A stretch of 64,000 nt of DNA, taken from NCBI GenBank assembly GCA_031423155.1, contig JANPEZ010000113.1:814-64813 (forward strand), read 5' to 3'. Of the stretch, positions 1-64,000 are shown piece after piece. Source of the DNA: Actinomycetes bacterium. Lineage in GTDB: Bacteria > Actinomycetota > UBA4738 > HRBIN12. A model generated the notes under the pieces. That model made no database searches. It had not been told where the DNA came from and worked only from the letters and a program-made list of their open reading frames with translations. The translations under genes were made by a program, and so were the position numbers. Position 1 is the first letter of the stretch. Each line of letters opens with the position of its first letter.

Positions 1-474
1 GGCAACTCATTCTCGGCCGGAACGGTCTACGTCCGCGACGACGACAGCGCCGGCGTCATGTGGAACGTGAGCAACCAGACGCCCGCCAGCGCGGCCGTGG
101 TCAGGTGCATCCGCGTGACGTATGACGGCAGCCTGGACGCGACGGTCAAGCTCTACGCGTCGAACGCGAGCGCGACGGTCGATCAGTACCTGAACCTGAC
201 GATCGAGAAGGGAACTATGCCCGGCTCGACGACCTTCCCGTCCTGCACCGGATTCTCGAGCGAGTCGACCATCCACAGCGGGACCCTCGATGGGTTCAAG
301 GCGGCGAGAACCAACTTCACGAACGGGATATCGGCCTTCCCGGGCGCGGCAACCAGGTGGGTCGCCGCCGACAGCGTCGTCTACAGGTTCACGATCTCGC
401 TGCAGTCGGGCGCATACGCAGCCCAGGGACTCACGTCGACGGCGGGATTCACGTGGGAGGCGCAGAACCAGTGA
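1..474 (+). CDS. 5'-truncated TasA/CalY-like secreted protein, putative SipW substrate
   Basis: Frame is open from base 1 and reads GNSFSAGTVYVRDDD..., matching the N-x-F-x-AGT(V/L) motif that follows SipW-class signal peptides. Its stop overlaps the sipW start (GTGA at 471-474). Confidence 0.7.
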   Translation, partial: GNSFSAGTVYVRDDDSAGVMWNVSNQTPASAAVVRCIRVTYDGSLDATVKLYASNASATVDQYLNLTIEKGTMPGSTTFPSCTGFSSESTIHSGTLDGFKAARTNFTNGISAFPGAATRWVAADSVVYRFTISLQSGAYAAQGLTSTAGFTWEAQNQ

Positions 475-1061
475 TCGCCTCGCGAAGGCTCGTCAGATGG
501 GTCGCGATGCTCCTGCTCTGGGGCACGCTCGGCCTCGTCGCGGGCGCGTTCTTGTCAGTCTCGGTCCCGTACCTATTCGGCTTCAGGAGCCTGACCGTGC
601 TCTCCGGGTCGATGGAGCCCAACCTTCACGTCGGCGATGTCGTGGTCGTGAAGCAGGTGCCTCCGATCGATGTGAGGGTCGGGGACATCGTGACGTTCCG
701 CGACCCGGAGGACGACACGCGGCTCATAACGCACCGCGTGCGTTCGATCAGCGCGAGCGGAACGCTCGTCGAGTTCGTAACGAAAGGTGACGCCAACACC
801 AGCGTCGAGACCTGGAGCATCAGCCGCGACGGGATGATCGGGCGGGTTTCGTATCACGTGTGGCACCTCGGCTACCTGATGTTCTACGTGCGATCCAAGT
901 ACGGGCGACTGCTGCTCGTGGTGGTCCCCGCCCTCATGCTCGGTGTCCACGAACTCTGGAGGATCTGGCGCCCCATCAAGCTCGACGATGAAGAGCAGGA
1001 AACCGAGCACGAAAGGATAGATATCGAGAAGGAGGTGGTGGCCAGTGACGTCGGTTCGTAG
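471..1061 (+). CDS. sipW: Signal peptidase I, S26B/SipW type
   Basis: Motifs SGSMEP (catalytic Ser), GDIVTF, ITHRV (His) and TKGDAN, with N- and C-terminal TM segments. Start placed at GTG 471 rather than 357. Confidence 0.9.
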   Translation: MIASRRLVRWVAMLLLWGTLGLVAGAFLSVSVPYLFGFRSLTVLSGSMEPNLHVGDVVVVKQVPPIDVRVGDIVTFRDPEDDTRLITHRVRSISASGTLVEFVTKGDANTSVETWSISRDGMIGRVSYHVWHLGYLMFYVRSKYGRLLLVVVPALMLGVHELWRIWRPIKLDDEEQETEHERIDIEKEVVASDVGS

Positions 1062-2034
1062 CCGCCGCAGCCTCGTGCTGATCATCGCTCTCGCTCTCGC
1101 GCTCGGGATCGGGGGCGGAGCTACGTATGCGGCCTTCTCCTCGACGACCACGAACAACGGCAACTCTCTCGGAGTCACGGCCGACTTCCAGGCGCCTACC
1201 GTGAGCAAGGCCGTCATAGCCAAGCTTCTTCCCAATACGCAGTACCTTGACAGCGCGATCCGTCAAGGCCAGACGTTCTACGTGTACGCGAACGTTACCG
1301 ACAATGGGAACCCGGCCTCGGGCGTCGCGAGCGTCAGTGCCGCGATCACGAATGTCTCGTTGACGACGCCCGTCGCGCTGACGACTGCCGGATGCCCCTG
1401 CAGCGTCATGGGAACGAGCTACAACTACCGTAGCGCCTCCGTCACCGCGAGGGCGGTTCTGGCCGGCGATCAGACGTGGTCGATCACGGCGACCGACAAC
1501 GGCGGGTATCCAGCGACGTTCAACAGCGCGGTCGGCGGCCCGATCTGGACGGTGAACGCGGACAACACCGTCCCAGTACCGGTCGTCGCGACCACGGTGG
1601 CGACCAACGGTGGAGCGACCGCCGGACGTATCGAAACCGGGGACGTCATCACCTACAGCTGGAACGACCGGATCGACCCTCAGTCGATCAGGACGGGCTG
1701 GAACGGCTCGGGCACGATCGCCGCCACTGTCACCGTGACGAATGCCGCGAGCAACGACACCATCCAGGTGAACGTGGGGGGTGGCACGGCCAACATCTTC
1801 GGGACCGTCTCACTCGCCGGCAACTACGCGACCGCGACGTCGTCGCCAGCGGCGACGATCGCGATGTCGGCGGACTTCACGCAGGCCATCGTGACGCTCA
1901 CGGCCAACCCAACCAACCCGGCCACGGTGGCGAGCAGCACGCCCATCTGGGCGCGGACGACCACGATCTGGGACGACGCAGGGAATACGATGACGGCCGG
2001 GAACACCACGCTGTCCACGAGGCAGTACTTCTAG
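1045..2034 (+). CDS. Secreted Thr/Ala-rich protein with SipW-cognate signal peptide
   Basis: Basic N-terminus and hydrophobic stretch, then GATYAAFSSTTTNNGNS, the T-x-A-x-F-S...N pattern of SipW substrates. Lies directly after sipW. Confidence 0.75.
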   Translation: MTSVRSRRSLVLIIALALALGIGGGATYAAFSSTTTNNGNSLGVTADFQAPTVSKAVIAKLLPNTQYLDSAIRQGQTFYVYANVTDNGNPASGVASVSAAITNVSLTTPVALTTAGCPCSVMGTSYNYRSASVTARAVLAGDQTWSITATDNGGYPATFNSAVGGPIWTVNADNTVPVPVVATTVATNGGATAGRIETGDVITYSWNDRIDPQSIRTGWNGSGTIAATVTVTNAASNDTIQVNVGGGTANIFGTVSLAGNYATATSSPAATIAMSADFTQAIVTLTANPTNPATVASSTPIWARTTTIWDDAGNTMTAGNTTLSTRQYF

Positions 2035-3206
2035 GCGCTCGGAAGAGCCGATCGGCGCAGCTTCCCCGACACCGTCTTCGGCAGGTCCGGGACGAGGATC
2101 AGCTCCCGCGGCGCCTTGAAACGGGCGACCCGCTCGGTCGCGAAATCGCGGAGCTCGTCGAGAGCCGGAGGGTCGTCGATCGTCGCCGGCACCACATAGG
2201 CCACGACGATGCTCCCCCACTCGTCGTCCGGTCGGCCGCTGACGGCGACGTCTCCGACCTTCGGGTGCTCACGCAGGGCGGCTTCGACCTCCTGTGGCCA
2301 CACCTTCTCGGCGCCGGTCCGGATGAGGTCATCGAGACGGCCATGGATCTGCAGCAGGCCCTCGGCGTCGACCGCGCCGGCGTCGCCCGTCCGGAGCCAG
2401 CCGTCCAGAGTGAACGCCTCGGCTGTCGCGTGCGGATCCGAGACGTATCCGTTCATCAGCGTGGGCCCGGCGATCTGGACCTCATCATCGGGGCCGAGCC
2501 GGGCGCCGGTATCGGCGAAGAGCCGGCCGTCGTACGCCACGCCTCCACACGTCTCCGTAAGGCCGTAGGTCGAGACCACCTTGCCTCTGAGGGCGGCGGC
2601 GCCGCCGGCGAGCCTGCGGTCGAGCCCGCCTCCTCCTACGAGGATCGTTCCCAGGCCGGAGAGGTCCCGAACCTTGGCAACGAGGCGGTGGAGCATCGCG
2701 GGGACCAGCGAGACGTGCGAGTCCCCTGGGAGGAGGTCCGCGTCGAACCGTTCGAGAGCGACTATCGGAGTGCCCAGGACGGCGCTCCGCAGCAGGACCA
2801 ACATCCCGCCTATGTGAGCCGGCGAGAGGCAGAGGCACCAAGGCTCGCCCGCCGAGATCCCAGTCGCCGCGTTGGACGCATCGAGGCCCGCGGCCACCGC
2901 TTCGCGCGTCAGCTCGACCAGTTTCGGAGTACCGCCGGTGCCCGAGGTCGCCATGATGAGACCGACTTCTGCGGGCATCGCCCGGGATTCTGTGTGAAGG
3001 GTAAGGCCTTCCTGCGAAAGGGAGTACCCCGGCTGCGCCTTGTCGAAGATCGCGCGGGTTTCCGAGGCGGTGAGCCGTGGGTCGATCGGCAGGATCGCCG
3101 CGCCGGAGTCCCAGAGTCTTCCGACGGCCCCGATCCAAGCAGGGCCCGGCGGCAGTCGGATCGCCACCAGATCCCCGGGGCCCGCTCCCAGACTCTCGTG
3201 TGTCAC
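2031..3206 (-). CDS. menE: o-succinylbenzoate-CoA ligase
   Basis: AMP-binding motifs [24 protein letters not shown] and PKTVSGKL; divergent from menB. Confidence 0.85.
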
Positions 3207-3261
3207 ATCCGGTAGGCTACTCCTGACCGTTCGAGTTCACGCTCTAGGAGTAGATGGTCAT

Positions 3262-4074
3262 ATGGACTGGCAGGCACAGGGCGAGTACACCGACATCCGG
3301 TACGAAACCTCCGGCGGCATCGCCAAGATCACGATCGACCGCCCCGAGGTGCGCAACGCGTTCCGCCCTCTGACGGTCAAAGAGATGATCCGGGCCTTCG
3401 AGGTTGCGCGTGACGACGCCGAGATCGGGGTGGTGATCCTCACCGGCGAGGGACCCCTGGCCTTCTGCAGCGGCGGCGACCAGAAGATCCGGGGCGACGA
3501 CGGCTACGTCGATGACCGAGGGATCGGCCGTCTCAACGTCCTCGACCTTCAGATCCAGATCCGGCGGATGCCTAAACCCGTGGTCGCGATGGTGGCCGGA
3601 TACGCGATCGGCGGCGGCCACGTCCTTCACCTTTGCTGCGACCTCACGATCGCTGCGGACAACGCCATCTTCGGCCAGACCGGTCCGAAGGTGGGCTCCT
3701 TCGACGGCGGTTACGGCATCTCTCTGCTGGCAAGGCAGATCGGCGAGAAGCGCGCCAAGGAAGTCTGGCTGCTCTGCCGTCAGTACGACGCGACGACCGC
3801 GCTCACGTGGGGCCTGGTGAACGCGGTCGTTCCGCTCGGTGAGCTTGAAGCGACGACGGTCGAGTGGTGCCGCGAGATGCTCGCCTACTCTCCTTTATCC
3901 TTGCGCCTCCTCAAAGCCGGATACAACGCCGGGGTCGACGGCCTTGCGGGGGTTCAGCAGTTGGCCGGTGACGCGACGCTCCTGTACTACATGTCGGAGG
4001 AGGCCCAGGAGGGTCGCGACGCCTTCGTCGAGAAACGCGACCCCGACTTCTCCAGGTTCCCCAAGCGACCGTGA
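3262..4074 (+). CDS. menB: 1,4-dihydroxy-2-naphthoyl-CoA synthase
   Basis: [48 protein letters not shown]. Start at ATG 3262 after AGGAG (3246-3250). Confidence 0.97.
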
Positions 4075-4973
4075 GCGGAGTCGCGGTGTGGTGGCGCGGA
4101 GCGCGCCCTCGAACCCTCGGCGCGGGTCTGGCTCCGGTGGCGGTCGGTGCGGCGTCGGCCGGTGAGGTGATCCCGTGGCGACTCGGTTGCGCGGTGTTGG
4201 TCGCCGCCGGACTCCAGGTCGGGGTCAACTTCGCCAACGACTACTTCGACGGCATGCGCGGGGTAGACACGCATGAGCGTCTAGGCCCGCCCCGATTGAC
4301 CCAGAGCGGGGCGGCATCGCCACGCGCGGTGCTCGCCGCAGCCCTGCTCTGCCTCTTCGTTGCAGGCATCGCAGGACTGGCGCTGGCCCTTGCAACCGAG
4401 CCGGTTCTGATCCTGGCCGTCGGGGCCTTGGCGCTGGTGGCCGCTCTCCTCTATAGCGGGGGGCCGCGGCCCTACGCCGGCCTCGGCCTCGGAGAACTCA
4501 TGGTCTTCGTCTTCTTCGGGATCATGGCCACATGCGGCACCGCGTTCGTCATGGTCGAGACGATCCCGGCAACCGCCTGGTGGTCAGGAGCTGCGCTCGG
4601 TCTGCTGGCCGTCGCGATCTTGGTAGCGAACAACCTCCGTGACATCCCTACCGATGCAGCCGGTGGGAAGCGGACGCTGGCGGTACGGATGGGCGATGCG
4701 CGAACCCGCCTGCTCTACCGAGCTTGCATCATCGGAGCGTTCGCGACGATCGCTTTCGGAGTCGTGGCGTTCATCGTCAGCGAGAGCATCGGGATCACAC
4801 AGTGGTCGCTGCTGGCCCTTGCGGCCTGGCCACTCGCGATCAAGCCGATGGAGCGGGTCGGTCGCGCCTCCGGAGGCGAACTGATCCCCGTGTTGATCGG
4901 GACGGCCGCGACCCAGGCCGCCTTCGGCGCGCTGCTGGCAACCGGACTCGTCCTGGCTCACGCGACCGCATGA
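4071..4973 (+). CDS. menA: 1,4-dihydroxy-2-naphthoate polyprenyltransferase
   Basis: [28 protein letters not shown] and NNLRDIPTD...KRTLAVRMG; multiple TM helices; start overlaps the menB stop. Confidence 0.93.
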
Positions 4974-6652
4974 ATCTGGGCGACGTCTCACTCGGATGCG
5001 CATGGGCGCTCGTGGATCAACTCGCGCGCGAGGGGATGCGCCACTCCTGTCTCTCCCCGGGGTCGCGCTCGACCCCCTTGGCCCTAGCGCTGGAAAGGCA
5101 TCCCGGGATCCAGGTGCACGTTCACCTCGACGAGCGATCATCGGCGTTCTTCGCGCTGGGGATCGCTAAGGCGACCAGTGATCTCGTCGCCGTCGCTTGC
5201 ACGAGCGGAACCGCTGCCGCGGAGCTGTTCCCGGCCGTCGTGGAGGCATCCCAGTCGAGGGTTCCGCTGGTGCTGCTCACCGCCGATCGCCCGCCGCGGC
5301 TGCGGGGAACCGGCGCGAACCAGACCATCGATCAGGTCGAGCTGTTCGGCCGCTACGCCCGCTCCTACATCGAACCGGCGGTTCCGGCCGGCCCGGGGGA
5401 CGAAGAGGCATGGGCACTGGCGGGCGCCGATGCCGCCCGGAGCGCCCGGCTAGGCCCCGTGCCGGGTCCCGTTCATGTGAACTGCCCTTTCGAGGAGCCC
5501 CTCACTCCGAGTCCGGACGTAAGGCTGCCCGACCCAGGACCGGTTGAGCCCACGCGGCTTCCCGCTTCGCCCTCCACCTACGAGAACCTGAAGTTGATCG
5601 AGAGGCTGGCTGCCACTGAGCGAGGACTCTTCGTCGTCGGCGGACTCGCCCGGCCCGAGCCCGCGATCTTGGACCTGGCGGAGGCGATGGGCATCCCCGT
5701 CATCGCCGAACCGCACTCGGGCCTGCGTCTTCCCGGTAGAAGCCTTTCCGCGGGAACGGCGCTCGCGGTAGCGATGGGAGAGGGCCTCATCGGGCCGCCC
5801 GAGATCCTCGTCAGGTTCGGCGCCTATCCGACGTCCCGAGCCTTGCAGGCCCTGGACGCTGAGGCGACATATCTGGTGGTGGTCGGAGACGAGCACCTTG
5901 ATCCGGATCCGGAAGGCCGGGCCCACGAGCGCATCCTGCTCCCCGATCGATCGGTCGCCTCTGGACTCGGGCGCGCGGCCCCCGAGACGGGACGAGTACG
6001 TTGGACCGAAGGCGCGGACGCCGCCTCGCGCCGGGCGATAGACGAGCTGATCTCATCCTGGGATGAGCCTTTCGAGGGCCGGATCGCCCGCGATCTGGCG
6101 GCGGTGGTTCCCGAGGGAGCCTCGCTGATCGCCGGCTCGTCCATGCCCATCCGCGATCTGGATGGCTATATGGCGCCGCGGAGCGGGCTCTGCGTTCTGG
6201 CAAACCGAGGCGCGAGCGGCATCGACGGCTTCGTCTCGACGGCGCTCGGGGTGGCCGCGACCGGCGCACCGACGTATGCCCTTTCCGGCGACCTGACCTT
6301 CCTCTATGACATCGGGGCGCTGGTCTGGAACGCACGCCGCGGCCTGCACGCGACCTTCGTGGTCATCGATAACGGCGGCGGCGCCATCTTCGATTTCCTC
6401 CCGCAGAAAGCCCTCGCCGAACACGACCGCCTGTTCACGACGCCGCATGATCAGGACATCGGTGCCCTCTGCGCCGCGGCCGGGGCGGGACACGCCCGGG
6501 TTGAGCGCGCTGCCGATCTCACGACCGCGATCGAGGCGGTCGCCGGTTCGTCCGGCATACAGGTCGTCGAAGTGGCCTCCGACCGCCGGCTGAACGTCGA
6601 ACGCCACGAACAGGTGCGAACCGCCGTCGCGCGCGCCCTCTCGTCCGCGTAG
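4970..6652 (+). CDS. menD: SEPHCHC synthase (ThDP-dependent)
   Basis: SPGSRSTPL, DERSSAFFALG, CTSGTAAA, LTADRPP, NRGASGIDG, GDLTFLYD and NGGGAIF. ATG 4970 overlaps the menA TGA. Confidence 0.93.
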   Translation: MNLGDVSLGCAWALVDQLAREGMRHSCLSPGSRSTPLALALERHPGIQVHVHLDERSSAFFALGIAKATSDLVAVACTSGTAAAELFPAVVEASQSRVPLVLLTADRPPRLRGTGANQTIDQVELFGRYARSYIEPAVPAGPGDEEAWALAGADAARSARLGPVPGPVHVNCPFEEPLTPSPDVRLPDPGPVEPTRLPASPSTYENLKLIERLAATERGLFVVGGLARPEPAILDLAEAMGIPVIAEPHSGLRLPGRSLSAGTALAVAMGEGLIGPPEILVRFGAYPTSRALQALDAEATYLVVVGDEHLDPDPEGRAHERILLPDRSVASGLGRAAPETGRVRWTEGADAASRRAIDELISSWDEPFEGRIARDLAAVVPEGASLIAGSSMPIRDLDGYMAPRSGLCVLANRGASGIDGFVSTALGVAATGAPTYALSGDLTFLYDIGALVWNARRGLHATFVVIDNGGGAIFDFLPQKALAEHDRLFTTPHDQDIGALCAAAGAGHARVERAADLTTAIEAVAGSSGIQVVEVASDRRLNVERHEQVRTAVARALSSA

Positions 6653-6662
6653 GCTCGCCCGC

Positions 6663-7139
6663 GTGGAACCGAACATCGCCATGGCCACCCTTCATGACAT
6701 CCCGGAGCTGGCGCGCCTGCGGTGGCAGATGCACACGGAGGATCACCCGGATCCGGGTGAGACCTTCGACGGGTTCGCCGAGGGTTTCGCGGCTTTCGCC
6801 CGAGAGGCGCTCTCCGGCCAGATGTGGCACGTCTGGGTCGCCGAGGGATCGGGCCTTCTGGTCGGGAGCATCTGGCTGCAGCTCGTCGAGCGGGTCCCGC
6901 GCCCGGACCTGGGCTGGGGGCACAGACCTTTCGGCTATGTGACCAATGCTTATGTCGAGCCGCCGCACCGGGGCAAGGGACTGGGTTCACGGATGCTCGG
7001 CGAGATCGTGGCCTGGGGACGAGCGGCCGAGCTGAACTCGCTGATCGCCTGGCCGGACGATCGATCGACGAGCCTGTTCGCGCGCGCCGGGTTCACCCCA
7101 GACAGCGAGGCGCTGACCGTTCGCTTCGAGAACCCTTAG
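6663..7139 (+). CDS. GNAT family N-acetyltransferase
   Basis: Acetyl-CoA binding motif YVEPPHRGKGLG; TAGGCT 7 nt before the GTG suggests a leaderless start. Confidence 0.85.
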   Translation: MEPNIAMATLHDIPELARLRWQMHTEDHPDPGETFDGFAEGFAAFAREALSGQMWHVWVAEGSGLLVGSIWLQLVERVPRPDLGWGHRPFGYVTNAYVEPPHRGKGLGSRMLGEIVAWGRAAELNSLIAWPDDRSTSLFARAGFTPDSEALTVRFENP

Positions 7140-7154
7140 GAACCGCGCCGGCCA

Positions 7155-8333
7155 TCAGCCCCAGCGGAGGGGATCCAGGAAGGCCTTGAACTTGCGCTCG
7201 GTCTCTTCTGCTTCCTTCTGTGGTTCGGAGTCCGCGACTATCCCTGCCCCGGCGAAGAGCCGTGCGTGCGCGCCGAGCAGGAGCGCGCAGCGAAGGGCGA
7301 TCGCGAAGGTTCCGTCTCCTCGGGCGTCGACCCAGCCGACCGGACCGGCGTAACGGCCGCGGTCGAACGGCTCGAGTTCGCCTATAAGAGCCGCGGCTTC
7401 GGCCCTCGGAGTCCCACAAACGGCGGGCGTCGGATGAAGTGCGGAGACAACGTCCAGAACCCCTCCGACGCCGGGTCGAAGTCTGCCCTCGAACGGAGTG
7501 GACAGGTGCCAGACGTTGGCGGTGGCGAGCAGTTGAGGTTCGCCGGGAAAGGAGAGCTCCTCGCATAGGGGCGAGAGAGCTTCCTCGACCGCCTCGACCA
7601 CCAGATGATGCTCGTGCCGGTCTTTCTCGGAGGCGAACAGCTTTGACGCGGATGCGCGGTCCTGATCCGGGTTACCCCGCCGTGGCGCGGATCCCGCCAG
7701 TGGGTTGGCGCGAACCCGACGTCCCGAGGTACTCGCAAGAAGCTCAGGACTCGCGCCGACCAGAACCCCTTCGGATCCGGGCGCGGCGAACACGAAGCAG
7801 TCGGGGTCGACGGCTCTCAGTCGCCAGAGGAGCTGCTTCGGGTCCAGATCTCGCTCCGCCTGCACGTCGAGGGTCCGAGCCAACACGACCTTGCTCAGTT
7901 CGCCGGCGCGGATGTGATCGCGAGCTTCGGCCACCGCCGCCATGTAGGTTCCCGCATCCGGCCGAGGCGTCAGCTGCATCTCGTCGAATGCGGGCGCCGG
8001 CGCGATGGGAGCGAGCGGAAGCCGCCTCGGAGACGGCTCGAGGGCCGAGTACTCGCGAGCGCCGGTCTCGTCGCGGATGCAGTAGGTCGCAGGGAGGGTA
8101 AGTTCGGCCCCAGCCGCCACGTCGAATGGGAGGGAGCCGACGGCTACTGCCCCAGGGCCGATGCGCTGCAAGACTTCTCGGACCTCGCCACTGTTGGAGG
8201 CGCCGACACGGCCGGCGATCCCGCTCGCGGCGATGCCGAGTCCCGACCTTTCGAAGAAGAAGCCCTCGGGTCCGGGATAAGCCGCCAGCAGATCGAAGGC
8301 CGGAGCAAGCGCCCGCAGGACCGCCTCGCTCAC
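7155..8333 (-). CDS. menF: Isochorismate synthase
   Basis: KVVLAR, GASPELL, PLAGS, KDRHEH, HPTPAVCG, FDRGRYAGPVGW, AGAGIV..S and ETERK. Confidence 0.9.
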   Translation of the reverse strand: MSEAVLRALAPAFDLLAAYPGPEGFFFERSGLGIAASGIAGRVGASNSGEVREVLQRIGPGAVAVGSLPFDVAAGAELTLPATYCIRDETGAREYSALEPSPRRLPLAPIAPAPAFDEMQLTPRPDAGTYMAAVAEARDHIRAGELSKVVLARTLDVQAERDLDPKQLLWRLRAVDPDCFVFAAPGSEGVLVGASPELLASTSGRRVRANPLAGSAPRRGNPDQDRASASKLFASEKDRHEHHLVVEAVEEALSPLCEELSFPGEPQLLATANVWHLSTPFEGRLRPGVGGVLDVVSALHPTPAVCGTPRAEAAALIGELEPFDRGRYAGPVGWVDARGDGTFAIALRCALLLGAHARLFAGAGIVADSEPQKEAEETERKFKAFLDPLRWG

Positions 8334-9022
8334 GCCCGGGTTCCGAGAACGAGCTGCGTCAGGCCTCCGGTAAGTTGCAACCGCCGCACGTCGACGAACC
8401 CCGATCCGGTCAGCATCGCGAGCATCTCACCGGCTTCGGGCAGATAGGCCATGGACCGCGGAAGGTACGAGTAGGCGCCTCGGTCCGAGAGCACGCCTCC
8501 GATAAGTGGAACAACCCTGTTGAAGTAGACGGCGTGACCAGCCTTCAGCAACGCGTTGTCCGGTGTGCTCGCGTCCAGCAAAGCGATGCGTCCCCCCGGC
8601 CGCACGACCCTGGCCATCTCGTCGAAGAACGCACCGAGGTCGACGACGTTCCTCAAGGCGAACCCGCAGGTGACACCGTCCAGGGAACCCGAGTCCAGCG
8701 GCAAGCGAAGGATGTCCGCCTCGACGAGAGGAGCCCGGGTTCGGGCCGCCGTCAGCATCCCGTGAGAGAAGTCGAACCCCAGGGGCCGGTAACCTTGCCG
8801 AGTCAGTTCGCGACAGAGATCTCCCGTGCCGCATGCCAGATCCGCCACCCGGGCGCCGCCGGCAAGTCCGAGCTCACCGACCGCTCGGCGTCGCCAGCCG
8901 ACATCCATCCCGAAGGTCATCACCCGGTTCACCAGGTCGTAGCGACCCGAGATCGTGTCGAATAGGCCTCGCACCGCGCGGGCTTTGTCCTCGCCCTGAG
9001 GAAGTGGCTCTTGCCCTCTCAC
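8330..9022 (-). CDS. menG: Demethylmenaquinone methyltransferase (MenG/UbiE)
   Basis: FDTISGRYDLVNRVMTFG, DLACGTGD, FALRNV and AYSYLPRS. Confidence 0.9.
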   Translation of the reverse strand: MRGQEPLPQGEDKARAVRGLFDTISGRYDLVNRVMTFGMDVGWRRRAVGELGLAGGARVADLACGTGDLCRELTRQGYRPLGFDFSHGMLTAARTRAPLVEADILRLPLDSGSLDGVTCGFALRNVVDLGAFFDEMARVVRPGGRIALLDASTPDNALLKAGHAVYFNRVVPLIGGVLSDRGAYSYLPRSMAYLPEAGEMLAMLTGSGFVDVRRLQLTGGLTQLVLGTRA

Positions 9023-9780
9023 GGCTCCCGCTCCAGCCTGCGGGACTCGGCGCGGGTTGCCTCGACCTCGGCTTCGTCGCCGACCTTCTCGATGTGCGCC
9101 TCCGCGATTTCGAGCAGGAGCCTTCGGAAGTGATGAGAAACGAGCTGCGTCACAGCGGGGAGGAGCTCACGGAAGGCGCGCACGAGTTGATCGGCCGCCT
9201 CCTGCTGGTCGGCCGTCGTGTCGCGTATCGGCTTGCGCACGCTCTCGTCGAACAACTCGACCGCTCGCTCGGCCAGCGCCCTCATGGCCTCGTTCGTATC
9301 GCGGGCCAGGGAGAGCAGATCACCCAAGGGCAGACCGAACTCGAGCATCCGTAGGGCCACGCGGACGATCTCGATGTCGGCCGCCGTGTAGTGCTCGACG
9401 CCGTCGACGACCCGTCCGATGCGAACGCCCTCACGCTCGACCGCCTGGATCAAAGAAGTCGGAACGCCGCTGCGGGCGGAGAACTCCTCGAGGGTCAAGG
9501 CTTCTTGGTGATCTGCCGCCCGGGCCGCGGCCACCGCGGCCGCGAGATCCGCGTCGGCGGCCCCGAGTTCGCCGCTGACGACCCTCTTGACCGCCGCCAG
9601 GGTCAGGCCTTTCCTCTGAAGGGTCTTGATCTGGCGGATGCGCTCGGCGTGCTCGGCTGAGTACCAGGCGACGCGCCCCTCTCGCTGTGGCGCCGGAAGC
9701 AGCCCCATCGACTGGTAGTAGCGAACGGTGTCGACGGAGACATCGCACGTGGCGGCCAGCTGCTCGACCCTGTACCTCAC
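9019..9780 (-). CDS. MerR family transcriptional regulator with a second HTH-like segment
   Basis: N-terminal YRVEQLA...VSVDTVRYYQSMGLLP; second HTH-like segment LTLEEFSARSGVP; stop overlaps the menG start by 4 nt. Confidence 0.85.
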   Translation of the reverse strand: MRYRVEQLAATCDVSVDTVRYYQSMGLLPAPQREGRVAWYSAEHAERIRQIKTLQRKGLTLAAVKRVVSGELGAADADLAAAVAAARAADHQEALTLEEFSARSGVPTSLIQAVEREGVRIGRVVDGVEHYTAADIEIVRVALRMLEFGLPLGDLLSLARDTNEAMRALAERAVELFDESVRKPIRDTTADQQEAADQLVRAFRELLPAVTQLVSHHFRRLLLEIAEAHIEKVGDEAEVEATRAESRRLEREP

Positions 9781-9787
9781 GACCAGT

Positions 9788-9831
9788 CACTCTACGAGTG
9801 TTAGCTCGAATGGTCACCCGAGGTCCTCGGG
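9788..9831. promoter_or_regulatory. Two inverted repeats in the divergent merR/GT87 promoter region
   Basis: CACTC-tac-GAGTG (9788-9800) and CCCGAGG-t-CCTCGGG (9817-9831) are read directly. Function is inferred. Confidence 0.3.
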
Positions 9832-9853
9832 CGGGCGGATACGATTCGCCGCG

Positions 9854-11101
9854 ATGGACGAGCCCAGCCGCGCGAAACGCCCGATCGGGCTTGGCCTCGT
9901 GCTGGCCTGTCTGGTCGGGACCCTGATCCTGGGAGGAGCGCAGAAGGCCTACTGCGCCAGTGGCGACTGGACCGACGGACGGCAGTACCGGCTCCTTTGT
10001 TACTCCGACATAGTCCCGCTGCTGGGCACCGAACAGCTTCAGGGAGACCGCATCCCTTTCCTGGACGCCTGCAGCACCCAGGCGGCAGCCATCTGCGACG
10101 AGTACCCCGTTCTGACCATGTTCTTCATGAGGTCGGCCGCCTGGATCTCGGGTCCATCGAATCTGGATTTCTTCTGGACCAACGCTGCGCTCCTGTCGAT
10201 GTGTGCGATCGCGGCAGCCATCTGCCTCTACCTACTGGCTGGATCTCGGAGCCTCATCCTGGCGCTCGCTCCGACGCTGCTGATCTACGGATTCATGAAC
10301 TGGGATATGTTCGCCGTCGCCCTGGGGACGGGGGCCCTGCTCGCTTTCGCGAACAGGCGGGACACACTCGCCGGCGTGCTGCTGGGACTCGGCGCCGCCG
10401 CCAAGATGTATCCGATCTTGCTGGTCGTCCCGCTGATCGCAGAACGTTTGCGCACCCGAGAGCCGGACAGGGCCATCCGGCTCGGCTGGTCGACGGCTGG
10501 AACGTGGGTCGTCGTTAACCTGCCCTTCGCGCTGGCGGCGCCTCACGCATGGTCGACCTTCTTCCGTTTCAACTCGTCTCGCGGCGCCGACTTCGACAGC
10601 TTCTGGTACCTGGCGTGCAGTCACGTGAACGTCGCCGCCATCTGCGGACACGTGAAGATGATCAACCTGGCTTCCGGGGCCCTTTTCCTGAGTCTGTTCG
10701 CTCTCGTTTGGGTCCTTCGCCGGGATCGTTACCCGGACTTCCCGCGTTGGGAGCTGGTATTTCCGATGATCGTCCTGTTCCTGCTGACCAACAAGGTCTA
10801 CTCGCCGCAGTTCGGGCTGTGGCTCCTGCCGCTGTTCGCCCTGACCTTGCCCAACCTAAGGGCCTTCATAGCTTTCGAGCTCGCCGACATCGGCGTCTTC
10901 GTCACGAGATTCTGGTTCTTCTCTCACTACCCGAACGGCGACTGGGAACCTGCGTTCCTGCGGTTCGAGATCGCGGTCTGGGTGAGATTCGCGGTACTTA
11001 TAGGCTGCCTGGTCCTATGGATAAGGCGCCGCCCCGAGCCCCTGGAAGGCGAGATCGCGTTCGATCTGCCCCAGCCGACGGTCAGAGCTGCGCATGAGTG
11101 A
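9854..11101 (+). CDS. GT87 (DUF2029) family polyprenol-phosphate-sugar glycosyltransferase, Rv0051-like
   Basis: CYSDI, EYPVLT, NWDMFAV, AAKMYP and NKVYSPQFGLWL; many TM helices; TACGAT 8 nt before ATG 9854. Confidence 0.8.
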   Translation: MDEPSRAKRPIGLGLVLACLVGTLILGGAQKAYCASGDWTDGRQYRLLCYSDIVPLLGTEQLQGDRIPFLDACSTQAAAICDEYPVLTMFFMRSAAWISGPSNLDFFWTNAALLSMCAIAAAICLYLLAGSRSLILALAPTLLIYGFMNWDMFAVALGTGALLAFANRRDTLAGVLLGLGAAAKMYPILLVVPLIAERLRTREPDRAIRLGWSTAGTWVVVNLPFALAAPHAWSTFFRFNSSRGADFDSFWYLACSHVNVAAICGHVKMINLASGALFLSLFALVWVLRRDRYPDFPRWELVFPMIVLFLLTNKVYSPQFGLWLLPLFALTLPNLRAFIAFELADIGVFVTRFWFFSHYPNGDWEPAFLRFEIAVWVRFAVLIGCLVLWIRRRPEPLEGEIAFDLPQPTVRAAHE

Positions 11102-12251
11102 GCATCCTCGCGCACCGAGGCTCCGGGATGGTTTCCGCTACTGCCTGGGAGTGTTCCTCGGACTGAGGGTCGCCATGTTCGCGATAGCGATGGCAGCGAA
11201 CGGGATCATCCCCGTCAGGGCCGACACCCCGGTGGTACCCGGCTGGCCGATCCCGCCGATGCTCGGCGGGATCAAGGCGCTGTTCACCGCCTTCGAACGC
11301 CAAGACGCGATCTGGTTCCTGCGTATCGCCTCGAGCGGCTATGCGAAGGGCGACGGAAGCGCCGCGTTCTTCCCTGTGTTCCCGGCCGCAACGAAGTTCG
11401 TGTCCCTGTTCGTCGGGGGTCGCCCTCTGCTGGCAGCAACGCTCGTTTCCAACGCGGCGTTCCTCGGCGCGCTCGTCGTCCTATACGCCCTCACCAAGAT
11501 GGAGCTGTCCGAGGGACATGCTCGTAAGGCGGTCCTTTACCTGGCACTCTTCCCCACGTCCTTCTTCTTCCTGGCTCCCTACAGCGAATCGCTCTTCCTT
11601 CTGCTGTGCGTCAGCGCATTCTGGTTCGCCCGGCGCGATCGCTGGGGGGCGGCGGCGCTGGTCGGCCTGCTCGCCGCGGGAACGAGGAGCATCGGCATCG
11701 TCATCGCACCGGCGCTGCTCGTGGAGGCTCTCCTACAGTGGCGTGAGCGAGGGGTCCCCCTGATGCCGCGCGCCGGAGCCGCCGTCGCGGTCGTTCTAGG
11801 GCCCTTGTCCTATCTCTTCTACTGGCAGATCCGGTTCGCCGATCCCTGGGCGCCCTTCGCGGTCCAGAAGCAGTGGCAGCGGGCCGCGGTCTTCCCCCTG
11901 CAGACCCTTGGAGAAGCGATCACCCAGGCCAGGCGGCAGCAGGGATACGCGCTGCTCGACCTGCTCGTGGTCGGAGTGATCCTTCTGGCGCTGGTCGTCG
12001 GCCTGGCGAAACTGCGGCCCGCCTACTCCTTCTACGGGTGGCTCAGTCTGCTCGTTCCCCTCTCGTACCCGTTCCAGGGCCGGGCGCTGCTTTCCGTGCC
12101 GAGGTTCTGCGTGGTTCTCTTCCCCGCATTCTGGGTACTGGCCGACCTTTCCGAACGCGGCCGATTGCCCCATACTGCCGTGGTTGCCAGCTTCGCGGGC
12201 GGGCTGGGTCTGTTCGCGGTGCTGTTCATCAACTGGTGGCACATCTTCTGA
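11094..12251 (+). CDS. PIG-V-like (GT-C) mannosyltransferase
   Basis: DAIWFLRIA..GY, AFFPVFP, FPTSFFFLAPYSESLF and multiple TM helices. Confidence 0.75.
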   Translation: MSEHPRAPRLRDGFRYCLGVFLGLRVAMFAIAMAANGIIPVRADTPVVPGWPIPPMLGGIKALFTAFERQDAIWFLRIASSGYAKGDGSAAFFPVFPAATKFVSLFVGGRPLLAATLVSNAAFLGALVVLYALTKMELSEGHARKAVLYLALFPTSFFFLAPYSESLFLLLCVSAFWFARRDRWGAAALVGLLAAGTRSIGIVIAPALLVEALLQWRERGVPLMPRAGAAVAVVLGPLSYLFYWQIRFADPWAPFAVQKQWQRAAVFPLQTLGEAITQARRQQGYALLDLLVVGVILLALVVGLAKLRPAYSFYGWLSLLVPLSYPFQGRALLSVPRFCVVLFPAFWVLADLSERGRLPHTAVVASFAGGLGLFAVLFINWWHIF

Positions 12252-12302
12252 CCGGGGGGCGCGGAAGCGTCTAGGATGTGCCGAGCAGGCCCCAGATGCG
12301 GG

Positions 12303-12950
12303 ATGGAGGCACGGTTGATCAGGGTAGCTATCGCAGACGACCACTCCCTCGTGCGGCAGGGACTTCGCCGGTACCTCGAGATGGCCGATGGCATCGAGGT
12401 GGTCGGCGAGGCCTCTAACGGCAAGGAGCTGATCGAGCTCGTCGAGAAGACCTCGCCCGAGATCGCTCTCGTCGATATCCGGATGCCGGAGATGGACGGG
12501 TTGGAGGCCGCGCGCGAGCTGCGCGACAAGTACCCCAACGTCGGTGTGATCATGCTCACCGCTTACGACGACCGTCAGTTCGTCGTAGAGGCGGTCCGAA
12601 GCGGAGCCCGCGGCTATGTGCTCAAGGCTCGAGACGCCGAGCATCTGATCCAGACGGTGCGCCTCGTCGCCGGCGGGAACATGGTCATCGATCCCCAGCT
12701 CGTCGTCGCGTTGGCCGAGGAGCTTTCCACCGCGAAGGAACGCGACCGGCGCGCCGAGACCTTGACCGCCCGGGAGATAGAGGTACTTCAGCTGCTCGCC
12801 TTCGGTCACACCAACCGCGATATAGCCGAACGGCTCTACATCTCCCCTGACACCGTCAAGACCCACCTCGAGCACATCTTCGAGAAGCTCGGCGCCTCGG
12901 ACCGCACAGCGGCCGTGGCCGAGGCGCTCCGACGGCGCCTCATCGAGTAG
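12303..12950 (+). CDS. NarL/LuxR family response regulator
   Basis: IADDHSLVRQG, LVDIRMPEMDG, GYVLK and C-terminal LTAREIEVL...ISPDTVKTH. Start could also be 12276. Confidence 0.93.
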   Translation: MEARLIRVAIADDHSLVRQGLRRYLEMADGIEVVGEASNGKELIELVEKTSPEIALVDIRMPEMDGLEAARELRDKYPNVGVIMLTAYDDRQFVVEAVRSGARGYVLKARDAEHLIQTVRLVAGGNMVIDPQLVVALAEELSTAKERDRRAETLTAREIEVLQLLAFGHTNRDIAERLYISPDTVKTHLEHIFEKLGASDRTAAVAEALRRRLIE

Positions 12951-13029
12951 GCCGTCCCCCTTACGGCCTAGTCCTGTTCAGCGCGGTCTTACCCGATTCG
13001 GGTGATGGAGGCATGCCCGTGCCTGGGCC

Positions 13030-15168
13030 ATGATTGTGTCCTCGATGGAATCTGAAGCTATGTCCCGCGCCTGGCCGACAGGCCTCGTCCTGCTGGTCAC
13101 TGCCTGCTCGGCCGTGGCTGCACTGATCGCCCTCCCCGACGAGGGCAAGAGCGCGGTCGTATGGTCCGGGTTCACTCTGACCGCATCCGCGATGATCGCG
13201 ACCGTCGCGATAGTCCGATCGCAGCGTGCAGGGCGCGGCTGGCGGAGCGCCGGGAGCCTGGCCGTCGGGCTCGGTCTGATCGCGACGATCAGCGGGGCTT
13301 TCCTCGTGAGAGACATCGTGGGCGAGACGCCCGTCTATGAGCCCTCGTGGACGGATGGCTTCTTCCTCGTCCTGTTGCTTGGGATCATCGTTCCGATCCG
13401 GGCGGAGTTCAGAGAGCACTTCGGGCGCGAGGACCGTCGCGAGATCGCCGTGGACGTCGGGTTGATCGCGGCCTCGCTCACGGTCATCGGGTACCTGATG
13501 CTCCGCCCGGAAGATGCGGATGCAGTAACGGCGATGTCCTCCGCTGTCTTCGCTGCCCTTGCGGCAACCATGTTCACGGCTTTCGCGGCGCTGACCCTGT
13601 GGATCCCGAGCAGGGTTCACATCGGCCAGTTCGTCATCTTCACGGGCTTCTCGGTCGCGGCCATCGAACTCGGTGCGCGCTGGGTGAACGGCACGTATAC
13701 CGGCTCTCTGCTTGCCTTCGAACTCCCGGTTACCGTCGGAATGCTCGGGCTGGCCGCCCTGGTCACGTTCAGTCCCCGGCGGTCCCACGCGGGGCCGGCG
13801 ACGCCGCCCACCCGCCTCGGGCGTCCGCTGCTTACCAGCGCGTCGGTGGCCGCCGCGTGCGCTGCGCTGGTGACGCTCGTGCAATGGCACGGGGCCAGCG
13901 GTGTCGACAGGCGAGAATCCTCGATCCTGATCGCCGCGCTGGCCGTCGGGATCGCCGTCAGGATCTTGGTCGATCAGCTACGGAGCACGGCCGCCAACCG
14001 GCGTGCCGGATCGGCGCTGAGGGAGAAAGAGGCCGCCCTCGTCGAGACCGACCTCGCGCTGGAACGAGTCCGAGAGGCTCACGACACCCTCCGCGACTCC
14101 GAGGAGCATCTGCGACTGGTCTTCGAGGCCGCGGTCGACGGGATCGTCGAGCTGGATGAGAGCGACACGATCCTTCGAGCCAACAGCGCCTTCTGCAGGA
14201 TGGTAGGCCTGACGCGGGATCTGGTCGTCGGTCAGACCTGGAGCGCGATAGCCGCCGCTGTGGGCGGCAATAGCGACTCGCTGGCAACCCTTCTTACGAC
14301 CGGGCAAGGAGATATCCAGCGTCCTAACGAGGCCCAGCCCCTCTACCTGGAGTCCCGGATATCCAAGATCGAGATGGCCCCGCCGCGGCGCCTGCTGCTG
14401 GTGCGCGACGTTACGTCGGGAAGGGTTGCCGACCAGACCATCCGATCGCTCTTCTCCTTCCTCCAGGATCGCGACGAGGACCGAACGAGCCTGATGAAGC
14501 GCACGAACGCCGCCATCGAATCCGAGCGGAACAGGATCGCGCGTGACCTGCACGACGGTCCGGTCCAAGGGGTCTCGGCGGCCTCGCTCTCGCTCGAGGC
14601 CGCGCTCCTGATGATCAAGGCAGGCGAGGAGGCCCGGGGGATGGAGGTCCTGTCGAAGATCCGGAAGGAGCTTTCCGAGGAAGCCGACGGTCTTCGCCGG
14701 CTGATGTCCGGACTTCGCCCGCCACTGCTCGAGGAGCGAGGCCTGATCCCGGCGCTGCGCGAGACGCTGGCGCGCTTCGGTCACGATCATCAAGTAGCTA
14801 CTGAGTTCACGGGCGGTCTACTGAGAACCATCCCCGACGACCTGGAGACGCTCGCCTACCGCGTGGTCCAGGAGGCTCTGTCCAACGCCGGCAAGCACGC
14901 GAAGGCGTCGAAGATGTCGATCCACGTAGAAAGCGACGGAAGCCAACTCAAGATCGAGATCATCGACGACGGTGTCGGCTTCGATCCCCAGAGGGTTCGC
15001 GAATTCCTGCGGGAGGGCCGGGTTGGCCTGGCCTCGATGCGCGAGCGGGTCGAGCTCGCGAGCGGAACGTTCGTCGTGCACTCCACGCCCGGCAGGGGAA
15101 CGACGATCATGGCGACGTTGCCGTTGGACACGAACCCCGCACGCGAGCTAGCGGTGAACGAGGCCTAG
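13030..15168 (+). CDS. Multi-TM sensor histidine kinase with PAS domain (HisKA_3 type)
   Basis: Long hydrophobic N-terminal half; PAS segment FEAAVDGIV...NSAFCRMVG; [28 protein letters not shown] and GLASMRERV. Confidence 0.9.
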
Positions 15169-17376
15169 GCCCGGATAGAACCGGATCAGCCTCGCGGATC
15201 TCCTGCCCATGAGCGCAGTCATCCTGCGCTCCGCGACCGGCGTCGGAGAGTCGGTCGGACTCGGGGAGTCGGTCGGGCTAGGAGAGTCGGACGGGCTCGG
15301 AGTGACGGAAGGTTTGGGCGACTTCGTCGGTGTCGGGCTCGGCGTTTCAGAGGGAGAGGGACTCGGCGAGGGCACGGGCGAGGGACCGGCCACGTCGTAG
15401 CCGTCGAAGGACGGGGTCGGGAACTGCAGGATCTCCTGCCCGGCCAGGGCGGAAGTCATGTAGTCCTGCCATATGGCTGCCGGGATCGTCCCTCCGAAGA
15501 CCGGAGAGACACCCTCTACGCTCGTCATGGGTATCTCGCCCTTCGGGTAGCCGACCCAAACGCAGGTCGCGAGCTGGGGCGTATAACCGCAGAACCAGGC
15601 GTCGACGTAGAGTTGAGCCGTACCTGTCTTGCCGGCAACCGGGCGGCTCCCCAGACTAGCCCCGCCCCCCGTTCCGTACTCGACCACTCCTTGCAGTGCG
15701 TACGTCACCAGCGCCGCGTCATTCGGATCTAGCACCTGCCGCCCGGGAGATGAGACATCACCTATCGGGTCCTTGTGACGGTCGGTCACCGACAGCAGCG
15801 GCGTCGCCCAGTGTCGGGCCCCGTTCGCGGCCAAGGTCGCGTAGGCGTTGGTCATCTCAAGCGGGTTGACCGCCTGGGTTCCGAGCGTGATCGCGCAGTA
15901 CGGATCCAGGGGCGAGCGGATCCCAAGGTCATGGGCGGCGATCACGATGTTCTCGGGTCCGACCGCCGCGGCCAGCTGAGCGAACACGGTGTTCACCGAG
16001 TGGGCCGTCGCTTTGGCGAGGGTGAAGCTGCCCGACTCCGAGTCCGAGGCGTTCGACAACGTCCATGGCGCTCCGTCCGTGTAGCACTCCTTGTCCGGGA
16101 TCGTTATCGGGGTCGGGCCTCTCCAGTAGGAGGTCGTCAGGTCGTACTTCTGCCTCATCGCGGCGACGAGGGTGAAGGGCTTGAACGCCGAGCCCGCCTG
16201 GCGCCCCGTGCCCCCCTGGCCGGTCGCAAGGTTCACCTGAGACTTCTGGAAGTCGCGCCCACCTATCATCGCCAGCACCTCTCCTGTCGCAGGATCGATG
16301 GAGACGACCGCAGCCTGCGGATCGATCGGCTGAGGAAGGTGAGCCTTCACGGCGTCGAGGGCATACTGCTGCAGTTCCATGTCGATCGTGGTGGTAACTC
16401 GGTACCCACCGCCGAAAACCGCCGCGCCCCCGTACTTCTTGGTCAGGTAACGCTTGGCGTAGTCGACGAAATACTCCGAGCGGGCGGGCGTGTCGATCAC
16501 GGTGTCCTGCGGCTTCGTCACGATAGGACGGGCCTGGAGGTTCGAGGCGCGGGATGCTTCCATATACCCATACCTGACCATCGAATCGAGGGCGTAGTCG
16601 CGCCTTTCCTTGGATCCCTGCGGGTTGTCGATCGGGTCGTAGTAGGACGGAGACGTGATCAGACCCGCCAACGTCGCGGACTCGAGAGGCCCCAGCTCCG
16701 ATGCGTGGATGCCCCAGTAGGTCTGGGCGGCCGCCTCGATCCCGTAGGCGCCGTGGCCGAAATAGATGGTGTTGAGGTACTTGGCCAGGATCTGATCCTT
16801 TGTGAAGGTCTTCTCCAACTTGACCGCCAGGAGGCTCTCGCGAACCTTCTGTCCGATCGTCCTGGGCGGAACGACGTAATCCGTCGTTCCGTCGGCGTTG
16901 TCGACGTATCGGCCGGCGTAGACGTTCTTCACCAGCTGCTGGGTGATGGTCGATCCGCCCTGCACCGTCTCGCGTTTGACCAGGTCTGTCCAGGCGGCAC
17001 GGGCGATACCGATCGGGTCGACTCCCGGATGGGAGTAGAACCCGTGATCCTCGACCGCGATCACCGCATCCCGGGCCGACTGGGAGATCCTCGACAAGGG
17101 GACGATGGTGCGATCGACGGCCCCGTGCAGCGTCGTCAGCAGGTTGCCGTCGCGGTCGTAGATGTACGTCGACTGGATGGGCGGCAGGGTCTTCGGCAGC
17201 TCGATCTTGGAATACGCGTACACCAGCGCGCCCACGACAGACGTGACCCCCAGCAGGGGAACGATGATGAACACCCACCAGAAACGGCGGAAGAAGCCCT
17301 TCTTCTTCTTGGGCTTCTTGCGGGGGGCGTGCTTACCCCCCCGCGTGCGAGAGGCTGGCTTCGTGCCGGTTGACAC
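15148..17376 (-). CDS. ponA: Class A penicillin-binding protein (transglycosylase/transpeptidase)
   Basis: [25 protein letters not shown]-like [13 protein letters not shown]; SAFK (SxxK), SVN (SxN), KTG; Pro/Ser/Thr-rich tail. Confidence 0.93.
15245..15298. repeat. Three imperfect 18-nt tandem repeats encoding PSP(S/T)DS in the PBP tail
   Basis: ggagagtcggtcggactc / ggggagtcggtcgggcta / ggagagtcggacgggctc. Confidence 0.8.
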
Positions 17377-17449
17377 GAGCCGATTCTATCGGGGGGTTCG
17401 TGGTTGGTGGCCGAAGAGGCCCAAGCGGATGTGGCGATCCGGTGACGGA

Positions 17450-17854
17450 CTATCCGGTGGCGGTGGCTCTGCGGGCGGTGAAGGACTCCGCTAGGTGGTT
17501 CCACTGGCAGTTGCAGCAGACCTCGACGACGTAGCAGCGAGCGCCCTCGTGGGTTGCCGTGAGCTTCAGGCCCTGCGATATCGACCAGACTCGGCCGTTG
17601 ATGTCCTTGAGTCCATCGCCGTAGACGTAGGCGAGAAGGACCAACTTTTCCTTCGCGCAGACCGGGCAGTCGTTCTTCGTCGACTCGCCCACGTGCCGGG
17701 CGGCGCGCATCAGTTCGGGGTGGGCGTCGCAGATGTCGGTGAGACCGAGGACACCGACGCGCGCGTCTCTGAGCAAGGCGCGCTTGGCGAGCGTGTAGTC
17801 GATGACGCCCAGTTCGGGGCGGCGCCTCTTGTTGAGCGGACGTGAGTTCGCCAT
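17450..17854 (-). CDS. DUF5318 family protein (Rv0049-like)
   Basis: IDYTLAKRALL, DICDAHPELMRAA, CPVC, VYGDGL and YVVEVCCNCQWNHL; sits upstream of ponA as in other actinobacteria. Confidence 0.8.
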   Translation of the reverse strand: MANSRPLNKRRRPELGVIDYTLAKRALLRDARVGVLGLTDICDAHPELMRAARHVGESTKNDCPVCAKEKLVLLAYVYGDGLKDINGRVWSISQGLKLTATHEGARCYVVEVCCNCQWNHLAESFTARRATATG

Positions 17855-17974
17855 GGCGGCGATGGTACACCCGAGGGGTGACGTTGCGGACCCGCCGCAA
17901 GGTCATCCCCCATCCGGGGCATCCGCGCTTGAAGAGGGGTAGCCTGGCGGGTCCAATGTCCTCGGAGGTTCTTC

Positions 17975-18667
17975 ATGGTTGACATGTCTGTCGTGCGATC
18001 TAGCGATCGCGATGGTTGGAGCGCGCTGGTGGACCCTCCCGGTCAGATCCCCTCGGCCGGGATGGAGCGGAGCGCGTTCACGAGCGCGGACGGCACGTTC
18101 AACTGCGGCCTTTGGGAACGAGAGCCCGACACCTGGTCCTTCGAAAGGCCATACGACGAGGTCGCACTGATCCTTTCCGGAAGCGCGGACATCGAGCTGA
18201 GCGACGGTCGGACCTTGTCTTTCGGCGCCGGCGACATCCTGGTGACACCGACCGGAACGAAGGGGACGTGGAACATCCGCGAGACGGTCGTGAAGTTCTA
18301 CACGATCTACGAGGGAGGTCCCCTGGGGGAGGTCGAGGCGCACCTAGCGGCCGAGCCCGCCGAATGGGTCGAGCTGGAGCGCCCTCCCGGGGATGAGAAC
18401 CCCCCCGGCATGGAGTGGTACGCGTACCGCAGCGGCGACGGGAAGTTCTCGTGCGGGGTCTGGCAGCGGGTTCCCGAGATCGGCAGGATGGACCTGGGCT
18501 ACAACGAGGTCGCATGCCTGCTCGAGGGCGACGTGGATGTGGTCACCGACTCTGGCCCACTGCTGACGGTGGGAGCGGGCGACGTGCTGGTGACCCCGAA
18601 GGGAAGCGGCGGCGAGTGGCGGGCCAAGTCCCACGTCAAGAAGTTCTGGGCGGTCCATCACGAGTAG
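17975..18667 (+). CDS. Tandem cupin (Cupin_3/DUF861, EutQ-like) protein
   Basis: Two similar halves: CGLWE...GAGDILVTPTGTKGTW and CGVWQ...GAGDVLVTPKGSGGEW. Confidence 0.8.
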   Translation: MVDMSVVRSSDRDGWSALVDPPGQIPSAGMERSAFTSADGTFNCGLWEREPDTWSFERPYDEVALILSGSADIELSDGRTLSFGAGDILVTPTGTKGTWNIRETVVKFYTIYEGGPLGEVEAHLAAEPAEWVELERPPGDENPPGMEWYAYRSGDGKFSCGVWQRVPEIGRMDLGYNEVACLLEGDVDVVTDSGPLLTVGAGDVLVTPKGSGGEWRAKSHVKKFWAVHHE

Positions 18668-18728
18668 CGGGGCTTACGGGTCGCTGGACCCGACCGGCTC
18701 GGCTCGAACCGGTCCGCTCTACCCGCAC

Positions 18729-19136
18729 GTGAGCGGAGGGCGGGTGCTCGCGCGAGGACTGGTGAAGCGGTGTCCGCGATGCGCCTCTCGTGGGATGTTC
18801 CTCACTTGGGCGACCCTTCGAGAGAAGTGCCGTACATGCGGTCTGAGGTTCGAAGGACAAGAGGGCGGGTTCCTCGGCGCGATGACCCTGAACTACGTGT
18901 TCGCGGTCGGCGTTTGGCTCTTGTTCTTCATCGCGGCGTTGGCCGTGACGCTGCCGAGGGTGCGGGTGGTGCCGATGCTCGTTGGGTCGCTCGCGATCAT
19001 GGTCGCGATGCCGTTGCTGCTCGCGCCTGTATCCAAGTCCATCTGGGCGTCCATCGAGTTCCTGATCCTGCGCGGTTCGCCGGAGTACCTCGAGCCGGTT
19101 CGAGCGAGCGATGATCGTGCGAGCGAGTTGGAATAG
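18729..19136 (+). CDS. DUF983 family membrane protein
   Basis: RGLVKRCPRC..RGMF and C..CGLRF followed by two TM helices. Confidence 0.75.
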   Translation: MSGGRVLARGLVKRCPRCASRGMFLTWATLREKCRTCGLRFEGQEGGFLGAMTLNYVFAVGVWLLFFIAALAVTLPRVRVVPMLVGSLAIMVAMPLLLAPVSKSIWASIEFLILRGSPEYLEPVRASDDRASELE

Positions 19137-19158
19137 TCGAGGCGTCGACCTCGGGGGT

Positions 19159-19524
19159 TCAGGCCGGCTGGAAGAGTTCCACGACGTTGCCCGAGGGGTC
19201 TTCCATCAGGATCTGACTTCCTCCCGGACCCTGGACGAGGTCGCTGCGGAACACGACTCCGGCGACTCGAAACGTCTCGACTCGCTCCGCAAGGTTCTCC
19301 GTTTCGATCACGATCCGGGCCCATCCGCCGGGCTCTGGCCGGCGGCCGTCGGGCATCGGCTTGGCCGCGGAGCTGATCGGGCCGGCGAGCCAGAGCGAAA
19401 GGTCATCGCGGCGAACGATCGCCATGGCCGGCCCGAAACGCTCGATGAGCTCGAATCCAAGGACGTCGACATAGAAGTCGATCGAGTCGCCGACGTCGAG
19501 GACCAAGTAGCGCACCGTGGCCAT
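19159..19524 (-). CDS. VOC/glyoxalase family protein
   Basis: VRYLV.DV..SIDFY..VLGF and GPGGSQILMEDPSGNVVELFQP. Confidence 0.88.
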   Translation of the reverse strand: MATVRYLVLDVGDSIDFYVDVLGFELIERFGPAMAIVRRDDLSLWLAGPISSAAKPMPDGRRPEPGGWARIVIETENLAERVETFRVAGVVFRSDLVQGPGGSQILMEDPSGNVVELFQPA

Positions 19525-19627
19525 GGCCGCGCAGTGTAGTCCAGGCTCGTCGGCCAGGACCGCGCACGGGTTCGACGCCGCCGCGTTCGTACCGACGAGA
19601 TCGGGCCTCCAAGGCTATGTTGGGGTC

Positions 19628-19942
19628 ATGTCTGTAGGCGGAGGAGGACATCACCCTCGGATCGCCCCCAGCGAGCTCGACCTGGATGCTTCCATGCGCC
19701 CGCTCCGGCGCGGGGCCCGCCTTATGCGCCGCGTCGGGAGCAAGTGGACGCAGGTCGGACGATTCGGATCGATCGCCGAGGCTCAGCAAGCTCTCGACGA
19801 ACAGGTCGGCGAGGGCCATGGCGATGCTCGCGAGTACCTGGTCGTCGTCCCCAGCTCCCGCTTCCACACGATCACGAAGGTCGTCTTGATCGCGGCGCTG
19901 TCGGCAGGCATCGCACTTGTCGTCAGCTTCATCGTGCAGTGA
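19628..19942 (+). CDS. Small hypothetical protein with C-terminal TM helix
   Basis: Fills the gap between VOC and the Tad operon and ends in a hydrophobic helix. No family recognised; start uncertain (19628 or 19694). Confidence 0.45.
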   Translation: MSVGGGGHHPRIAPSELDLDASMRPLRRGARLMRRVGSKWTQVGRFGSIAEAQQALDEQVGEGHGDAREYLVVVPSSRFHTITKVVLIAALSAGIALVVSFIVQ

Positions 19943-19955
19943 CGGCGATCGACTC

Positions 19956-20318
19956 CTAGGGCAGATCGAGGACCGATCGAGACGTGGAAGTCACCGTCGC
20001 GTTCCCGATGAACAGTAGGAGCGGTCCGGCATCGGAGATGGTGGTGACCGTGACCTCGGTCCCGCTGGCGGGGATCTCGCACGCAAGTACCGCCGCGCCG
20101 TTCACCTGCGCGTAGCCGGCTGCGACGGCGCAAGGGTCTAGACCAGAGGGAAGCGCAAGCTCCTGGGCGGCGGCCAGGGCAGCCGCGTCGGCGGCGGTCT
20201 GAGCGCGTTCGCGGGCAACCAGCACCTTGGCGACGTCGGTGACCCCCATGACGAGCACGACGGCGACGGCCAAGAATGCCACCGTGACGATCGTGACCGA
20301 ACCTTGCTCTGAGCTCAC
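19956..20318 (-). CDS. TadE-like pseudopilin (Rv3654c-like)
   Basis: EQG|SVT prepilin-like N-terminus and AQTAADAAALAAA. Confidence 0.8.
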   Translation of the reverse strand: MSSEQGSVTIVTVAFLAVAVVLVMGVTDVAKVLVARERAQTAADAAALAAAQELALPSGLDPCAVAAGYAQVNGAAVLACEIPASGTEVTVTTISDAGPLLLFIGNATVTSTSRSVLDLP

Positions 20319-20701
20319 CCGTACTCCTGGCGATCGGTGGCTTCGGCGGTGAAGTGCACGCTGTCGCCGAGCAGCCAGCCGAGCAGAGGGACCCTTACCG
20401 GATCGTCGTAGGCGATGGAAACGGTCACGGGGTCTCCTCGGGTGCCCTCGCGCGCGACCGTGACGACTACCCGTGCCGGATCCAGGCCTGGGGCAGCCGC
20501 GACCGCCGCGTCCCGGATCGCGGCCTCGGAAGGGTCGACGGCGGCCTGGCGCGCCCCGGCGCGCGCGGCCGCCTCGACCAGCAACCTGTCCCGGGCGAAC
20601 AATCCGACCTGGACGAGTGCGAGGCCCATCACCAGGACGAGCGGTAGCACGAGTGCGAACTCGACGACCGCCGAGCCTCGCTCCTTAGGCGCCGTTCGCA
20701 C
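20315..20701 (-). CDS. tadE: TadE family pseudopilin
   Basis: ERG|SAVVEFALVLP and EAAARAGAR. Confidence 0.85.
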   Translation of the reverse strand: MRTAPKERGSAVVEFALVLPLVLVMGLALVQVGLFARDRLLVEAAARAGARQAAVDPSEAAIRDAAVAAAPGLDPARVVVTVAREGTRGDPVTVSIAYDDPVRVPLLGWLLGDSVHFTAEATDRQEYG

Positions 20702-20888
20702 TGCCGGTTACGTCGTCGATGATCCCGTCGAAGAACGCGGGCAACTTGCCCGAACTGCGGGCCCAAGCGATCAGCACCACAGCGACTGCGGCAGCAGCGA
20801 GGATCACGAGCGCGTACTCGGCGGTCGTCTGCCCCTCCTCCTTGGCGAAGAACGAACGCAGACGCACGTACATGGAGAGCATCAGCAT
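20685..20888 (-). CDS. flp: Flp pilin (DUF4244/Rv3656c-like)
   Basis: EEG|QTTAEYALV (Flp G|xxxxEY motif); strong SD AGGAGGGAGGTG upstream. Confidence 0.85.
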   Translation of the reverse strand: MLMLSMYVRLRSFFAKEEGQTTAEYALVILAAAAVAVVLIAWARSSGKLPAFFDGIIDDVTGSANGA

Positions 20889-20903
20889 GATTACACCTCC
20901 CTC

Positions 20904-21656
20904 CTAGCGGATGGACTGCATGGTGGTCAGAAGAACCGGCACCACCGTGAGGAGGAGGAATGCAGGCAGCACGAGGAACACGAGCGGGAACAACATCTTG
21001 ACCGGCGCGGTTCGGGCGCGCTCGGTCGTCGCGGCGCGCCGAGCCTGCCTGACTCGCTCGGCCAACTCGGCCGTGGACGAAGCAAGTGAGGAGCCGAGCG
21101 TTTCGGTCCTCGTGAGCGCGGCGACGGTCCTTCGCATGTCGGGCAGATCGAGCCGCTCGGCGAGGGAGTGGAGTTCCTCGCGCCAGCGGGCGCCCAGGGA
21201 TACCGTGCGCACCACGGCGTCCAACTCCTCACCGAGAGGACCGCTCACCGCTTCGGCGGCGCGCTCCAGCGCGAGCGGCGCCGACAACCCCGCGGACGAG
21301 GCCGCCGCTAGAAGATCCAGCAACTGCGGGATCTGCCTGTCGACCGCCGACCGGCGCCTGCCCCCCGCGCGAGCCAGAAGGATCCTCGGTGCCCGAGCCC
21401 CGAGGGCCGCGAACACGATCGCCGCGATGGGTCCGATCGGCATGGGCGCGATCGACCCGAGCAGACCTCCGCCTACGGCGCAAGGGATCGGGTGATCCGC
21501 TGCCCACCTGACGAGCGATCGCCGGCGTCGCCGCTCCATGGCTGAGGCCGGAGTCAGCAGGCTCGCGATCGCGATCGGCTGCCCCCACGCGACGAGCGCA
21601 CCAACGACGAAGAGCAGGGAGAGGGCGACAAGCATCGATGCGACCACCGATTCCAT
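20904..21656 (-). CDS. tadC: Tad secretion membrane protein TadC (T2SSF domain)
   Basis: QLLDLLAAASSAGLS, ETLGSSLA and APVKMLFPLVFLVLPA. ATG 21656 overlaps the tadB TGA. Confidence 0.85.
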   Translation of the reverse strand: MESVVASMLVALSLLFVVGALVAWGQPIAIASLLTPASAMERRRRRSLVRWAADHPIPCAVGGGLLGSIAPMPIGPIAAIVFAALGARAPRILLARAGGRRRSAVDRQIPQLLDLLAAASSAGLSAPLALERAAEAVSGPLGEELDAVVRTVSLGARWREELHSLAERLDLPDMRRTVAALTRTETLGSSLASSTAELAERVRQARRAATTERARTAPVKMLFPLVFLVLPAFLLLTVVPVLLTTMQSIR

Positions 21657-22483
21657 CAGGCGACCCTCAACAGACTTCGGATCCATAGGAACGCGAGCCC
21701 TTGGAGACCGAAACCGATCACGACTGACGCCAGGCCTGTGGGCGTGCGGAACGCCGCGTCGATCTGCTCCCGGGACGTCAGGGCAAGGAACAAGAAGAAC
21801 CCGATCGGCAGGAGGCCCAAGATCGCGCCCGACAAGCGCGCCTGCGCTGTCAGCGCGTGCACTTCCTGAGCGGCTGCGCGGCGTTCCGCCAAGGTCTTGG
21901 CGAGTTGGTCGAGAACGACGGGTAGCTCTCCCCCCGTCCTCCTGTGCAACTTGAGAACGCCGACGAGGAGTTCTGCGTCGGGGCCGGCCGACAGGCCCTC
22001 CCATCCGCCGAGGGCCTCCTCTAGAGGGACGCCGAGCGAGATCTGCTCGAAGACGCGGGCAAGGGTCTCGGCGAGCGGGGCCTCAGACTCCTCGGCTGCG
22101 TACCCGATCGCCTGCGCGAGCGACATCCCGGCGCGCATCGCCGCTGCCAGGGAAAGCGCCGCGTCTGCCAGTTGATCCTCCAGCATCCGGGTGCGAGCCG
22201 CCGAGCGTCGTCGCTCGCGAACCAGGGGCACCGCGGCTACGACCGCGGCGCAAAGGACCAGACCGGGCAGGCGCCAGACGAGCCATCCCAGACCCCCTGC
22301 CGCAAGGCACATGAGCGGTCGAGGGTGTGAAAGGCCGATCCCGCCCCTGCCCGCGGAGCCGATCGATCCACCGGTGGCACCGGCCCGAGCCAGGAGTACT
22401 GAGCGCTCGCCCGAAAGGAGGGCCAGCGCTATCGCGCACCCGGCACCCGCGGTCAACAGACCCACCGTGATAGCCGGCGTCAT
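21656..22483 (-). CDS. tadB: Tad secretion membrane protein TadB (T2SSF domain)
   Basis: QLADA...LAAAMRAGMSLAQA, RTGGEL..VLD and AQARLSGAIL..LP. Start at ATG 22483. Confidence 0.85.
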   Translation of the reverse strand: MTPAITVGLLTAGAGCAIALALLSGERSVLLARAGATGGSIGSAGRGGIGLSHPRPLMCLAAGGLGWLVWRLPGLVLCAAVVAAVPLVRERRRSAARTRMLEDQLADAALSLAAAMRAGMSLAQAIGYAAEESEAPLAETLARVFEQISLGVPLEEALGGWEGLSAGPDAELLVGVLKLHRRTGGELPVVLDQLAKTLAERRAAAQEVHALTAQARLSGAILGLLPIGFFLFLALTSREQIDAAFRTPTGLASVVIGFGLQGLAFLWIRSLLRVA

Positions 22484-23763
22484 GGCGAGTCCTCCCCTGC
22501 CTCGAACAGCGGATCGTCGATGTCTTCTCCTCGCAGGCGCAAGGCCTCGGCCATGACCGGGACCGATCCCGTCGCCTCGAATCGGCCGGTGGCGCCTTCG
22601 CGCGGGCGGAAGGCGAACAGCTCGGTAACGAGCGGCTCTCCACGGCGCGTCCCCTCGACCGCTGCGACCGAATGCAGCACGCGTCTTCCGTCCCGAAGCC
22701 GCGATAGGTGAACGATCACGTCGATCGCCGCAGCAACCTGGTTGCGGATGTGGGCTGCGGGCAGGTCGACGTCCGACATCATCGCCATGGTCTCCAAGCG
22801 CCACAGCAAGTGCCGAGGAGAGTTCGCATGGGCGGTCGAAAGCGAGCCCTCGTGACCCGTGTTCATCGCCTGGAGCATGTCGAGGGCCTCGCCGCCGCGG
22901 ACCTCGCCGACGATGATGCGGTCCGGGCGCATCCTCAAAGCGTTGCGGACCAGGTCGCGGACCGTAACCTCGCCCTTGCCCTCGACGTTGGCGGGCCTAG
23001 CCTCTAAGGACACGACGTGAGGCTTCGTCAGCCGCAGCTCCGCGGCGTCCTCGATGGTGATCAGGCGTTCCTCGTCGGGGATGAACGACGATAGGACACC
23101 GAGCAGCGTCGTCTTGCCGCTACCCGTTCCGCCGGAGACCATCAGGTTCATACGGCCCCGGACACACGCTTGCAGGAACGCCATCATGCGTGGGCCGGCG
23201 CTGCCCGAGGCCACCAGGTCCGCCGGCGTCATCGGCACCGGCGAGAACTTGCGGATCGTCAGCACTGGACCGCGGAGCGAAAGGGGCGGGATGATCGCAT
23301 GGACACGACTGCCTTCCGGAAGTCGAGCGTCCGCCCAAGGCGACGATCCATCGACCCGAAGACCAAGCGGCCCAACGATCCTCTCGATCAGGTGCACGAC
23401 GGACTCCTCCCCCTCGAATAGTCCATCGGGCGCCCTTTCGATCCGCCCCTTCCGCTCCACGTACACGTCGTCGGGTCCGTTGACCATGACCTCGGTCACG
23501 TCCGGGTCCTTGAGCAGGAACTCGATCGGACCGAACCCGACGACCTCGTCTGATATCTCGTTCACCACGCGAGCCAGCTCGCGCTGAGGAAGGATGGCCC
23601 CGCTGGCACGCAGGACCGCGAGCGCCTCCTCGCGCACCCGCAGCCGCCGCTCCGTGCGAGGCGCCGCCGCGAGCGCGCTCGCATCCACCCGCTGGCGTAG
23701 CTGCTCGCGCAGATCCGCCCGCACGCTCGCCAGAACCTCCGCTCGCTGCCCAGCCTTCTCCAA
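22480..23763 (-). CDS. tadA: Tad pilus assembly ATPase CpaF/TadA
   Basis: [19 protein letters not shown], Walker [34 protein letters not shown] and AMNTGHEG. Start placed at TTG 23763 (AGGAG 7 nt upstream); the ORF is open to 23838. Confidence 0.95.
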
Positions 23764-24123
23764 AGCTCCGCTCCTCAGCACATGGGGAAGACCACACACC
23801 TGCGAGGGAGAGGAGGCGGCGACCGGCTCAACGAACAACCGACCACCGAAGGGATGGGAAGGCTAACCCGGAACCAACAGCACTTGAATCCCCAGACCGA
23901 CCGATTCCCGTTTCTTGTCGGGGGATGCGAGCGCGACACGCCGGCCCACCCGAAGTGATGCACGTCTCGTCCGTCAGGGATCCATCGGCCCGGCACTGCA
24001 GGAACAGACGGCAGGTCCCTCCCCCTTGCTGGATGCAACCCCGAGAAGCGAAGATACGCCCGTGGAGGACCTCAAGCAGGACGCCGGAGAGGGCGAACGA
24101 CGGCTCTGTTGGGTGACAAGCTG

Positions 24124-25467
24124 ATGCGCCGCGGAGACGTCCAGTTCGCGTGGAGCGACGACGTCGCGATCGCCTATCAGGTTGTCGGCGACGGCGCGCT
24201 CGATCTCATCTATCTACCCACCCTCTTGTCGAACCTCGACTGGCAATGGGAGCATCCGCGGCACGCGCGGTTCCTCGAACGGCTCGCGGAGTTCTCCAGG
24301 CTGATCGTGGTCGACCGGCGGGGCTGGGGCTGCTCGGATCGGGTCACGCCCGGATCCTTCCCGCCGCTCGAGGTGGCCGCCGACGACCTGATCGCCGTAC
24401 TCGACGCCATCGGCTCGTCGAAGGCTGCGCTCTTCGCCGGCGGCGAGGCCGGCTGGGTCGCTTCGATCGCTGCCGCGACGCATCCGGATCGGTTCTCCGC
24501 CTTGATCCTGTACCAGTCGGCCGCCGCCTGGGTCCGCACCGAGGAGACACCGTGGAACAACTCGCCGGAAGAATGGCAGGCGCAGGAGTCCTACTGGCTG
24601 GGCGCCGGAACGGTGAGTTTCATGGAGGGTTGGATCCGCGAGAACGAGCCCTCGCTCGCCGGCGATCGCGCGGCGGCCGAGTACCTGTCGAAGCTCGCCC
24701 GGGGGACGATCGGCGTGGGCGGTGCTCTGGCGGAATTCCGTCGCTATTACACCACCGATATCCGCGCGATCTTGCCATCTATCCAAGCGCCGACACTCGT
24801 GCTCTGCCGACCGGCGAACAAGACCGAATCACCGGAGAACGGCCCCTTCCTCGCCTCGAAGATCCCCGGCTCACGCTTCGTCGAGGTTCCCGGCGCCAAC
24901 TACATGCCGTGGACCGGTGAGTCCGAGGCTCTCATCGGAGAGATCGAGGAGTTCCTCACCGGCGTTCGCCACCAACCTATGTCCGATCGCGTGCTTGCGA
25001 CCGTGCTCTTCACCGACATCGTCGGCTCGACCGAGAAAGTGGCCCGATCCGGCGACGCGCGATGGAAGGATCTGTTGGCGTCGCACGACGAGAGGGCGAA
25101 GATCGAGATCGAAAGACACCGGGGGCGATATATAGACTCCACCGGTGATGGGCTACTGGCGACTTTCGACGGGCCGGCCCGTGCCGTGCGGTGCGCGGAA
25201 TCGTTGGGAGCAGCGGTACGCGACCTCGGCATCGAGATCCGCGCCGGCGTGCACACCGGAGAGGTTGAGCTCGATGGCGATGCGGTAACCGGCATCGCGG
25301 TCCACATCGGAGCACGTGTCGCCGCGCTGGCCGGCCCTTCTGAAGTACTCGTCTCCTCGACCGTAAGGAACCTCGTCGCCGGATCCGGGCTCGAATTCGA
25401 AGACGCGCACGAGCACGAACTCAAAGGCGTCCCCGATCGCTGGCACCTGTACCGGGTGGTGAAGTAG
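24124..25467 (+). CDS. Alpha/beta-hydrolase fused to class III adenylate/guanylate cyclase (LipJ/Rv1900c-like)
   Basis: IAYQVVGDG, DRRGWGCSDR; ATVLFTDIVGST, STGDGLLATFDGP, IRAGVHTGEVE and GIAVHIGARV. Confidence 0.9.
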   Translation: MRRGDVQFAWSDDVAIAYQVVGDGALDLIYLPTLLSNLDWQWEHPRHARFLERLAEFSRLIVVDRRGWGCSDRVTPGSFPPLEVAADDLIAVLDAIGSSKAALFAGGEAGWVASIAAATHPDRFSALILYQSAAAWVRTEETPWNNSPEEWQAQESYWLGAGTVSFMEGWIRENEPSLAGDRAAAEYLSKLARGTIGVGGALAEFRRYYTTDIRAILPSIQAPTLVLCRPANKTESPENGPFLASKIPGSRFVEVPGANYMPWTGESEALIGEIEEFLTGVRHQPMSDRVLATVLFTDIVGSTEKVARSGDARWKDLLASHDERAKIEIERHRGRYIDSTGDGLLATFDGPARAVRCAESLGAAVRDLGIEIRAGVHTGEVELDGDAVTGIAVHIGARVAALAGPSEVLVSSTVRNLVAGSGLEFEDAHEHELKGVPDRWHLYRVVK

Positions 25468-25565
25468 GGGCGTCGGCGTCGCGAACCTCAGTCTCGTTCT
25501 CTGAAGACCCTTCCCGAACGACTGGTACCCAGCCTGACATCGGGGCGGCGATCCAGGGTTAGCTC

Positions 25566-25955
25566 TCAGGCCTCGTCAGTAGATGCCTGTCCGGTCACCG
25601 CGAATAGCTTGTTCACGATCTTCCACGCGCCGTCGACCTTGATCAGCGAGAAGTAGTCGACGTAGTCCATCCCGTGGTAGTCATCCTCAGCCAGCACCGC
25701 TACCGCTGCGTCTTCGACCACATCGATGCTTACGATGCGGTAGCGGAACCCCGGGCCGGGGATCGGCATCGTCGCGACGTACTCGAAGAATTCGCCGATA
25801 GGTATGTCGGAGCGCTCGTCGCCTTCGTTGCCGAACATGCGGGCGCTCTCGTGAAACGCCTCTTTCAGCAGTCCTACGTCTGCCTTGGCCGCTCCGTCGA
25901 CGTACATCTGCACGACCGCCGCGACCGCGTCGAGTTCGTCCATCCGCTCACTCAT
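25566..25955 (-). CDS. NTF2-like / lumazine-binding_2 family protein
   Basis: LKEAFHESARM and YVDYFSLIKVDGAWKIVNKLF. Confidence 0.85.
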   Translation of the reverse strand: MSERMDELDAVAAVVQMYVDGAAKADVGLLKEAFHESARMFGNEGDERSDIPIGEFFEYVATMPIPGPGFRYRIVSIDVVEDAAVAVLAEDDYHGMDYVDYFSLIKVDGAWKIVNKLFAVTGQASTDEA

Positions 25956-26039
25956 GCCGTCCCCTTTCCACCGGCCCCCACTCGGGACCTCCCCGGCGCG
26001 TCACGACACACTGTAGACCCCTCGCCGGTCGGGACGCCG

Positions 26040-26198
26040 GTAGGAATCTCTCGCTCGACGCCACACGTCCTGCTCGACGACTCAACGCTGAGCGACACGA
26101 GAACCGGATACCTGCCGATCTGGTCGCCGGACTCGTCGAGCTTCGTCGTCTCGATCCCCGGAGAAGGCGGGAGGCCTGAATCCCTCAACAGGGTTTAG
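26040..26198 (+). pseudogene. Possible start-less remnant of a PD40/TolB-like propeller gene
   Basis: Frame reads ...TGYLPIWSPDSSSFVVSIP..., resembling the P-x-WSPD repeat. No start codon or SD. Confidence 0.25.
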
Positions 26199-26235
26199 TC
26201 TGCCCGGACGTCAGAGCCAGAAGGGGATCCCGCAC

Positions 26236-27435
26236 ATGTCCGAGCAGGCGAAGAAGAGCACTTTCTACGACTTCCTATCCCGGTACGCCGAGGGCGACTT
26301 CGACACGTACATGGCCAACTCGACCCAGGACGAGGACTACCTGAACTGGAACGGGTACACCCTCCCCTACGTGTTCGTCGACGAGGAGCAGGAGTACAAC
26401 GCCGTTCGCACCGGATGCGCCCTGTTCGACGCGACCCCGGCGCGCAAGTACCGCATCCGCGGCGCCAACGCAGGCGCGTTCATGGACTACCTGATGACCC
26501 GGTCGATGACCGCTCTGCCGACGATGCGGGCCACCTACGGCATCTGGTGCACGCAGGACGGCATGCTCAACGATGACTCCATGACGTACAAGCTCGCCGA
26601 GGACCACTACATCGTCATGGCCGCCGAGGTGAACCACGACGAGCTCTTCGCCGAGATCGCGGCGCGCTTCGCAGACGTTTCCGTCGTCGACGACTCCGCT
26701 TCGCTGGCCGGCATGGCGGTGCAGGGCGCCAAGTCGTGCGCCGCGCTGAACAGCTTCGGTTTCTCCGGAATCGAGAACCTCAAACCCTTCGAGGTGAAGT
26801 TCTTCGACCTGGCCGGCGGCGAGGTCATGGTGGCGCGCGTCGGATTCACCGGAGACCTCGGCTACGAGATCTGGTTCAAGCCCGACCTATGCGCGGCCGT
26901 GGAGGATGCGTTCCTCGCGGCGGAGAAGGCGCTGGGTATCCGGATCGCCGGATACGGCCTGACGACGATCCAGCTCTGCCGGATGGAAGGCGGCATGATC
27001 GTCCCCGGATGGGACACGGCCCAGTCCTTCGAGGACCCCGAGTTCGAGCGCAGCCCTTTCGAAATGGGGATGGCCTGGAACGTAGACCTGGATCGCGACG
27101 ACGATTTCCTCGGCAAAGAGGCGCTGCTCAAGGAGCGGGCGGGCGGCTCTCGGTTCGTCATGAAGGGGTTCTCGATCGACGTGGAATGCGACCTGGCGGA
27201 CGGGGCCGAGCTGTTCGCCGCGTTAGACGGCGAGGCCGTTCAGGTCGGCACCTTGCCCTCGGTCTCCTGGTCGCACACCGCGAAAGGCTGGATCGGCCTG
27301 TCGTCCTTAAGGACCGAACACGCCGGCCTGTCGGAGGGTTTCGTCGAGATCGATGGCGAGAAGATCGCGTGTCGGATCGTCGAACTTCCCTTCATCGACC
27401 TGGAACGAAGGCGTCAGGTGCCGGCGCCGCTGTAG
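26236..27435 (+). CDS. GcvT-family aminomethyltransferase / THF-dependent demethylase-like protein
   Basis: EYNAVRTGCALFD, ARVGFTGDLGYEIW, YGLTTIQLCRMEGG and SPFEMGMAWNVDL. No gcvH/gcvP nearby. Confidence 0.88.
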   Translation: MSEQAKKSTFYDFLSRYAEGDFDTYMANSTQDEDYLNWNGYTLPYVFVDEEQEYNAVRTGCALFDATPARKYRIRGANAGAFMDYLMTRSMTALPTMRATYGIWCTQDGMLNDDSMTYKLAEDHYIVMAAEVNHDELFAEIAARFADVSVVDDSASLAGMAVQGAKSCAALNSFGFSGIENLKPFEVKFFDLAGGEVMVARVGFTGDLGYEIWFKPDLCAAVEDAFLAAEKALGIRIAGYGLTTIQLCRMEGGMIVPGWDTAQSFEDPEFERSPFEMGMAWNVDLDRDDDFLGKEALLKERAGGSRFVMKGFSIDVECDLADGAELFAALDGEAVQVGTLPSVSWSHTAKGWIGLSSLRTEHAGLSEGFVEIDGEKIACRIVELPFIDLERRRQVPAPL

Positions 27436-27446
27436 CAACAGCGCCT

Positions 27447-28634
27447 CTACACCCAAACGTCGCGCAGGGCTCGCATGACGTTGCCGCCGGCCAGCTTCGC
27501 GATCTGTTCGTCCGTGTAGCCGTGGGCGACCAGCCAGCGGATCACGTTCGGGAACTCGCTGGGGTTCTCCAGGCCTTCGACGTAGTCGATGTCGAGGTGA
27601 TCGGGCTCGTCGCCGCTGCTCAGGAAGTCGGCGTAGCGCCGGTGCAGCTCGACGTGGTCGCCGAAGAACGTGTCGGGGCCGAAGGCGACGTTATCGATAC
27701 CCATCACGTCGATGCAGTACTCGGCGTGAGCCATGACCGTCTCGAGCGAGTGCGGCTGACCGGGCACCTCGGTCGTGTGCGGCGAAGCCTCGATGCCGAT
27801 GACCCCTCCGGTCGCCGCCACCGCCTTAAGCAGGTCGTCGTTCTTCATCTTCATCTCGGCGAATAGCGCTCTTGCCCCGGAGTGCGATAGGAATACCGGC
27901 GCGGTCGATAGGTCGCAGGTCTGCATGGCCGTGACGTCGCCCGTGTGCGACAGATCGATCGCCAAGCCGAGGCGGTTCATCCGCGTGACCGCCTTGCGGC
28001 CGAAGACCGTGAGTCCCCCGTCGCCGGGGTCACGCACTCCCCCACCTAGCTGGTTGGACTCACTGTAGGCCACGCCGATCATGCGCACGCCCAGGCCGTA
28101 GAGGATGTCCAGCCGGTCCAGCTCGTTCTCGATCGGCGCGGCACCCTCGACGCAGGCGATCATCGCGATCCGGCCGGTCGCGTGCGCGCGCTCGATGTCG
28201 GCCACGGTAGTCCCCAGGAACATCGTCGTCTGATGCGCCAGGTCGGAAAGGTGCATGCCCAGGTCGTGGATCACGTCGGTCCACTTCCAACCGCCCGCCG
28301 AGGTGATCGTCGCCGTCCCGTCGAGGAAGTTCTCGAAGACGGCGTCAAGGCCCGAGGCGGCCAGTCCCTCGTAGCCGTACCACTCACGGCCCTGGCGGAT
28401 GTAGGCGTCGTTGTCATCCCAGTCCGCGGGCGCTATCCCGCCGTGTTCGTGCAGGGAGATGCAGACGTTCTCCCGGAGCAAGCGTTGGGTCCTAGCCTCG
28501 TCGTCGGCGGACAACGGCACGACGAAGGGCTCGACCCGGCCGAGCTGGGGTGCGAGTTCGAAGACGGTGAAGTCCTCCCCCGGCACCAGGTATGAGAAGG
28601 ACCGGTACCCGTCCCAGCGCTTCTTGGGCTCCAT
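27447..28634 (-). CDS. Membrane dipeptidase (peptidase M19)
   Basis: SLHEH, VEGA, GLTVFGRKAVTRMNRLG..IDLSH, SHS, GGVIGI and KLAGGNVMR. Confidence 0.9.
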   Translation of the reverse strand: MEPKKRWDGYRSFSYLVPGEDFTVFELAPQLGRVEPFVVPLSADDEARTQRLLRENVCISLHEHGGIAPADWDDNDAYIRQGREWYGYEGLAASGLDAVFENFLDGTATITSAGGWKWTDVIHDLGMHLSDLAHQTTMFLGTTVADIERAHATGRIAMIACVEGAAPIENELDRLDILYGLGVRMIGVAYSESNQLGGGVRDPGDGGLTVFGRKAVTRMNRLGLAIDLSHTGDVTAMQTCDLSTAPVFLSHSGARALFAEMKMKNDDLLKAVAATGGVIGIEASPHTTEVPGQPHSLETVMAHAEYCIDVMGIDNVAFGPDTFFGDHVELHRRYADFLSSGDEPDHLDIDYVEGLENPSEFPNVIRWLVAHGYTDEQIAKLAGGNVMRALRDVWV

Positions 28635-28712
28635 CGCTCGCGAGGCTATCGCACCCGAAAGAACGGCGTTGTCATCTCATGTGGCGAGAACCGAGTACGG
28701 CGATCTACTCGG

Positions 28713-29156
28713 TTACCTGTAGCCGACGCGCCCGAAGGGCCAGTCGCGCGCCAGCCAGTCCGACACCGCCTGCCACAAGGGAGCATCGAGCTCGGCGCGG
28801 GAAACCCTGACCCAGGACTGGACCCTCGCGTCGTGATCCTGGCTCGGGTAGATGTACACGCACCCGATCTCCTCGCCCGTGACCGGATCCATGACCGCGT
28901 ATGTGAAGCCTCGCCGCGCTTGGAAGTCGGCTTCATGTCCTTCGAGATCGGCGAGGTTCTCCTCGATGGTCATCGGCACCGGCCAGGGATCGTCGCCGTC
29001 ATCGAAGCCGGGCGTGGCGTGGATGTGCTCGATGCTGGACATCCACGCCTCATGGTCGATCTCGTTATGACGCGGCGCGAGAGGTTCCAGACGCATGCCC
29101 GGCACTTCCACGCCGAGTGGCACCTGGAAGTCTTCGGGGACGAACGGCTCCGTCAT
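28713..29156 (-). CDS. GNAT (RimJ/RimL-like) family protein
   Basis: FTYAVMDP...IGCVYIYP and SWVR; leaderless TAGACT-N7-ATG. Confidence 0.72.
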   Translation of the reverse strand: MTEPFVPEDFQVPLGVEVPGMRLEPLAPRHNEIDHEAWMSSIEHIHATPGFDDGDDPWPVPMTIEENLADLEGHEADFQARRGFTYAVMDPVTGEEIGCVYIYPSQDHDARVQSWVRVSRAELDAPLWQAVSDWLARDWPFGRVGYR

Positions 29157-29171
29157 GCGGCGCAGTCTAGT

Positions 29172-30266
29172 TCAGCCGGCCTCGCGGTCTTCCTCCTCCG
29201 CGGTTGCTAGCTTCGCCGCGAGCTTTTCGAAGGCGCGGCCCGTCCTGCCGCGCCGAGGGAGCAGGCGGCCGTGGTCCTGGGCGGCTGCGACTCCGGCGTC
29301 CACCGGGATGACCGCGATGGGCGCGTTGCCGAAGACTCGGCCAACGTCGGCGGGCGTGACCTCTGCCCGGTGGGCGCGATTGACGACGAATCCGACCTTG
29401 TCCAGGGCGCCGGCCGACTCGATAGCCGCCATCGCGCGTTTGGCGTCACGGAACGCCAGCACGTCCAGCGAGAGAACCACCAGGACCCGGTCAGCGATCG
29501 CGAAGCCGCAACGCGCGAACTCATCGAGCGCGCGGGGCAGATGAAGGATGACGACGTCAGCCGATGAAGCGGCGGCCTCGACCGCCGTTCGCAGGACGTT
29601 CGCCCCGACCGCCAGGGCCTCCTCGGCCTCGGGCGCCAGCAGCGCACGGAATCCGTCGGGGTGCGGCCACAAGATCTCGTCCAGATGCGCCGGCGAAAGC
29701 TCATCGATCAAGGGCAAGACGTCGGAAACGGTCCGGATGCCTTCCGTGGGCGCTCCGATCGCGCCGGCGACGTCTCCGAAGATCGGATCCATATCGATCA
29801 ACACGGTCTCGGCAGAACGGCGAGCGAAAGCTGCGGAAAGGTGGGTGGCGACGAACGTTGCCCCGACCCCGCCGCGCGGGCCGTAGACCGCGACCACCGT
29901 CGCCCGCCTGCCCGTCGTCGCCGCCGGCGCGGCAGAGGCCTCCGCGGCTCCGAGCAACTCCTGTCGATCCGCGGGCCAGACATAGAAGCCCCGCGCGCCG
30001 GCGCGGATGGCGCTGCGAAGAGCCGCCACCGACTCGCGGGTTTCGACCGCCAGCAGCGCCGCCCCTCCCGACAGTCCGGCACCTGCCAGAGACGGCTGCG
30101 CCACTACCGCGTCGGGCTCCAACTGGCGCACCGCCTCGACCAGCTGAACCCCGTCACCGCACATACCGACTATCTGTATCCGTCCGTTCCGATCGAGGAA
30201 GTGCATGACCTCCTCGGCAACGTCGTGCTCTTCGATGGCCAGGACCACCCTTGCGACTTCGACCAC
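29172..30266 (-). CDS. cpaE: CpaE/TadZ (Ssd-like) pilus localisation protein: receiver-like domain plus degenerate MinD/ParA ATPase
   Basis: AIRAGARGF, deviant Walker A GPRGGVGAT, LIDMDPIFGD and FVVNR. Confidence 0.85.
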   Translation of the reverse strand: MVEVARVVLAIEEHDVAEEVMHFLDRNGRIQIVGMCGDGVQLVEAVRQLEPDAVVAQPSLAGAGLSGGAALLAVETRESVAALRSAIRAGARGFYVWPADRQELLGAAEASAAPAATTGRRATVVAVYGPRGGVGATFVATHLSAAFARRSAETVLIDMDPIFGDVAGAIGAPTEGIRTVSDVLPLIDELSPAHLDEILWPHPDGFRALLAPEAEEALAVGANVLRTAVEAAASSADVVILHLPRALDEFARCGFAIADRVLVVLSLDVLAFRDAKRAMAAIESAGALDKVGFVVNRAHRAEVTPADVGRVFGNAPIAVIPVDAGVAAAQDHGRLLPRRGRTGRAFEKLAAKLATAEEEDREAG

Positions 30267-30396
30267 GTGCGACCCTCCCCTGCTCGCGAGGAAGAGGAAG
30301 GGATGTGGACACTAGCGACGCGCGCCTTTCGGACCTATCCCCAACCCGGCCGATTTCCGGCCGACACCCGGGGGAGCGTTCAGGCCGGCCTCGGCG

Positions 30397-30426
30397 GATG
30401 AGCGGTGACGGAGGTCACCGCTCATC
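30397..30426 (-). terminator. Perfect 13-bp hairpin downstream of the LLM gene
   Basis: GATGAGCGGTGAC-ggag-GTCACCGCTCATC, 7 nt past the LLM stop, with no U-tract. Confidence 0.7.
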
Positions 30427-30433
30427 GCGTCCG

Positions 30434-31468
30434 TCAGCGACCGGCGAGCTCCTTGCGGACCGTGGGCGCGACCTCGGTGCCGAGCAGCTCGATCGAACGC
30501 ATGATCTTCTCGTGCGGCATCGATCCCACCGTGAACTGCACCAGGAAGCGATCGTGCTTGAAGATCTCGTGCTGGAAGAGGATCTTCTCGATCACCTCCT
30601 GCGGGCTTCCGACGAAGTTGGAACCGCGAAGCGTCGCGGCGCCCTCGTAGTGCTCCTTCGTCATCGGCTGCCAGCCTCTCTCGCGGCCGATCTTGTTCAT
30701 CATCGAAGCGGCGTACGGGAACGAGTCGTCGATCGCCTCCTGCGAGGTCTTGGCGATATAGCCGTGCGAGTTGATGCTGACCGCCGGAAGAGGGTCGTGA
30801 CCCGCTCGGCCCGCCGCCTCGCGGAACAGCTCGATGAAGGGGGCGAACCGCTCGGGCATGCCGCCGATGATCGCGAGCGCCATCGGCAGGCCGAGCGTCC
30901 CGGCTCGGAACGCCGACTCCGGCGCCCCGCCCACCGCTACCCAGATGGGCAGCGGATCCTGCATCGGGCGCGGGTAGACACCCTCTCCGTGCAGTGCCGG
31001 GCGGAAGCGGCCAGACCACTCCACGTCCTCGGCCTCACGCAGGCGGATCAGCAACCGTAGCTTCTCGTCGAACAGGTCGTCGTAGTCGTCAAGGTCGTAT
31101 CCGAACAAGGGGAACGATTCGGTGAACGAGCCTCGGCCGGCCATGATCTCGGCCCGCCCGTTCGACAGTAGATCCAAAGTTGCGAAATCCTGGAACACGC
31201 GGACAGGATCGTCGGAGCTGATCACCGAGACCGCGCTGGTGAGCCGCAGCTGCTGGGTCCGCTGCGCGACCGCCGCGAGCACCACGGCCGGCGAGGACAC
31301 GATCAGGTCCTCGCGGTGATGCTCCCCCACCCCGAAGACGTCGAGTCCCACCTCGTCGGCGAGCTGAGCCTCCTCGAGCAGGTCGAGCATCCGCCGCTGC
31401 GGACTGATGATGTGCCCGTCGAGCGGGTCCTCCTGCAACTCGGCGAACGTGTAGATCCCGATCTCCAT
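30434..31468 (-). CDS. LLM class flavin-dependent oxidoreductase (luciferase-like)
   Basis: [52 protein letters not shown] and PIWVAVGG. Start at ATG 31468. Confidence 0.92.
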
Positions 31469-31563
31469 GGCGGCAAGAACCCTACAGACACTCCGCTTGT
31501 TCCCGCGTGCTATCTTCAAGCCCTCGCCACGGATCGCGTGGCCCGACCCAGGAGGTGGGATCG

Positions 31564-31626
31564 ATGACTGCTACGACGGTGGTTGTCGCGTCGCGCCCTC
31601 GCTGCGGTCGTTACAGCTTCTCCTGA
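31564..31626 (+). CDS. Putative 20-aa leader peptide [20 protein letters not shown]
   Basis: AGGAGGT SD at 31550-31556, 7 nt before the ATG; stops 59 nt upstream of the RNHCP gene. Confidence 0.55.
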
Positions 31627-31637
31627 TCGACTCCTGA

Positions 31638-31679
31638 TCCATGGGCACGACGGCGTATCCCACCGTGTTCCATGGAGGT
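31638..31679 (+). promoter_or_regulatory. SD-sequestering hairpin (translational attenuator) for the RNHCP gene
   Basis: TCCATGG-GCACG (31638-31649) pairs with CGTGT-T-CCATGGA (31664-31676), covering GGA of the GGAGGT SD (31674-31679). Confidence 0.5.
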
Positions 31680-31685
31680 CATCCT

Positions 31686-32057
31686 TTGTCACGCGACCAA
31701 CGCCGCGGCGAGCGGCACAACCGAACATCGTTCCGCTGCGGCAACTGCCATCTCGAGGTGCCGTATCAGGCGATCGGCACCGCTCACCGCAATCACTGTC
31801 CGAACTGCCTGTGGAGCCGTCACGTGGATGAGGACCACCCCGGAGATCGAGACTCCGATTGCGGCTCTCTCATGGAGCCCATCGCCATCACCGTTCGAGG
31901 CGACGGTGAGTGGGTTCTGGTTCACAGGTGCGGCGGATGCGACGAACTGCGCCTGAACCGCGCAGCGGGCGACGATAACCCGCTGATGCTGTTGCGCCTG
32001 GCCGTGAAACCCCTCGCCCAGCCGCCCTTCCCGATCGAGCGGATCGGGCTGATCTAG
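31686..32057 (+). CDS. RNHCP domain-containing protein
   Basis: FRCGNC...HRNHCPNCLWSRHVD..PGDR..DCGSLMEP and HRCGGC. Start placed at TTG 31686, 6 nt after GGAGGT. Confidence 0.92.
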   Translation: MSRDQRRGERHNRTSFRCGNCHLEVPYQAIGTAHRNHCPNCLWSRHVDEDHPGDRDSDCGSLMEPIAITVRGDGEWVLVHRCGGCDELRLNRAAGDDNPLMLLRLAVKPLAQPPFPIERIGLI

Positions 32058-32085
32058 GCCGGCCTGCTCGGCTAGACTGCCCCCC

Positions 32086-32535
32086 ATGCCGCGGATCGCC
32101 GCGACGTCCCCCCGTCGCCTAATCGTGCTTCTCCTCATGATGCTCGCACTCTTAGCTGCTGCAGCCCCGGCCTCGGCGGGGGGCTTGCGGGGCAAGATGC
32201 TTCGCCTGATCAACGACGAGCGCCGCTCGCACGGAGTGGGCGCCCTCGTCCTGGACCTTCCCGCGTCGCGGATGGCAGGTCGCCATAGCCAGCGGATGAG
32301 CGAGCGGAACCTGCTCTTCCATACGCCCAACCTCGACGTGAAGCTCGCCGATCGGCACTGGAGGGTGCTCGGCGAGAACATCGCCTTCGGCTCGAGGGTT
32401 CGCGGCATCGTCCGGATGTGGATGGCGAGCACCGAGCACCGCGCGAACATCCTGAAGGCCGGCTACCGAAGGATCGGTATCGGGCTCTACCGGGGTCGCG
32501 GACATCTCTGGGCCACCACGTACTTCTGGGGCTGA
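32086..32535 (+). CDS. Secreted CAP (SCP-like) domain protein
   Basis: Signal peptide, LINDERRSHG, HSQRM, GENIA and WMASTEHRANIL; leaderless TAGACT-N7-ATG. Confidence 0.88.
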   Translation: MPRIAATSPRRLIVLLLMMLALLAAAAPASAGGLRGKMLRLINDERRSHGVGALVLDLPASRMAGRHSQRMSERNLLFHTPNLDVKLADRHWRVLGENIAFGSRVRGIVRMWMASTEHRANILKAGYRRIGIGLYRGRGHLWATTYFWG

Positions 32536-32585
32536 CCGCCGCGTAGGCGAAGAGCGTGTCCCCGCCGCGTCATAGACTCCGGCGG

Positions 32586-32846
32586 ATGGCGACGATAACG
32601 CTGCGAGCTCCGCTGAAGGACCTGGCCGGGGGTTCCTCCGAGATACAGGTTCCGGGCACCACCGTGGGAGAGGCCCTTCGAGCGCTGGAGGACGGCCACA
32701 CCAAGCTGACGGGATGGATCTTGGATGAACGTGGCCGGATCCGCCGGCACGTGAACGTCTTCGTAAACGGAGAAAAGGCCGGGGAGGACGTGGTTCTCGC
32801 CCCGGGCGACCGAATGCACGTCCTTCCCTCGATCTCAGGAGGCTGA
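32586..32846 (+). CDS. MoaD/ThiS family ubiquitin-like protein
   Basis: RRHVNVFVNGE and C-terminal LPSISGG. Confidence 0.9.
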   Translation: MATITLRAPLKDLAGGSSEIQVPGTTVGEALRALEDGHTKLTGWILDERGRIRRHVNVFVNGEKAGEDVVLAPGDRMHVLPSISGG

Positions 32847-32852
32847 AGCGAG

Positions 32853-33923
32853 ATGACCGAACTGCTCGTCGGAACCAGGAAAGGTCTGTTCGTCTTGCGG
32901 GGGGATATCGGCGAGCCGTTCGAGGTCGCCACTCGCGCCTTCCCCGGCGAGATCGTCGAGTTCGCAACTCGCGATGCCCGTACCGGTCGCACTTTCGCAT
33001 CGGTCACTCACGGTCAGTTCGGCCCGCGGCTGATGTTCACCGACGATCCGGTCGGCGGCGAGTGGCAACAGGCCGAAGGCCCGGTCTTCCCCGCAGACAC
33101 CGACACCGCCGTCGAACGGATCTGGATCGTCCAGCCCGGCGAAGCAGAGGGCGTGCTCTACGCGGGGGTCGCTCCCGCCGCGCTGTTCGTATCCACCGAC
33201 GACGGCCAGACCTGGGCGCTTAACCGCGGACTTTGGGACGCGCCAACCCGCCCGGAGTGGAACCCCGGCGCTGGGGGCCTTGCGCTGCACTCCATATGTC
33301 CCTGGCCCGGCGATCCCGAGAAGCTCGCGATCGGCATCAGCGCCGCGGGCGTCTGGATCACCGAAGACGCCGGCCAGACGTGGCGAACCGGCTACACGGG
33401 ACTGGAAGCGGGCTACTTGCCCGAAGATCAGCGCGAGAACACTCACGCGCTCTGCGTTCACAACATGCACCGGGCTCCTCGCAGGCCCGAGCGGCTATTC
33501 ATGCAGTTCCACGGAAGCGTCTACCGCTCCGACGACGCGGCCGAAACCTGGAGCGACGTCACGGCCGGTCTACCCTCCGGCTTCGGGTTCCCCCTCACGA
33601 TCGACCCGGCGGATCCGGACAACGCCTACGTGATCCCAATGATAGGAGCCGAGGACCGGGTCACGCCGCAGGGACAGGTCCGCGTCTTCGCGACGCGTGA
33701 CGGCGGAACTTCCTGGTCCTCAGCCTCCGAGGGCCTGCCTCAACGCGATGCCTGGCTGACGATCCTTCGCCAGGCCTTCGGTTCGCAGAGCGAGGGCCCC
33801 GGGCAGAGCCTGGCGTTCGGCGCAACGTCAGGTGCCGTCTACGCCTCCAAGGACGCCGGCTCGACCTGGTCCGTCGCGGCCGAGCGACTTGCGCCGGTCA
33901 CTTCCGTCCGTTTCCCATGCTAG
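32853..33923 (+). CDS. BNR/Asp-box beta-propeller protein (WD40/YVTN/BNR-like)
   Basis: Repeated S/T-x-D-x-G-x-T/S-W boxes: STDDGQTW, TEDAGQTW, SDDAAETW, TRDGGTSW, SKDAGSTW. No signal peptide. Confidence 0.85.
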   Translation: MTELLVGTRKGLFVLRGDIGEPFEVATRAFPGEIVEFATRDARTGRTFASVTHGQFGPRLMFTDDPVGGEWQQAEGPVFPADTDTAVERIWIVQPGEAEGVLYAGVAPAALFVSTDDGQTWALNRGLWDAPTRPEWNPGAGGLALHSICPWPGDPEKLAIGISAAGVWITEDAGQTWRTGYTGLEAGYLPEDQRENTHALCVHNMHRAPRRPERLFMQFHGSVYRSDDAAETWSDVTAGLPSGFGFPLTIDPADPDNAYVIPMIGAEDRVTPQGQVRVFATRDGGTSWSSASEGLPQRDAWLTILRQAFGSQSEGPGQSLAFGATSGAVYASKDAGSTWSVAAERLAPVTSVRFPC

Positions 33924-33996
33924 GCAGCCTTTCGGCCCCTTGACCCTAGGCACAACGACCAGGCAGACTGCCCAGACCGTTTCGGGACGGGAGACC

Positions 33997-36723
33997 ATGT
34001 TGCGCGCCCGCAATATCAAGCTGACTTTGGCAGCGCTTGCGCTGCTTCTTCCGTCGACCCTTGAGCTCGTGCCTGCTAGCGCTCAGGCAGCTCCCAGCCC
34101 GAACATCCTGCTTCTGATCAGCGACGACCAGGCCTGGTCAACCATGAGCCGAACGCTCATGCCGAGCGTCTACTCCCAGCTCGTCGATCAAGGCGTGCTC
34201 TTCAACCGTGCGTATGTCAACTCTTCGCTGTGCTGCCCGTCGCGCTCGCAGGTGTTCACCGGTCTCTACGAGCACCACACGGGCGTCGACGAGAACGCGG
34301 AGCAGCTCCTGCGCCCTACGCTGCCTATGGCCCTTCACGACCAGGGGTACCGGACGATACTCGCGGGTAAGTACCTGAACAGCTGGGGGTGCGATCCGAG
34401 ACCTGAGTTCGACCGCTGGGCGTGCGTCGGATCGCCGCCCGGCAACTACTCGCTGACCGACCCCAAGATCAACGACGACGGCGTCTGGGCTCAACACAAC
34501 GGCTTTCAGACGGACCTGCTCGCATCCAGAGTCACCGACTTCATCTCATCGACCCCCGCCGACCAGCCGTTCTTCGCCATCTACTCGCCGACGACGCCAC
34601 ACATGCCGGCCGACGACTACAGGTACAACTCGATGAGCATCCCGGCACTGCGGGGGCCTTCATACGACCAGGAGACCCGCACGGCCGAGACACCCATGTA
34701 CCTTCGCCGCCAGCCGATGTCCGACACGATGAAGGGCGACATGGACGCCCAGTACAGGTCGATGTCCCGCGCCGTCCGCTCCCTCGACGACAGCGTCTCA
34801 GACATCCTGGGGTCCCTGGGCAGCCGCGCGGACGACACCCTCGTCATCTACGTCTCCGACAACGGCTATATGTACGGCCAGCATCGGCGGGTCAAGAAGA
34901 CATGCCTCTACGAGGAGTGCGTCGATGTTCCGATGGTGATCCGCTACCCGGCGATACGCCCGACCAACCAGCCTCTGGAGACGGAGGCGCTGGCCCAGAA
35001 CGTGGATATCGCTCCCACCATCGCCGAACTGACCGGCATCCCCTGGGGAGCGGACGGCGTCTCGCTCACACCGATCCTGAACGGATCGTCTCCGAGCGTG
35101 CGGGACTCGGTGCTCATCCAGCGGTGCGAGGGAGCTACCGGATTCGCCAGACCCTGTTCGGGTATGGGGTTCGTCAGCGGCCAGACGTCGACACCATCGG
35201 CCCACGGCATCGTGACGGACGGTGCGAAATACATCAGATACGTGACGGGCGAAGCGCAACTTTTCGACCTGAGCGCCGATCCCAAAGAGCTCGTCAACCT
35301 TGCTGGAACCCCGGGCGCCGCGGGGCTTGAATCGTCGCTGTCCTCGCAGCTCGACGCCCTCATCGCCCCTCCGACCATCGAAACCACGATAGTGACCGGT
35401 CCGATGGGGTCGCTAGATACACGGGCGGCCGAGTTCACATACTTCTCGCAGTCTCGGTTCGCGACGCACACGTGTCGTCTGACCCAAGACAGCGTTCCGG
35501 GGGACTGGATCCCTTGCAACGGAGGCAGGATCGTCCAAGGAGCCTTTGAAGACGGCGATTACGTCTTCGAGGTCGCCGGCACCGACGAGTTCGGATCCAC
35601 CGATGCCACTCCCGCCTCGCGTTCGTTCTCGGTGCACGCGTCCGGCCCGGACGTGACCATCTCTTCTGGGCCTTCGGGTCCTCAGGTCGAGACATCGGCT
35701 TCGTTCTCCTTCTCGAGCTCAGTTACCGACGCGACCTTCGAGTGCCGGCTGGGCCTGCTGGGAACCGATACGGCCTGGTCCGCATGCGACCCGCTCGCGG
35801 GGGCTTCCTACTCGGACCTTGCCCAAGGGGACTGGCTCTTCGAGGTTCGCGCAACCGATCCGTTCACGTTTGAAGTGAGCGCACCACCGGCGGCACGGCT
35901 CTTCACGGTGGACAAAAGGGGTGCAACGGTCAGCCTGACGGCCCGTGCTGCGACGTTCACTTCATCTGACTCGGCAACCTTCAGGTTCATCCCGAACGAG
36001 CGGCTCATGCCGGGAAGGCCGATCAAGTGCAAGCTCGACGCCGAGGTGGCGGTGGTCTGCAACACAGGTGAGTTCTCGGCGGCGGGGCTCTCCTCGAAGG
36101 AACACATCCTGGTCGTGACTGCCACGGACGTCATCGGAACGAAGGGTAAGACGACCTTCAGATGGACGGTCGACACCACCGCACCCGTCGCGGGCATCAC
36201 GGGAGGACCCGATGCGGCAACGACCGAGCGTGTGGCCTCGTTCTACCTGCAGTCCAGCGAGTGGCTCGGCGGCCTCCAGTGCGCGGTGGACGGCGGCCTG
36301 CCGATCCCCTGCCAGGCCTCGACTTCGACCGAACCGCTGCCCGACGGGGAGCACACGTTCCAGGTCTGGGCGATAGACAAGGCCCTCAACGTCAGCGCTC
36401 CCGCCGAGTTCACGTGGACGATCGACAGAGCGAAGCCGTCGATGACCATCACCAGCATCATCACGAACGGCTCCACGACGGAGTCGACGGACGCCACGTT
36501 CGAGCTCTCCTCCGACGAGCCGGTAACTTTCCAGTGCTCACTCGATTCGGCTGCCTTCACGCCCTGCGATCCGTTGGTCGAGTACTTCGGCCTGCTCGAG
36601 GGCACGCACACGTTCCAGGTGTTCGCCACCGACATCGTCGGGAACGTCTCGCCGACCAGAAGCCGGACCTGGACGATCGTCCCACCCTCGCCTCCGGGGG
36701 GATTCCCTTCGCCGGGGGGCTAG
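33997..36723 (+). CDS. Secreted Cys-type sulfatase with five C-terminal Ig-like repeats
   Basis: Signal peptide, PNILLLISDDQ, LCCPSRSQVFTG (CxPxR), GKYLN, SDNGY..GQH; repeats each carrying a C-x-(L/V)...C pair and a G.(H/Y).F.V.A.D-like motif. Confidence 0.9.
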   Translation: MLRARNIKLTLAALALLLPSTLELVPASAQAAPSPNILLLISDDQAWSTMSRTLMPSVYSQLVDQGVLFNRAYVNSSLCCPSRSQVFTGLYEHHTGVDENAEQLLRPTLPMALHDQGYRTILAGKYLNSWGCDPRPEFDRWACVGSPPGNYSLTDPKINDDGVWAQHNGFQTDLLASRVTDFISSTPADQPFFAIYSPTTPHMPADDYRYNSMSIPALRGPSYDQETRTAETPMYLRRQPMSDTMKGDMDAQYRSMSRAVRSLDDSVSDILGSLGSRADDTLVIYVSDNGYMYGQHRRVKKTCLYEECVDVPMVIRYPAIRPTNQPLETEALAQNVDIAPTIAELTGIPWGADGVSLTPILNGSSPSVRDSVLIQRCEGATGFARPCSGMGFVSGQTSTPSAHGIVTDGAKYIRYVTGEAQLFDLSADPKELVNLAGTPGAAGLESSLSSQLDALIAPPTIETTIVTGPMGSLDTRAAEFTYFSQSRFATHTCRLTQDSVPGDWIPCNGGRIVQGAFEDGDYVFEVAGTDEFGSTDATPASRSFSVHASGPDVTISSGPSGPQVETSASFSFSSSVTDATFECRLGLLGTDTAWSACDPLAGASYSDLAQGDWLFEVRATDPFTFEVSAPPAARLFTVDKRGATVSLTARAATFTSSDSATFRFIPNERLMPGRPIKCKLDAEVAVVCNTGEFSAAGLSSKEHILVVTATDVIGTKGKTTFRWTVDTTAPVAGITGGPDAATTERVASFYLQSSEWLGGLQCAVDGGLPIPCQASTSTEPLPDGEHTFQVWAIDKALNVSAPAEFTWTIDRAKPSMTITSIITNGSTTESTDATFELSSDEPVTFQCSLDSAAFTPCDPLVEYFGLLEGTHTFQVFATDIVGNVSPTRSRTWTIVPPSPPGGFPSPGG

Positions 36724-36739
36724 GGCTAGACTCGACGTC

Positions 36740-37207
36740 ATGCAGCGCCGACTTCGTTCGGTGATCGCGATCTTCGCGCTTGCCGGGTCCATGGCTCCGA
36801 GCCTGGTTAACGCCGACGTCGCCACGCGGGGCACGCCGGTCATACGGCGCGCCACCACCATCGCGCTGCTGGACGCGATCAACGCCAAGAGGATCGCCCG
36901 CGGCAGAACTGCTCTGCGCGAGGTAGCCGGCATCTCAGATATCGCGCAGAGCAACTCGGAGGTCATGGCCGCCGCAGGAACACCGTCGCACACGCCGAAC
37001 CTTCCTCGGAAACTCAGGCCTTGGCGGCACACCATCTACGGAGAGAACGTCGCCGGTGGTGGATCCATCAACGCCATCATGTCCACGTGGATGGATTCGG
37101 ACCAGCACAGGGCGAACATCCTCAAGCGTGGTTTCAGGCGATGCGGGGTCGGTCTCGTGGAGGACGCCGACGGCACGCTTTGGGCGACCGTGATCTTCAT
37201 CGACTGA
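36740..37207 (+). CDS. Second secreted CAP (SCP-like) domain protein
   Basis: AINAKR, GENVA and WMDSDQHRANIL; leaderless TAGACT-N7-ATG. Confidence 0.88.
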   Translation: MQRRLRSVIAIFALAGSMAPSLVNADVATRGTPVIRRATTIALLDAINAKRIARGRTALREVAGISDIAQSNSEVMAAAGTPSHTPNLPRKLRPWRHTIYGENVAGGGSINAIMSTWMDSDQHRANILKRGFRRCGVGLVEDADGTLWATVIFID

Positions 37208-38285
37208 CCGCCTTCGGCGGAAGAAGGACCAAGATCGCCACCGGGGCCGCGAGCAGCGCCCACATCGCTTCGGCCAGACCGAATCGCTGGGCGGCGGCGC
37301 CCAGGCCGAGCGGGAGCAGCCGCCCGACCAGCCCGGTCGCGCTGGCGAGTGAGGTTGCTACCCCGCTCGAACCATGCATCTCGTCGAACAGCCTGGCCTT
37401 AGGGATGGCGTACCAGCCCGCGTGCGCTACTCCTATCGCGGCGATCGCGATGAGCTTGGGGCCAGTATCAGGCAGGAGCAGGAACGCCGGGTAGATGACG
37501 AGCATCGCGGCGGCACTTCCCCTCAGCCACGCGAGCCCGTCGACGCGGCGCAGGACTCGCACCAGGAGCAGATCGCCGGCGAGACCTGCGGCGCTAAGAA
37601 CCGCGATGGCCAGTCCCGCACTCAGAGGCGAGGCCCCGGCCACATCGACGAAGTACAGAGCCGCGAACCCCAGGAAGACGTCGCCGAGAAGATCGGTTAG
37701 CTCAAGGAGTACGAGCCAGCGGACGACCGCGAAGGATCGCAGCCCCGCCCATGCTCTTCTGGCCGACGAGCCGAGGTCTTCGTGAGTTGCATCCGGGATC
37801 GATACCCGAGTCACGGCCACGACTACCGGAACGCTCACTCCGGCGGCGGCGATCAATGCCCCTCGCCATCCGATACCCGTGCGGACCGCGGCGGCAAGGA
37901 GCAAAGGACCCGCGACCACGCCCACCGATCCAACGGCGACCCACCTGGCCATCGCGTGATCGCGCCGTTCGTGAGAGCCATCCATCAACGTCGCCTGAAC
38001 GGGATTCACGTAGGCCCCCGAAGCGAGCGACAGCACGGTCGAGGCCAAGAACAGCCCCGCGAACCCCCCGGCGGACGCGCTCCAGATCAGTGAAGCGACG
38101 AAGCAGGCACCACCGCTGACGAGGATCCGGCGCCGGTGCCCGGTGTCGGCCAGCAGCCCCAGCAGCGGCTCGACGGCCGACCCGACCATCCCCGGAACGG
38201 CCAGAAGCAGACCGATCGAGAGGTAGTCGAGCCCGAGGTCAAGGCGGATCAGCGGCCAGGCCGCCTCGCGGACACCGAAGACCAA
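37197..38285 (-). CDS. MFS transporter (true N-terminus appears to extend upstream, see findings)
   Basis: About 11-12 hydrophobic segments; GLLADTGHRRRIL loop motif. The frame continues upstream as RRSTSFGAFAALLAVEFCDEL with no start codon. Confidence 0.85.
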   Translation of the reverse strand: MVFGVREAAWPLIRLDLGLDYLSIGLLLAVPGMVGSAVEPLLGLLADTGHRRRILVSGGACFVASLIWSASAGGFAGLFLASTVLSLASGAYVNPVQATLMDGSHERRDHAMARWVAVGSVGVVAGPLLLAAAVRTGIGWRGALIAAAGVSVPVVVAVTRVSIPDATHEDLGSSARRAWAGLRSFAVVRWLVLLELTDLLGDVFLGFAALYFVDVAGASPLSAGLAIAVLSAAGLAGDLLLVRVLRRVDGLAWLRGSAAAMLVIYPAFLLLPDTGPKLIAIAAIGVAHAGWYAIPKARLFDEMHGSSGVATSLASATGLVGRLLPLGLGAAAQRFGLAEAMWALLAAPVAILVLLPPKAVSR

Positions 38286-38345
38286 CTCGTCGCAGAACTC
38301 GACAGCAAGGAGTGCCGCGAACGCTCCGAAAGAAGTGGAACGGCG

Positions 38346-38372
38346 TCAGCGGAAAGGAGGGTGAACCCGCAT
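38346..38372 (-). CDS. Putative leaderless 8-aa uORF MRVHPPFR, in frame with the MFS gene
   Basis: TAACAT (38385-38380), 7 nt, ATG 38372, then TGA 38348-38346. Confidence 0.45.
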   Translation of the reverse strand: MRVHPPFR

Positions 38373-38396
38373 GTCGGCGATGTTACACCCGAAAGG

Positions 38397-41300
38397 CTAT
38401 CCGGCCAGAGCGCGGATCTGCCGCAGTGCCACCGTCAGCTGCGCGATGTCAGTAACGCCTTCCATCGCAAGGGTTCGCATGAACCTGTGGAGCCGGGCGA
38501 AGGGCTCGGCCCTGCTCTCCAGGAATGCAGCCACGGCTTCCTCGACGCTCGCACCTTCCGGTGCCTCTTCGATGACGCGCTCGGCTATCTGGCGGCGGAC
38601 CAGGAATACATCGTCCTCCATCGACTGAACGGCCCAGCGTTGCCAGCGAGAACCTGTGGGCAGTTCCTCAAGGCGGTATTCGAGCCAGTCGATGTCGAGC
38701 TTCTCGCCGAGCATGAAGAAGACCCTGGCCACGTCGAGGACCTCGTGTCCGCAGGCCCGGCTGACCGTGATGATGTCCGGGCCGTGGACCAGTTCGGCCT
38801 GGAAGGCGTGGCGGCGGGCGGTCTGCTCGGGCACTCCCTCGGCGACCAGGCGGCGAACGATGTGCTCGTGTTCCTCGCGCCAGGTGTCCGAGCCGACCCC
38901 GTCGATGACGGCGGACAGCTCGGCGAAGGAGGCGGCAGCACCCTCGATCGCCTCGGAGAGCCGGGCGCCACCACCCTGGACCAACCACCAGCGCGAGGTC
39001 GCCTCTACGAGCCAGTCGACGCCGCTCAGAAGCTCGTTCTGAACAACCGGGTCGATCAGGCCGTCGAGCGACTCGACCGAGGCCCAACGCTCGACCGCAC
39101 CGGTGACGTCACGCGCGATACGGAATGCGCGCACAACGTCGGCGGGCTGGGCGCCGGTTTCGGTAGCCATCCGCGTGATGAACGTGATCCCCTGCGAGTT
39201 GACTACATCGTTCGCGATGATCGTGGCGTTCAACTCTCTACGCAGGGGGTGTTCATTCAGCAGAGGCCCGAAACGCTCCACGACGGCGGGCGGGAAATAG
39301 CGCCGAAGGTCGGCCTCCAGGTAGGCCGAGTCGGGAAGGTCGCTGCGAAGGATCGCGGCGGCCAGGGATCGCTTGGCGTAGGCCAGCAGCACCGCGAGCT
39401 CGGGACGGGCCATCCCGGCACCGGCCGCCCGCCGCTCAGCCATCTCCTCGGTCGTGGGCAGGAACTCGACCTCTCGCTCCAGCTCTCCCTCGGACTCGAG
39501 CTGTTGCATCAGATCCTCGTAGGACTCGATGCGCTGGGTCGAGACTTCGGCTTCCTGGGAGAGGATCTGAGCCTGCAGGTAGTTCGTGTACAGCACATGC
39601 GCCGTTACGTCCTGTGCGCATGACTCGAGGAGCTCGTTGCGGGCCTCGACGGTCAGCTCTCCCCGCTGGACCGCGAGGCCGAGCAGGATCTTCAGGTTGA
39701 CTTCGTGGTCGGAGCAGTCGACGCCGGCGGAGTTGTCGATGAAGTCGGTGTTGATACGCCCGCCGGCCTGCGCGTACTCGACGCGGCCGCGCTGGGTGAA
39801 CCCGAGGTTGCCGCCTTCGCCCACGACCCGGCAGCGAAGGTCCTTGCCGCTTACCCGGATCGCGTCGTTCGCGCGGTCCCCTGCCTCTGCGTTGGCCTCC
39901 TTTGAGGACTTCACGTAGGTGCCGATGCCCCCGTTCCAGAAGAGATCGACGGGTGCCTTCAAGATCGCTTTCATCACTTCGGCGGGCGTCATCTCCTCGG
40001 GGGCATCCTCGGCGATGCCGATCACGGCCCGGGCCTCGAATGAGAGTGTCACCGACTTGGCCTTGCGGTCCAGCACCGCCCCCCCCTCGGAAAGGAGCGA
40101 AGTGTCGTAGTCGGCCCAGGAGGAACCGGGCGTGTCGAACAGCCTGCGGCGTTCTACGAACGAGGCGGCGGGATCGGGCGAGGGATCCAAGAAGATGTTG
40201 CGGTGATCGAAGGCGGCCACCAGCCTTATCTGCTCGGACAGCAGCATCCCGTTGCCGAAGACATCGCCGGACATGTCGCCGACCCCGATGACCGTGAAGG
40301 GATGAGTCATCACGTCGACACCTATCTCGCGGAAGTGGCGCTTGACCGACTCCCACGCGCCGCGCGCGGTTATGGCCAGCTTCTTGTGGTCGTAGCCGGC
40401 GCTGCCGCCGCTGGCGAACGCGTCTCCCAACCAGAAGCCGTACTCTGCGCTGACCCGGTTCGCGGTATCGGAGAAGGTCGCGGTCCCTTTGTCGGCAGCG
40501 ACCACCAGGTAGGGGTCGTCATCGTCCAGAACGCGAACGTCGGCGGGGTGAACCACGGAACCATCGACGAGGTTGTCGGTCAGATCGAGCAGCCCACGCA
40601 TGAAGGTCACGTACTGGGTACTGACCTCCCGCTTCAGCTCCTCGGGGGTCGCCGTCGCGCGCTTCAGGATGAACCCACCCTTCGACCCGTCGGGAACTAT
40701 GACCGCGTTCTTCACCTTCTGGGCCTTCATCAGGCCGAGGACCTCGGTGCGGTAGTCCTCCTTGCGATCGGACCAACGGATGCCACCACGAGCGACCTTG
40801 CCTCCGCGCAGGTGGATGGCTTCCATCTCCGGCGAGTAGACGAAGATCTCGTACAACGGGAAGGGCTTGGGCATCTCCGGAACGTCTGCGGATGCGATCT
40901 TGAACGACAGGGTGTTGCGCCCGGGCCGGTATGCGTTGGTCCGCAGCGTCGCGTCGATGGTCCCGAGGAAGCCCCTGATGATCCGGTCCTGATCGAGCGA
41001 GGCCACCGAGCGCAGATCACGCAGGATCTCTTTCCTCAGTTGGTCGACCTGTTCGTCCGGCGCAGCTCTTGCCGGGTCGAACTTAGCTTCGAAGAGCCGG
41101 ACGAGTCGCGCCGCGATGTGAGGGTTCTCGGCGAACGCGTCGTTCTGGTACTCCTCGGTGAAACTGGCCGACACGCGCTGGCGATACTTGCGGTAGGCCC
41201 GCAGGATGGCGACCTCCCGGTGGGTCAGCGAGGCGGAGATGACCAGCCTGTTGAGCGAGTCGGTCTCAGCCTCCCCCCGCCAGATCGCGCTGATGGTGTC

Positions 41301-43193
41301 CGATACTCGCTCGGCGCTGGCCTCGAGGTCGAGCACCGCGCCGCGGGCATCGAGGACCCCGAAGTCGTGGATGTAGACCTTGCCCTCGCCTTGCAGGGCG
41401 GTCGGAACCTCCTCGACGACTCGAAGACCCAGCGATTCGAGGATGGGCATGAAGTCCGACAGATCGATCTTGCCGCCGGTCTTGTAGAGAGAGGCGCGTG
41501 TGAGCCGCTCGCCGGCGGCCTCGTTGCCCAAGCCGACGACGAAGCCTTGATCGCTCGACTCGAGCTCCTCCAGCCGGGCGACATCGCCCGCGATCAGTTC
41601 CCAGTCCGCGTTGGACTTGTAGTACTCGGGGAATCGCGCCGACCACTTGCTGGCAAGACCCGCACCCTCCTGCCCGTGGTGCTTGATCAATACGTCGTTG
41701 AGATCGTCGTCCCAGGTGCGCGCCAGCCGCATGACCTCTTCTTCAAGCTCCTCGAACGGAACGTCCGGGATGTGGCCGTGATCGATGTGAACCGTGAAGA
41801 AGATGCGGGCCACCTCGGACTCGCCCAATGCCAGGTGATAGTCGACGGAGGACCCGTTGAAGCGATCGACGAAGAGTTTCTGAAGCTTCTTGCGCAGGGC
41901 CGCGTTGAACCGGTCGCGTGGAAGCGCGACGACCACCGAAACACTGCGCCCGTAGAGGTCGCGGCGGACGAGAACCCGGATCCCCTGCTGTTTCTCGAGC
42001 TGCAGCAGACCGCGAACCAGAACCCGAAGCTCCTCGGTCGAGGCAAGGAACAGTTCGTCCTTCGGAAATGACTCGAAGAGCGCAACGGCGGCCTTGTAAT
42101 CGTGCGAACCCTCGAAGAGGTCCTCGGCGGCCAGGATCTGCTCGAGCTTGTGGTGAAGAAGCGGCGTCTTGGAGGCCGGGTCCATGTAGGCCTTGGACGT
42201 GAATAGCCCGATCAGGCGAGCCTCTCCGATGATGGACCCGTCGGCTGCGATCTTGCGGATCCCGATGTAGTCCATCCGCGCGCGCCGGTGCACCGTGGAT
42301 TGCGAGTTGGTCTTGGAGTAGATGAGCAGGTCGCCGTCTTCGATGCGGGCGCGCAGCGCCGGATCAAGACCCGAAAGCTGCACCGGCGTGGCGAAGGAGG
42401 ACCGGCCGGCATCCGACAAGATCCCCAACCCGGTGTTGGGTACAGCTTGCAGCGCCCGGCCCTCGGCAGTATCGATCAAGTCGTATTCGCGATACCCGAG
42501 CAGCACGAAATTCAGCTGCGAGAGCCACTGCAGGAAATCGACGGTCTCGCCGACCTCACTAGGGTCGTATCGAACCGCGCCGACTCGGGCAAGCTCGATC
42601 ATGTGAACGACTCGCTCCTGCATCGCCTCGAAATCTCTGACGACGAGGCGCACGTCGCGAAGCACGTTCCGGATGCTCTCGGCGAGATCTGCCAACTCTT
42701 CGTCCGAGAGGCGCCGATCCACCTCGATGTGCATCACGGATTCCCGGTGCAAGGCCTCACGGGCGTGAAGGACGCGCTCGATGTGGCCGCCCTCACCCCT
42801 GGCGGTGCCGATGACGGGGTGAAGCAGACGGCGGACGTTCAGGTTGCGAGCAGCCAGCTCCTCGGTTACGGAATCGACGAGGAACGGCGCGTCGTCGGTG
42901 TTCGTTTCCAGCACCGACCCGACGGTTCCGTATCCATCTGTCGCGATATCCGGGTTGAAGGCTCGGACGGCGCTCGGGTCATCTCCTCTGGAATCCGCCA
43001 GTTCGAAGGCGCCCATGACCTGGGCGAAGAGCTCCTCCAAGGGGACGCCGGAGGTCTCCTCTTCGGAGAGACGGCGGGTGTATGCCTTGGAGAAGGCGGA
43101 GATGGCGTCGCGGCGCTCGGGAGCGGCACGCTCGGAGATCAGGACGAGCAACTCCTCGATAGCGGACGCCGGGGTCTGGGTCTGCGGGTCCAC
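38397..43193 (-). CDS. gdhB: Large NAD-specific glutamate dehydrogenase
   Basis: DDAPFLVDSV, ARGGIRWSDR.EDYRTEVLGLMKAQKVKNAVIVP.GSKGGF, DPYLVVAADKGTATFSD, GDMSGDVFGNGML and NTDFIDNSAGVDCSDHEVN. Start placed at GTG 43193. Confidence 0.96.
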   Translation of the reverse strand: MDPQTQTPASAIEELLVLISERAAPERRDAISAFSKAYTRRLSEEETSGVPLEELFAQVMGAFELADSRGDDPSAVRAFNPDIATDGYGTVGSVLETNTDDAPFLVDSVTEELAARNLNVRRLLHPVIGTARGEGGHIERVLHAREALHRESVMHIEVDRRLSDEELADLAESIRNVLRDVRLVVRDFEAMQERVVHMIELARVGAVRYDPSEVGETVDFLQWLSQLNFVLLGYREYDLIDTAEGRALQAVPNTGLGILSDAGRSSFATPVQLSGLDPALRARIEDGDLLIYSKTNSQSTVHRRARMDYIGIRKIAADGSIIGEARLIGLFTSKAYMDPASKTPLLHHKLEQILAAEDLFEGSHDYKAAVALFESFPKDELFLASTEELRVLVRGLLQLEKQQGIRVLVRRDLYGRSVSVVVALPRDRFNAALRKKLQKLFVDRFNGSSVDYHLALGESEVARIFFTVHIDHGHIPDVPFEELEEEVMRLARTWDDDLNDVLIKHHGQEGAGLASKWSARFPEYYKSNADWELIAGDVARLEELESSDQGFVVGLGNEAAGERLTRASLYKTGGKIDLSDFMPILESLGLRVVEEVPTALQGEGKVYIHDFGVLDARGAVLDLEASAERVSDTISAIWRGEAETDSLNRLVISASLTHREVAILRAYRKYRQRVSASFTEEYQNDAFAENPHIAARLVRLFEAKFDPARAAPDEQVDQLRKEILRDLRSVASLDQDRIIRGFLGTIDATLRTNAYRPGRNTLSFKIASADVPEMPKPFPLYEIFVYSPEMEAIHLRGGKVARGGIRWSDRKEDYRTEVLGLMKAQKVKNAVIVPDGSKGGFILKRATATPEELKREVSTQYVTFMRGLLDLTDNLVDGSVVHPADVRVLDDDDPYLVVAADKGTATFSDTANRVSAEYGFWLGDAFASGGSAGYDHKKLAITARGAWESVKRHFREIGVDVMTHPFTVIGVGDMSGDVFGNGMLLSEQIRLVAAFDHRNIFLDPSPDPAASFVERRRLFDTPGSSWADYDTSLLSEGGAVLDRKAKSVTLSFEARAVIGIAEDAPEEMTPAEVMKAILKAPVDLFWNGGIGTYVKSSKEANAEAGDRANDAIRVSGKDLRCRVVGEGGNLGFTQRGRVEYAQAGGRINTDFIDNSAGVDCSDHEVNLKILLGLAVQRGELTVEARNELLESCAQDVTAHVLYTNYLQAQILSQEAEVSTQRIESYEDLMQQLESEGELEREVEFLPTTEEMAERRAAGAGMARPELAVLLAYAKRSLAAAILRSDLPDSAYLEADLRRYFPPAVVERFGPLLNEHPLRRELNATIIANDVVNSQGITFITRMATETGAQPADVVRAFRIARDVTGAVERWASVESLDGLIDPVVQNELLSGVDWLVEATSRWWLVQGGGARLSEAIEGAAASFAELSAVIDGVGSDTWREEHEHIVRRLVAEGVPEQTARRHAFQAELVHGPDIITVSRACGHEVLDVARVFFMLGEKLDIDWLEYRLEELPTGSRWQRWAVQSMEDDVFLVRRQIAERVIEEAPEGASVEEAVAAFLESRAEPFARLHRFMRTLAMEGVTDIAQLTVALRQIRALAG

Positions 43194-43279
43194 GAGGGAA
43201 CATTCTCGCAGGTCCGGATGGGCGTCGGCGTGGTGTGGACAGGTGAAGTGGGCGGCCGGTCTTACGCCTGGACGGCGCA

Positions 43280-44182
43280 CTATCGCGCCGCGTAGTCGGG
43301 GTAGTTGGCTTCCACGATCGGAATGAGGCCAGTCAGGTAGGCACCCCCCGTGCAGCCTCGGCACCACGCGCTCGCGTTGATCCACCTCGCGGTCGCGGCC
43401 GCCGGCGAGCATCCGCGAAGGGAGGACAGGATGGACTCGTACCCGTAGGAAGCTGCCCCCCCGGTCAGGGTCTCGACCGACGCCCGGACGCCCTGTTGCA
43501 CGGACATGTAGTTCTTGACCCCGACCGAGTTGAAGTTGGTCGCACCGGCCATGGAGTGCGTCGTCGCCAAGGGATTGAACCGGGCAGCCGTCGACTCCTG
43601 CGTCTGCCATGCGACGACAACGAGCAGGTTGTCGCCGCAGTCGGGTGCGCCGATGGCGGCAAGGAAGAGGCGCGCCCAACCCTCGTAGGTCCGTGAGACC
43701 GCGCCGGTTCCATCGCTAAGCCGGTCGACCAGCGCTTGAAGGTCATCCCTCTTCGACTGCATGTCGACCAGACGATCCTGGAAGCCTTGCACGCTCCGGG
43801 AAGTCGACGCGAAGGCCTCGCTCCGCTTCAGGCGGTGGTAGCGCAGGAGTGCCCGGTTGAGCTCGACCAGTTCCAGGGGCGGGGACATCATGCTCACGCG
43901 TAACGCCTCGGGGTTGGGGATCAGAACGCCGGCCTCACGCGCACTTGCGCGGGCGAAGTACAGGTGCCGCTCGGCCAGCAGGGCCCTGCCCTGCGATAGG
44001 TTCAAGTCGCCGATGCCCGCTCCCATCCGGGCTTGCACGGCGGCGATCCTGTGGTCGAGGTCGGCGAGCGCGACCCGAGCCGACGACAGGGTTGCCGGGA
44101 CCTGGGCGCGCGCGGGCAGCCCCCCGACGAGCGAAGAGACGGCGAGCAGCGCTGCTGCGAACCTGGATACGAGCCGGACCAC
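43280..44182 (-). CDS. Secreted coiled-coil protein with a C-terminal putative lysozyme-like cell-wall hydrolase domain
   Basis: Signal peptide (PARA|Q), heptad-rich middle, C-terminal WQTQES..ARFNPLATT...NFNSVGVKNY. Hydrolase function is inferred. Confidence 0.6.
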   Translation of the reverse strand: MVRLVSRFAAALLAVSSLVGGLPARAQVPATLSSARVALADLDHRIAAVQARMGAGIGDLNLSQGRALLAERHLYFARASAREAGVLIPNPEALRVSMMSPPLELVELNRALLRYHRLKRSEAFASTSRSVQGFQDRLVDMQSKRDDLQALVDRLSDGTGAVSRTYEGWARLFLAAIGAPDCGDNLLVVVAWQTQESTAARFNPLATTHSMAGATNFNSVGVKNYMSVQQGVRASVETLTGGAASYGYESILSSLRGCSPAAATARWINASAWCRGCTGGAYLTGLIPIVEANYPDYAAR

Positions 44183-44189
44183 GACCGTG

Positions 44190-44216
44190 GTATCGACTGA
44201 GCGCGGCCGAGCCTTG
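44190..44216 (-). promoter_or_regulatory. sigma28/WhiG-like promoter
   Basis: CAAG-N15-GTCGATAC on the minus strand, 7 nt before GTG 44182. Confidence 0.5.
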
Positions 44217-44221
44217 AACCG

Positions 44222-46069
44222 CTAGGAGGACCGGCGCGCCGCCTCGACGACCTCGGCGGCCAGGTCGAAACGGCCGAACTGAGGCATCAGGTAGATGCCC
44301 TGGACCTGGGAACGTAGCTCCTCTATCAGTTCGGTGGCCATCGCTATCCCGGTCTTGCCCGAGTCATCGCCTGCCGCGGCCAGCCGCTCTCGGGCCTCGT
44401 CCGGGATCAAGATCCCGGGCACCTCGTTGTGCAGGAACTCGGCGTGACGACCGGTGACCAGGGGCAGCACCCCGGCGAGCACGGGCACGGTGAGCTCGCC
44501 GAACTCCCGCTCGTAGGCATCGCGTAGGAGCGAGATCGGTTCGACGGAATACACCGGCTGAGACAGCAGGAACCGAGCCCCGCTATCCACCTTCTTGCGC
44601 AGCAGTCGAACCTCCCTGACCAGGTCGCCCGCCACGGGAGAGACCGCCGCGCCTGCGAAGAAGGATGTCGGCTCGCCGATGGAGGCGCCGGAACGATCGA
44701 GTCCCCGGTTGAACTCCTCGTTTATCAGGGAAAGAAGGCCGGTGGCGGTCACGTCGACGTTGTTGGACCCCTGGGGGAAGTCACCGATCGTCACGGGATC
44801 GCCGACGCAGACGAAGATGTTGCGGATCCCGAGCGCATGCGCACCAAGAAGATCGCCCTGCAAACGCAGGAGATTCCTGCCGCGGGTCGGGAAGTGAAGC
44901 GTCGTCTCGGCCCCGGCCTGATCCTGGATGGCCCTGCACGCGGCCCAGGCACTCATCCTCATCTTGGCCATCGGGCTGTCGGCGACGTCTACAACATCGG
45001 CGCCGGCGGAGGTGAGGGTTTCGGCCGCCGCTACCAGGCGGGACACATCGAAGGATCGCGGGGGTTCCATCTCTACGGCGATAACGAATGCTCCACGTGA
45101 GAGCTTCTCCTGCAGTCCCGTGGGAACTACCGAAACCCCGGTAACCGCGGAAGAGGGTTCCACGTACTCTGCGACATCGACGAGCGCACGACCGGGTGCA
45201 CGTTCAATGGCCGCCGCGACCGCCGATGTGTGGGCGGGTCCGGTTCCGCAGCATCCTCCGATCAGCGCGACTCCTTCGTCAAGCATCGCTCGAGCATGGT
45301 CGGCGAAGTATCCGGGGGTCGCGGGATAGACGAAGCGCCCACCGACCTGTCGCGGCCCCCCGGCATTCGCGCGGGCGAGCATCGGCAGGCCGGCCGCGAC
45401 CGGGGCCATGGCTCGAACGACCCTAAGGGCTTGGGCGGGTCCCTCCCCGCAGTTCACGCCGATCGCGTCGGCCCCCAACTCTGCCAGCCGGGCCGCCACC
45501 TGCGCTGGCGTCGAACCGAGCAGCGTCCGGTCGTCGCGGGTGAAGGTCGAGCTTGCGAGCACCGCGAGCCCGGGAGCTGCTTCATGGGACGCGGCCAGCG
45601 CCTGTTCCATCTCTCGCAGGTCGGTCTGTGTCTCGATGATCAGCACGTCGACCCCGGCTTCCGCCAGTGCCTCGATGGCCTCGGAGTAGGCATCGAAGGC
45701 GGCCTCGGCCGAGACCCTTCCGTAGGGGGCGAGCCTCACGCCCAAGGGACCGACGGATCCGGCAACGTACTCGGCGCCCGACCCCCGGGCGATCTCGACG
45801 CCGGCACGGACCAATGGGCCAACGGAACCCGATAACCCGTGCCGTTCGAGCCGGAATCTGTTCGCGCCGAACGTATTCGTCAGGACCAGCCTGGCCCCGG
45901 CCTCGACGAACCCCCGATGAACATCTCCGACGGCGACAGGATCCTGCAGGTTCAACGCCTCGAAGCAAGAGTCGATCGGCCTGCCGCCTTCGATCAGAGA
46001 CGTGCCCATCCCCCCGTCGGCCAGGAGGGGCCCAGTCGCCAGCACTGCGCGGAGCTCGACGCCGTTCAT
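44222..46069 (-). CDS. yitJ: Bifunctional homocysteine S-methyltransferase / methylenetetrahydrofolate reductase
   Basis: DGGMGT, TNTFGAN, GVNC, GGCCGTGP.H; second domain VEMEPP, DSPMAKMRMS, TRGRNL..LQGDLLGAHALG, GD, KKVDSGA.F..SQP and GIYLMP. Confidence 0.93.
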   Translation of the reverse strand: MNGVELRAVLATGPLLADGGMGTSLIEGGRPIDSCFEALNLQDPVAVGDVHRGFVEAGARLVLTNTFGANRFRLERHGLSGSVGPLVRAGVEIARGSGAEYVAGSVGPLGVRLAPYGRVSAEAAFDAYSEAIEALAEAGVDVLIIETQTDLREMEQALAASHEAAPGLAVLASSTFTRDDRTLLGSTPAQVAARLAELGADAIGVNCGEGPAQALRVVRAMAPVAAGLPMLARANAGGPRQVGGRFVYPATPGYFADHARAMLDEGVALIGGCCGTGPAHTSAVAAAIERAPGRALVDVAEYVEPSSAVTGVSVVPTGLQEKLSRGAFVIAVEMEPPRSFDVSRLVAAAETLTSAGADVVDVADSPMAKMRMSAWAACRAIQDQAGAETTLHFPTRGRNLLRLQGDLLGAHALGIRNIFVCVGDPVTIGDFPQGSNNVDVTATGLLSLINEEFNRGLDRSGASIGEPTSFFAGAAVSPVAGDLVREVRLLRKKVDSGARFLLSQPVYSVEPISLLRDAYEREFGELTVPVLAGVLPLVTGRHAEFLHNEVPGILIPDEARERLAAAGDDSGKTGIAMATELIEELRSQVQGIYLMPQFGRFDLAAEVVEAARRSS

Positions 46070-46171
46070 GACGGGAGTTTCCCAGGCTCGGAGCCGGCCC
46101 CGGCCGGTTGCTCGACGGGGCGACCTCCGGTGGCTAGGATGAGCCGCTCCAAGCGGGAGGGGCGGACGCTA

Positions 46172-46975
46172 GTGGATCGAAGGTTGCATCTGTGCGTCGC
46201 GGCGCTGCTCCTCGCGCTGTCCGCCTGCAGGTTCTCCACTTCAGATCCCGGGTCTACGCAGAGCCCCAGTCCGACCCCGACGGAGCGACCCGCCGTCGCC
46301 GGACTCAAGGCGGCGCCCAAGCCTTTCAAGGCCGACCCATCGTCGTGGCGGATGACGCTCACTTGGACGGCCCCCGTCGGCTTCGAGGCGGACCACTACG
46401 TTATAACGCGCGACACACGCTCGATCGCGAAGGACGTTATGGGTACAACCTTCGTGGACGAGGGGATCGAGCCAGACGAGAAGTACCGCTATTCCGTGAC
46501 CGGCGTCTCCGCGGACGGGGCGCAGACCAAGCCGGCGATCACGGTAGTGACGACCGATCCCCTGCCGGACTCCGACGCGAGGCTGCAGGGCAAGTTCCTG
46601 ATGAAGATGCATACGACCTCGAGCAACGTAGGCGCGTCCGGCAACTTCGGGATGCTCTGGACGTTCGACCCCAAGTGCGCTTCCGGTCCGTGCGAAGTGA
46701 CTTGGAGCGCGAAGGGACGCAGCGGCTCCGGGGTTCTCAAGCAGAAGGGGGCAACCTACTCGGGCACCATCTATGCGCCGTTCATGATCTTGAGCTGCCA
46801 CGGTGGCTCCTTCAACGAGGCCTTGACGTTCACGTTCCATATCACGGAGTCATCGACCGTCGGAGGCCAGTGGAGGGCGACCAGGTTCCAGGGGTCGATG
46901 TTCGAGAGTGCGAGCTATTCGGGCTGCGTAACGGGTCGGAACTCCTATACATATGCGGGGCAAGTGCAGTCATGA
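46172..46975 (+). CDS. Lipoprotein with Fn3-like domain and Cys-paired C-terminal beta domain
   Basis: Lipobox LSA|C; Fn3-like LTW...YVITRD...FVD.G......YRYSVT; WTFDPKCASGPC. Confidence 0.7.
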   Translation: MDRRLHLCVAALLLALSACRFSTSDPGSTQSPSPTPTERPAVAGLKAAPKPFKADPSSWRMTLTWTAPVGFEADHYVITRDTRSIAKDVMGTTFVDEGIEPDEKYRYSVTGVSADGAQTKPAITVVTTDPLPDSDARLQGKFLMKMHTTSSNVGASGNFGMLWTFDPKCASGPCEVTWSAKGRSGSGVLKQKGATYSGTIYAPFMILSCHGGSFNEALTFTFHITESSTVGGQWRATRFQGSMFESASYSGCVTGRNSYTYAGQVQS

Positions 46976-48021
46976 CGGATCCGCAGGAGCCGAACGAACC
47001 GCAGATGGGGCCCCCGGAGGGTCAGGATTCGGCGTCACCGCCACCTCCGCCGATCCCCGTGGTGACTCCCGTCCCCTCGGACTTCCTGACTCCAACGGTT
47101 CCGTTCGAGACGATCGAGCCGGAGCCATCCCAGGGTGTTGCCGGCTCACCTATTCCCTCCACGGCTCCAGGCAGTATGCCGGCGCCCTCTCGCCTCAGAC
47201 GCGGCGCCGCGATAGGACTGGCGATACTGCTCGCGATCGGAGGCGTCACCGCCGCCATCTTGGCGTCCGGAGGAAAGGCGCTGGTCGCCCCGTCGGGTCC
47301 TCCCGACGCACCCACGGACGTTACGGCGAAGGCCCGGGCGTGCGCGCCACCAAAGTGCGACACCGTTCACGGCGAGGTTGAGGTGGCGTGGTCGGCATCC
47401 GGCGGCGACCCGACCAAGTACACGATCTCGCGCGACGGTTTCCAGGTAGGAACGACCGAGGGCGACCAGACCGGCTTCATCGACGAAGACGCGGGCCTCG
47501 GCGAGAAAGTGTCCTACACGGTTACGGCCACGAACGCGGAAGGCACCTCATCCGAGTCGGCTGCCGGAACCGTCAAGATCCCTGTCCCTCCGCTCACCGC
47601 CGCGCAGCTTTCGGGAACCTACCGCGTCGTCGAGACGGTAACGCGCGCAACGTTCCTGGGTCGGTTCGAGGGCATCGACTCCCCCACGCCGGGCGACACG
47701 ACGACGAGCACCTGGACGTTCTCACCCACCTGCCACTCCAACGAGGGGGCGTGCCCTACGAAGATCTTCGGCGACAACCCGCCGTTGAAGCCGAAGGGCA
47801 GGGTCTACACCGGATCCCCCAACCAGGAGAAGGCTAGGTGCAACAGCGGCTCGGCGGTGCCGACCGACAACGACTACCGGTTGGTGATAACGAAAGCCAA
47901 GGTCACGTCCACATGGACGGTGTCGGCTTTCACCGGGACCTACTCGGTCTCATTCACGTGCAGCGGAGGATTCACCTCGAGCGGAACCGTCAAGGTAACC
48001 GGCACCTACAAGGGGAGCTAG
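46972..48021 (+). CDS. Pro-rich, single-TM protein with Fn3-like domain and paralogous C-terminal domain
   Basis: Pro-rich N-terminus, TM IGLAILLAIGGVTAAILA, Fn3-like PDAPTDV...VAW...YTISRDG...FIDE...YTVTA, and WTFSPTC....GAC. ATG overlaps the previous TGA. Confidence 0.7.
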   Translation: MTDPQEPNEPQMGPPEGQDSASPPPPPIPVVTPVPSDFLTPTVPFETIEPEPSQGVAGSPIPSTAPGSMPAPSRLRRGAAIGLAILLAIGGVTAAILASGGKALVAPSGPPDAPTDVTAKARACAPPKCDTVHGEVEVAWSASGGDPTKYTISRDGFQVGTTEGDQTGFIDEDAGLGEKVSYTVTATNAEGTSSESAAGTVKIPVPPLTAAQLSGTYRVVETVTRATFLGRFEGIDSPTPGDTTTSTWTFSPTCHSNEGACPTKIFGDNPPLKPKGRVYTGSPNQEKARCNSGSAVPTDNDYRLVITKAKVTSTWTVSAFTGTYSVSFTCSGGFTSSGTVKVTGTYKGS

Positions 48022-48425
48022 CCGGCCACTATCTCCAAGCTGTGAGATAGCTCGACGTTCGGCCGGAGCGTCGCAGCGACCGAACAGTATCTGGACTCGG
48101 ACAGTTCGATCGCCCGCTCGGCCTTCGCCGGATCGACGTCTCCCGTGATGATGAAGTGCAGGTGGATCCCGGTGAACGCCCAAGGGGCTTCGGGCTCTTG
48201 CTCGGACGTGATCTTGACTTCTAGGCCCTCCAGAGCCTGCCGCTGTTTCCGCAGGATGTTCACCACATCCCAGGACGTACACGCGGCGAGCGAGATGGGG
48301 ACCAGGTCGGAGGGTTTGGCGCCCACCCCTTGCGGATCGGTGTCGATCCCGAAGACATGACCCTGCTGGTCTCTGCCTTCGAAACCGAATCCCTCTCCCG
48401 TCCAGCGCAGGCCCTGCTCACTCAT
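48018..48425 (-). CDS. OsmC family protein
   Basis: KPSDL...SLAACT and AIELSESRYCSV (two conserved Cys). Confidence 0.88.
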   Translation of the reverse strand: MSEQGLRWTGEGFGFEGRDQQGHVFGIDTDPQGVGAKPSDLVPISLAACTSWDVVNILRKQRQALEGLEVKITSEQEPEAPWAFTGIHLHFIITGDVDPAKAERAIELSESRYCSVAATLRPNVELSHSLEIVAG

Positions 48426-48463
48426 GGGGGCAGTCTATGGTTCCGGGCGGTTACCCTCCTCTC

Positions 48464-49309
48464 GTGAGCATCCAGAACGCCACCGGCCGCCTGCGCAGCG
48501 TTCACGTCCGTCCGCCCGTGGAGTCAGATCTGTCGAACTGGGCCGCGTACTCGTGGCGGCGCGCGCCGGATCCGGGGCGCGCGGCCGACGAGCACTCCGC
48601 CTTCAGGGAGGAACTCGCTGCCGAAGGGGCCAGCGTGCTCCTCGGCGCAACTGCGGTGTCCGCCGACCCTGACGCCATGTACGCCTACGACCCAACCCTT
48701 CCCACCGACGAGGGACTGATCCTCCTGCGTCCGGGCAAGGAGGGCCGACGCTCGGAACCAGCGGCGCTCGCAACCGACCTTGAGGCCGCCGGCTGCACGG
48801 TCCTCGGCCGGCTGGAGGAGCCGGCCACGGCCGAGGGCGGCGACATGTTCTTCCTCGATGACCGGACATTGCTCGTGGGCCGTGGCTACAGGACCAACGA
48901 CGCGGGTATCGCGCAGATCGCCGCCCTGCTACCCGGTGTCGATGTGCTCGCATTCGACCTGCCTCATCTCCGCGGACCCGGCGAGTGCCTACATCTGATG
49001 TCTTTCATCTCGCCCCTGGATGTGGACCTGGCGGTCGTGTATCTGCCCATGATGCCGGTGCGCCTTGTGCAGATGCTCCGCGATCGGGGCATCGCGATGG
49101 TCGAGGTTCCGGACGAGGAGTTCGCATCCATGGGCCCGAACGTTCTTGCTCTCGGACCTCGCGTCGCGCTGGCGCTGGAGGGTAACCCCGAAACCCGGCG
49201 AAGGATGGAGGCCGCAGGCGTCGACGTCCGGACCTACAAGGGGGAAGAGATCTCGCGGATAGGCGAGGGCGGACCCACGTGCCTCACACGGCCGCTCGAG
49301 CGCGACTGA
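48464..49309 (+). CDS. Amidinotransferase superfamily protein (dimethylargininase/arginine deiminase-like)
   Basis: YAYD, EGGD, GRGYRTN, LHLMS and C-terminal GGPTCLTRPL (catalytic Cys). Confidence 0.9.
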   Translation: MSIQNATGRLRSVHVRPPVESDLSNWAAYSWRRAPDPGRAADEHSAFREELAAEGASVLLGATAVSADPDAMYAYDPTLPTDEGLILLRPGKEGRRSEPAALATDLEAAGCTVLGRLEEPATAEGGDMFFLDDRTLLVGRGYRTNDAGIAQIAALLPGVDVLAFDLPHLRGPGECLHLMSFISPLDVDLAVVYLPMMPVRLVQMLRDRGIAMVEVPDEEFASMGPNVLALGPRVALALEGNPETRRRMEAAGVDVRTYKGEEISRIGEGGPTCLTRPLERD

Positions 49310-49328
49310 CGCGGTATCGTTTGCGGCC

Positions 49329-49799
49329 ATGCGATTCCAGCTCTGGCTGAGCGTCCACATGCTCGGCGTATTCGGGTTCGTCGGGACCCACGGGGTCTCG
49401 ATGTTCGTCCTCTGGCAAGTGCGCAAGGAGAGGGACCGGGCCAAGCTGGCCGAGCTGATCAGCCTCTCAGGCCAGACGGCCCTGCCGATGTACGTATCGC
49501 TCGCTGTGCTGCTCGTCGGCGGCATCGGCGCCGGTACGACGTTCGGACTCTTCACCGACTGGTGGATGACGACAGCCCTGCTCATCTTGATCGTGGAGAT
49601 CGGACTTATGTCGGCGATAGCCAAGCCCTATTTCAGAAGGATCACCGAAGCGACGGCGTTGCGCCCCTCGGGCGTTCCCCGCGTCTCCGATGAGGAACTG
49701 GAGAGCCTGCTCACCTCCGGCGAGCCGATGATCATCACGTTGACGGGCGCAGCGGGCCTGTTGATCATCCTCTGGCTGATGATCTTCAAGCCCTTCTAG
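49329..49799 (+). CDS. DUF2269-like four-TM membrane protein
   Basis: LSVHMLG..GF, four hydrophobic helices and C-terminal LMIFKPF. Confidence 0.7.
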
Positions 49800-50797
49800 G
49801 CGGGAGGAAGTGGCCTGGTTGCCGGGCCGTTGACGACCTCTCCGGTGGGTGTATATCGCGAACCATGGCAGGGGCAGTCCCACGCGCTCTCGGCCTCGTT
49901 CCACCCGACGGTGCATCCCATGTGGGTGCACTTGGCCGACATCACGTGAAGCCCTCCGCCATCGTCCATGAATGCGGCGAGCTTCTCCCCTTGCTGGACG
50001 ATGATCCCCCCCTGGCCGGGCCGCAGCTCTGAAACCGCCTGGGTGACCGTGCGGCAGATCAGCACGTCGCCGGTCGCGTACTCGCTGACCTTGGCGGGGA
50101 CGGAACCGAGCAGGAAGCGCTTGGCTCCGGTCATCCCCTTGTTGCCGACGATGATCAGATCGGCCCCGCACCCCTCGGCCGATTCCAGGATCTGCTCGGC
50201 GGGATCGCCCTCGAGTATCGAGACATCGGTAGGTGTGTCACCGGCGTAGACCGCGATCGTGTCCGCAGTGATGAGCTCTCCGGTCTTGGGATGGCCAACG
50301 AAGACCAGCGTCACCGACGCGCCGAGTGACTCGGCCAGATCGAAGCCCTTTCGCGCGGCCCTGTCGGCCGTTGGAGACCCGTCCGTAGCGATCACGACCT
50401 TGCCGTAGACGGATCCGCCCCGCTCCTTCGGACCCGAGACGATCAGGATGTCGCAAGGTGCGTGGTGGGAGAGCTTGTGGGCAACCTGACCAAGCAGGAA
50501 CTCGTGACCACGCCCTCCCGAGATGACCAGGAGTCCCGCATCCTTCTCCTCGGCCAGATCGGCGAGTGCCTCCGCGGCTATGCCTTCACGCAGCTCCACG
50601 GAGAGCTTCTTGACGCCCGCTTCCTCGGCCGGAGCCACGGCCGTTCGAAGGATCTCCTCGGCGCCGGAGCGCTGCTCGAAGACATGCGCGACGATCAGTT
50701 CGGCTCTGCCGGCCTTGGCGAGAGCGATGGCCACTGCCCCCGCATGAGCCGAAGCCTCAGAGCCATCGGTACCGAGCAGGATCCGTTTATAGGCCAT
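49796..50797 (-). CDS. Tandem universal stress protein fused to a C-terminal Rieske [2Fe-2S] domain
   Basis: [11 protein letters not shown] and [14 protein letters not shown] starts; [15 protein letters not shown]; Rieske boxes CTHMGC and [10 protein letters not shown]. Confidence 0.9.
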
Positions 50798-50871
50798 CTT
50801 CTAAGTACCTCCGGGGTCGGCCGAACGCTAGCAGAAGGTCCGTCGAGGAAGCCATCGGTACCATGGGTTGC

Positions 50872-51972
50872 ATGATGACCCGCGCCTTCAACTTCTCGGC
50901 AGGTCCAGCGGTCCTTCCCGAAAGGGTCCTACTCGAGGCTCAGGCCACCTTGCTGGCGCTGCCGGCCTCGGGGTTCTCGCCGCTGGAGATGTCTCACAGA
51001 TCCCCCTGGTTCGAGGAAGTCATCGCGGAAGCCGAGGCCAACCTTCGGGGTCTGCTGACGATCCCGGCGAACTACAGGGTGCTCTTCCTACAGGGTGGGG
51101 CGAGCCTTCAGTTCTCCATGGTTCCTATGAACCTGCTGCGGGGCAGCGGCTCTCGAGCCGAGTACGTCGTCACGGGTTCGTGGGGCACCAGGGCGGTGAA
51201 GGAGGCGGCCATCGAGGGAGAGGTCGTAACGATCTGGACCGGGGAGGCATCCGGCTTCGACCGGACGCCGAGCCCTTCCGAGCTTTCCCCTTCTGGGGAC
51301 GCGGCCTACCTGCACTTCACTTCCAACGAAACCATCCAGGGCGTGGAGTTCCCGCCATCGGTTCAACCGGAGCCGGACGGCCAGGTGCCCCTGGTGTGCG
51401 ACGCGTCCTCGGATCTGCTATCGCGGCCCGTAGAGATCGGGCGCTACGGGTTGGTCTACGCGGGCGCGCAGAAGAACGCGGGTTCGGCAGGACTGACCAT
51501 CGTCATCATCCGAGAAGACCTGCTCGAGCGCGCTCCCGATGACCTGCCCACCATGCTCGCCTACCGCACGCACGCCGATGCCGGTTCGCTGTACAACACT
51601 CCGCCGGTCTTCTCGGTCTACATCCTTATGCTCGTGACACGCTGGCTCCGCGACGACATCGGCGGCCTGGAGAAGATGGCGGCGCTCAACGAGGAGTAGG
51701 ATGCACTGGTCTACCAGCAGATCGACGGATCGGCCGGCTACTACCGAGGTCACGCCGAGCCGGACTCACGCAGTCGCATGAACGTCACGTGGCGACTGCA
51801 GAACGAGGAGCTGGAACGCCGGTTCATCTCCGAGGCCGCCGAAGCCGGGCTCATCGAGCTGAAGGGCCACCGTTCGGTCGGCGGCATCCGCGCCTCGATC
51901 TACAACGCCATGCCGCGCGAAGGCGTCGAGGCCTTGGCCGAGTTCATGAGCGACTTCGCATCCAAGAGCTAG
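50872..51972 (+). pseudogene. serC: Phosphoserine aminotransferase interrupted by an in-frame TAG at 51697-51699
   Basis: FNFSAGPAVLP, LQGGASLQF, SNETIQG, YAGAQKNAG and YNTPP. After the TAG the same frame continues DALVYQQID...SRMNV...LKGHRSVGGIRASIYNAMP. Confidence 0.85.
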
Positions 51973-51990
51973 AACCCAGGCAGGGACCCC

Positions 51991-53010
51991 TCAGGGGCGC
52001 GCATCAGGTCCCGCCTCCCTCTTGGCAGCTCCCGAGAGCGAGGAGGCCGGCCCGACGCGAGCGGTGGAGACGGCCGCTTGGGCATCCTCGATCATGTAGA
52101 TGTTCGCGTGGAACCGTGAGGTACACGAAGCCCGCGCCAAGATGACGTCATCGGCATCCACGCCGTCGCCGGCGACGCCCAGCCTTCCGCTCAGATCGAA
52201 ACCGGGGTCCAAGGTGACGACCGAGACCGGGTCGCCGCCGAGCGCGGGGTTCCACCGCATGATGTGGACGTCCTCGCCGCACGCGGGGCCGCTGCTCGCG
52301 TAGTAGATGTTCCCCGTCGTCGAGGACACGGCCGCGTAGTACTGCTCTCTGCCCGGATTCGGGACCTTCGCTTTCGTCTCGGCAGCGATGTCGTAATACC
52401 AGACGTTGCATCCGGTCCCGACGCACTTGGTCCACGTCGCGTAGTCCTCGGTGAGCTCCTCCGGGTAGATGCAGGAACACCGATTCCTCGCCCAGTCCAG
52501 AAGGACGGTCGTCTTGGCCACGCGATCGAAGAGCAGAACCTTCCACAGCGAGTCGTTGCCCCGGAAGTTGTTACGCCCGAAGAGCAGGTGGGTGGAAGAT
52601 GCGCTGGGGGCCCATTCCCAGAGGGTCGTGTTGACCGCTCGCGGGGCTATCGAGGAGGCCCCGGTCGCCATGTCGAACATCCCTATCCAGGATCCGCCGC
52701 CGGAGATCTCCTGGTAGACCGTCTCGGTCGTGTTTCCGTTGATGCCGCCCGGAAATCCCAGCGAACCTTTCGAGTTCATCTTGATGCGGGTTCCGCCTGC
52801 GAGCGGCTGAGACCAGGCGTTGTACCGCCGGTGATCTCGTGCAAGAGGCTCGGACCAGGTCAGATAGGTGGTATTCGCGTCGGCGAGCGTCTGGTCGAGC
52901 GGTCCCGTCTTCAGGGGCACCAGAGCTGATCCGGCCGTCGACGGGGTGATCGATACCACCAGGAACGTGACGGAGATGATCGCCGAGCCGATCGCGCGCA
53001 ACGGATGCAT
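51991..53010 (-). CDS. Secreted protein, probably beta-propeller-like, function unknown
   Basis: Signal peptide MHPLRAIG...TAG; Trp- and Cys-rich beta repeats; SD GGGAGG before ATG 53010. Confidence 0.65.
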   Translation of the reverse strand: MHPLRAIGSAIISVTFLVVSITPSTAGSALVPLKTGPLDQTLADANTTYLTWSEPLARDHRRYNAWSQPLAGGTRIKMNSKGSLGFPGGINGNTTETVYQEISGGGSWIGMFDMATGASSIAPRAVNTTLWEWAPSASSTHLLFGRNNFRGNDSLWKVLLFDRVAKTTVLLDWARNRCSCIYPEELTEDYATWTKCVGTGCNVWYYDIAAETKAKVPNPGREQYYAAVSSTTGNIYYASSGPACGEDVHIMRWNPALGGDPVSVVTLDPGFDLSGRLGVAGDGVDADDVILARASCTSRFHANIYMIEDAQAAVSTARVGPASSLSGAAKREAGPDARP

Positions 53011-53079
53011 GAGTGCCTCCCTGAAGAGTCGGATCGGCGCATCCTCGCACGAGGTGTCTGTCGAAGACAACCCCTCTCG

Positions 53080-54438
53080 TTAGGCCCCCACCAGCTCGTC
53101 GGCCGCCTCGGCGTAGACCTGCGTGTGACGATCCACGTCCTCGGTCGTCGTCGCCGGAGACATCAAGGCCATGTTGTGGAACGGCGTCAGGAGCACCCCG
53201 CGGTTCAACATGTAGAGGTGGATCAGAGCATCGAGCTCCTCGTCCTGTCCGGCCGCCGCCTCCACGCCGTCGTGAGCGGGATTCGGGCGGAAGAGGTACT
53301 CGGCCCGGCACCCCAGTCTGATGATGTGCCAAGGTAGCTCGTGAGAGGCGATGACTCCCTCGACACCTTCGGTGAAACGCACGGCCAGCTGCTCCATACG
53401 TTCGAACGCGGCATCGGTCAGTACCTCGCCGAGGGTCACGCGCATGGCGGCGATGGAGAGAGCATTGCCCGCAAGCGTTCCTCCGACCCCGCCGACATCG
53501 GCCTCGTGCCAGAAGGTTGCCGCGATCACTCGATCGGCGATCTCCTCGGTCATGCCGTAGGCAGCCGAGGGAACGCCCGATCCGAGGGTCTTGCCGATCG
53601 TGAGGAAGTCCGGCTTGAGCCCGTACCTGGCCGTGTAGCCGCCCGGACCGGCGCAGATCGTGTGAGTCTCGTCGATGATGAGCAGCACGTCGTACTTCGT
53701 GCACAGCTGCCTGATCCCCTCGTGGTAACCCTCGTCCGGCAGCACGATGCCGATGTTCGTAAGGGCCGGCTCGAACAAGCAGCAGGCAACGTCGCCCTCG
53801 GCGAACGCGCGTTCCAGCGCGCCGAGGTCGTTGAACGGCACCACCCTGGTGGTCAGGTCGACATCGAAGGCGGGGCCGATGCTGCCGTGGCGACTCACCG
53901 TCCGCCCGTTCTCATCGAGCGTGGCGAAGGTCTCGTCCACGCTTCCGTGGTAGTTCCAATCGTGGACGACGACCTTGCTGCGTCCTGTGATCTGGCGGGC
54001 GGTACGAAGAACGAAACGGTTCGCGTCGGTCGCCGTCAGACAGAACTGCCAGAAGCGGAGCCCGAACCGCCTCCGCATCTCGTCACCGACCCAGATCGCG
54101 TCCTGCGTGGGCAGCATCGTCGTGATGCCGCGGCCGGACTGTTCGGCTATCGCGTCGACGGCCACCTTCGGGGAGTGGCCGGCCATGGCTCCGGTATCGC
54201 CCAGGCAGAGGTCAACATAGGAGTTGCCATCCACGTCCGTGAAGCGGGCACCTTCGGCGACATCGACGAAGACGGGGTGGTCTCCCGGCCATCTGGTCAT
54301 CCAGTTCATCGGCACGCCGTACAGAAGGGAGCCCTGTGCCTGGGCGAACAGCTCTCTGGACCTGGGGTGTAGCTCGCGGAAACTCTCCCGCTCGCGCTCC
54401 ATCAAGGATGCGATCCGGGATCTGTCGATGGTCTTCAA
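53080..54438 (-). CDS. Class III PLP aminotransferase (GSA-aminomutase-like family)
   Basis: DVDGNSYVDLCLGD, TATDANRF, YHG, EPALTN, LIIDETHT and DFLTIGKTLG. Confidence 0.9.
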   Translation of the reverse strand: MKTIDRSRIASLMERERESFRELHPRSRELFAQAQGSLLYGVPMNWMTRWPGDHPVFVDVAEGARFTDVDGNSYVDLCLGDTGAMAGHSPKVAVDAIAEQSGRGITTMLPTQDAIWVGDEMRRRFGLRFWQFCLTATDANRFVLRTARQITGRSKVVVHDWNYHGSVDETFATLDENGRTVSRHGSIGPAFDVDLTTRVVPFNDLGALERAFAEGDVACCLFEPALTNIGIVLPDEGYHEGIRQLCTKYDVLLIIDETHTICAGPGGYTARYGLKPDFLTIGKTLGSGVPSAAYGMTEEIADRVIAATFWHEADVGGVGGTLAGNALSIAAMRVTLGEVLTDAAFERMEQLAVRFTEGVEGVIASHELPWHIIRLGCRAEYLFRPNPAHDGVEAAAGQDEELDALIHLYMLNRGVLLTPFHNMALMSPATTTEDVDRHTQVYAEAADELVGA

Positions 54439-54591
54439 GAGAGCCTCCTGCTGGGTCCGAGAGCGGCCGACAGTCTACAGACAGGCCCCCTTAGGCCGGC
54501 AAAGCTCCCCAGGGGCTGATCCCGGCCGACTTGTGTCGGCGACGCCGAGCGGTGTAAACCCATACCCACTTCGAACCGAGAGGGAACCCTG

Positions 54592-55092
54592 ATGCTGGTG
54601 GCCGGCGCGAGAACCGTCATGCTCGTGCTGTGCCTGGTCGTGGCCGGGTGCGCCCGTACATCGGGACAGGGCGCCGACCCTTTGGCGGATGCCTCGACGG
54701 CTTCCTCCGCCCCTCTTCCCGATCCGGTGGGTCCGACCGACTGCGCCCCCGTATCGGAGAATCGGCCCCTGGGAAGTGGAACCGAGATCCATGCCGCGGA
54801 GGGACCCGACTCCCATGTGTGGGCCCTGGTCCCCGGCACGCTGCCATTGTCGGCCGGTTCTGCGGTGAGGATCCTTTGGAGCATCAACGGAGGAACGCGA
54901 CTGCGCTTGACGGCAGTGGGTCCCGACGGGTCGCTCCTCGAACCAGACGAAAGCTACTTCGATGCCGGGGTCCTGTGGGACAGGCCTGGATCGACATGGG
55001 CGAGCGTCTTCACCTTCCCTGAAGCGGGTTGCTGGAGGATCATCGCCGAGCGCGGGGGCAAACACGGCGACGTCTGGCTGCTGGTGGCCTGA
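54592..55092 (+). CDS. Lipoprotein (DUF4871-like)
   Basis: Lipobox VAG|C and C-terminal S.FTFPEAGCWRI. Confidence 0.65.
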   Translation: MLVAGARTVMLVLCLVVAGCARTSGQGADPLADASTASSAPLPDPVGPTDCAPVSENRPLGSGTEIHAAEGPDSHVWALVPGTLPLSAGSAVRILWSINGGTRLRLTAVGPDGSLLEPDESYFDAGVLWDRPGSTWASVFTFPEAGCWRIIAERGGKHGDVWLLVA

Positions 55093-55094
55093 GC

Positions 55095-56081
55095 CTAGGC
55101 CGGAGCACCGTGGCAGGACTTGACCCCTGAATCTTCGAAGGTTGCGTCGAGGGCAGGCACGAACCGCCACACGTACGAGGTCGGTCGCAGCGACATCCGA
55201 AGTACCCCGAAGGCCGAATCGTTGTGACTAGCGCTGTGCGGCTCGGCTCTATCGATCTCGTAGTGCATCGCACCCCCGGTACCGACGACGAACTCCTGTA
55301 TGCCCATCGCCGGATCAAGCGAGCCGTCCGGCCTCTGGCGAAGGAACCTCTCATAGGAATGGTCGTGCCCGTTCAGGACGACATCGGCTCCATGCCTATA
55401 TAGGAGCCGCCAGAACGGCAGAACGGAGTTGTCGTCGCCATGAGGGCCGGAGCTGAATCGCGGATGGTGCCAGTAGGCCAGGGTGCACTCGGCCGAGCTG
55501 GCCTTGAGATCGGCCTTGAGCCACTCGCGCTGCGCCGATCCCACCCTGCACCCCACGCGGTAGCAGTTGGAGTTCAAAGCGATCAGATGCCAGGCACCGA
55601 GATCGTAGCTGTACCAGCCTTCCCCGGCGCTACCAGCCGCTGACCCGAAGTAGGTGAAGTACCCCGCGGCCCGCGATGAGGACTCGTACTCGTGGTTTCC
55701 GGGAACTGGTCGGGTCAGGTCCAGCAGGGTCCCCCAACTGAGGGCGTAGGAATGTCGGAACTTCCAGAGGGTCCCGTTGCTGTATTGCTCGTCGCCGAGG
55801 GGAAGCACGGCCGTCGGGTCGATGGACTCGATAACCTCCAGGGTTGCGGCGGCCCGGCAGTAGCTACCGGACCCCAGCCCTTCTCGGAACAAGGGCGACC
55901 TGGGGTCGCAGGCGATGTCGCCGGCGGCGGCGATGACCGGTGGGCCAGAGGCGGGAACCGCGCTCGTGTCCGCCGCAAGCACCTGTGGACCGCCGGAGGC
56001 GAGCAAGACTAGACAGGCGACGGGAGCCAGGATGCGTGCGAAGCGCCTCAACCGGCGAGCGCGATCAGGAGGATAGGTCAA
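55095..56081 (-). CDS. Secreted calcineurin-like metallophosphoesterase (acid phosphatase type)
   Basis: AAGDIA, LGDEQY, PGNHEY, YWHHP and NGHDHSYER. Confidence 0.9.
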   Translation of the reverse strand: MTYPPDRARRLRRFARILAPVACLVLLASGGPQVLAADTSAVPASGPPVIAAAGDIACDPRSPLFREGLGSGSYCRAAATLEVIESIDPTAVLPLGDEQYSNGTLWKFRHSYALSWGTLLDLTRPVPGNHEYESSSRAAGYFTYFGSAAGSAGEGWYSYDLGAWHLIALNSNCYRVGCRVGSAQREWLKADLKASSAECTLAYWHHPRFSSGPHGDDNSVLPFWRLLYRHGADVVLNGHDHSYERFLRQRPDGSLDPAMGIQEFVVGTGGAMHYEIDRAEPHSASHNDSAFGVLRMSLRPTSYVWRFVPALDATFEDSGVKSCHGAPA

Positions 56082-56097
56082 GACCCAAGACTAGCGC

Positions 56098-57609
56098 TCA
56101 GCTGGGATCCGCCGTTCGATACAGACTCAGTATGCGCTCGAAAGCCGGATCTGCAGGCACCGGACCGAACCCTCCCTCAGCTACTGCATCTACGAGCCCA
56201 CCTATCGACCCCGGATCGGCGGCCGAGAGCAGGAAGGAGGAGGGCTCGAAGGCGCTCGAAGCCACAGCCGGAGAAGTCAGCAGTGCCGACCCCATGCCCG
56301 GCTCGTCCGGATCGGGATCGGGCAGAACCAGCAGCGCGCTCACCGCGCTGCGCTCTCCCGCAGAGTCCCCAGGCTTGTTGACCAGACAGCCCGACCCCAC
56401 GATCGTGATACAGGGACCGAAATCAGCTGCGGGTCCGGGGGGATCTACCCACATCACCGTTCCGCCGCCACCATCGAGGTTGATCGCGTAGTAGGCGCCC
56501 TGCTTGATGAACTCGGCAGCGAAAGCCTTCAGCGTCATCCCACTTGACCAGGTGGAAGCGCGCCTCCCGTCGACCGTCATGATGATGACCTTGCAGACAC
56601 CGGAGTGATCGGGCACGCATCCCTCAGTGATCCCGACGCCGGTCCGCGGGTTGTTCTTGTAGAAGTAGCTCGCGCCCGCGGTGGAAGGCGGACCGACGTT
56701 GATCCCAGCGTCCACCAGGAGAGGCTGTCCTCCGATGACATCGACCACTCCGGGCCAACCCGTCGCCTTCCAGGTGATGGTGACCTTGTCGCCGGGCTCG
56801 AGGGCCTTCACGAGCGCTGAGGCCGCCGAGCTGGCCTTGCGGGCCGTGAGGATGACCTTGCCGTTCGGCCCGAAGGTCGGCGCCGAGGTTGGGCACGGCG
56901 AGTCCTGATGGTCGACGGTGTACGTCCTGCTTACAGCGGCCTTCCCGACGGAACTCCACTTAGGCGCGGTGGGATCCCTGAGCACTGCAGAACAGACGCT
57001 GTCGGGCGCCTTGTAGGCGTTGTTCCCCACCGGCGTGAAGGCCGCGATCTCCCCACCCGAAGGGTCACCGGCGTTCCAGCGGTCGACCTTGAAACTATTG
57101 ACTAGGATGCCGGCTCGCTTCGTCGTCGTGTTTACGACCTCATCCGGACGGCGTGCATACGCGTTGACCTCGTCCTTAGCGAGGGCGAACCCGGTTCCTT
57201 CCATGATGCCGGTGGTGCGAAGGTCGGCGTCGATCGCGTTGAAGTGGGCGGGACCGCCGTCCTGGTTGTAGTCCCCGTTGACGGCCACGACGGCGCCCGC
57301 ATCCTGGCCGATCTGGCTCGGCTTCTTGTAGGAACCGAAGTTGGCCGAGGGCGTCCCCACCTCTACGGTTGCCGGGTTCGGCGCCGGAGTGATGGTCACC
57401 ACCCGCAGCTCGTTCGGCGTGGAATAATGGATCGAGAGCAGCTCTACCCCGGGGGCGAGCGTGTACGGACCCCGCTTGACGACCATCGGCGTGACCGCCC
57501 GCACCGAAACCGGGGCGAGCGAGGCAAAAACCAAGGCGCCCAGGGTCGCAGCGCAAGAGGCGGTCTTGAAGATCCTCCGGCCACGCCGGGTGCTGGGGAG
57601 TCGGCTCAC
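56098..57609 (-). CDS. Secreted phosphodiester glycosidase (NAGPA/DUF2233) family protein
   Basis: AVNGDY, IGGQPLLV, NPRTGVG, TVDGR...S.GMTL and AINLDGGGGT. Confidence 0.88.
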   Translation of the reverse strand: MSRLPSTRRGRRIFKTASCAATLGALVFASLAPVSVRAVTPMVVKRGPYTLAPGVELLSIHYSTPNELRVVTITPAPNPATVEVGTPSANFGSYKKPSQIGQDAGAVVAVNGDYNQDGGPAHFNAIDADLRTTGIMEGTGFALAKDEVNAYARRPDEVVNTTTKRAGILVNSFKVDRWNAGDPSGGEIAAFTPVGNNAYKAPDSVCSAVLRDPTAPKWSSVGKAAVSRTYTVDHQDSPCPTSAPTFGPNGKVILTARKASSAASALVKALEPGDKVTITWKATGWPGVVDVIGGQPLLVDAGINVGPPSTAGASYFYKNNPRTGVGITEGCVPDHSGVCKVIIMTVDGRRASTWSSGMTLKAFAAEFIKQGAYYAINLDGGGGTVMWVDPPGPAADFGPCITIVGSGCLVNKPGDSAGERSAVSALLVLPDPDPDEPGMGSALLTSPAVASSAFEPSSFLLSAADPGSIGGLVDAVAEGGFGPVPADPAFERILSLYRTADPS

Positions 57610-57748
57610 GCGTTGGTTCCCTTCGGATGTCTGCGGATGCTTCTTGGAAGAGGGACGCAGAGTAGCGCGAAATGACTAGGCGAGGAACCCCGCCGAAAGT
57701 CCTAGGCCACTAGATGCTGGGGTCGGGCGACGAGGATCTCGAGCGCAC

Positions 57749-59293
57749 TCAAGGCGCGACCGACCAGTTCCACGTCCGCCAATCGACATCGGAGGAACTG
57801 GAGCTGGCCACGTTCCATTGATTGGTGAGCCACACGACACCGCGTGCCGCGGACATGGGCGCCGCCGGATCCGGGCTCGCCGAGGAATAATCGCCCCAAC
57901 GGCAGAGCGTGAAGTCGCACCCGAAATCGCGGTTGAACCCCTTCGACTGCTTGACGAGCTTCATCAACGACTGAGCCTTGCCTCCTCGTTTGGAAACCAT
58001 CTGGATCGCCGGATAAGTCGTAGCCGAAGAAGTGTTGAATCCGAACACCATGCTCTTTCCGAATGCGCTTCCGCCCGCAGATACGATGCGATCCGAGGAG
58101 ATCGACCCGTTGAACACGTAAAGATCGGGATCACTGACGATGCCGGACTGACGCAGGACCGGACTTGGGCTGACCGGATCGATCTCGTACCAGCGTTCTT
58201 CGGCGCCGGCGCCTCCTAGAACCGTGTGAGCGGTCCAGATCGACCAGCCGCTGAACCTCGGGTCGCGGGCGAGCACGGCCTGGAAGAAACGTCCGTCCAA
58301 CGTGTCCAGCAGGGGGCCGGAGACACCCTTCTGAGGAGCGTTGGCGGGCAAGGAATACGAGGGCACCGTCACCTTTCGAGGCGGACCGAGCACCGCCGCC
58401 CCGGAGCCCAGATCCTTGGTCACGGTATAGACCGTCACGTTTCCGGAGCTGGCGACCACCGTCATGTCGGGGTTGGCGATGACGTACCCGGTGCTCGAAT
58501 CATCGATCTGGTTCGAGGGCACAGGAGTCGCGGCTTGCGCGCCGCTACCCAGCTTGATGTTCGAGAAGACCCCGGTGGTGAAACCACCCAAGCTGGGACA
58601 GGTGGTGATAGGTCCGGCGGGCGGTTTGGTCATCCACATCACATCCGACCCTAGGTAGACATCGGAGGGGTCGAACACGTTCGCCCCGATCAGAAGGAAG
58701 TCGGAGGTGTCGCCGAGTTTCGGGTAGTCGGGCAGGTCGACGCCGTAGCCGAAGTTCACCGGATACGAGCAGAAGTCCCCCCGTGCCGAAGGGGTTTCGG
58801 TCTTGCTGAAGCCGATACCTATCTTGTTGGTGCAGTAGTCAAGCACCGCGTAGTAGAAGCGTTGCGTACTCGCATCCCAGATGACCTGAGGGTCCGTCAG
58901 GCACGAGTCTGAGATCCCGGCCAGGCTGCCCAGATCGCCGGCGTCCAATAGGGCTCCGGCCCTGTCGTAGATGCCGAATCGGCCGTTCGTGAGCTGAACG
59001 TAGCGCTCGGGGCCGACGGCTCCCACGGCGTCAGGAGGAGTGACGCCGGCATCCTTCTGACCCGGCCACGCCAGGGTGGTCACCGGAGCACGACCGACGA
59101 GCGCCCGCGCATCGTTGGAGCTCGCCTCAGCCCATCGGCCAGCGGCCGCCTTGGCATCTCGAAGGGCCTCCGGGTGAAGCGGCAGGTATCCGAGTTCGGG
59201 CGCCGACGCGCGGATCTGTGCCTGAGCAGGCAGCCCCGTGATCGGTGAAACGACGACCAGAAGCAAGGCGATGATCGTCGAAACCCTCTTCAC
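57749..59293 (-). CDS. Secreted Cys-containing protein of unknown function (PPD-x-x-GAVG motif)
   Basis: Signal peptide (AQA|Q), PPDAVGAVGPERYVQLTN, DPQVIWD, DYPKLG and RWGDYSS. Confidence 0.75.
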   Translation of the reverse strand: MKRVSTIIALLLVVVSPITGLPAQAQIRASAPELGYLPLHPEALRDAKAAAGRWAEASSNDARALVGRAPVTTLAWPGQKDAGVTPPDAVGAVGPERYVQLTNGRFGIYDRAGALLDAGDLGSLAGISDSCLTDPQVIWDASTQRFYYAVLDYCTNKIGIGFSKTETPSARGDFCSYPVNFGYGVDLPDYPKLGDTSDFLLIGANVFDPSDVYLGSDVMWMTKPPAGPITTCPSLGGFTTGVFSNIKLGSGAQAATPVPSNQIDDSSTGYVIANPDMTVVASSGNVTVYTVTKDLGSGAAVLGPPRKVTVPSYSLPANAPQKGVSGPLLDTLDGRFFQAVLARDPRFSGWSIWTAHTVLGGAGAEERWYEIDPVSPSPVLRQSGIVSDPDLYVFNGSISSDRIVSAGGSAFGKSMVFGFNTSSATTYPAIQMVSKRGGKAQSLMKLVKQSKGFNRDFGCDFTLCRWGDYSSASPDPAAPMSAARGVVWLTNQWNVASSSSSDVDWRTWNWSVAP

Positions 59294-59324
59294 GGCGGCC
59301 TTTCGGGGTCAGCGGACCCGCCAA

Positions 59325-59350
59325 TGGTCCCAGCCCCTCACTAGGGACCA
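59325..59350. promoter_or_regulatory. Perfect 7-bp inverted repeat in the divergent promoter region
   Basis: TGGTCCC-N12-GGGACCA. Confidence 0.35.
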
Positions 59351-59392
59351 CAACAGGAACGGTCGCTATCGGAGGAAAACAGCCGATGGGGT

Positions 59393-59419
59393 TAAGTCGG
59401 TCGCCAGACACGCCGATGC
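59393..59419 (+). promoter_or_regulatory. sigma28/WhiG-like promoter of the alpha-oxoamine synthase gene
   Basis: TAAG-N15-GCCGATGC, 10 nt before ATG 59430. Confidence 0.55.
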
Positions 59420-59429
59420 GGTCTGGGCG

Positions 59430-60791
59430 ATGGCTACAGAAGACCTGACTCAGCCTACCCCGATGCGTCGTACCGCCGACCGGCTCAAGCGCCGGCAGGC
59501 CGACATGCCGGTAGGTCCTTCTGCCAACGGAAAGCCGCGCCGTCGTCTGGAAGACGGGTGGCTCGAACGGTGGATGGACACCGTCTCGGATCTCTCTCGC
59601 CTCAAGAACTCGCACCCGATGTTGGACGCCGTCATCGAGGAGCAGGAGGGGCGCCGCATCCGGATCGGCAAGCAGTGGCTTGCGGACTTCGCCAGTTGCA
59701 ACTACCTGGGATTCGATCTCGACCAAGAGATCATCGACTCGATCCCCGAGTACGTCGCCAAGTGGGGGACCCACCCCTCGTGGTCGCGGCTGCTGGGAAG
59801 CCCGATCATGTACGAGGAGATCGAGGAGCAGATGGCCGAACTCCTCGACGTGGAGGATGTGCTTCTGCTTCCGACCATCACTCACATCCATACTTCCGTC
59901 ATCCCGGTACTGGTCGGTGACGGGACCATCTTCATGGACGGTCGGGCCCACAAGACGATCTACGACGGCTGCATGTATGCGGCCGGGCATGGGGCCACCG
60001 TGAAACGCTTCCGCCACAACGATCCTCAGCATCTTGACGAGTTGCTCGCAGCCAGCGATCCCGCACTCCCGCGCGTGATCGCGATGGACGGTGTCAACAG
60101 CATGACGGGCAACGCCCCCGACATCGCGGCGTTCGGCCAACTCGCCCGAGAGCACGACGTCCTCCTGTACGTGGACGACGCCCACGGGTTCGGCGTGATC
60201 GGTGAGCGCTCCCCCGACGAGCTCTGCGACTACGGGACGAAAGGGAACAGCGTGATGCGTCACCTAGACGTGCCCTACGAGAACACGGTCCTCGTGGCCG
60301 GATTCTCCAAGGCGTACTCGTCACTTCTGGCCTTCCTCGCGCTCCCGACGAAACTGAAGGACGTTCTGAAGGTCCTGGCTCCGCCGTACCTCTACTCGGG
60401 TCCTTCTCCCATCGCATCTTTGGCGACGACCCTGACCGGCCTGGAGGTCAACCGTAAGCGCGGCGACCAGTACCGGCTCGATCTGTGGACGAAGACTCAC
60501 CGCGTCCTGGACGCCCTCGACGAGCTCGGCATCTACACGCCGAACGAGTCCGGATACCCCATCATCGAGGTTCCACTCGCGGACCACGAGGAGATAGACG
60601 AGGTTGGCCGCTACCTGTTCGATCACGGGATCTACGTGACGATGGCTGCCTATCCCCTGGTGCCCAAGAACGAGGTTGGATTCCGCGTCCAGCTGACGGC
60701 GGCCAACTCCGACGAGGAGATCGACGATCTGATCCGCGTCCTGGGCCAGCTCAAGGAGCACTTCCAGCTCCGCCAGCACGCCGAGGTCTGA
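59430..60791 (+). CDS. PLP-dependent alpha-oxoamine synthase (AONS/BioF/CqsA/SPT family)
   Basis: FASCNYLG, SRLLG, DGRAHKTI, FRHND, DGVNSMTG, VDDAHGFG and GFSKAY (PLP Lys). Start at 59430 or 59463. Confidence 0.9.
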   Translation: MATEDLTQPTPMRRTADRLKRRQADMPVGPSANGKPRRRLEDGWLERWMDTVSDLSRLKNSHPMLDAVIEEQEGRRIRIGKQWLADFASCNYLGFDLDQEIIDSIPEYVAKWGTHPSWSRLLGSPIMYEEIEEQMAELLDVEDVLLLPTITHIHTSVIPVLVGDGTIFMDGRAHKTIYDGCMYAAGHGATVKRFRHNDPQHLDELLAASDPALPRVIAMDGVNSMTGNAPDIAAFGQLAREHDVLLYVDDAHGFGVIGERSPDELCDYGTKGNSVMRHLDVPYENTVLVAGFSKAYSSLLAFLALPTKLKDVLKVLAPPYLYSGPSPIASLATTLTGLEVNRKRGDQYRLDLWTKTHRVLDALDELGIYTPNESGYPIIEVPLADHEEIDEVGRYLFDHGIYVTMAAYPLVPKNEVGFRVQLTAANSDEEIDDLIRVLGQLKEHFQLRQHAEV

Positions 60792-60815
60792 GAACCCTCC
60801 GAAGATTCAGCCCGA

Positions 60816-60837
60816 TGACCAGCGTTTGCCCTGGTCA
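60816..60837. other. 7-bp hairpin between the synthase and GGDEF-EAL genes
   Basis: TGACCAG-cgtttgcc-CTGGTCA; could be a terminator, processing site or operator. Confidence 0.4.
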
Positions 60838-60880
60838 GAGGGGATTCCGCTGATACCGCTAACTGGGTAGCCCCAACGCC

Positions 60881-60908
60881 TAAGGTCGGCCTCAAGTCCC
60901 GCCGATAG
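60881..60908 (+). promoter_or_regulatory. sigma28/WhiG-like promoter of the GGDEF-EAL gene
   Basis: TAAG-N16-GCCGATAG, 8 nt before ATG 60917; no SD is present. Confidence 0.65.
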
Positions 60909-60916
60909 CTCCCTAG

Positions 60917-63900
60917 ATGAAGAAGCGCGCCTGGTACCTCTATCCGGCCCTCGCGGCCGTTGCCACCACCGCCTACCTTGCGGTGCGCACCGGCCCGGCA
61001 CCGGACTTCACTCACCCCAGCTGGGCCTTCAACCTGATCGGACTCTCCTCTCCACTGTTCATCCTGCTGGCTGTTCGGATCCACAAACCTGACTACCGGA
61101 TCCCGTGGTTCCTCTTCGCCGCCGGTCAGTTCCTGTTCATCTGCGGCGACGTAGTGGCCTACAACTACGACAGATTCCACAGCCTGCTACCGAGCATCTT
61201 CACCTTCCAGGACGGGGGCATGCCGTTCCCCTCGCCGGCCGACGTTCTGTATCTGTCCGTCTACCCATGTCTGATCGCTGGGCTGCTGCTGTTGCTGCGC
61301 CGTCGCAGTCCCGGACGCGACACGGCGAGCTTCATCGACTCGCTCATGGTCGCTATCGGCGTCGGCACTCTCTCCTGGGTGTTCCTGATCTCTCCGTACG
61401 TGCACGACTCGTCGATGACGGGTCTGTCCAAGCTGGTCTCGATGGGCTACCCGGTGATGGACCTGCTCATGGCCGCGGTCGCCGTTCGGCTGGCGGTGGG
61501 CGCCGGAAGGCGAGCATCATCGTTCAACCTCATCATGCTCTCGATCGTCGCACTATTCGCTACGGATGCCATCTACGGATGGTTGCTCCTGAACAACGGG
61601 TACGTTCCCGGCAGCGGCGACCTCGAACTGGGCTGGGTGGCGTTCTACGTCTTGTTCGGAGCCGCGGCCCTGCACCCGTCGATGCGTACGCTGTCCGATC
61701 AGGTTGGGGATGCCAAGACGAAGCTGACGCAGGGCCGCCTTGGCCTGCTCGCCGGAGCTACGTTGCTGGCACCTGCGGCTCAGGCCATACAGTCCCTGCG
61801 CGATCTTCCTGTCGACCTTCCCGTTGTGCTGGGGGCGACCGTCGTGCTGTTCGCGCTGGCGATCGTGAGGATGGCCGGTCTCGTCCACAAAGAGGAACAG
61901 TCAACCCTGCGTGAGAAGGCTCTTCGCGAAGCGGGTGCGGCGCTGGTGACCGCGACCAACCGCGAGGGCATCTATGAGGCGGCCCTGGAGGCCACCCGTT
62001 CGCTGGCCGGCCTGAACGCCGCCGTCCGCGTCTGCGTGGTTAAGGACGAGGGCGACACCCTCGTGGTCGTTGCCTCGGCCGGTGGTAGTCGCGACACGGT
62101 AGGCGAGACCTTCGATTTCTCCTCCCTGGCGGCCTGGAAGCGCGAGAAGCTGCTGGGACACGGGTCGTATCAGGTGCCCGCGAGCGAGAGTTCGATGCAG
62201 GACGAGCTGGACCCCTCGACTCTCGGCGGGATGTTGTCGGTAGCACCTTTGTTCATCCGCGATGAGTTCCGAGGGATGATCCTGGTGGCCGCCGGAGCCG
62301 AGACAGATTCCAGGGCGATCACAGATGGGTTGGAAGCCCTTGCCTCACAGGTCGCCCTAGCCCTCGAGTCGGCTGCCCTTACAGAGGGGATGCTGCTCCA
62401 GGAGAGTGAGAAGCGTTTCGCCTCCTTGGTTCAGAACTCCTCGGACATCGTCAATCTGATCGAGCCGGACACGACCGTGCGCTACGCCAGCCCCGCCACG
62501 GCGCGGGTCCTGGGCATGCAACCCGACCAGATGGAGGGCACCAAGTTCTCGGCGATAGTCCACCCGGAGGACAAGACACGTGTCCTGACCTTCCTCACGT
62601 CCATGGGAGAGGAAGGCGCCACCGGGCTGATCGAGTACCGGATCAAGCACAACGACGGGCACTGGATCTTCGTCGAGACCCTCAGGACGAACCTGTTGCA
62701 CGACCCGAACGTGAAGGGCATCGTCGCCAACACTCGTGACATCACCGAACGCAAGGCCTTCGAAGAGCAGCTCTCGCACCAGGCCTTCCACGACCCGATC
62801 ACCAACCTGGCCAACAGAGCGCTGTTCCGCGACCGCGTTACCCACGCGCTCGAGCGCCAGGGCCGCGACGGCAAGCCGATCGCGGTGGTCTTCATGGACC
62901 TTGACGACTTCAAGACGGTCAACGACTCGCTTGGCCACGCAGCCGGCGACCAGATGCTGGCCGAGGTTGGCGACCGCCTGCGCAACTGCCTGCGCGCCGC
63001 CGACACAGCGGCCCGCCTGGGCGGAGACGAGTTCGCGATCCTCCTGGAGGACGGCGGCGACGGGATACAGGCCGCGGACGTCGCCGATCGCATCATGCAA
63101 GCCCTCGAGGCGCCCTTCCAGCTGGAGGGCAAGGAAGTCTTCGGCCGTGCCAGCATCGGCATCGCCGTGGTTGAGGGTGACAACGTTACCCAAGGTCAAG
63201 AGGGTGTCGAAGAGGTCCTGCGCAACGCAGACGTCGCGATGTACATGGCCAAGGAGAACGGCAAGGGCCGCTACCAGATCTTCGAGACAGCGATGCACGA
63301 CACGGCCCTCAAGCGCCTGGAACTCAAGGGCGACCTGCAACGCGCGCTCGAGCACGATGAGTTCATCCTCAACTACCAGCCCGTCATCGAGTTGGAGACA
63401 GGCCGCATCCTGGGTGTCGAGGCGCTGATCCGCTGGATCCATCCCGAGCGTGGCTTGGTTCCGCCCCTGGACTTCATCCCCCTTGCCGAGGAGACGGGTC
63501 TGATCATCGCGATCGGTCGCTGGGTTCTGCGAGAGGCCTGCACCAAGGCCGTGGAGCTTCAGAATCAGTTCCCCAGCGATCCCAAGTTCCACATGGCCGT
63601 GAACCTGTCGGCTCGCCAGCTGCAGCGACCCGAGATCGTCGAAGAGGTTAGGTCGATCCTGGAGGAGACCGGCCTGGACGCGGACTCGCTGGTTCTGGAG
63701 ATCACGGAGTCCGTGATGATGGCCGATATGGAACTGTCGATCGCTCGCCTCACCGAGCTGAAAGACCTGGGCGTCAAGCTCGCGGTGGACGACTTCGGGA
63801 CCGGCTACTCCTCGCTGAACTACATCCGCCGGTTCCCGGTCGACATCTTGAAGGTGGACAAGTCCTTCGTCGACGGCGTCAACGAAGGCGGGGAGGCGTC

Positions 63901-64000
63901 CGCCCTGACAGCCGCGGTCATCGAACTTGCCGGCATCTTGAACCTGAAGCCTGTCGCCGAGGGCATCGAGCGAGCCGACCAGCTAGAGCGACTGCTGGAG
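60917..64000 (+). CDS. 3'-truncated multi-TM sensor-GAF-PAS-GGDEF-EAL c-di-GMP enzyme (absent from the ORF track because it has no stop in the window)
   Basis: Hand translation: MKKRAWYLYP..., about 9-10 TM (FPSPADVLYLSVYP, GYPVMDLL), GAF-like segment, PAS (LVQNSSDIV...VHPED), HDPITNLANR, RAAD...RLGGDEF, VEALIRW, DDFGTGYSSL, KVDKSF and VAEGIE. Confidence 0.95.
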   Translation, partial: MKKRAWYLYPALAAVATTAYLAVRTGPAPDFTHPSWAFNLIGLSSPLFILLAVRIHKPDYRIPWFLFAAGQFLFICGDVVAYNYDRFHSLLPSIFTFQDGGMPFPSPADVLYLSVYPCLIAGLLLLLRRRSPGRDTASFIDSLMVAIGVGTLSWVFLISPYVHDSSMTGLSKLVSMGYPVMDLLMAAVAVRLAVGAGRRASSFNLIMLSIVALFATDAIYGWLLLNNGYVPGSGDLELGWVAFYVLFGAAALHPSMRTLSDQVGDAKTKLTQGRLGLLAGATLLAPAAQAIQSLRDLPVDLPVVLGATVVLFALAIVRMAGLVHKEEQSTLREKALREAGAALVTATNREGIYEAALEATRSLAGLNAAVRVCVVKDEGDTLVVVASAGGSRDTVGETFDFSSLAAWKREKLLGHGSYQVPASESSMQDELDPSTLGGMLSVAPLFIRDEFRGMILVAAGAETDSRAITDGLEALASQVALALESAALTEGMLLQESEKRFASLVQNSSDIVNLIEPDTTVRYASPATARVLGMQPDQMEGTKFSAIVHPEDKTRVLTFLTSMGEEGATGLIEYRIKHNDGHWIFVETLRTNLLHDPNVKGIVANTRDITERKAFEEQLSHQAFHDPITNLANRALFRDRVTHALERQGRDGKPIAVVFMDLDDFKTVNDSLGHAAGDQMLAEVGDRLRNCLRAADTAARLGGDEFAILLEDGGDGIQAADVADRIMQALEAPFQLEGKEVFGRASIGIAVVEGDNVTQGQEGVEEVLRNADVAMYMAKENGKGRYQIFETAMHDTALKRLELKGDLQRALEHDEFILNYQPVIELETGRILGVEALIRWIHPERGLVPPLDFIPLAEETGLIIAIGRWVLREACTKAVELQNQFPSDPKFHMAVNLSARQLQRPEIVEEVRSILEETGLDADSLVLEITESVMMADMELSIARLTELKDLGVKLAVDDFGTGYSSLNYIRRFPVDILKVDKSFVDGVNEGGEASALTAAVIELAGILNLKPVAEGIERADQLERLLE

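Follow-up and report, generated by a model that had tools for sequence, protein, structure and literature searches.

The closest described systems to the leader considered here, which lies upstream of a gene for an RNHCP-domain protein, include the leaders of the erm genes (ermC, ermB and ermD), in which a short upstream open reading frame (uORF) bearing its own Shine-Dalgarno (SD) sequence precedes the regulated gene, the SD of that gene is held in a hairpin and a segment of the uORF competes for one arm of the hairpin (1:2/3:4 against 2:3). The elements of the erm/cat type found in the RNHCP leader are the SD-bearing uORF, the SD hairpin and the alternative pairing between uORF and hairpin arm. 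The erm leaders differ in that they depend on a specific nascent peptide together with a macrolide and on a defined arrest codon, whereas the peptide of the RNHCP leader is not conserved and its uORFs share no conserved nascent-peptide arrest motif. Furthermore, the gene that the RNHCP leader would regulate is no known resistance gene and the ribosome position that appears to be productive lies at the very start of the uORF. In the cat and cmlA leaders the ribosome that occupies the leader itself opens the SD hairpin. The trp-type attenuator provides a likeness of logic, being off when untranslated (1:2 and 3:4 formed), on when the ribosome is held early (2:3) and off again after run-through (3:4). 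It differs in that the predicted output of the RNHCP leader is SD sequestration and not termination, and in that the RNHCP uORF has no run of regulatory codons, its Val-rich stretch being explained by its pairing to AUGAC where the uORF begins.

Occupancy by stalled ribosomes also remodels the structure about a downstream ribosome-binding site at toiL, upstream of topAI-yjhQ in E. coli. This is a multipurpose uORF on which tetracycline acts by stalling ribosomes at the start codon, opening the topAI ribosome-binding site (PMC12121999). It differs from the RNHCP leader in its unrelated sequence and regulated gene and in Rho termination within the ORF. The whiB7/wblC attenuator (PMC10274678; PMC7157823) relies in Actinobacteria on a uORF that responds to general translation stress and varies in sequence between species. 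The likeness extends to some RNHCP loci with a WblC-type box (GAAAWY-N3-TKGM) and to Chloroflexota leaders with a terminator-like hairpin. The difference lies in the intrinsic terminator, since no Rho-independent terminator was found between the uORF and the regulated ORF at the locus described here, nor any terminator-like site in a terminator scan of 31300-32200, so that access to the SD, and not transcription, is apparently what this leader acts on. Finally, small uORFs in Actinomycetota encode the RAPP/RAPG peptides (ApcA, ApdA and ApdP; PMC12992588, PMC7897499), defined by a C-terminal R-A-P-P/G, by arrest with P in the P site and P/G in the A site, and by a position before a Sec/YidC-type gene (PMC12992588). 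One class of RNHCP leaders, that of the Acidimicrobiales, is alone in encoding RRAPG, at mid-peptide, and the class described here encodes SRP(G/R). The motif is not C-terminal, is not conserved and is without Ala in the latter class, and RNHCP is no protein-localisation component. The peptide studied here, which reads SRPR and contains no RAP, does not fit the definition.

The window analysed is a stretch of 64,000 nucleotides from an Actinomycetes bacterium (contig JANPEZ010000113.1), within which positions 31508-31690 comprise the promoter and 5' leader of the RNHCP gene. The features are as follows, some of them defined by comparison with related loci of the same class (class A).

31508..31516, + strand: extended -10 element TGcTATCTT (TGnTAnnnT), from the comparison of 18 class-A loci
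31526..31542, + strand: 5'-terminal hairpin P0, GCCAC (31526-31530) with GUGGC (31538-31542), conserved in class A
31544..31610, + strand: helix H0, the uORF ribosome-binding region with SD and ATG (31544-31572) paired with codons 5-16 (31578-31610)
31550..31555, + strand: SD of the uORF (AGGAGG), 8 nt before ATG 31564
31564..31626, + strand: uORF of 20 codons plus TGA (ATG 31564, TGA 31624-31626), the tail of ORF 31507..31626
31588..31598, + strand: box S1 (GCGUCGCGCCC), uORF codons 9-12, common to H0 and H1, from cross-phylum conservation
31620..31628, + strand: first CTCCTGATC copy, the last uORF codons and stop, corresponding to the conserved CUUCCUGA(U/A)C
31629..31680, + strand: hairpin H2, a 12-bp stem (31638-31649/31664-31676) with outer pairs 31629-31632/31677-31680
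31631..31639, + strand: second CTCCTGATC copy, the anti-SD, at the position of the conserved CCUCC of homologues
31643..31652, + strand: box S2 (GGGCACGACG), 3' strand of H1 (paired with S1 at 31589-31598) and 5' arm of H2
31674..31678, + strand: SD of the RNHCP gene (GGAGG), an invariant column block in alignments, 7 nt before TTG 31686
31686..32057, + strand: RNHCP-domain gene, TTG start, 123 aa; Pfam PF12647, E = 3e-37

A preliminary description of this DNA had proposed a leader-peptide translational attenuator built of a perfect SD with a 20-codon uORF, two exact copies of CTCCTGATC and a 12-bp stem burying the RNHCP SD. Each of these elements is present at the positions listed, and the attenuator itself gains from the finding that uORF, SD hairpin and an alternative helix are conserved in both Actinomycetota and Chloroflexota. 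When 31540-31700 is folded the SD-burying stem is there, and the fold of this region, taken by itself, is not beyond chance (z = -0.89). Short ORFs are common in high-GC DNA, and it is the comparison with relatives, not the window alone, that takes the leader beyond chance. Among the sequencing runs searched for the region only sediment-metagenome DNA contigs match, and no RNA runs.

The match of the encoded protein to the PF12647 profile (126.9 bits against a gathering cut-off of 24) covers profile positions 2-90 of 90. Translation most likely starts at TTG 31686, 7 nt past the SD. A start at ATG 31641 was rejected, since the homologues have MSRDQRRG as their N-terminus and predicted lengths of 123-124 aa. 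The family comprises more than 1000 clusters at 50% identity, and a literature search for RNHCP or PF12647 found no biological paper and no described function. No relative was found in the PDB by sequence or by fold. Sequence and profile searches of the PDB gave only a weak zinc-ribbon likeness to RNA polymerase subunit P, the same weak match that was returned by NCBIfam, and a fold search of the PDB with an AF2 model built from diverse cluster representatives (pLDDT 86) gave no match (best E = 0.25, TM < 0.3). An earlier AF2 model, built from close homologues, was poor (pLDDT 59). The protein has a basic N-terminal tail and zinc ribbons. Its gene is monocistronic with variable neighbours, and no conserved gene neighbourhood was found across loci. 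In 17 family clusters RsgA, a GTPase of 30S assembly, carries an RNHCP domain fused to its C-terminus, which lends independent support to the earlier suggestion that RNHCP is ribosome-related; the more specific proposal of a ribosome rescue or protection factor is speculation.

The same leader layout was found at approximately 160 RNHCP loci in Actinomycetota and Chloroflexota, and in a pattern scan of 185,579 genomes it was found only before RNHCP genes. Genomic loci number about 450 or more, with metagenomic loci in addition, and cultured carriers include Nonomuraea, Streptosporangium and Phytoactinopolyspora. Rfam 15 gave chance-level matches only in the window (E > 2) and no gathering-score match on 10 representative related loci, and no description of an RNHCP leader was found in the literature or in Rfam. 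The leader is a candidate new RNA family for the databases and, as judged by comparison of its sequences, a putative translational switch that is deeply conserved and specific to the RNHCP gene. By a strict automatic rule an SD-preceded uORF spanning the S1 box is present at 88 of 131 distinct RNHCP loci, and most of the loci that fail the rule show such a uORF by eye. Across loci the uORFs have a median SD-to-start spacing of 7 nt and a median length of 20 codons, with ATG (55) or GTG (4) as the start and TGA (44), TAA (7) or TAG (8) as the stop. Chance placement of the stop was estimated at the 59 loci for which a uORF terminating between S1 and S2 had already been picked; for the two remaining frames a stop falls in this interval in only 5/59 and 10/59, so that about 13% of frames would be expected to end there by chance. 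The distance from the start codon to the S1 core is tightly kept (median 26 nt, IQR 24-26) and that from the uORF stop to S2 is loose (median 20 nt, range 3-93), a geometry that was counted for the model favoured below.

The peptide itself appears to matter little. Entropies summed over codon positions 1, 2 and 3 of the uORF are 21.7, 19.7 and 21.8, so that all three vary equally, and neither a wobble signature nor any amino-acid-level signature beyond the RNA constraint was found in the uORF peptides. The codons across the S1 box are UCG-CGC-CC in the class of the window, CGU-CGC-GCG in Acidimicrobiales and GUC-GCG-CGC in Streptosporangiales. These different frames, together with the equal entropies, argue that selection maintains the RNA and the presence of an ORF and not the peptide. 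A branched-chain amino-acid attenuator using the VVV/VVI run was also considered and rejected, as pairing with the start region of the uORF already dictates these codons and a ribosome stalled on the run would cover S1.

The conserved S1 box, GCGUCGCGCC, lies inside the uORF and its nucleotides are near-invariant, third codon positions included. Its pairing with S2 (helix H1) is the consensus helix returned by RNAalifold; 94.3% of cells are paired and 18 are compensatory, values reached by 0/500 shuffles, with pairing at no more than 50% for slid partners. Where S1 has C or U, S2 tends to have G or A, respectively (Fisher p = 2e-4, a statistic that ignores phylogeny). In a cross-phylum check of 131 loci an ungapped helix of at least 8 was found in 66, against 0 after shuffling, and compensatory S1/S2 pairs occur in distant lineages, such as GUCACGCC/GGCGUGAC in L118. 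In the window H1 contains one C-A mismatch, which is seen in 9/39 sequences and was counted against the favoured model. The other partner of S1 is the uORF ribosome-binding region, with which it forms H0, and the two pairings are mutually exclusive. H0 is present in the minimum-energy folds of the window and of L013, L017 and L058, and on 39 sequences 77% of its cells are paired against no more than 49% with the partner slid, its pairing and covariation scores being reached by 0/500 shuffles. S1, S2 and the H2 loop (CGUAUCCCACC) are kept in sequence, as well as in pairing, in both phyla. Covariation scanned naively, all against all, was swamped by G-U noise. A helix between uORF codons 5-10 and RNHCP codons 2-7, with 80% complementarity in the window and 72% pairing over the loci, was discarded, there being no covariation and A-C mismatches occurring at the expected frequency.

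Hairpin H2 has a predicted energy of -22.7 kcal/mol in the window (z = -1.99), its 12-bp stem having one bulged U and its outer extension 4 bp. None of the five bases of the RNHCP SD is left unpaired, and part of the pairing is with the second CTCCTGATC copy, of which C31631, U31632, U31638 and C31639 pair with G78, G77, A76 and G75 of the SD, and in the ensemble the SD is mostly paired (mean probability unpaired approximately 0.2). RNAalifold gave no consensus structure for the H2 region because the register of the hairpin differs between loci, and pair counts on the MAFFT alignment were uninformative (63% against 58% when slid). H2 was instead judged by z-scores for each sequence against shuffled 5' arms, which have a mean of -1.70 and a median of -2.06 over 56 loci. 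The exact 9-mer repeat is specific to the window, and its copies fall on elements that are conserved, one on YUCCUGA at the end of the uORF and the other on the CCUCC of the anti-SD. In 7 Chloroflexota relatives a terminator-like hairpin stands between S1 and S2, and the logic of the switch there must be more complex.

Comparison across loci establishes that the uORF is conserved, that S1 and S2 covary, that the SD hairpin is stable and that H0 pairs. Together these have the predicted form of an attenuator with 1:2/3:4 against 2:3 logic, and we favour, with a probability of about one half, a uORF-coupled RNA switch that gates initiation of RNHCP translation and is ON with a ribosome at the first uORF codons. 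Which state is ON, where the ribosome must stand to bring it about and what signal is sensed in the cell are inferred. The stalling by tetracycline at the toiL start codon is a precedent, and the WblC/WhiB7-type boxes, the RsgA fusion and the confinement of the leader to RNHCP genes were counted as context in favour of this model. The ground state would be OFF, with H0 and H2 formed and both ribosome-binding sites closed. A ribosome that enters the uORF and lingers on the start codon or within the first four or so codons would hold the 5' arm of H0 and leave S1 outside its footprint, because S1 starts approximately 24-26 nt after the AUG. S1 could then capture S2 while S2 is being transcribed, so that H2 cannot close and the RNHCP SD is left open; a ribosome running on over S1 would give S2 back to H2 and return the leader to OFF. 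Such a leader would sense no particular nascent peptide and would report that initiation or early elongation is slow, as under general translation stress from, for example, antibiotics that trap ribosomes at or near start codons. When the footprint of a ribosome was masked at any of ten P-site positions, equilibrium folding revealed no clear ON state, H2 remaining the more stable partner of S2 in most masked sequences, and the favoured model therefore requires S2 to be captured kinetically, during transcription. The topology would also permit H1 and anti-SD:SD to form together as an H-type pseudoknot, which would keep the SD closed with H1 formed.

The same elements have been weighed under other explanations. 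If the uORF were constitutively translated, a ribosome at its stop codon could melt the base of H2 on the anti-SD side, and the same or another ribosome could then start on RNHCP, so that output would track uORF translation or pausing at termination, much as in the cat and cmlA leaders. The uORF always ends before H2, and the class-A anti-SD begins approximately 11 nt after the uORF stop. In the window 4 nt separate the stop from the anti-SD copy at 31631-31639, a gap at which the footprint of a terminating ribosome would cover C31631 and U31632. Such coupling is hard to reconcile with a stop-to-S2 distance that ranges so widely and with the intervening terminator-like hairpin of Chloroflexota, and it gives no role to S1:S2, the best-supported helix. 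Masking a ribosome at the last codon in silico also left SD accessibility at a mean of 0.20 against 0.18 for the free leader, and we consider termination coupling to be unlikely. The conservation of S1, S2 and the H2 loop in sequence across two phyla could point instead to a bound factor, a protein or small ligand that recognises the S1:S2 helix or the H2 loop. The protein might be RNHCP itself, which would repress its own mRNA as ribosomal proteins do, the uORF merely modulating the effect. The basic tail, the zinc ribbons and the RsgA fusion elsewhere make RNA binding by RNHCP plausible, and autoregulated genes are often, like this one, monocistronic with variable neighbours. Against this, the sequence conservation is already explained by the dual partners of S1 and S2 together with the open frame through S1, no Rfam family matches, and the uORF has kept its SD, start and stop, which points to uORF ribosomes as the primary input; we regard a factor-binding leader as distinctly improbable.

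The preliminary description had placed the sensor in the peptide, taking RPR as a macrolide-sensitive arrest motif of the +x+ type. On a nascent-peptide model of this kind RPR, or a motif resembling SRPG or RAPG, would stall the ribosome at codons 11-13 in the presence of drug and so free the SD. RPR occurs in the window peptide and in three other class-A peptides, the Streptosporangiales uORFs read V(A/V)RPR(A/S), and the RRAPG of Acidimicrobiales resembles the RAPG arrest motif of ApcA. In the set of 65 distinct uORF peptides, however, RPR is found in only 4 and any [RK]x[RK] in 14, at scattered positions, so that the +x+ motif does not characterise the set. Where R is replaced by C, in 7/34 peptides, this is exactly where the paired S2 base is A instead of G, which indicates RNA compensation. 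The lack of a wobble signature and the lineage-dependent frame of the S1 box are equally at odds with a sensed peptide, and RAPG, even where it occurs natively, is a weak motif that depends on its context (PMC12992588). With a ribosome masked at codons 11-13 the predicted accessibility of the SD was unchanged or lower; in that position the ribosome covers S1 and S2 is free to close H2, so that OFF and not ON would be predicted. RPR as the sensor is thus not borne out, and we hold nascent-peptide arrest in general to be very doubtful.

A link of RNHCP with the ribosome fits the RsgA fusion in 17 clusters, the WhiB7/WblC-type boxes of some lineages and the terminator-like hairpin of Chloroflexota. 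The conserved switch, the RsgA fusion and the WhiB7-type promoters suggest that RNHCP is a factor made when translation is disturbed. It is a tentative and rather unlikely reading that RNHCP is an unrecognised 30S-binding zinc protein, a free-standing form of the RsgA C-terminal module, induced through a peptide-independent uORF sensor and possibly subject to feedback through S1:S2. The sensor in this joint reading, for which the odds are equally long, would detect ribosomes lingering at initiation or on the first codons. If true, this would represent a new response module for translation stress or 30S quality common to Actinomycetota and Chloroflexota. The putative translational switch, the RsgA fusion and, in some actinomycetes, the WhiB7-type promoters provide a first functional handle on RNHCP. 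The leader also provides a clean natural example of a uORF whose peptide appears irrelevant, and the reading of one RNA box in different frames makes it a good model for distinguishing position-sensing from peptide-sensing attenuation.

The WblC/WhiB7 promoter motif consists of GAAAWY 3 bp before a TKGMNN -35 element, followed after 16-19 bp by TANNNT (PMC7157823). Boxes of this type lie upstream of the leader at 11 (strict) to 18 (relaxed) of 160 loci, approximately 29-fold above a background of 0.0075 per kb. None was found in the window or in most class-A loci, and the absence of such a box from the lineage of the window was counted against the favoured model. The promoter of the window could be recognised only by comparison of loci, a generic sigma-70 scan of the window alone having found nothing. 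A TGCTAGGGT-like element lies 26-30 nt upstream of the GTGGCCCGACC anchor in the 18 class-A loci. The usual distance from the -10 element to the start site is 7-8 nt (PMC7157823), which would place the start of the transcript probably at about 31523-31524. The P0 hairpin shows compensatory variants, read by eye, in L002, L019 and L023 (GCCGCG/CGCGGC and GCCGCUC/GAGCGGC).

The leader lies between a divergent luciferase-like monooxygenase gene and the RNHCP gene and is present as a single copy in the window. All of the elements listed in the preliminary description, namely a Shine-Dalgarno sequence (SD), a short upstream reading frame (uORF), two copies of CTCCTGATC and a stem burying the RNHCP SD, were located in the sequence and are given here with two conserved boxes (S1, S2) and with features of the window's own leader class (class A).

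about 31468, minus strand: start of the luciferase-like monooxygenase gene
31508-31516: extended -10 TGnTAnnnT, conserved in class A
31526-31542: 5'-terminal hairpin GCCAC/GUGGC of class A, with compensatory variants
31550-31555: uORF SD, AGGAGG
31564 (ATG) to 31624-31626 (TGA): uORF, 20 codons
31588-31598: S1, in uORF codons 9-12
31620-31628 and 31631-31639: exact copies of CTCCTGATC
31638-31649 with 31664-31676: stem of the SD-burying hairpin (H2), 12 bp with one bulge
31629-31632 with 31677-31680: four outer pairs of H2
31643-31652: S2
31674-31678: RNHCP SD, GGAGG, all five bases paired by the stem and outer pairs
31686, plus strand: most likely TTG start of the RNHCP-domain gene (Pfam PF12647, E = 3e-37)

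An alternative RNHCP start, ATG at 31641, was rejected in favour of the TTG; homologues have the N-terminus MSRDQRRG and annotated lengths of 123-124 aa. The fold of the window sequence by itself is unremarkable (z = -0.89), Rfam holds no family matching the window or covering this leader, and a generic scan of the window found neither promoter nor terminator.

For comparison, 160 RNHCP loci were obtained by two genome scans. These are mostly Actinomycetota MAGs from soil or sediment, Acidimicrobiia and Thermoleophilia among them, together with cultured Streptosporangiales, Jiangellales and Streptomyces and with Chloroflexota. In nearly all RNHCP loci the conserved FRC motif is preceded, at a distance of approximately 170 nt, by a short ORF with its own SD. 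The search for conserved uORFs before RNHCP homologues proposed in the preliminary description found them, in 88/131 distinct loci by a strict automatic rule (median 20 codons). In 59 loci picked for a uORF terminating between S1 and S2, the starts are ATG (55) and GTG (4) and the stops TGA (44), TAA (7) and TAG (8). The other two frames have a stop in this interval in only 5/59 and 10/59 of these loci, indicating that a chance stop in this interval is uncommon (~13% of frames).

The pairing of S1 with S2 (H1) is supported by several lines of evidence. Across 39 sequences 94.3% of cells are paired, with 18 compensatory cells; none of 500 shuffles matched the observed values and a slid partner gave at most 50%. 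The RNAalifold consensus helix is H1. Across phyla, an ungapped helix of at least 8 through the S1 core was seen in 66/131 distinct loci and in none after shuffling, and the S1/S2 sequence pairs are diverse (for example GUCACGCC/GGCGUGAC in one Chloroflexota locus). S2 doubles as the 5' arm of H2. In this hairpin the RNHCP SD is paired to an anti-SD, which is CCUCC in most loci and in the window is formed by the second CTCCTGATC copy. Consensus methods fail on H2 because its pairing register varies among loci; when stability was assessed per sequence against shuffled 5' arms the mean z was -1.70 (median -2.06, n = 56). In a third pairing, H0, uORF codons 5-16, S1 included, fold back on the region of the uORF's own SD and AUG (77% of cells paired versus at most 49% when slid, a level reached by 0/500 shuffles). 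In these predicted pairings S1 is contested by H0 and H1, and S2 by H1 and H2, which is the classical 1:2/3:4 versus 2:3 layout.

The uORF peptide reads MTxxxVV(I/V)ASRPGSGRxxxS in class A, MPRxTSAGRRAPGVxVRPSPG.. in Acidimicrobiales, MPAGTExAV(A/V)RPRA.. in Streptosporangiales, M..ATEHATSRRQG in Thermoleophilia and M...V..ASRLxR.. in Chloroflexota. In class A variability is spread evenly over codon positions 1, 2 and 3 (entropy sums 21.7, 19.7 and 21.8), and several third positions are near-invariant. The box GCGUCGCGCC is read, depending on lineage, as UCG-CGC-CC, CGU-CGC-GCG or GUC-GCG-CGC, and an R-to-C swap in 7/34 peptides matches a G-to-A change in the RNA pairing partner. In these alignments the uORF is conserved as an ORF and not as a peptide. 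Of 65 uORF peptides, 4 contain RPR, which had been taken for a macrolide arrest motif, and 14 contain an [RK]x[RK] of any kind. This rarity, together with the equal entropies (no wobble-type codon signal), the changes of frame and the R-to-C compensation, leaves the macrolide-motif reading unsupported. It is against these data that peptide-specific ribosome arrest, a rival explanation of the leader, has to be set.

In the ground state suggested by predicted folds, H0 and H2 would be formed and both ribosome-binding sites shut. H1 would require a free S1 and, at the same time, something occupying the 5' arm of H0; a ribosome at the uORF start codon or on the first few codons would meet both requirements. 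The spacing from start codon to S1 core is tight (median 26 nt, IQR 24-26) and the distance from uORF stop to S2 is loose (3 to 93 nt). Since toeprints place the leading edge of the ribosome footprint at about +15 nt, the S1 core would lie some 10 nt past the leading edge of a start-codon ribosome. A ribosome on codons 9-13 would mask S1, leaving S2 to H2. The stall position implied by the preliminary description would probably have the opposite output, since a ribosome there covers S1 and frees S2 for H2. The reading given in that description is supported in part: it does describe a real attenuator, but its macrolide motif finds no support. Our preferred model is trp-like: a ribosome lingering early on the uORF would switch RNHCP on. 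We infer this direction, and the signal would not depend on the peptide. The toiL uORF offers a precedent, in that tetracycline stalls ribosomes at its start codon and the ribosome-binding site of topAI is thereby opened (PMC12121999).

Equilibrium folding with masked ribosome footprints gave no clear ON state, so that kinetic capture during transcription must be assumed for early dwelling to act in this way. It is possible that a pseudoknot holds the SD closed. Termination-coupled melting of H2 is a rival to the trp-like switch, as is binding of the leader by a protein, possibly with autoregulation.

Other parts of the leader are restricted to particular lineages. The WblC/WhiB7 promoter box has been defined as GAAAWY-N3-TKGM (PMC7157823). 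Upstream of the leader it is present in 11/160 loci under strict and 18/160 under relaxed matching, about 29-fold over a background of 0.0075 per kb (~0.4 expected), in Streptosporangiales, Jiangellales, Streptomyces and some Acidimicrobiales; it was not found in class A. In L079, L081, L128, L131, L135, L139, L158, L056, L061, L077 and L156 the box reads GAAAWY-N3-TTGC and precedes the FRC codons by about 190-320 nt. Seven Chloroflexota leaders (L072, L097, L099, L113, L116, L118 at 1404-1425, and L122) carry between uORF stop and S2 a hairpin that resembles an intrinsic terminator and is conserved in sequence, GAGCCGUCC-loop-GGGACGGCUC with a U-rich tail, which is in none of the Actinomycetota leaders and suggests an extra layer of transcription attenuation. 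Streptomyces L085, L087 and L088 have a distinct leader in which the uORF, MP(V/R)A.., is placed after GGTGTTGT (overrunning the RNHCP start out of frame in L085) and CCCUGGU is paired in the hairpin with ACCAGGAG, the SD; S1/S2 boxes were not clearly recognised in these three.

A composite S1-S2-SD pattern was scanned against 185,579 genomes, one per species. Of 29 matches, 11 are true leaders, every one before RNHCP; the other 18 are without uORF context and their number is about that expected by chance. uORF-coupled SD sequestration through alternative pairing is a well known type of mechanism. Judged by the libraries searched, the new points are this instance, its cross-phylum conservation, its peptide independence and its target family.

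No literature on RNHCP was found, nor any relative in the PDB by sequence. An AF2 model from a diverse alignment is confident (pLDDT 86), and a fold search with it gave no match. The family comprises 1,166 clusters at 50% identity in an exhaustive search. Among the 19 best-scoring members of at least 300 aa, a Pfam scan covered 18 (all but P0221), and in 17 of these an RsgA GTPase domain (PF03193) is followed by RNHCP at the C-terminus (P0130, P0133, P0141, P0143, P0144, P0146, P0150, P0154-P0156, P0158, P0168, P0171, P0173, P0176, P0180 and P0187), one with the annotation "ribosome small subunit-dependent GTPase A". The eighteenth, P0196, is a fusion of RNHCP with pentapeptide repeats. As RsgA is a late 30S-assembly GTPase, the fusion is the first evidence linking RNHCP to the small ribosomal subunit. 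A link of RNHCP to the ribosome is plausible, and the RsgA fusion, WblC/WhiB7 boxes and terminator-like hairpins are consistent with a ribosome-associated, translation-stress-responsive factor; the rescue or protection role suggested in the preliminary description is speculative. P0132 contains two RNHCP stretches.

Within the window, GGTGGGAT (31554-31561, the uORF ribosome-binding-site spacer) is perfectly complementary over 8 nt to ATCCCACC (31657-31664, the H2 loop), of which only GGUG:CACC is retained in other loci; the H2 loop sequence CGUAUCCCACC is kept in many class A leaders. Between uORF codons 5-10 (31577-31591) and RNHCP codons 2-7 (31691-31705) complementarity is 80%, with 72% of cells paired across loci and covariation absent. 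The first RNHCP codons (UCA, CAA), unusual for a high-GC genome, are conserved at the nucleotide level. A 13-nt direct repeat, GCCCTCGCCACGG (31520-31532) and GCCCTCGCTGCGG (31595-31607), 85% identical, connects the transcript 5' end with the stretch directly after S1. Downstream on the same strand, in a neighbourhood that relatives do not keep, are a CAP/SCP-domain protein whose N-terminus resembles a signal peptide (32086-32535), its gene starting 29 nt past the RNHCP stop, a small ThiS-family protein with a GG end (32586-32846) and a BNR/Sortilin-type repeat protein (32853-33923).

Follow-up and report, generated by a model that had tools for sequence, protein, structure and literature searches.

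A conserved USP-USP-Rieske fusion protein paired with a four-helix DUF2269-like membrane protein in uncultured Actinomycetota: a candidate two-gene redox module

Introduction

[quoted passage not shown] In the window studied here (the whole stretch of DNA that was analysed, 64 kb long), a single reading frame joins two USP domains to a Rieske [2Fe-2S] domain, raising the question of what a redox cluster does on a USP pair. An earlier note on this DNA proposed a free-standing redox-gated USP, with the oxidation state of the cluster coupled to ATP binding or to interaction with a partner. Is the fusion genuine, and would its cluster gate the USPs, or would it carry electrons for another protein?

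Results

The USP-USP-Rieske fusion is real and conserved. Its frame (Table 1) is unbroken, begins with ATG and has a GGAGG about 10 nt on the 5' side; Pfam places two Usp domains in the product (E 4.2e-43), and the domain order is a USP whose ATP loop is degenerate, a USP with an intact motif and a short Rieske domain of the b6f/YhfW type. The architecture read from the sequence alone, two USP domains and a complete Rieske domain in one frame, was thus upheld by Pfam and by the uninterrupted frame. That two genes were fused through loss of a stop codon or through a frameshift, as an assembly artefact or a pseudogene, has practically no chance of being correct. The junction (nt 50027-50071) shows zero differences in contigs from three independent metagenome runs, and a 7,289-nt Logan contig equals window positions 44417-51705, bar two bases at the contig's far end. 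Moreover, the same length and both domains recur in at least 120 homologous protein clusters (59-73% identity), with linker residues R249, T250 and Q253 invariant or almost so in homologue alignments. Since the junction is identical in three assemblies and the architecture recurs in these clusters, the fusion is not an artefact; evidence for the opposite was looked for and none was found. The sole anomaly near the gene is the stop codon of serC, outside the fusion gene.

The architecture is conserved across hundreds of uncultured Actinomycetota. Apparent USP and Rieske combinations beyond this phylum (Desulfobacterales, Deferribacteres, Chlorobiales and Acidobacteriota) were rejected: these partial matches are conventional bc/b6f Rieske subunits with a membrane anchor, and their alignments had been extended spuriously. 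Literature searches for USP with Rieske, or for USP with cupredoxin and ferredoxin reductase, returned nothing relevant, and no characterised protein of USP-USP-Rieske architecture turned up in them. The earlier note had named two findings that would count against its reading, a fusion restricted to this assembly or broken at the junction and a fusion already well described; neither was encountered, and its statement that the architecture is not known from characterised proteins agrees with these searches. RNA runs were sought as evidence of expression and none were found.

The fusion protein has no hydrophobic segment, signal peptide or membrane anchor, and USP strand 1 begins at residue 4; judged by these features, it is cytoplasmic. 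The divergent spacer between the fusion gene and serC presumably holds both promoters; it contains no Rfam match and no promoter-like or terminator-like site, and the regulatory-element search as a whole returned no Rfam matches, no terminator-like sites and two promoter-like matches, both inside genes.

Table 1. Positions of the two genes, the domains and motifs of the fusion protein, and the adjoining spacer in the window
Feature	Position (nt)	Strand	Residues	Remarks
USP-USP-Rieske gene	49796..50797	-	333 aa	TAG stop at 49796-49798
USP domain 1	50435..50797	-	aa 1-121	Pfam Usp; confident AF2 fold
USP domain 2	50048..50407	-	aa 131-250	Intact G-x2-G-x9-G-S at nt 50099-50146
Short b6f/YhfW-type Rieske [2Fe-2S] domain	49799..50041	-	aa 253-333	
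Rieske box 1, CTHMGC	49913-49930	-	aa 290-295	
Rieske box 2, CPCHGS	49859-49876	-	aa 308-313	
Partner gene, four-helix membrane protein (divergent DUF2269)	49329..49799	+	156 aa	Convergent with the fusion gene
Divergent intergenic region, fusion gene/serC	50798..50862	.		65 nt

The first 250 residues have the USP alpha/beta fold of PF00582 (AF2 pLDDT 87; Foldseek matches 3ab8 and 3cis, E 1e-13 to 2e-15), and as a tandem they resemble ATP-bound TTHA0350 (3ab8, Foldseek E 1.9e-15) and Rv2623. The nucleotide-binding motif of the family is found in USP2 and not in USP1, in agreement with the earlier calls: the loop of USP1 (nt 50483-50518) is degenerate, four residues too short and devoid of the G-S/T. 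In alignments, long-form and co-directional relatives keep G-x2-G-x9-G-S in USP1, and the window form has a four-residue loop deletion. Among PDB sequences, USP2 as a single domain best matches three nucleotide-binding USPs, 5ahw, 1tq8 and 1wjg. Its terminal G-S is variable in some homologues (SS, NP, AS), and some members may therefore not bind nucleotide; cAMP-specific binding by USP2 cannot be inferred. Furthermore, two family-specific blocks, TADRAARK and, in USP2, FVGHPxTG, are invariant among homologues.

In the Rieske part (Pfam Rieske, E 2.6e-12, aa 253-331, profile positions 6-85 of 88), the cluster ligands C290, H292, C308 and H311 and the disulfide cysteines C295 and C310 are all invariant in 59 homologues; disulfide cysteines of the bc1/b6f type are unusual in a cytoplasmic domain. 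Both the ligand pattern of PF00355 (C-x-H...C-x-x-H) and its beta-sandwich fold are present, the cluster itself being predicted. PDB entry 8hn2_A matches by sequence (E 2e-15, query 256-330 against residues 15-88 of 110) and by fold (Foldseek rmsd 1.9 A over 77 columns). The protein ends three residues past GPATRPL, and about the last 20 residues of solved soluble Rieske domains, the C-terminal strands, are absent. This early end (...RPLPPA) occurs in all relatives, and likewise in YhfW-like and reductase-fused ones, which marks it as characteristic of the family and not as a truncated end. The closest Rieske domains outside USP fusions (45-57% identity) form the C-terminal part of DAO-type FAD oxidoreductases (about 500-570 aa) and end equally early; other close modules are stand-alone proteins of 94-140 aa. 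The likeness to the C-terminal domain of YhfW suggested at the outset was therefore borne out by identity and by the shared end.

The earlier note did not include the convergent partner gene. Its TAG stop and that of the fusion gene overlap in a palindromic CTAG (49796-49799). Searching from the fusion, the partner adjoins it in 41 of 43 loci; in the reciprocal search, the fusion adjoins the partner in 79 of 80 loci, drawn from 253 partner relatives in species-representative genomes. The two genes lie within about 90 nt in 39 of the 43 loci (34 convergent, and five with the partner directly upstream on the same strand). Flanks were surveyed by targeted tblastn and pre-called genes, antisense ORFs of high-GC DNA having confounded de novo ORF clustering. 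Five other neighbours, namely serC, a DDAH/amidinotransferase-like gene, OsmC, an MTHFR fusion and GDH, were considered as partners and set aside as local synteny, each being conserved only in the closest loci (about ten). The two-gene module, an adjacent USP-USP-Rieske gene and four-helix gene with H10, H21, M94 and M151, is present in the window; Actinomycetota of soil and sediment, from groups without cultured representatives, carry it in at least about 250 species-level genomes.

These data bear on a very improbable reading, in which the Rieske part is a soluble, YhfW-like ferredoxin for a cytoplasmic oxidoreductase and the adjacency is inherited synteny without functional meaning. The soluble nature of the DAO-type enzymes and stand-alone proteins that carry the closest Rieske modules would fit it, as would the convergent orientation of most pairs, which are hence not operonic. 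However, adjacency persists even where partner identity has fallen to about 33-38%, and it survives the switch to a tight co-directional operon; the serC, DDAH-like and MTHFR neighbours are lost beyond the closest ten or so loci. A pairing that outlasts a change of gene order argues for functional coupling, against inherited synteny alone.

The AF2 model of the partner (pLDDT 93.6) has four trans-membrane helices, and the short-form alignment conserves H10, H21, M94 and M151, as do the seven short- and long-form partners compared. DUF2269 (PF10027) matches the window protein over its full length at 19.4 bits, below the gathering cut-off of 28, and it is matched by 30 of the 43 partner family members (best E 3e-8); the partners of loci L088 and L089 reach 39-40 bits. 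Literature searches on the function of DUF2269, a family without known function, returned nothing relevant. The K/R-rich loops 28-46 and 99-133 are predicted to be cytoplasmic; together with four helices, this would place the C-terminus, to which cupredoxin or cytochrome c is attached in sister clades, outside. An apparent co-variation of a partner loop with the degenerate USP1 comes from two clades only.

A fold search of the partner against the PDB found no significant neighbour (best E 0.37), the non-significant matches (E >= 0.37) being four-helix bundles, either generic or designed, and cytochrome bd subunit II. HemJ/UPF0093 is the protoporphyrinogen oxidase. It is distantly similar to the DUF2269 partner by one weak match (E 1e-3) from one partner family member, the sole link to a haem protein, which stays a hint and does not amount to family membership. 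HemJ itself is a dimeric membrane haem-b protein (PMC13564367).

Sister clades carry extended forms of both genes. A long form, USP-USP-Rieske-Pyr_redox_2-Reductase_C, comprises at least 120 clusters, and its reductase part is closest to the putidaredoxin, TodA and BphA4 reductases (E 4e-74 to 1e-52). In 4 of 4 loci, the gene 0-7 nt upstream of the long form encodes DUF2269 with a cupredoxin of type 1 (ligands H...C-x2-H-x2-M), closest to plastocyanin and amicyanin. In addition, a CDGSH/4Fe-4S-extended fusion (L088) is paired with DUF2269 carrying cytochrome c (CAECH), and a double-Rieske form (L089) has DUF2269 directly upstream. The cupredoxin or cytochrome c follows the last helix and is predicted to face outwards. 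No stand-alone homologue of the reductase or of the outer redox domain was found within the window.

In this context, it appears improbable that DUF2269 is a small transporter or channel, for instance for copper or another metal, with the USP-USP-Rieske protein as its cytoplasmic regulatory subunit, in the way that TeaD is the regulatory subunit of the TeaABC transporter. The conserved His and Met within membrane helices also fit Cu(I) sites, and the fold matches include single USPs and transporter-attached USP-like domains (TeaD, 3hgm; NCC/KCC co-transporter entries). Nevertheless, the partner is fused either to a cytochrome c or to a type-1 cupredoxin of the electron-transfer kind, whose ligands are Cys/His/His/Met, and not to a metal-binding domain of the CopC type; it is also hard to see how fusions to a reductase or to Fe-S domains would serve the gating of a transporter.

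Discussion

The free-standing redox-gated USP proposed earlier is not supported as stated, since the obligate membrane neighbour and the redox-fused sister forms point instead to an electron-transfer subunit. The interpretation that we favour, in which our confidence is evenly balanced, is that the fusion acts as the cytoplasmic electron-transfer subunit of a modular, membrane-spanning redox module of two genes in uncultured Actinomycetota, with the USPs as scaffold and sensor of adenine nucleotides. The Rieske cluster would be a one-electron carrier docking on the cytoplasmic loops of the partner, which would hold one or more redox cofactors, with one His/Met site per leaflet, and pass electrons across the membrane between cytoplasm and outer side. 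Haem b would be the most likely cofactor and copper an alternative. The USP pair may serve as a dimerising scaffold, and USP2 as a sensor of adenine nucleotides (ATP, possibly cAMP), tuning docking or electron flow to the energy state.

The joining of a BphA4/TodA-class reductase to the Rieske domain implies transfer from NAD(P)H through FAD to the cluster, and the complete path in the long form would continue to the membrane protein and then to blue copper or haem c. The window protein would be a stripped-down version of this arrangement: as the short form is without reductase and outer redox domain, other proteins would have to act as its electron donor and final acceptor, and transfer through the membrane is here extrapolated from the sister clades. 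Most short-form pairs are convergent and hence not co-transcribed.

For the short form, which is without both terminal redox modules, a sensing role is a live rival, although on balance we think it unlikely. The Rieske cluster would be a sensor of O2, of NO or of the redox state of the cell or membrane, and its oxidation state would alter nucleotide binding or oligomerisation of the USPs, which would then signal to the partner or to other targets. Every cluster ligand is strongly conserved despite the loss of the reductase and the outer domain; USP1 is degenerate while USP2 and the family-specific surface blocks are invariant, as would be expected of a regulatory interface; and regulatory nucleotide binding is general among USPs, as in the cAMP-binding Rv1636 (PMC11107214). 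On the other hand, the repeated fusions to ferredoxin reductase, CDGSH, 4Fe-4S and a second Rieske domain, and those of the partner to cupredoxin or cytochrome c, are explained more simply by a wire, and no conserved output domain or regulator was found among the neighbouring genes.

We put forward a broader proposal tentatively: DUF2269 could represent a new class of four-helix trans-membrane electron wires with His/Met-bound haem or copper in each leaflet, to which a nucleotide-gated USP-USP-Rieske protein delivers electrons, and in which, in Actinomycetota, interchangeable inner modules (FAD reductase, CDGSH/4Fe-4S, Rieske) and outer modules (cupredoxin, cytochrome c) carry them from NAD(P)H out of the cell. 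The modular architectures read like a complete electron path, in which the reductase and the Fe-S or Rieske domains would lie on the inner side and a cupredoxin or cytochrome c on the outer side. A USP pair that is fused to a redox cluster and linked to one particular membrane protein offers a concrete hypothesis in which nucleotide state is coupled to electron transfer, and DUF2269 is offered a first functional context. Were the wire reading true, DUF2269 would gain a function and the USP domain a concrete mechanistic role. Extracytoplasmic electron delivery or redox sensing by this system may have been overlooked in these abundant bacteria, and may be significant there.

Comparison with known systems

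The tandem USPs Rv2623 (M. tuberculosis, PDB 3cis/2jax) and TTHA0350 (T. thermophilus, 3ab8) share the two-USP fold with residues 1-250 of the fusion (Foldseek E 1.9e-15 to 1e-13; TM 0.7-0.85 on target). Both are without a Rieske or other redox domain and without a dedicated membrane-protein neighbour, whereas the fusion has both, has lost the motif of USP1, and belongs to a family in which the TADRAARK and FVGHPxTG blocks are invariant.

The nearest relative of the Rieske module is of the YhfW type, with the same CTHxGC and CPCHGS boxes and the same early end. Bacillus subtilis YhfW is an FAD-dependent oxidoreductase with a C-terminal Rieske domain and of unknown function (PMC7317962). In place of its N-terminal DAO/FAD domain the fusion has two USP domains, residues 1-250 being USP only, and the DAO-bearing relatives of the module are separate proteins; the fusion is therefore not a member of the YhfW family and shares the module alone.

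For aa 256-330, both sequence and fold match best to the PetC/b6f-bc1 Rieske subunits (soluble domains 8hn2, 9rk3 and 5cxm); both cluster boxes are shared, including the pair of disulfide cysteines and the serine of CPCHGS. Unlike PetC and QcrA, the fusion is without an N-terminal membrane anchor or Tat signal and without the last beta-strands, and it is predicted to be cytoplasmic. Its NCBIfam scores are 66 bits for PetC (cut-off 250) and 32 for QcrA (cut-off 275), and no cytochrome b gene was found among the neighbouring genes.

The ferredoxin reductases BphA4 and TodA of Rieske oxygenase chains are of the same class as the reductase joined to the long-form Rieske domain (E 1e-52 to 1e-59). 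In those chains the Rieske protein (BphA3/TodB) is of the ferredoxin type, whereas the long-form Rieske domain, covalently joined to its reductase, has a bc1/b6f-type sequence that includes the disulfide cysteines; the long form is without an oxygenase component, and it additionally has USP domains and a partner in the membrane.

The NOX/FRE/STEAP reductases, MsrQ-MsrP and cytochrome b561 are trans-membrane electron-transfer modules with a logic like the one proposed here: cytoplasmic NAD(P)H/flavin input, a small helical membrane protein whose cofactors have His ligands, and an extracytoplasmic one-electron acceptor. The partner described here is related to them neither by fold, in the PDB fold search, nor by sequence; it has four helices with His/Met candidate ligands, in contrast to bis-His di-haem six-helix domains, and in the proposed module a Rieske cluster and USP domains would be interposed.

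Results

The G+C content of the window is about 65% throughout, and the earlier note had described within it two USP domains and a Rieske domain in one uninterrupted frame, with a degenerate ATP motif in the first USP domain and an intact one in the second; this description is correct, and the features are collected below.

Genes and domains in and around the USP-USP-Rieske locus
Feature	Position	Strand	Remarks
USP-USP-Rieske gene	49796..50797	minus	uninterrupted ORF, 333 codons; ATG start; GGAGG ~10 nt upstream
Usp (Pfam)	fusion, two domains		E 4.2e-43
USP1	aa 1-121		11-residue motif stretch; loop 4 residues too short, without G-S/T
USP2	aa 131-250		15-residue motif stretch, intact G-x2-G-x9-G-S
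Rieske (Pfam)	fusion aa 253-331		E 2.6e-12
Membrane partner	49329..49799	plus	156 aa; convergent with fusion gene
serC	50863..51972	plus	in-frame TAG at 51697-51699
Amidinotransferase/DDAH-like (ADI superfamily)	48437..49309	plus	just past partner; conserved only in closest ~10 genomes
OsmC-like peroxiredoxin	48018..48425	minus	just past partner; conserved only in closest ~10 genomes
Homocysteine S-methyltransferase-MTHFR fusion	44222..46069	minus	615 aa
Very long ORF	38397..43679	minus	1,760 aa; GC3 coding-like

The Rieske boxes of the fusion, CTHMGC and CPCHGS, hold four cluster ligands and two further cysteines, which are the disulfide pair in bc1/b6f Rieske proteins, and all six residues are invariant across 59 homologues. 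The domain ends about 20 residues earlier than solved soluble Rieske domains, which is a family trait, since every homologue ends ...RPLPPA. None of the NCBIfam models reached its cut-off against the fusion, the top one being the b6f subunit PetC (66 bits vs. 250). In the AlphaFold2 model (59-sequence alignment, pLDDT 87.4, pTM 0.76), only the linkers and the nucleotide loop of USP2 (aa 223-230) were of low confidence; residues 1-250 match the tandem USPs TTHA0350 with ATP (3ab8, E 1.9e-15) and Rv2623 (3cis), and for residues 256-330 the matches were the soluble Rieske domain of Chlorobaculum (8hn2_A, rmsd 1.9 Å) and b6f PetC. Since the fusion carries neither a hydrophobic segment nor a signal sequence, it is predicted to be cytoplasmic.

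The earlier note had allowed for a lost stop or frameshift at the junction and for a fusion unique to this assembly; neither was found. A Logan contig assembled independently from a freshwater-sediment metagenome encodes the very same protein and equals the window at every base of 44417-51705, bar two at its far end, and contigs of three runs span the USP2/Rieske junction (nt 50027-50071) with zero differences. Moreover, at 90% identity clustering, the best 120 clusters (59-73% identity, 329-356 aa) all carry Usp and Rieske Pfam domains and nearly all cover the whole query; clustering at 50% left 58 representatives at E <= 1e-30, roughly 15-20 of them full length. Apparent USP-Rieske matches outside Actinomycetota were rejected as ordinary membrane-anchored Rieske subunits. 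In related-strain contigs of two runs, a compensated +1/-1 pair of indels (49881/49887, separated by 6 nt) locally changes the frame of two codons; it falls in a variable part of the Rieske domain that separates the Cys boxes. In one MAG, two contigs (CALGFI010000029.1 and CALGFI010000121.1) each bear a USP-USP-Rieske gene, one of which has the membrane gene upstream and co-directional; one genome can thus contain paralogous pairs.

Outside USP proteins, the Rieske domains nearest to that of the fusion (45-57% identity) are either the C-terminal part of ~500-570-aa DAO-type FAD oxidoreductases (YhfW architecture) or stand-alone proteins of 94-140 aa, and both kinds stop as early as the fusion's domain. 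The resemblance to YhfW, itself uncharacterised (PMC7317962), thus holds for the module, but the fusion is not a member of that family.

The membrane partner gene was missed in the earlier note; its TAG stop and that of the fusion gene overlap in a palindromic CTAG. Of 43 full-length loci, drawn from species-representative genomes, 41 had a detectable partner homologue, and in 39 it lay within ~90 nt (34 convergent; five directly upstream on the same strand, with 33-38% partner identity); one further locus stops at a contig edge. The reciprocal search returned 253 relatives, and in 79 of the 80 loci listed, nearly all from Actinomycetota MAGs, a convergent USP-USP-Rieske gene follows. We regard both the fusion and this pairing as virtually certain to be real. 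Judged by sequence, the partner is probably a divergent DUF2269 protein, a model matched by 30 of 43 family members (window copy 19.4 bits vs. a cut-off of 28). Its AlphaFold2 model (pLDDT 93.6) shows four long helices and a short loop helix, with no significant match in a PDB fold search, and both termini are predicted outside the cell because of K/R-rich loops at 28-46 and 99-133. Invariant are H10 and H21 (helix 1), M94 (helix 3), M151 (helix 4) and a 12-residue loop motif; the four His and Met residues are kept in seven short- and long-form partners compared.

Regarding the other neighbours, serC, the DDAH/amidinotransferase-like, OsmC and S-methyltransferase/MTHFR genes and a large GDH are common only to the closest relatives. 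In several related genomes the S-methyltransferase/MTHFR gene is syntenic with the pair, often beside a large NAD-specific glutamate dehydrogenase. An assembly or strain artefact, rather than a pseudogene, is the likeliest explanation of the serC stop: the Logan contig reads AAG (Lys) there, and C for A at 51701, SerC homologues have K at this position, and in two runs the contigs are interrupted at 51700-51731. At 51848-51938, contig depth reached ~700-1350x in all four metagenome runs (~10x elsewhere); this segment encodes a highly conserved C-terminal SerC motif, drawing contigs from many other organisms.

Discussion

Four variants of the USP-USP-Rieske/DUF2269 pair were found. The reductase form (USP-USP-Rieske-linker-Pyr_redox_2-Pyr_redox-Reductase_C, ~770-785 aa, at least 120 clusters) is closest in its reductase part to putidaredoxin reductase, TodA and BphA4 (E 4e-74 to 1e-52), which are reductases of small ferredoxins, Rieske ferredoxins included. 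In 4 of 4 reductase-form loci compared (L042, L085, L086, L087), the co-directional gene 0-7 nt upstream encodes DUF2269 with a C-terminal cupredoxin; this domain has all the ligands of a type-1 copper site (H...C-x2-H-x2-M), and plastocyanin and amicyanin are its closest matches. At locus L088, two CDGSH and one 4Fe-4S domain precede USP-USP-Rieske, and the convergent partner is DUF2269 with a cytochrome c domain (CAECH); at L089, a plain DUF2269 gene is followed by USP-USP-Rieske-Rieske, and a convergent NDH-2-type NADH dehydrogenase (6415-7653, minus strand; Pyr_redox_2 and NDH2_C) could be an independent source of electrons there. The ATP motif is intact in both USP domains of long forms and co-directional short forms; in the window's clade the USP1 motif is lost.

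The constant core is USP-USP-Rieske plus the four-helix protein, and every variable addition is a redox module, either one-electron or NAD(P)H-linked: those of input type are found on the cytoplasmic protein, and classic extracytoplasmic carriers at the end of the membrane protein that is predicted to face outwards. Read most simply, these architectures suggest a trans-membrane electron path. In long forms, electrons would pass from NAD(P)H via FAD and the Rieske cluster into the membrane protein, and from there to blue copper or haem c. For the USP pair, the proposed roles are those of a scaffold and a nucleotide sensor. Their depth in the helices places H10 and M151 in the outer leaflet and H21 and M94 in the inner one, and the two pairs are candidate His/Met sites for a putative haem b or copper. 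The sole homology hint to haem in the partner family was one weak match to HemJ, a dimeric haem-b protein (PMC13564367).

For the short form, a purely sensory role, as proposed in the earlier note, is a serious rival; the 64-kb window holds neither reductase nor outer domain, nor a stand-alone homologue of either. The note's interpretation as a whole is partly supported. We consider the overall electron-transfer explanation of the short form evenly balanced, and actual transfer across the membrane, like nucleotide gating, a more tentative proposition. Hints of cyclic-nucleotide control concern the long forms. A small cNMP-binding protein (with weak Cupin_2) directly follows two of the three listed long-form operons with called genes (L085 8419-8844, L087 8336-8812), and upstream at L085 are a Guanylate_cyc fragment and a HisKA_3 kinase with response regulators.

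Full-text searches turned up no paper on a USP-Rieske protein, on the combination of USP, cupredoxin and ferredoxin reductase, or on what DUF2269 does, this domain being mentioned only as unknown; automatic database names are 'universal stress protein', 'FAD-dependent oxidoreductase' and 'dioxygenase ferredoxin reductase component'. The USP pair resembles both ATP-binding and cAMP-binding USPs, a likeness from which ligand specificity does not follow. In brief, fusion and partner combine known kinds of domains and are best described as an undescribed redox module of two genes, here in its short form, from uncultured Actinomycetota.

What the first reader, a model, noticed from the sequence alone, without database searches (positions are those of the whole stretch)
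59393..64000. Possible actinobacterial autoinducer circuit: orphan alpha-oxoamine synthase plus membrane-sensor c-di-GMP enzyme, each with a sigma28-type promoter
Seen: a PLP AONS-family gene with no bio, kbl/tdh or lipid-synthesis neighbours, followed 125 nt later by a protein with about 9-10 TM helices, GAF, PAS, an intact GGDEF with RxxD I-site and an intact EAL set. The two upstream regions are similar to each other (ttaag-tcggtcgccagacacgccgatgc versus ctaaggtcggcctcaagtcccgccgatag). Known: CqsA and LqsA are AONS-family enzymes that make alpha-hydroxyketone/aminoketone autoinducers sensed by multi-TM receptors (CqsS, LqsS), and sigma-WhiG activity is controlled by c-di-GMP through RsiG. 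Inference: the synthase makes a diffusible acyl-aminoketone signal that the neighbouring sensor converts into a c-di-GMP change, closing a feedback loop on the sigma factor that transcribes both genes. I know of no such system described in Actinomycetota.
Basis: partly seen in the sequence, partly recalled or inferred. Interest (0 to 1): 0.82.

Follow-up and report, generated by a model that had tools for sequence, protein, structure and literature searches.

The report
Conserved aminoketone-synthase and membrane-sensor gene pair
A divergent PLP "alpha-oxoamine synthase" gene sits next to a c-di-GMP enzyme that carries an undescribed 10-helix membrane sensor domain. The pairing recurs across many uncultured soil Actinomycetota, with varying partners and once as a single fused protein, which suggests an undescribed small-molecule signalling circuit.

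Summary
An AONS-family gene (59430-60791) is followed 125 nt later by a 10-TM/GAF/PAS/GGDEF(+I-site)/EAL gene (60917 to the window end). Each gene is preceded by a sigma28/WhiG-like motif, and these are the only two in the 64 kb window.

- In 68 of 72 related genomes with enough flank, the synthase is followed by a gene with the same 10-TM domain.
- The 10-TM domain has no Pfam family and no structural relative in the PDB.
- It is fused to three output types (GGDEF-EAL, PAS-HisKA kinase, HisKA_3 kinase), all beside this synthase clade, in either gene order.
- One lineage encodes sensor and synthase as a single 1500-aa protein.
- An EntS-like MFS efflux gene joins the pair in most loci.
- The promoter motif is conserved at a fixed, leaderless distance from both start codons.

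The enzyme is not BioF, Kbl, SPT or CqsA/LqsA. Its nearest relatives are AONS domains of FAAL-ACP, PKS and SxtA-like assembly lines.

My reading is a synthase, exporter and receptor circuit feeding c-di-GMP. It works like CqsA/CqsS but is not a member of that family. The chemistry, the ligand-receptor link and the WhiG feedback loop are inferred, not shown. I found no literature on it.

The parts
59393..59419 (+). Sigma28/WhiG-type promoter-like element P1: TAAG, 15 nt, GCCGATGC. The -10 octamer ends 10 nt before ATG 59430, which predicts a leaderless or near-leaderless mRNA.
   Evidence: The equivalent T[AC]A[AG]-N15/16-NCCGAT element lies at the same distance upstream of the AONS start in 55 related loci. 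Motif score >=10 occurs in 28/87 loci against 0.9% of background windows.
59430..60791 (+). Stand-alone alpha-oxoamine synthase (AONS) family PLP enzyme, 453 aa. It has a ~45-aa basic N-terminal extension carrying a conserved WL(E/D)RW motif.
   Evidence: It scores below the curated cut-off of every named AONS subfamily. Its nearest relatives are assembly-line AONS domains.
60811..60842 (+). Short imperfect inverted repeat (CCCGATGACCAG / CTGGTCAGAGGG) in the intergenic region, with no T-tract. Its role is unknown, and it may not be a terminator.
   Evidence: I22. No intrinsic terminator was found by the scan.
60881..60908 (+). Sigma28/WhiG-type promoter-like element P2: TAAG, 16 nt, GCCGATAG. 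The octamer ends 8 nt before ATG 60917, which predicts a leaderless mRNA.
   Evidence: TAAGGTC-N-NCCGATA[TCG] is conserved 10 nt (hexamer end to start codon) upstream of the sensor gene in 32 loci. It has two mismatches to TAAA/GCCGATAA, which passes the rule used in PMC8325347.
60917..61921 (+). N-terminal 10-helix transmembrane sensor module of the c-di-GMP enzyme (aa 1-335). It matches no Pfam family and no PDB structure.
   Evidence: Invariant residues are W64, D78, D109, D141, W154, Y178, P179, R191, D217, H253, R274 and R318.
61964..62368 (+). GAF domain (aa 350-484).
   Evidence: PF13492, E 1.4e-6.
62414..62755 (+). PAS domain (aa 500-613).
   Evidence: PAS_3, PAS_4; TIGR00229 71.9 bits.
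62783..63268 (+). GGDEF diguanylate cyclase domain. The GGDEF motif is intact (63020-63034) and so is the RxxD I-site (RAAD, 62993-63004).
63332..64000 (+). EAL phosphodiesterase domain (EAL, DDFGTG, KVD and EGIE motifs present). It is cut by the window end about 35 aa before its C-terminus.
   Evidence: Full-length orthologues are 1051-1065 aa.

Best explanation
The two genes are the core of a conserved signalling module found in Thermoleophilia-like and other uncultured Actinomycetota.

Proposed mechanism:
- The cytoplasmic AONS enzyme condenses an amino acid with an acyl-CoA or acyl-ACP thioester. The product is an alpha-aminoketone type small molecule, which some lineages further reduce with an adjacent SDR.
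- The product leaves the cell. Most lineages encode an EntS/drug:H+-antiporter-type MFS efflux pump in the same cluster.
- The product, or a derivative of it, is the cue read by the 10-helix membrane domain of the neighbouring protein.
- That domain passes the signal to c-di-GMP synthesis or breakdown in this window (GAF-PAS-GGDEF-EAL). In other lineages it passes the signal to histidine-kinase outputs.
- Both genes are transcribed as leaderless mRNAs from WhiG (sigma28)-type promoters. In this part of the phylum WhiG is held by the c-di-GMP-dependent anti-sigma RsiG, so the sensor's output could feed back on synthase and sensor expression.

Shown here: gene identities, domain and motif integrity, the conserved neighbourhood, the modularity of the 10-TM domain, the fusion protein, the conserved promoter element, and the enzyme's phylogenetic position.

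Inferred: the product, its export, the ligand-receptor relation, the direction of the c-di-GMP change, and the WhiG/RsiG loop.
For: 1. Neighbourhood. 68 of 72 genome loci with at least 1.5 kb of 3' flank have the 10-TM gene within 4 kb downstream on the same strand, and 44 have it within 250 nt. AONS identity in these loci is 63-79% and TM-domain identity is 40-58%.

2. The same 10-TM domain with other outputs lies beside the same AONS clade. PAS-HisKA-HATPase versions are in L009, L028, L039, L041 and L103. In a reciprocal metagenome survey, about 17 of 17 HisKA_3-HATPase loci with enough flank have the order kinase then AONS.

3. A relative with only 44% AONS identity (P0254) is still followed by a 10-TM homologue (30% identity, E 1e-23).

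4. A single 1500-aa ORF encodes 10TM-PAS-GGDEF-EAL-linker-AONS. It appears on two contigs from two samples.

5. An MFS_3/EntS-like efflux gene lies within 6 kb in 46 of 60 loci, and in three loci it follows the AONS with no sensor present.

6. The 10-TM domain behaves as a modular input domain. Its homologues carry HisKA, HisKA_3, GGDEF, PAS or GAF outputs. Its model is confident but has no PDB neighbour. It has invariant intramembrane Asp, Arg, His and Trp residues.

7. The promoter motif is enriched about 30-fold over background and sits at a fixed distance from both start codons across lineages whose spacers have diverged. It matches the WhiG2 consensus (PMC12871210). WhiG and single-motif RsiG occur in Thermoleophilia, and 5 of 12 mapped WhiG promoters in Rubrobacter precede DGC/PDE genes (PMC8325347).

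8. The enzyme is not housekeeping BioF or Kbl. Its scores are bioF 185 against a cut-off of 426 and Kbl 153 against 460. E. coli BioF and Kbl fall far outside its group in the tree. Its nearest relatives are secondary-metabolite AONS domains.
Against: - No chemistry, transcript or binding data exist. Everything rests on comparative genomics.
- The window itself has no MFS_3, SDR or TPR partner, and neither do its closest relatives.
- Orphan 10-TM sensors occur without a nearby AONS (L084, L107, L111, L112, L114). AONS-MFS pairs occur without a sensor (L020, L050, L053). Coupling is therefore not obligatory.
- Two relatives at 46% identity (P0244, P0248) lack the 10-TM neighbour.
- A covalent synthase-receptor fusion is not typical of known autoinducer systems. 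It would fit equally well if the membrane domain regulates the enzyme or supplies it.
- The fusion comes from one population only, and other apparent fusions look like frameshift artefacts.
- The window's -35 elements read TAAG, not the exact T(A/C)AA. P1 has three mismatches to TAAA/GCCGATAA.
- WhiG and RsiG genes were not observed in the window or the loci.
- The 80 genome loci were chosen by AONS similarity, so the 94% figure applies to relatives of at least 63% identity.
Confidence: 0.5

Rival explanations
1. Envelope or lipid homeostasis module. The AONS acts like a serine-palmitoyltransferase-type enzyme and makes a long-chain amino-ketone or amino-alcohol membrane lipid, with an SDR acting as ketoreductase in some loci. 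The 10-TM domain monitors, or helps handle, that lipid within the bilayer and adjusts c-di-GMP or kinase signalling. The MFS flips or exports the lipid. No cell-to-cell signal is involved.
For: SPT models score nearly as high as bioF (172 against 185 bits; PDB SPT 117 bits). The nearest relatives include FAAL-ACP-AONS enzymes that handle long acyl chains. An SDR lies directly beside the AONS in 8 loci, as 3-ketosphinganine reductase does beside SPT. A sensor-enzyme fusion fits local, in-membrane sensing. The AONS is very strongly conserved (63-86% identity across orders), as expected for a structural function.
Against: All SPT equivalog cut-offs are missed by a wide margin (172 against 500). 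No ACP, acyl-ACP synthetase, ceramide synthase or other lipid genes are conserved in the loci. The SDR is present in a minority of loci and in either orientation. The partner transporter is an efflux-type MFS of the EntS/Tet(V) kind, not a lipid flippase family.
Confidence: 0.2
2. Co-regulated but not ligand-linked. The AONS, with its MFS, makes and exports a specialised metabolite such as an antibiotic, a pyrazine or a metal-binding compound. The neighbouring sensor is simply another member of the same WhiG regulon and controls c-di-GMP in response to an unrelated membrane or external cue. Adjacency reflects shared timing of expression.
For: Each gene has its own promoter-like element. DGC/PDE genes are the commonest predicted WhiG targets, and specialised-metabolite genes are also predicted targets (PMC12871210). 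The closest relatives of the enzyme are secondary-metabolite enzymes. Orphan sensors and sensor-less AONS-MFS pairs exist.
Against: Co-regulation alone does not explain several findings. Three different output architectures that share only the 10-TM domain all lie next to this one enzyme clade, in both gene orders. The pairing survives down to 44% and 30% identity. The two are fused in one protein. In Solirubrobacterales-type loci the two genes are 25-70 nt apart, which looks like one operon.
Confidence: 0.2
3. The gene is an ordinary housekeeping AONS (BioF for biotin, or Kbl for threonine/glycine metabolism) that happens to lie beside a c-di-GMP enzyme.
For: Public pipelines name it '8-amino-7-oxononanoate synthase'. 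bioF is the top NCBIfam model. The best PDB hit is the Thermus AOS/KBL enzyme. The gene is very widespread and conserved.
Against: It reaches 185 bits against the 426-bit bioF cut-off and 153 against the 460-bit Kbl cut-off. There are no bio or tdh neighbours in the window or in the annotated loci. E. coli BioF and Kbl lie far outside its group. Identity to assembly-line AONS domains is 35-43%, against about 25-29% to BioF, Kbl and SPT. The conserved linkage to a sensor domain is unexplained by this reading.
Confidence: 0.04

Closest known systems
CqsA/CqsS (Vibrio CAI-1), LqsA/LqsS/LqsT (Legionella LAI-1) and JqsA/JqsS alpha-hydroxyketone quorum-sensing systems
   Same: An AONS-family PLP enzyme is encoded next to a polytopic membrane receptor. 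Some lineages here use a histidine-kinase output, as in CqsS and LqsS. Orphan extra receptors exist, as with LqsT. The logic is synthase plus cognate membrane sensor.
   Different: The enzyme is not in the CqsA/LqsA clade (PRK07179 88.5 bits against a cut-off of 428; CqsA structures 52 bits). The receptor module has 10 TM helices and no Pfam or PDB relative, whereas the CqsS/LqsS module has 6 TM helices. The main output is a GGDEF-EAL c-di-GMP enzyme, not a phosphorelay. An MFS efflux gene is a frequent third member. The host is Actinomycetota. The promoters are WhiG-type and leaderless.
AONS domains of assembly-line enzymes: FAAL-ACP-AONS tridomain proteins, PKS-terminal AONS, and SxtA/AprA-like loading modules
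   Same: They are the closest sequence relatives (35-43% identity, 230-330 bits). They presumably share the chemistry of acyl-thioester plus amino acid giving an alpha-aminoketone.
   Different: The protein here stands alone, with no adenylation, carrier-protein or KS/AT domains in the protein or conserved in the locus. It is paired with a signalling protein instead of a biosynthetic cluster.
[quoted passage not shown]
   Same: A GGDEF-EAL gene is preceded by a T(A/C)AA-N16-GCCGATAA-like promoter in a basal actinobacterial lineage. It carries the same potential for c-di-GMP feedback on WhiG.
   Different: Those studies do not describe an AONS gene as a target, the 10-TM input domain, or the synthase-sensor pairing. 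There were no hits for aminotransferase in the main text of PMC12871210, and its supplements are not held. WhiG and RsiG were not seen in this window.
Membrane-anchored GAF/PAS-GGDEF-EAL enzymes of Actinomycetota (for example Streptomyces CdgC/RmdB-type and mycobacterial GAF-GGDEF-EAL DcpA/Rv1354c; named from my own knowledge, not compared here)
   Same: The cytoplasmic architecture is the same (GAF and/or PAS, then GGDEF, then EAL), with catalytic motifs intact.
   Different: Homology of the 10-TM module to their membrane anchors was not tested. None is known to me to be paired with an AONS enzyme.

Membership tests
Alpha-oxoamine synthase (AONS) family, PLP fold type I | Aminotran_1_2 fold with the Schiff-base Lys, the Asp-x-x-His PLP-binding motif and the PLP-stacking His | tested here: met
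   PF00155 E 2.7e-26. All 11 NCBIfam hits are AONS-family models. The alignment to 8s1y shows K in 'GFSKAYSS', 'DDAHGFG' and H in 'RAHKT'.
BioF (8-amino-7-oxononanoate synthase) | Score above the curated equivalog cut-off (TIGR00858, 426 bits) | tested here: not met
   185 bits. E. coli BioF is on a long outgroup branch.
BioF (8-amino-7-oxononanoate synthase) | bio-operon context (bioA/B/D/C/H/W) | tested here: not met
   No bio genes in the window neighbourhood or in the annotated loci.
Kbl (glycine C-acetyltransferase) | Score above the equivalog cut-off (NF005394 460; TIGR01822 493) and a tdh neighbour | tested here: not met
   153 and 120 bits. No tdh nearby. E. coli Kbl lies outside the group.
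Serine palmitoyltransferase (bacterial) | Score above the equivalog cut-offs (NF047599 500; NF047600 640; NF047603 670) | tested here: not met
   172, 155 and 117 bits.
CqsA/LqsA alpha-hydroxyketone autoinducer synthases | Sequence membership (NCBIfam PRK07179, cut-off 428 bits) | tested here: not met
   88.5 bits. CqsA PDB chains score 52 bits, the weakest of the named subfamilies. No CqsA or LqsA sequence could be placed in my tree.
CqsA/LqsA alpha-hydroxyketone autoinducer synthases | Gene adjacent to its cognate polytopic membrane sensor (kinase) | tested here: met
   Adjacent 10-TM sensor in 68/72 loci. Kinase versions are in L009, L028, L039, L041, L081-L083 and L088-L117.
CqsA/LqsA alpha-hydroxyketone autoinducer synthases | Receptor of the CqsS/LqsS 6-TM type | tested here: inconclusive
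   The sensor module has 10 TM helices and no Pfam or PDB match. I made no direct sequence comparison with CqsS or LqsS.
CqsA/LqsA alpha-hydroxyketone autoinducer synthases | Produces a diffusible alpha-hydroxy/amino-ketone that activates the receptor | not testable with these tools
   Needs expression, LC-MS and receptor assays.
GGDEF-EAL c-di-GMP turnover enzymes | GG(D/E)EF active-site motif and RxxD I-site | tested here: met
   GGDEF at aa 702; RAAD-x5-GGDEF at aa 693. GGDEF domain 156 bits.
GGDEF-EAL c-di-GMP turnover enzymes | EAL catalytic motifs (EAL, DDFGTG, KxD, E-G-x-E) | tested here: met
   EAL at 835, DDFGTG at 958, KVD at 979, EGIE near 1015. EAL domain 230 bits. The C-terminal ~35 aa lie outside the window.
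WhiG/FliA (sigma28)-dependent promoters | Match to -35 T(A/C)AA or TAAA, N15-16, -10 GCCGATAA | tested here: met
   P2 has 2 mismatches, which passes the PMC8325347 rule. P1 has 3 mismatches. Both -35 elements read TAAG, so they miss the strict exact -35 rule of PMC12871210. Many orthologous sites match that rule exactly.
WhiG/FliA (sigma28)-dependent promoters | Conserved position upstream of orthologous genes | tested here: met
   Found in 55 loci upstream of AONS and 32 upstream of the sensor. The hexamer end is 10-13 nt from the start codon. Enrichment is about 30-fold over background.
WhiG/FliA (sigma28)-dependent promoters | Transcription start at the site, dependence on WhiG, and presence of whiG/rsiG in the genome | not testable with these tools
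   No whiG or rsiG in the 64-kb window. The only sigma gene seen near a related locus (L081) is SigB/F-type.

The most novel reading that the evidence does not exclude
This is a previously unrecognised small-molecule signalling system that is widespread in soil. It occurs in hundreds of species-level genomes and thousands of metagenome protein clusters from basal Actinomycetota. A new clade of stand-alone alpha-oxoamine synthases makes an exported aminoketone-type autoinducer. A new family of 10-helix membrane receptors reads that signal through an acidic intramembrane pocket. The receptors are wired to c-di-GMP turnover or to histidine kinases, and the whole circuit sits inside the WhiG-RsiG-c-di-GMP switch. 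It would be the first AONS-based quorum-sensing-like circuit outside Proteobacteria and the first to feed c-di-GMP directly.
Probability: 0.35. Interest if true: 0.9.

Novelty: new variant of a known kind. Interest (0 to 1): 0.78.

Why it matters
Signalling molecules known from Actinomycetota are mainly butyrolactones, butenolides and furans. AONS-based autoinducers (CAI-1, LAI-1) are known only from Proteobacteria.

If the module works as proposed, it has four consequences:
- It adds a new signal class and a new receptor fold to a phylum that dominates soils. Most carriers here are uncultured Thermoleophilia-like lineages.
- It names a candidate ligand source for an orphan input domain shared by many kinases and c-di-GMP enzymes.
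- It supplies a concrete primary signal for the WhiG-RsiG-c-di-GMP switch, whose upstream inputs are largely unknown.
- It corrects a widespread mis-annotation. Thousands of these proteins are currently named "8-amino-7-oxononanoate synthase".

Tried and rejected
- Riboswitch or sRNA as the reason for the upstream similarity: no credible Rfam match in 58900-61200.
- Sigma70-type promoters or an intrinsic terminator between the genes: none found.
- Known sensor families for the TM region: Pfam gives only HAAS_TM at E 0.03. Foldseek against the PDB gives nothing significant (best E 0.035, TM-score <=0.37).
- Second copy of the 10-TM domain in the window: the other kinase (13030-15168) is not homologous. 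The window holds no MFS_3, SDR, AAT or TPR partner.
- Sigma factor near the HisKA_3-class loci as a possible WhiG: it is SigB/F-type.
- Plasmid-borne relatives: the best is 29% identity, on a Rubrobacter radiotolerans plasmid. I fetched a Vibrio 'plasmid' (chromid) locus hoping for a CqsA reference, but it is unannotated and I did not use it.
- Cultured carrier: two protein searches and the genome scan returned only MAGs and metagenomes.
- Supplementary tables of the WhiG-regulon preprint are not held, so I could not check whether an AONS gene is among its predicted targets.
- A first bootstrap tree with Biopython timed out. I redid it with a faster distance routine. The tree lacks CqsA, LqsA, SPT and ALAS sequences, because none could be fetched and I did not write any from memory.
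- Apparent AONS-MFS fusions (P0256, P0350) and P0323 look like frameshift or deletion artefacts, so I did not count them.

Full report
**What is in the window**

The region has about 65% G+C. ORF 59238..60791 (+) encodes an AONS-family PLP enzyme with an Aminotran_1_2 hit at E 2.7e-26. Every NCBIfam hit is an AONS-family model, but none reaches its curated cut-off:

| Model | Score (bits) | Cut-off (bits) |
|---|---|---|
| bioF | 185 | 426 |
| SPT | 172 | 500 |
| BioF/Kbl-related | 163 | 535 |
| Kbl | 153 | 460 |
| ALAS | 128 | 339 |
| CqsA-type autoinducer synthase | 88.5 | 428 |

The catalytic Lys, the DDAHG motif and the PLP-stacking His are present, as shown by the alignment to 8s1y.

ATG 60917 lies 125 nt after the stop. 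It opens a gene that runs off the window end with 1028 aa visible. Pfam finds GAF, PAS, GGDEF and EAL. The motifs GGDEF, RAAD-x5-GGDEF (I-site), EAL, DDFGTG and KVD are intact. The first 335 aa contain about 10 hydrophobic segments. An AlphaFold2 model built on 76 homologues gives 10 TM helices, with pLDDT 93 and pTM 0.90.

Upstream neighbours are an unknown 514-aa protein, a NAGPA glycosidase, a metallophosphoesterase and a class-III aminotransferase.

**The upstream similarity is a conserved promoter-like element**

TAAG-N14-17-GCCGAT occurs only twice in the 64 kb, at 59393 and 60881. Both copies are on the + strand just before the two start codons. The chance expectation is 0.19 matches.

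I scored a sigma28-like pattern (TAAA/TAAG, 14-17 nt, GCCGATAA) in 87 related loci:

| Region scored | Score >=10 |
|---|---|
| Upstream of the AONS gene | 28 of 87 |
| Upstream of the 10-TM gene | 29 of 79 |
| Random 170-nt windows of the same loci | 0.9% |

With the looser pattern T[AC]A[AG]-N15/16-NCCGA[TA], 55 loci have the element before the AONS gene and 32 have it before the sensor gene. The CCGAT hexamer almost always ends 10-13 nt before the start codon, while the spacer sequences differ freely.

That geometry predicts leaderless transcripts. It also fixes the window's AONS start at ATG 59430, so the 442-aa database call P0001 starts too late.

The published WhiG2 consensus is -35 T(A/C)AA, N16, -10 GCCGATAA (PMC12871210). 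P2 (TAAG-N16-GCCGATAG) has two mismatches to TAAA/GCCGATAA and P1 (TAAG-N15-GCCGATGC) has three. Many orthologous sites match exactly.

WhiG and single-motif RsiG occur in Thermoleophilia and Rubrobacteria. Five of 12 mapped WhiG promoters in R. radiotolerans precede DGC/PDE genes (PMC8325347). DGC/PDE genes are the most widespread predicted WhiG targets in the phylum (PMC12871210).

There is no Rfam match, sigma70-like promoter or intrinsic terminator in the region.

**The pairing is conserved, modular and once fused**

The AONS has more than 6800 homologues, and the top 120 are at least 72% identical. All come from uncultured Actinomycetota. A scan of one genome per GTDB species found 568 relatives. 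The best 80 (63-79% identity) are MAGs of Actinomycetota, including Gaiellales, Solirubrobacterales and Thermoleophilaceae.

Of the 72 loci with at least 1.5 kb of 3' flank, 68 carry a gene with the same 10-TM domain within 4 kb downstream on the same strand. In 44 of these the gap is under 250 nt. The exceptions are three AONS-MFS pairs and one locus with fragmented hits.

Architectures vary:
- AONS-sensor, as in the window.
- AONS-SDR-sensor, with the SDR in either orientation.
- AONS-TPR-MFS-sensor.
- AONS-sensor-MFS, the Solirubrobacterales type, with gaps of only 25-70 nt.
- AONS-[10TM-PAS-HisKA-HATPase]-MFS, with or without the GGDEF-EAL sensor (L009, L028, L039, L041, L103).

The MFS is of the MFS_3/EntS/Tet(V) efflux type and lies within 6 kb in 46 of 60 loci.

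Searching with the 10-TM domain alone returns proteins with HisKA, HisKA_3, GGDEF, PAS or GAF outputs, or with none. It is therefore a modular input domain. It has no Pfam family and no structural neighbour in the PDB.

A HisKA_3-type member (P0182) is followed by a 63%-identical member of the same AONS clade. In a reciprocal metagenome survey seeded with that TM domain, every HisKA_3-type locus with enough flank (about 17) shows kinase followed by AONS. A relative with only 44% AONS identity (P0254) is again followed by a 10-TM homologue (30% identity, E 1e-23).

One representative (P0242, 1500 aa) is a single ORF encoding 10TM-PAS-GGDEF-EAL, a linker of about 70 aa, and then AONS. It appears on two contigs from two samples with identical junction DNA.

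Counter-examples exist. Some 10-TM sensors are orphans (L084, L107, L111, L112, L114). Two AONS relatives at 46% identity have other contexts. P0244 lies among kinases, CheY-like regulators and pilin genes. P0248 lies in an AMP-ligase/GNAT/ATP-grasp cluster.

**What the enzyme is related to**

Against PDB sequences the order is as follows:

| PDB subject | Score (bits) |
|---|---|
| Thermus AOS/KBL | 135 |
| SPT | 117 |
| Kbl | 112 |
| BioF | ~90 |
| ALAS | ~90 |
| CqsA | 52 |

A full HMMER scan of 1.84 billion representatives shows much closer relatives outside its own clade, at 35-43% identity and 230-330 bits. These are C-terminal AONS domains of FAAL-ACP-AONS proteins (about 1090 aa), of KS-AT-DH-ACP-AONS polyketide synthases, and of AprA/SxtA-like loading modules.

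I built a neighbour-joining tree of 47 domains. It places the window enzyme, the HisKA_3-class enzyme, the Solirubrobacterales enzyme and the fused P0242 domain in one group of stand-alone AONS proteins. Bootstrap support is 90-93 for the wider group and only 40 for the narrow one. This group is sister to the assembly-line domains, with E. coli Kbl and BioF far outside. The tree lacks CqsA, LqsA, SPT and ALAS references, so for those families I rely on the curated-model and PDB scores.

**Interpretation**

The data establish a functional link between this AONS clade and the 10-TM domain. The link survives changes of output domain, gene order and deep sequence divergence.

The most economical mechanism is that the enzyme's product, or a derivative, is the cue read by the membrane domain. 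Export would go through the MFS where one is present. The output would be c-di-GMP turnover or phosphorelay. This is how CqsA/CqsS and LqsA/LqsS work, but the enzyme fails the membership test for that family and the receptor matches no described family.

The invariant Asp residues predicted within TM3, TM4, TM6 and TM7 (D78, D109, D182, D217) would suit a protonated amine ligand. This is speculation: I could not inspect the model's coordinates, and their position within the membrane is my own topology inference.

The WhiG-type promoters place both genes in a regulon that c-di-GMP controls through RsiG in related classes.

Three rivals remain. The first is a membrane-lipid homeostasis module, supported by the SPT-like scores, the SDR neighbour and the fusion. 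The second is mere co-regulation of a specialised-metabolite enzyme and an unrelated sensor. The third is a housekeeping BioF or Kbl, which is poorly supported.

**Novelty**

Full-text searches found nothing that describes this module. The searches combined AONS or 8-amino-7-oxononanoate synthase with c-di-GMP, GGDEF or sensor kinases, and CqsA with Actinobacteria or Thermoleophilia.

A DGC/PDE gene under a WhiG promoter is already known as a theme. New here are the AONS partner, the 10-TM input domain, the MFS partner and the fusion. I rate it a new variant of a known kind (AONS synthase plus cognate membrane receptor), with good prospects of being a new signal class in a major soil phylum.

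Noticed in passing
window 44193-44217 (- strand), upstream of ORF 43280-44182 (-): TCAAGG-N-GTCGATAC lies 9 nt before the GTG start of an unknown 300-aa protein with no Pfam hit. It has the same geometry as the two promoters of the finding, so the gene may belong to the same regulon. The ORF lies just upstream of the giant NAD-glutamate dehydrogenase gene.
   Followed up: partly
window 24071-24099 (+), upstream of TTG 24109 (ORF 24109-25467): CTCA-N17-GGCGAACG resembles the published WhiG1 consensus (CTCA-N16-17-GCCGAACT). It precedes an alpha/beta-hydrolase plus class-III nucleotide cyclase gene, which lies beside a T2SSE secretion/pilus ATPase gene (22480-23838, -). A CpaE/ParA-like gene is at 29172-30266 (-). 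Together these suggest a possible Tad/pilus cluster.
   Followed up: no
window 38397-43679 (-): A 1760-aa bacterial NAD-specific glutamate dehydrogenase with the full set of ACT and helical domains.
   Followed up: no
window 12252-15168 (+): A LuxR-type response regulator followed by a 712-aa PAS-HisKA_3 kinase. The kinase's N-terminal region of about 350 aa is not homologous to the 10-TM domain.
   Followed up: yes
window 59430 against database protein P0001: The public gene call for this AONS (442 aa) starts 11 codons too late. The conserved promoter geometry points to ATG 59430 (453 aa). In the HisKA_3-class loci the called AONS start (386 aa) also cuts off the conserved WL(D/E)RW N-terminal motif.
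   Followed up: yes
L002, L003, L087 against L012, L014, L027, L031, L043 (between AONS and sensor): The same SDR orthologue (57-82% identity) sits between AONS and sensor but in opposite orientations in different lineages. A C45-family acyltransferase/hydrolase (PF03417) often lies just upstream of the AONS in these loci.
   Followed up: partly
L126 (context of P0244, 46% identical AONS): A more distant stand-alone AONS is flanked by two single-domain CheY-like response regulators, two histidine kinases (one dCache-HAMP) and PilM/pilin genes. This is a different signalling context that recalls LqsA-LqsR.
   Followed up: no
L127 (context of P0248, 46% identical AONS): The order is AMP-dependent ligase (stop overlaps the AONS start), AONS, GNAT, ATP-grasp. 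This small biosynthetic operon hints at an acyl-adenylate or acyl-CoA-forming partner for this wider AONS group.
   Followed up: no
L085 11445-14641 against L086 11445-14639: In L085 the sensor gene is called as two ORFs (293 aa plus 772 aa), while the near-identical L086 has one 1064-aa ORF. L085 probably carries a frameshift or assembly error. L043, L051, L058 and L059 show similarly split tblastn hits.
   Followed up: no
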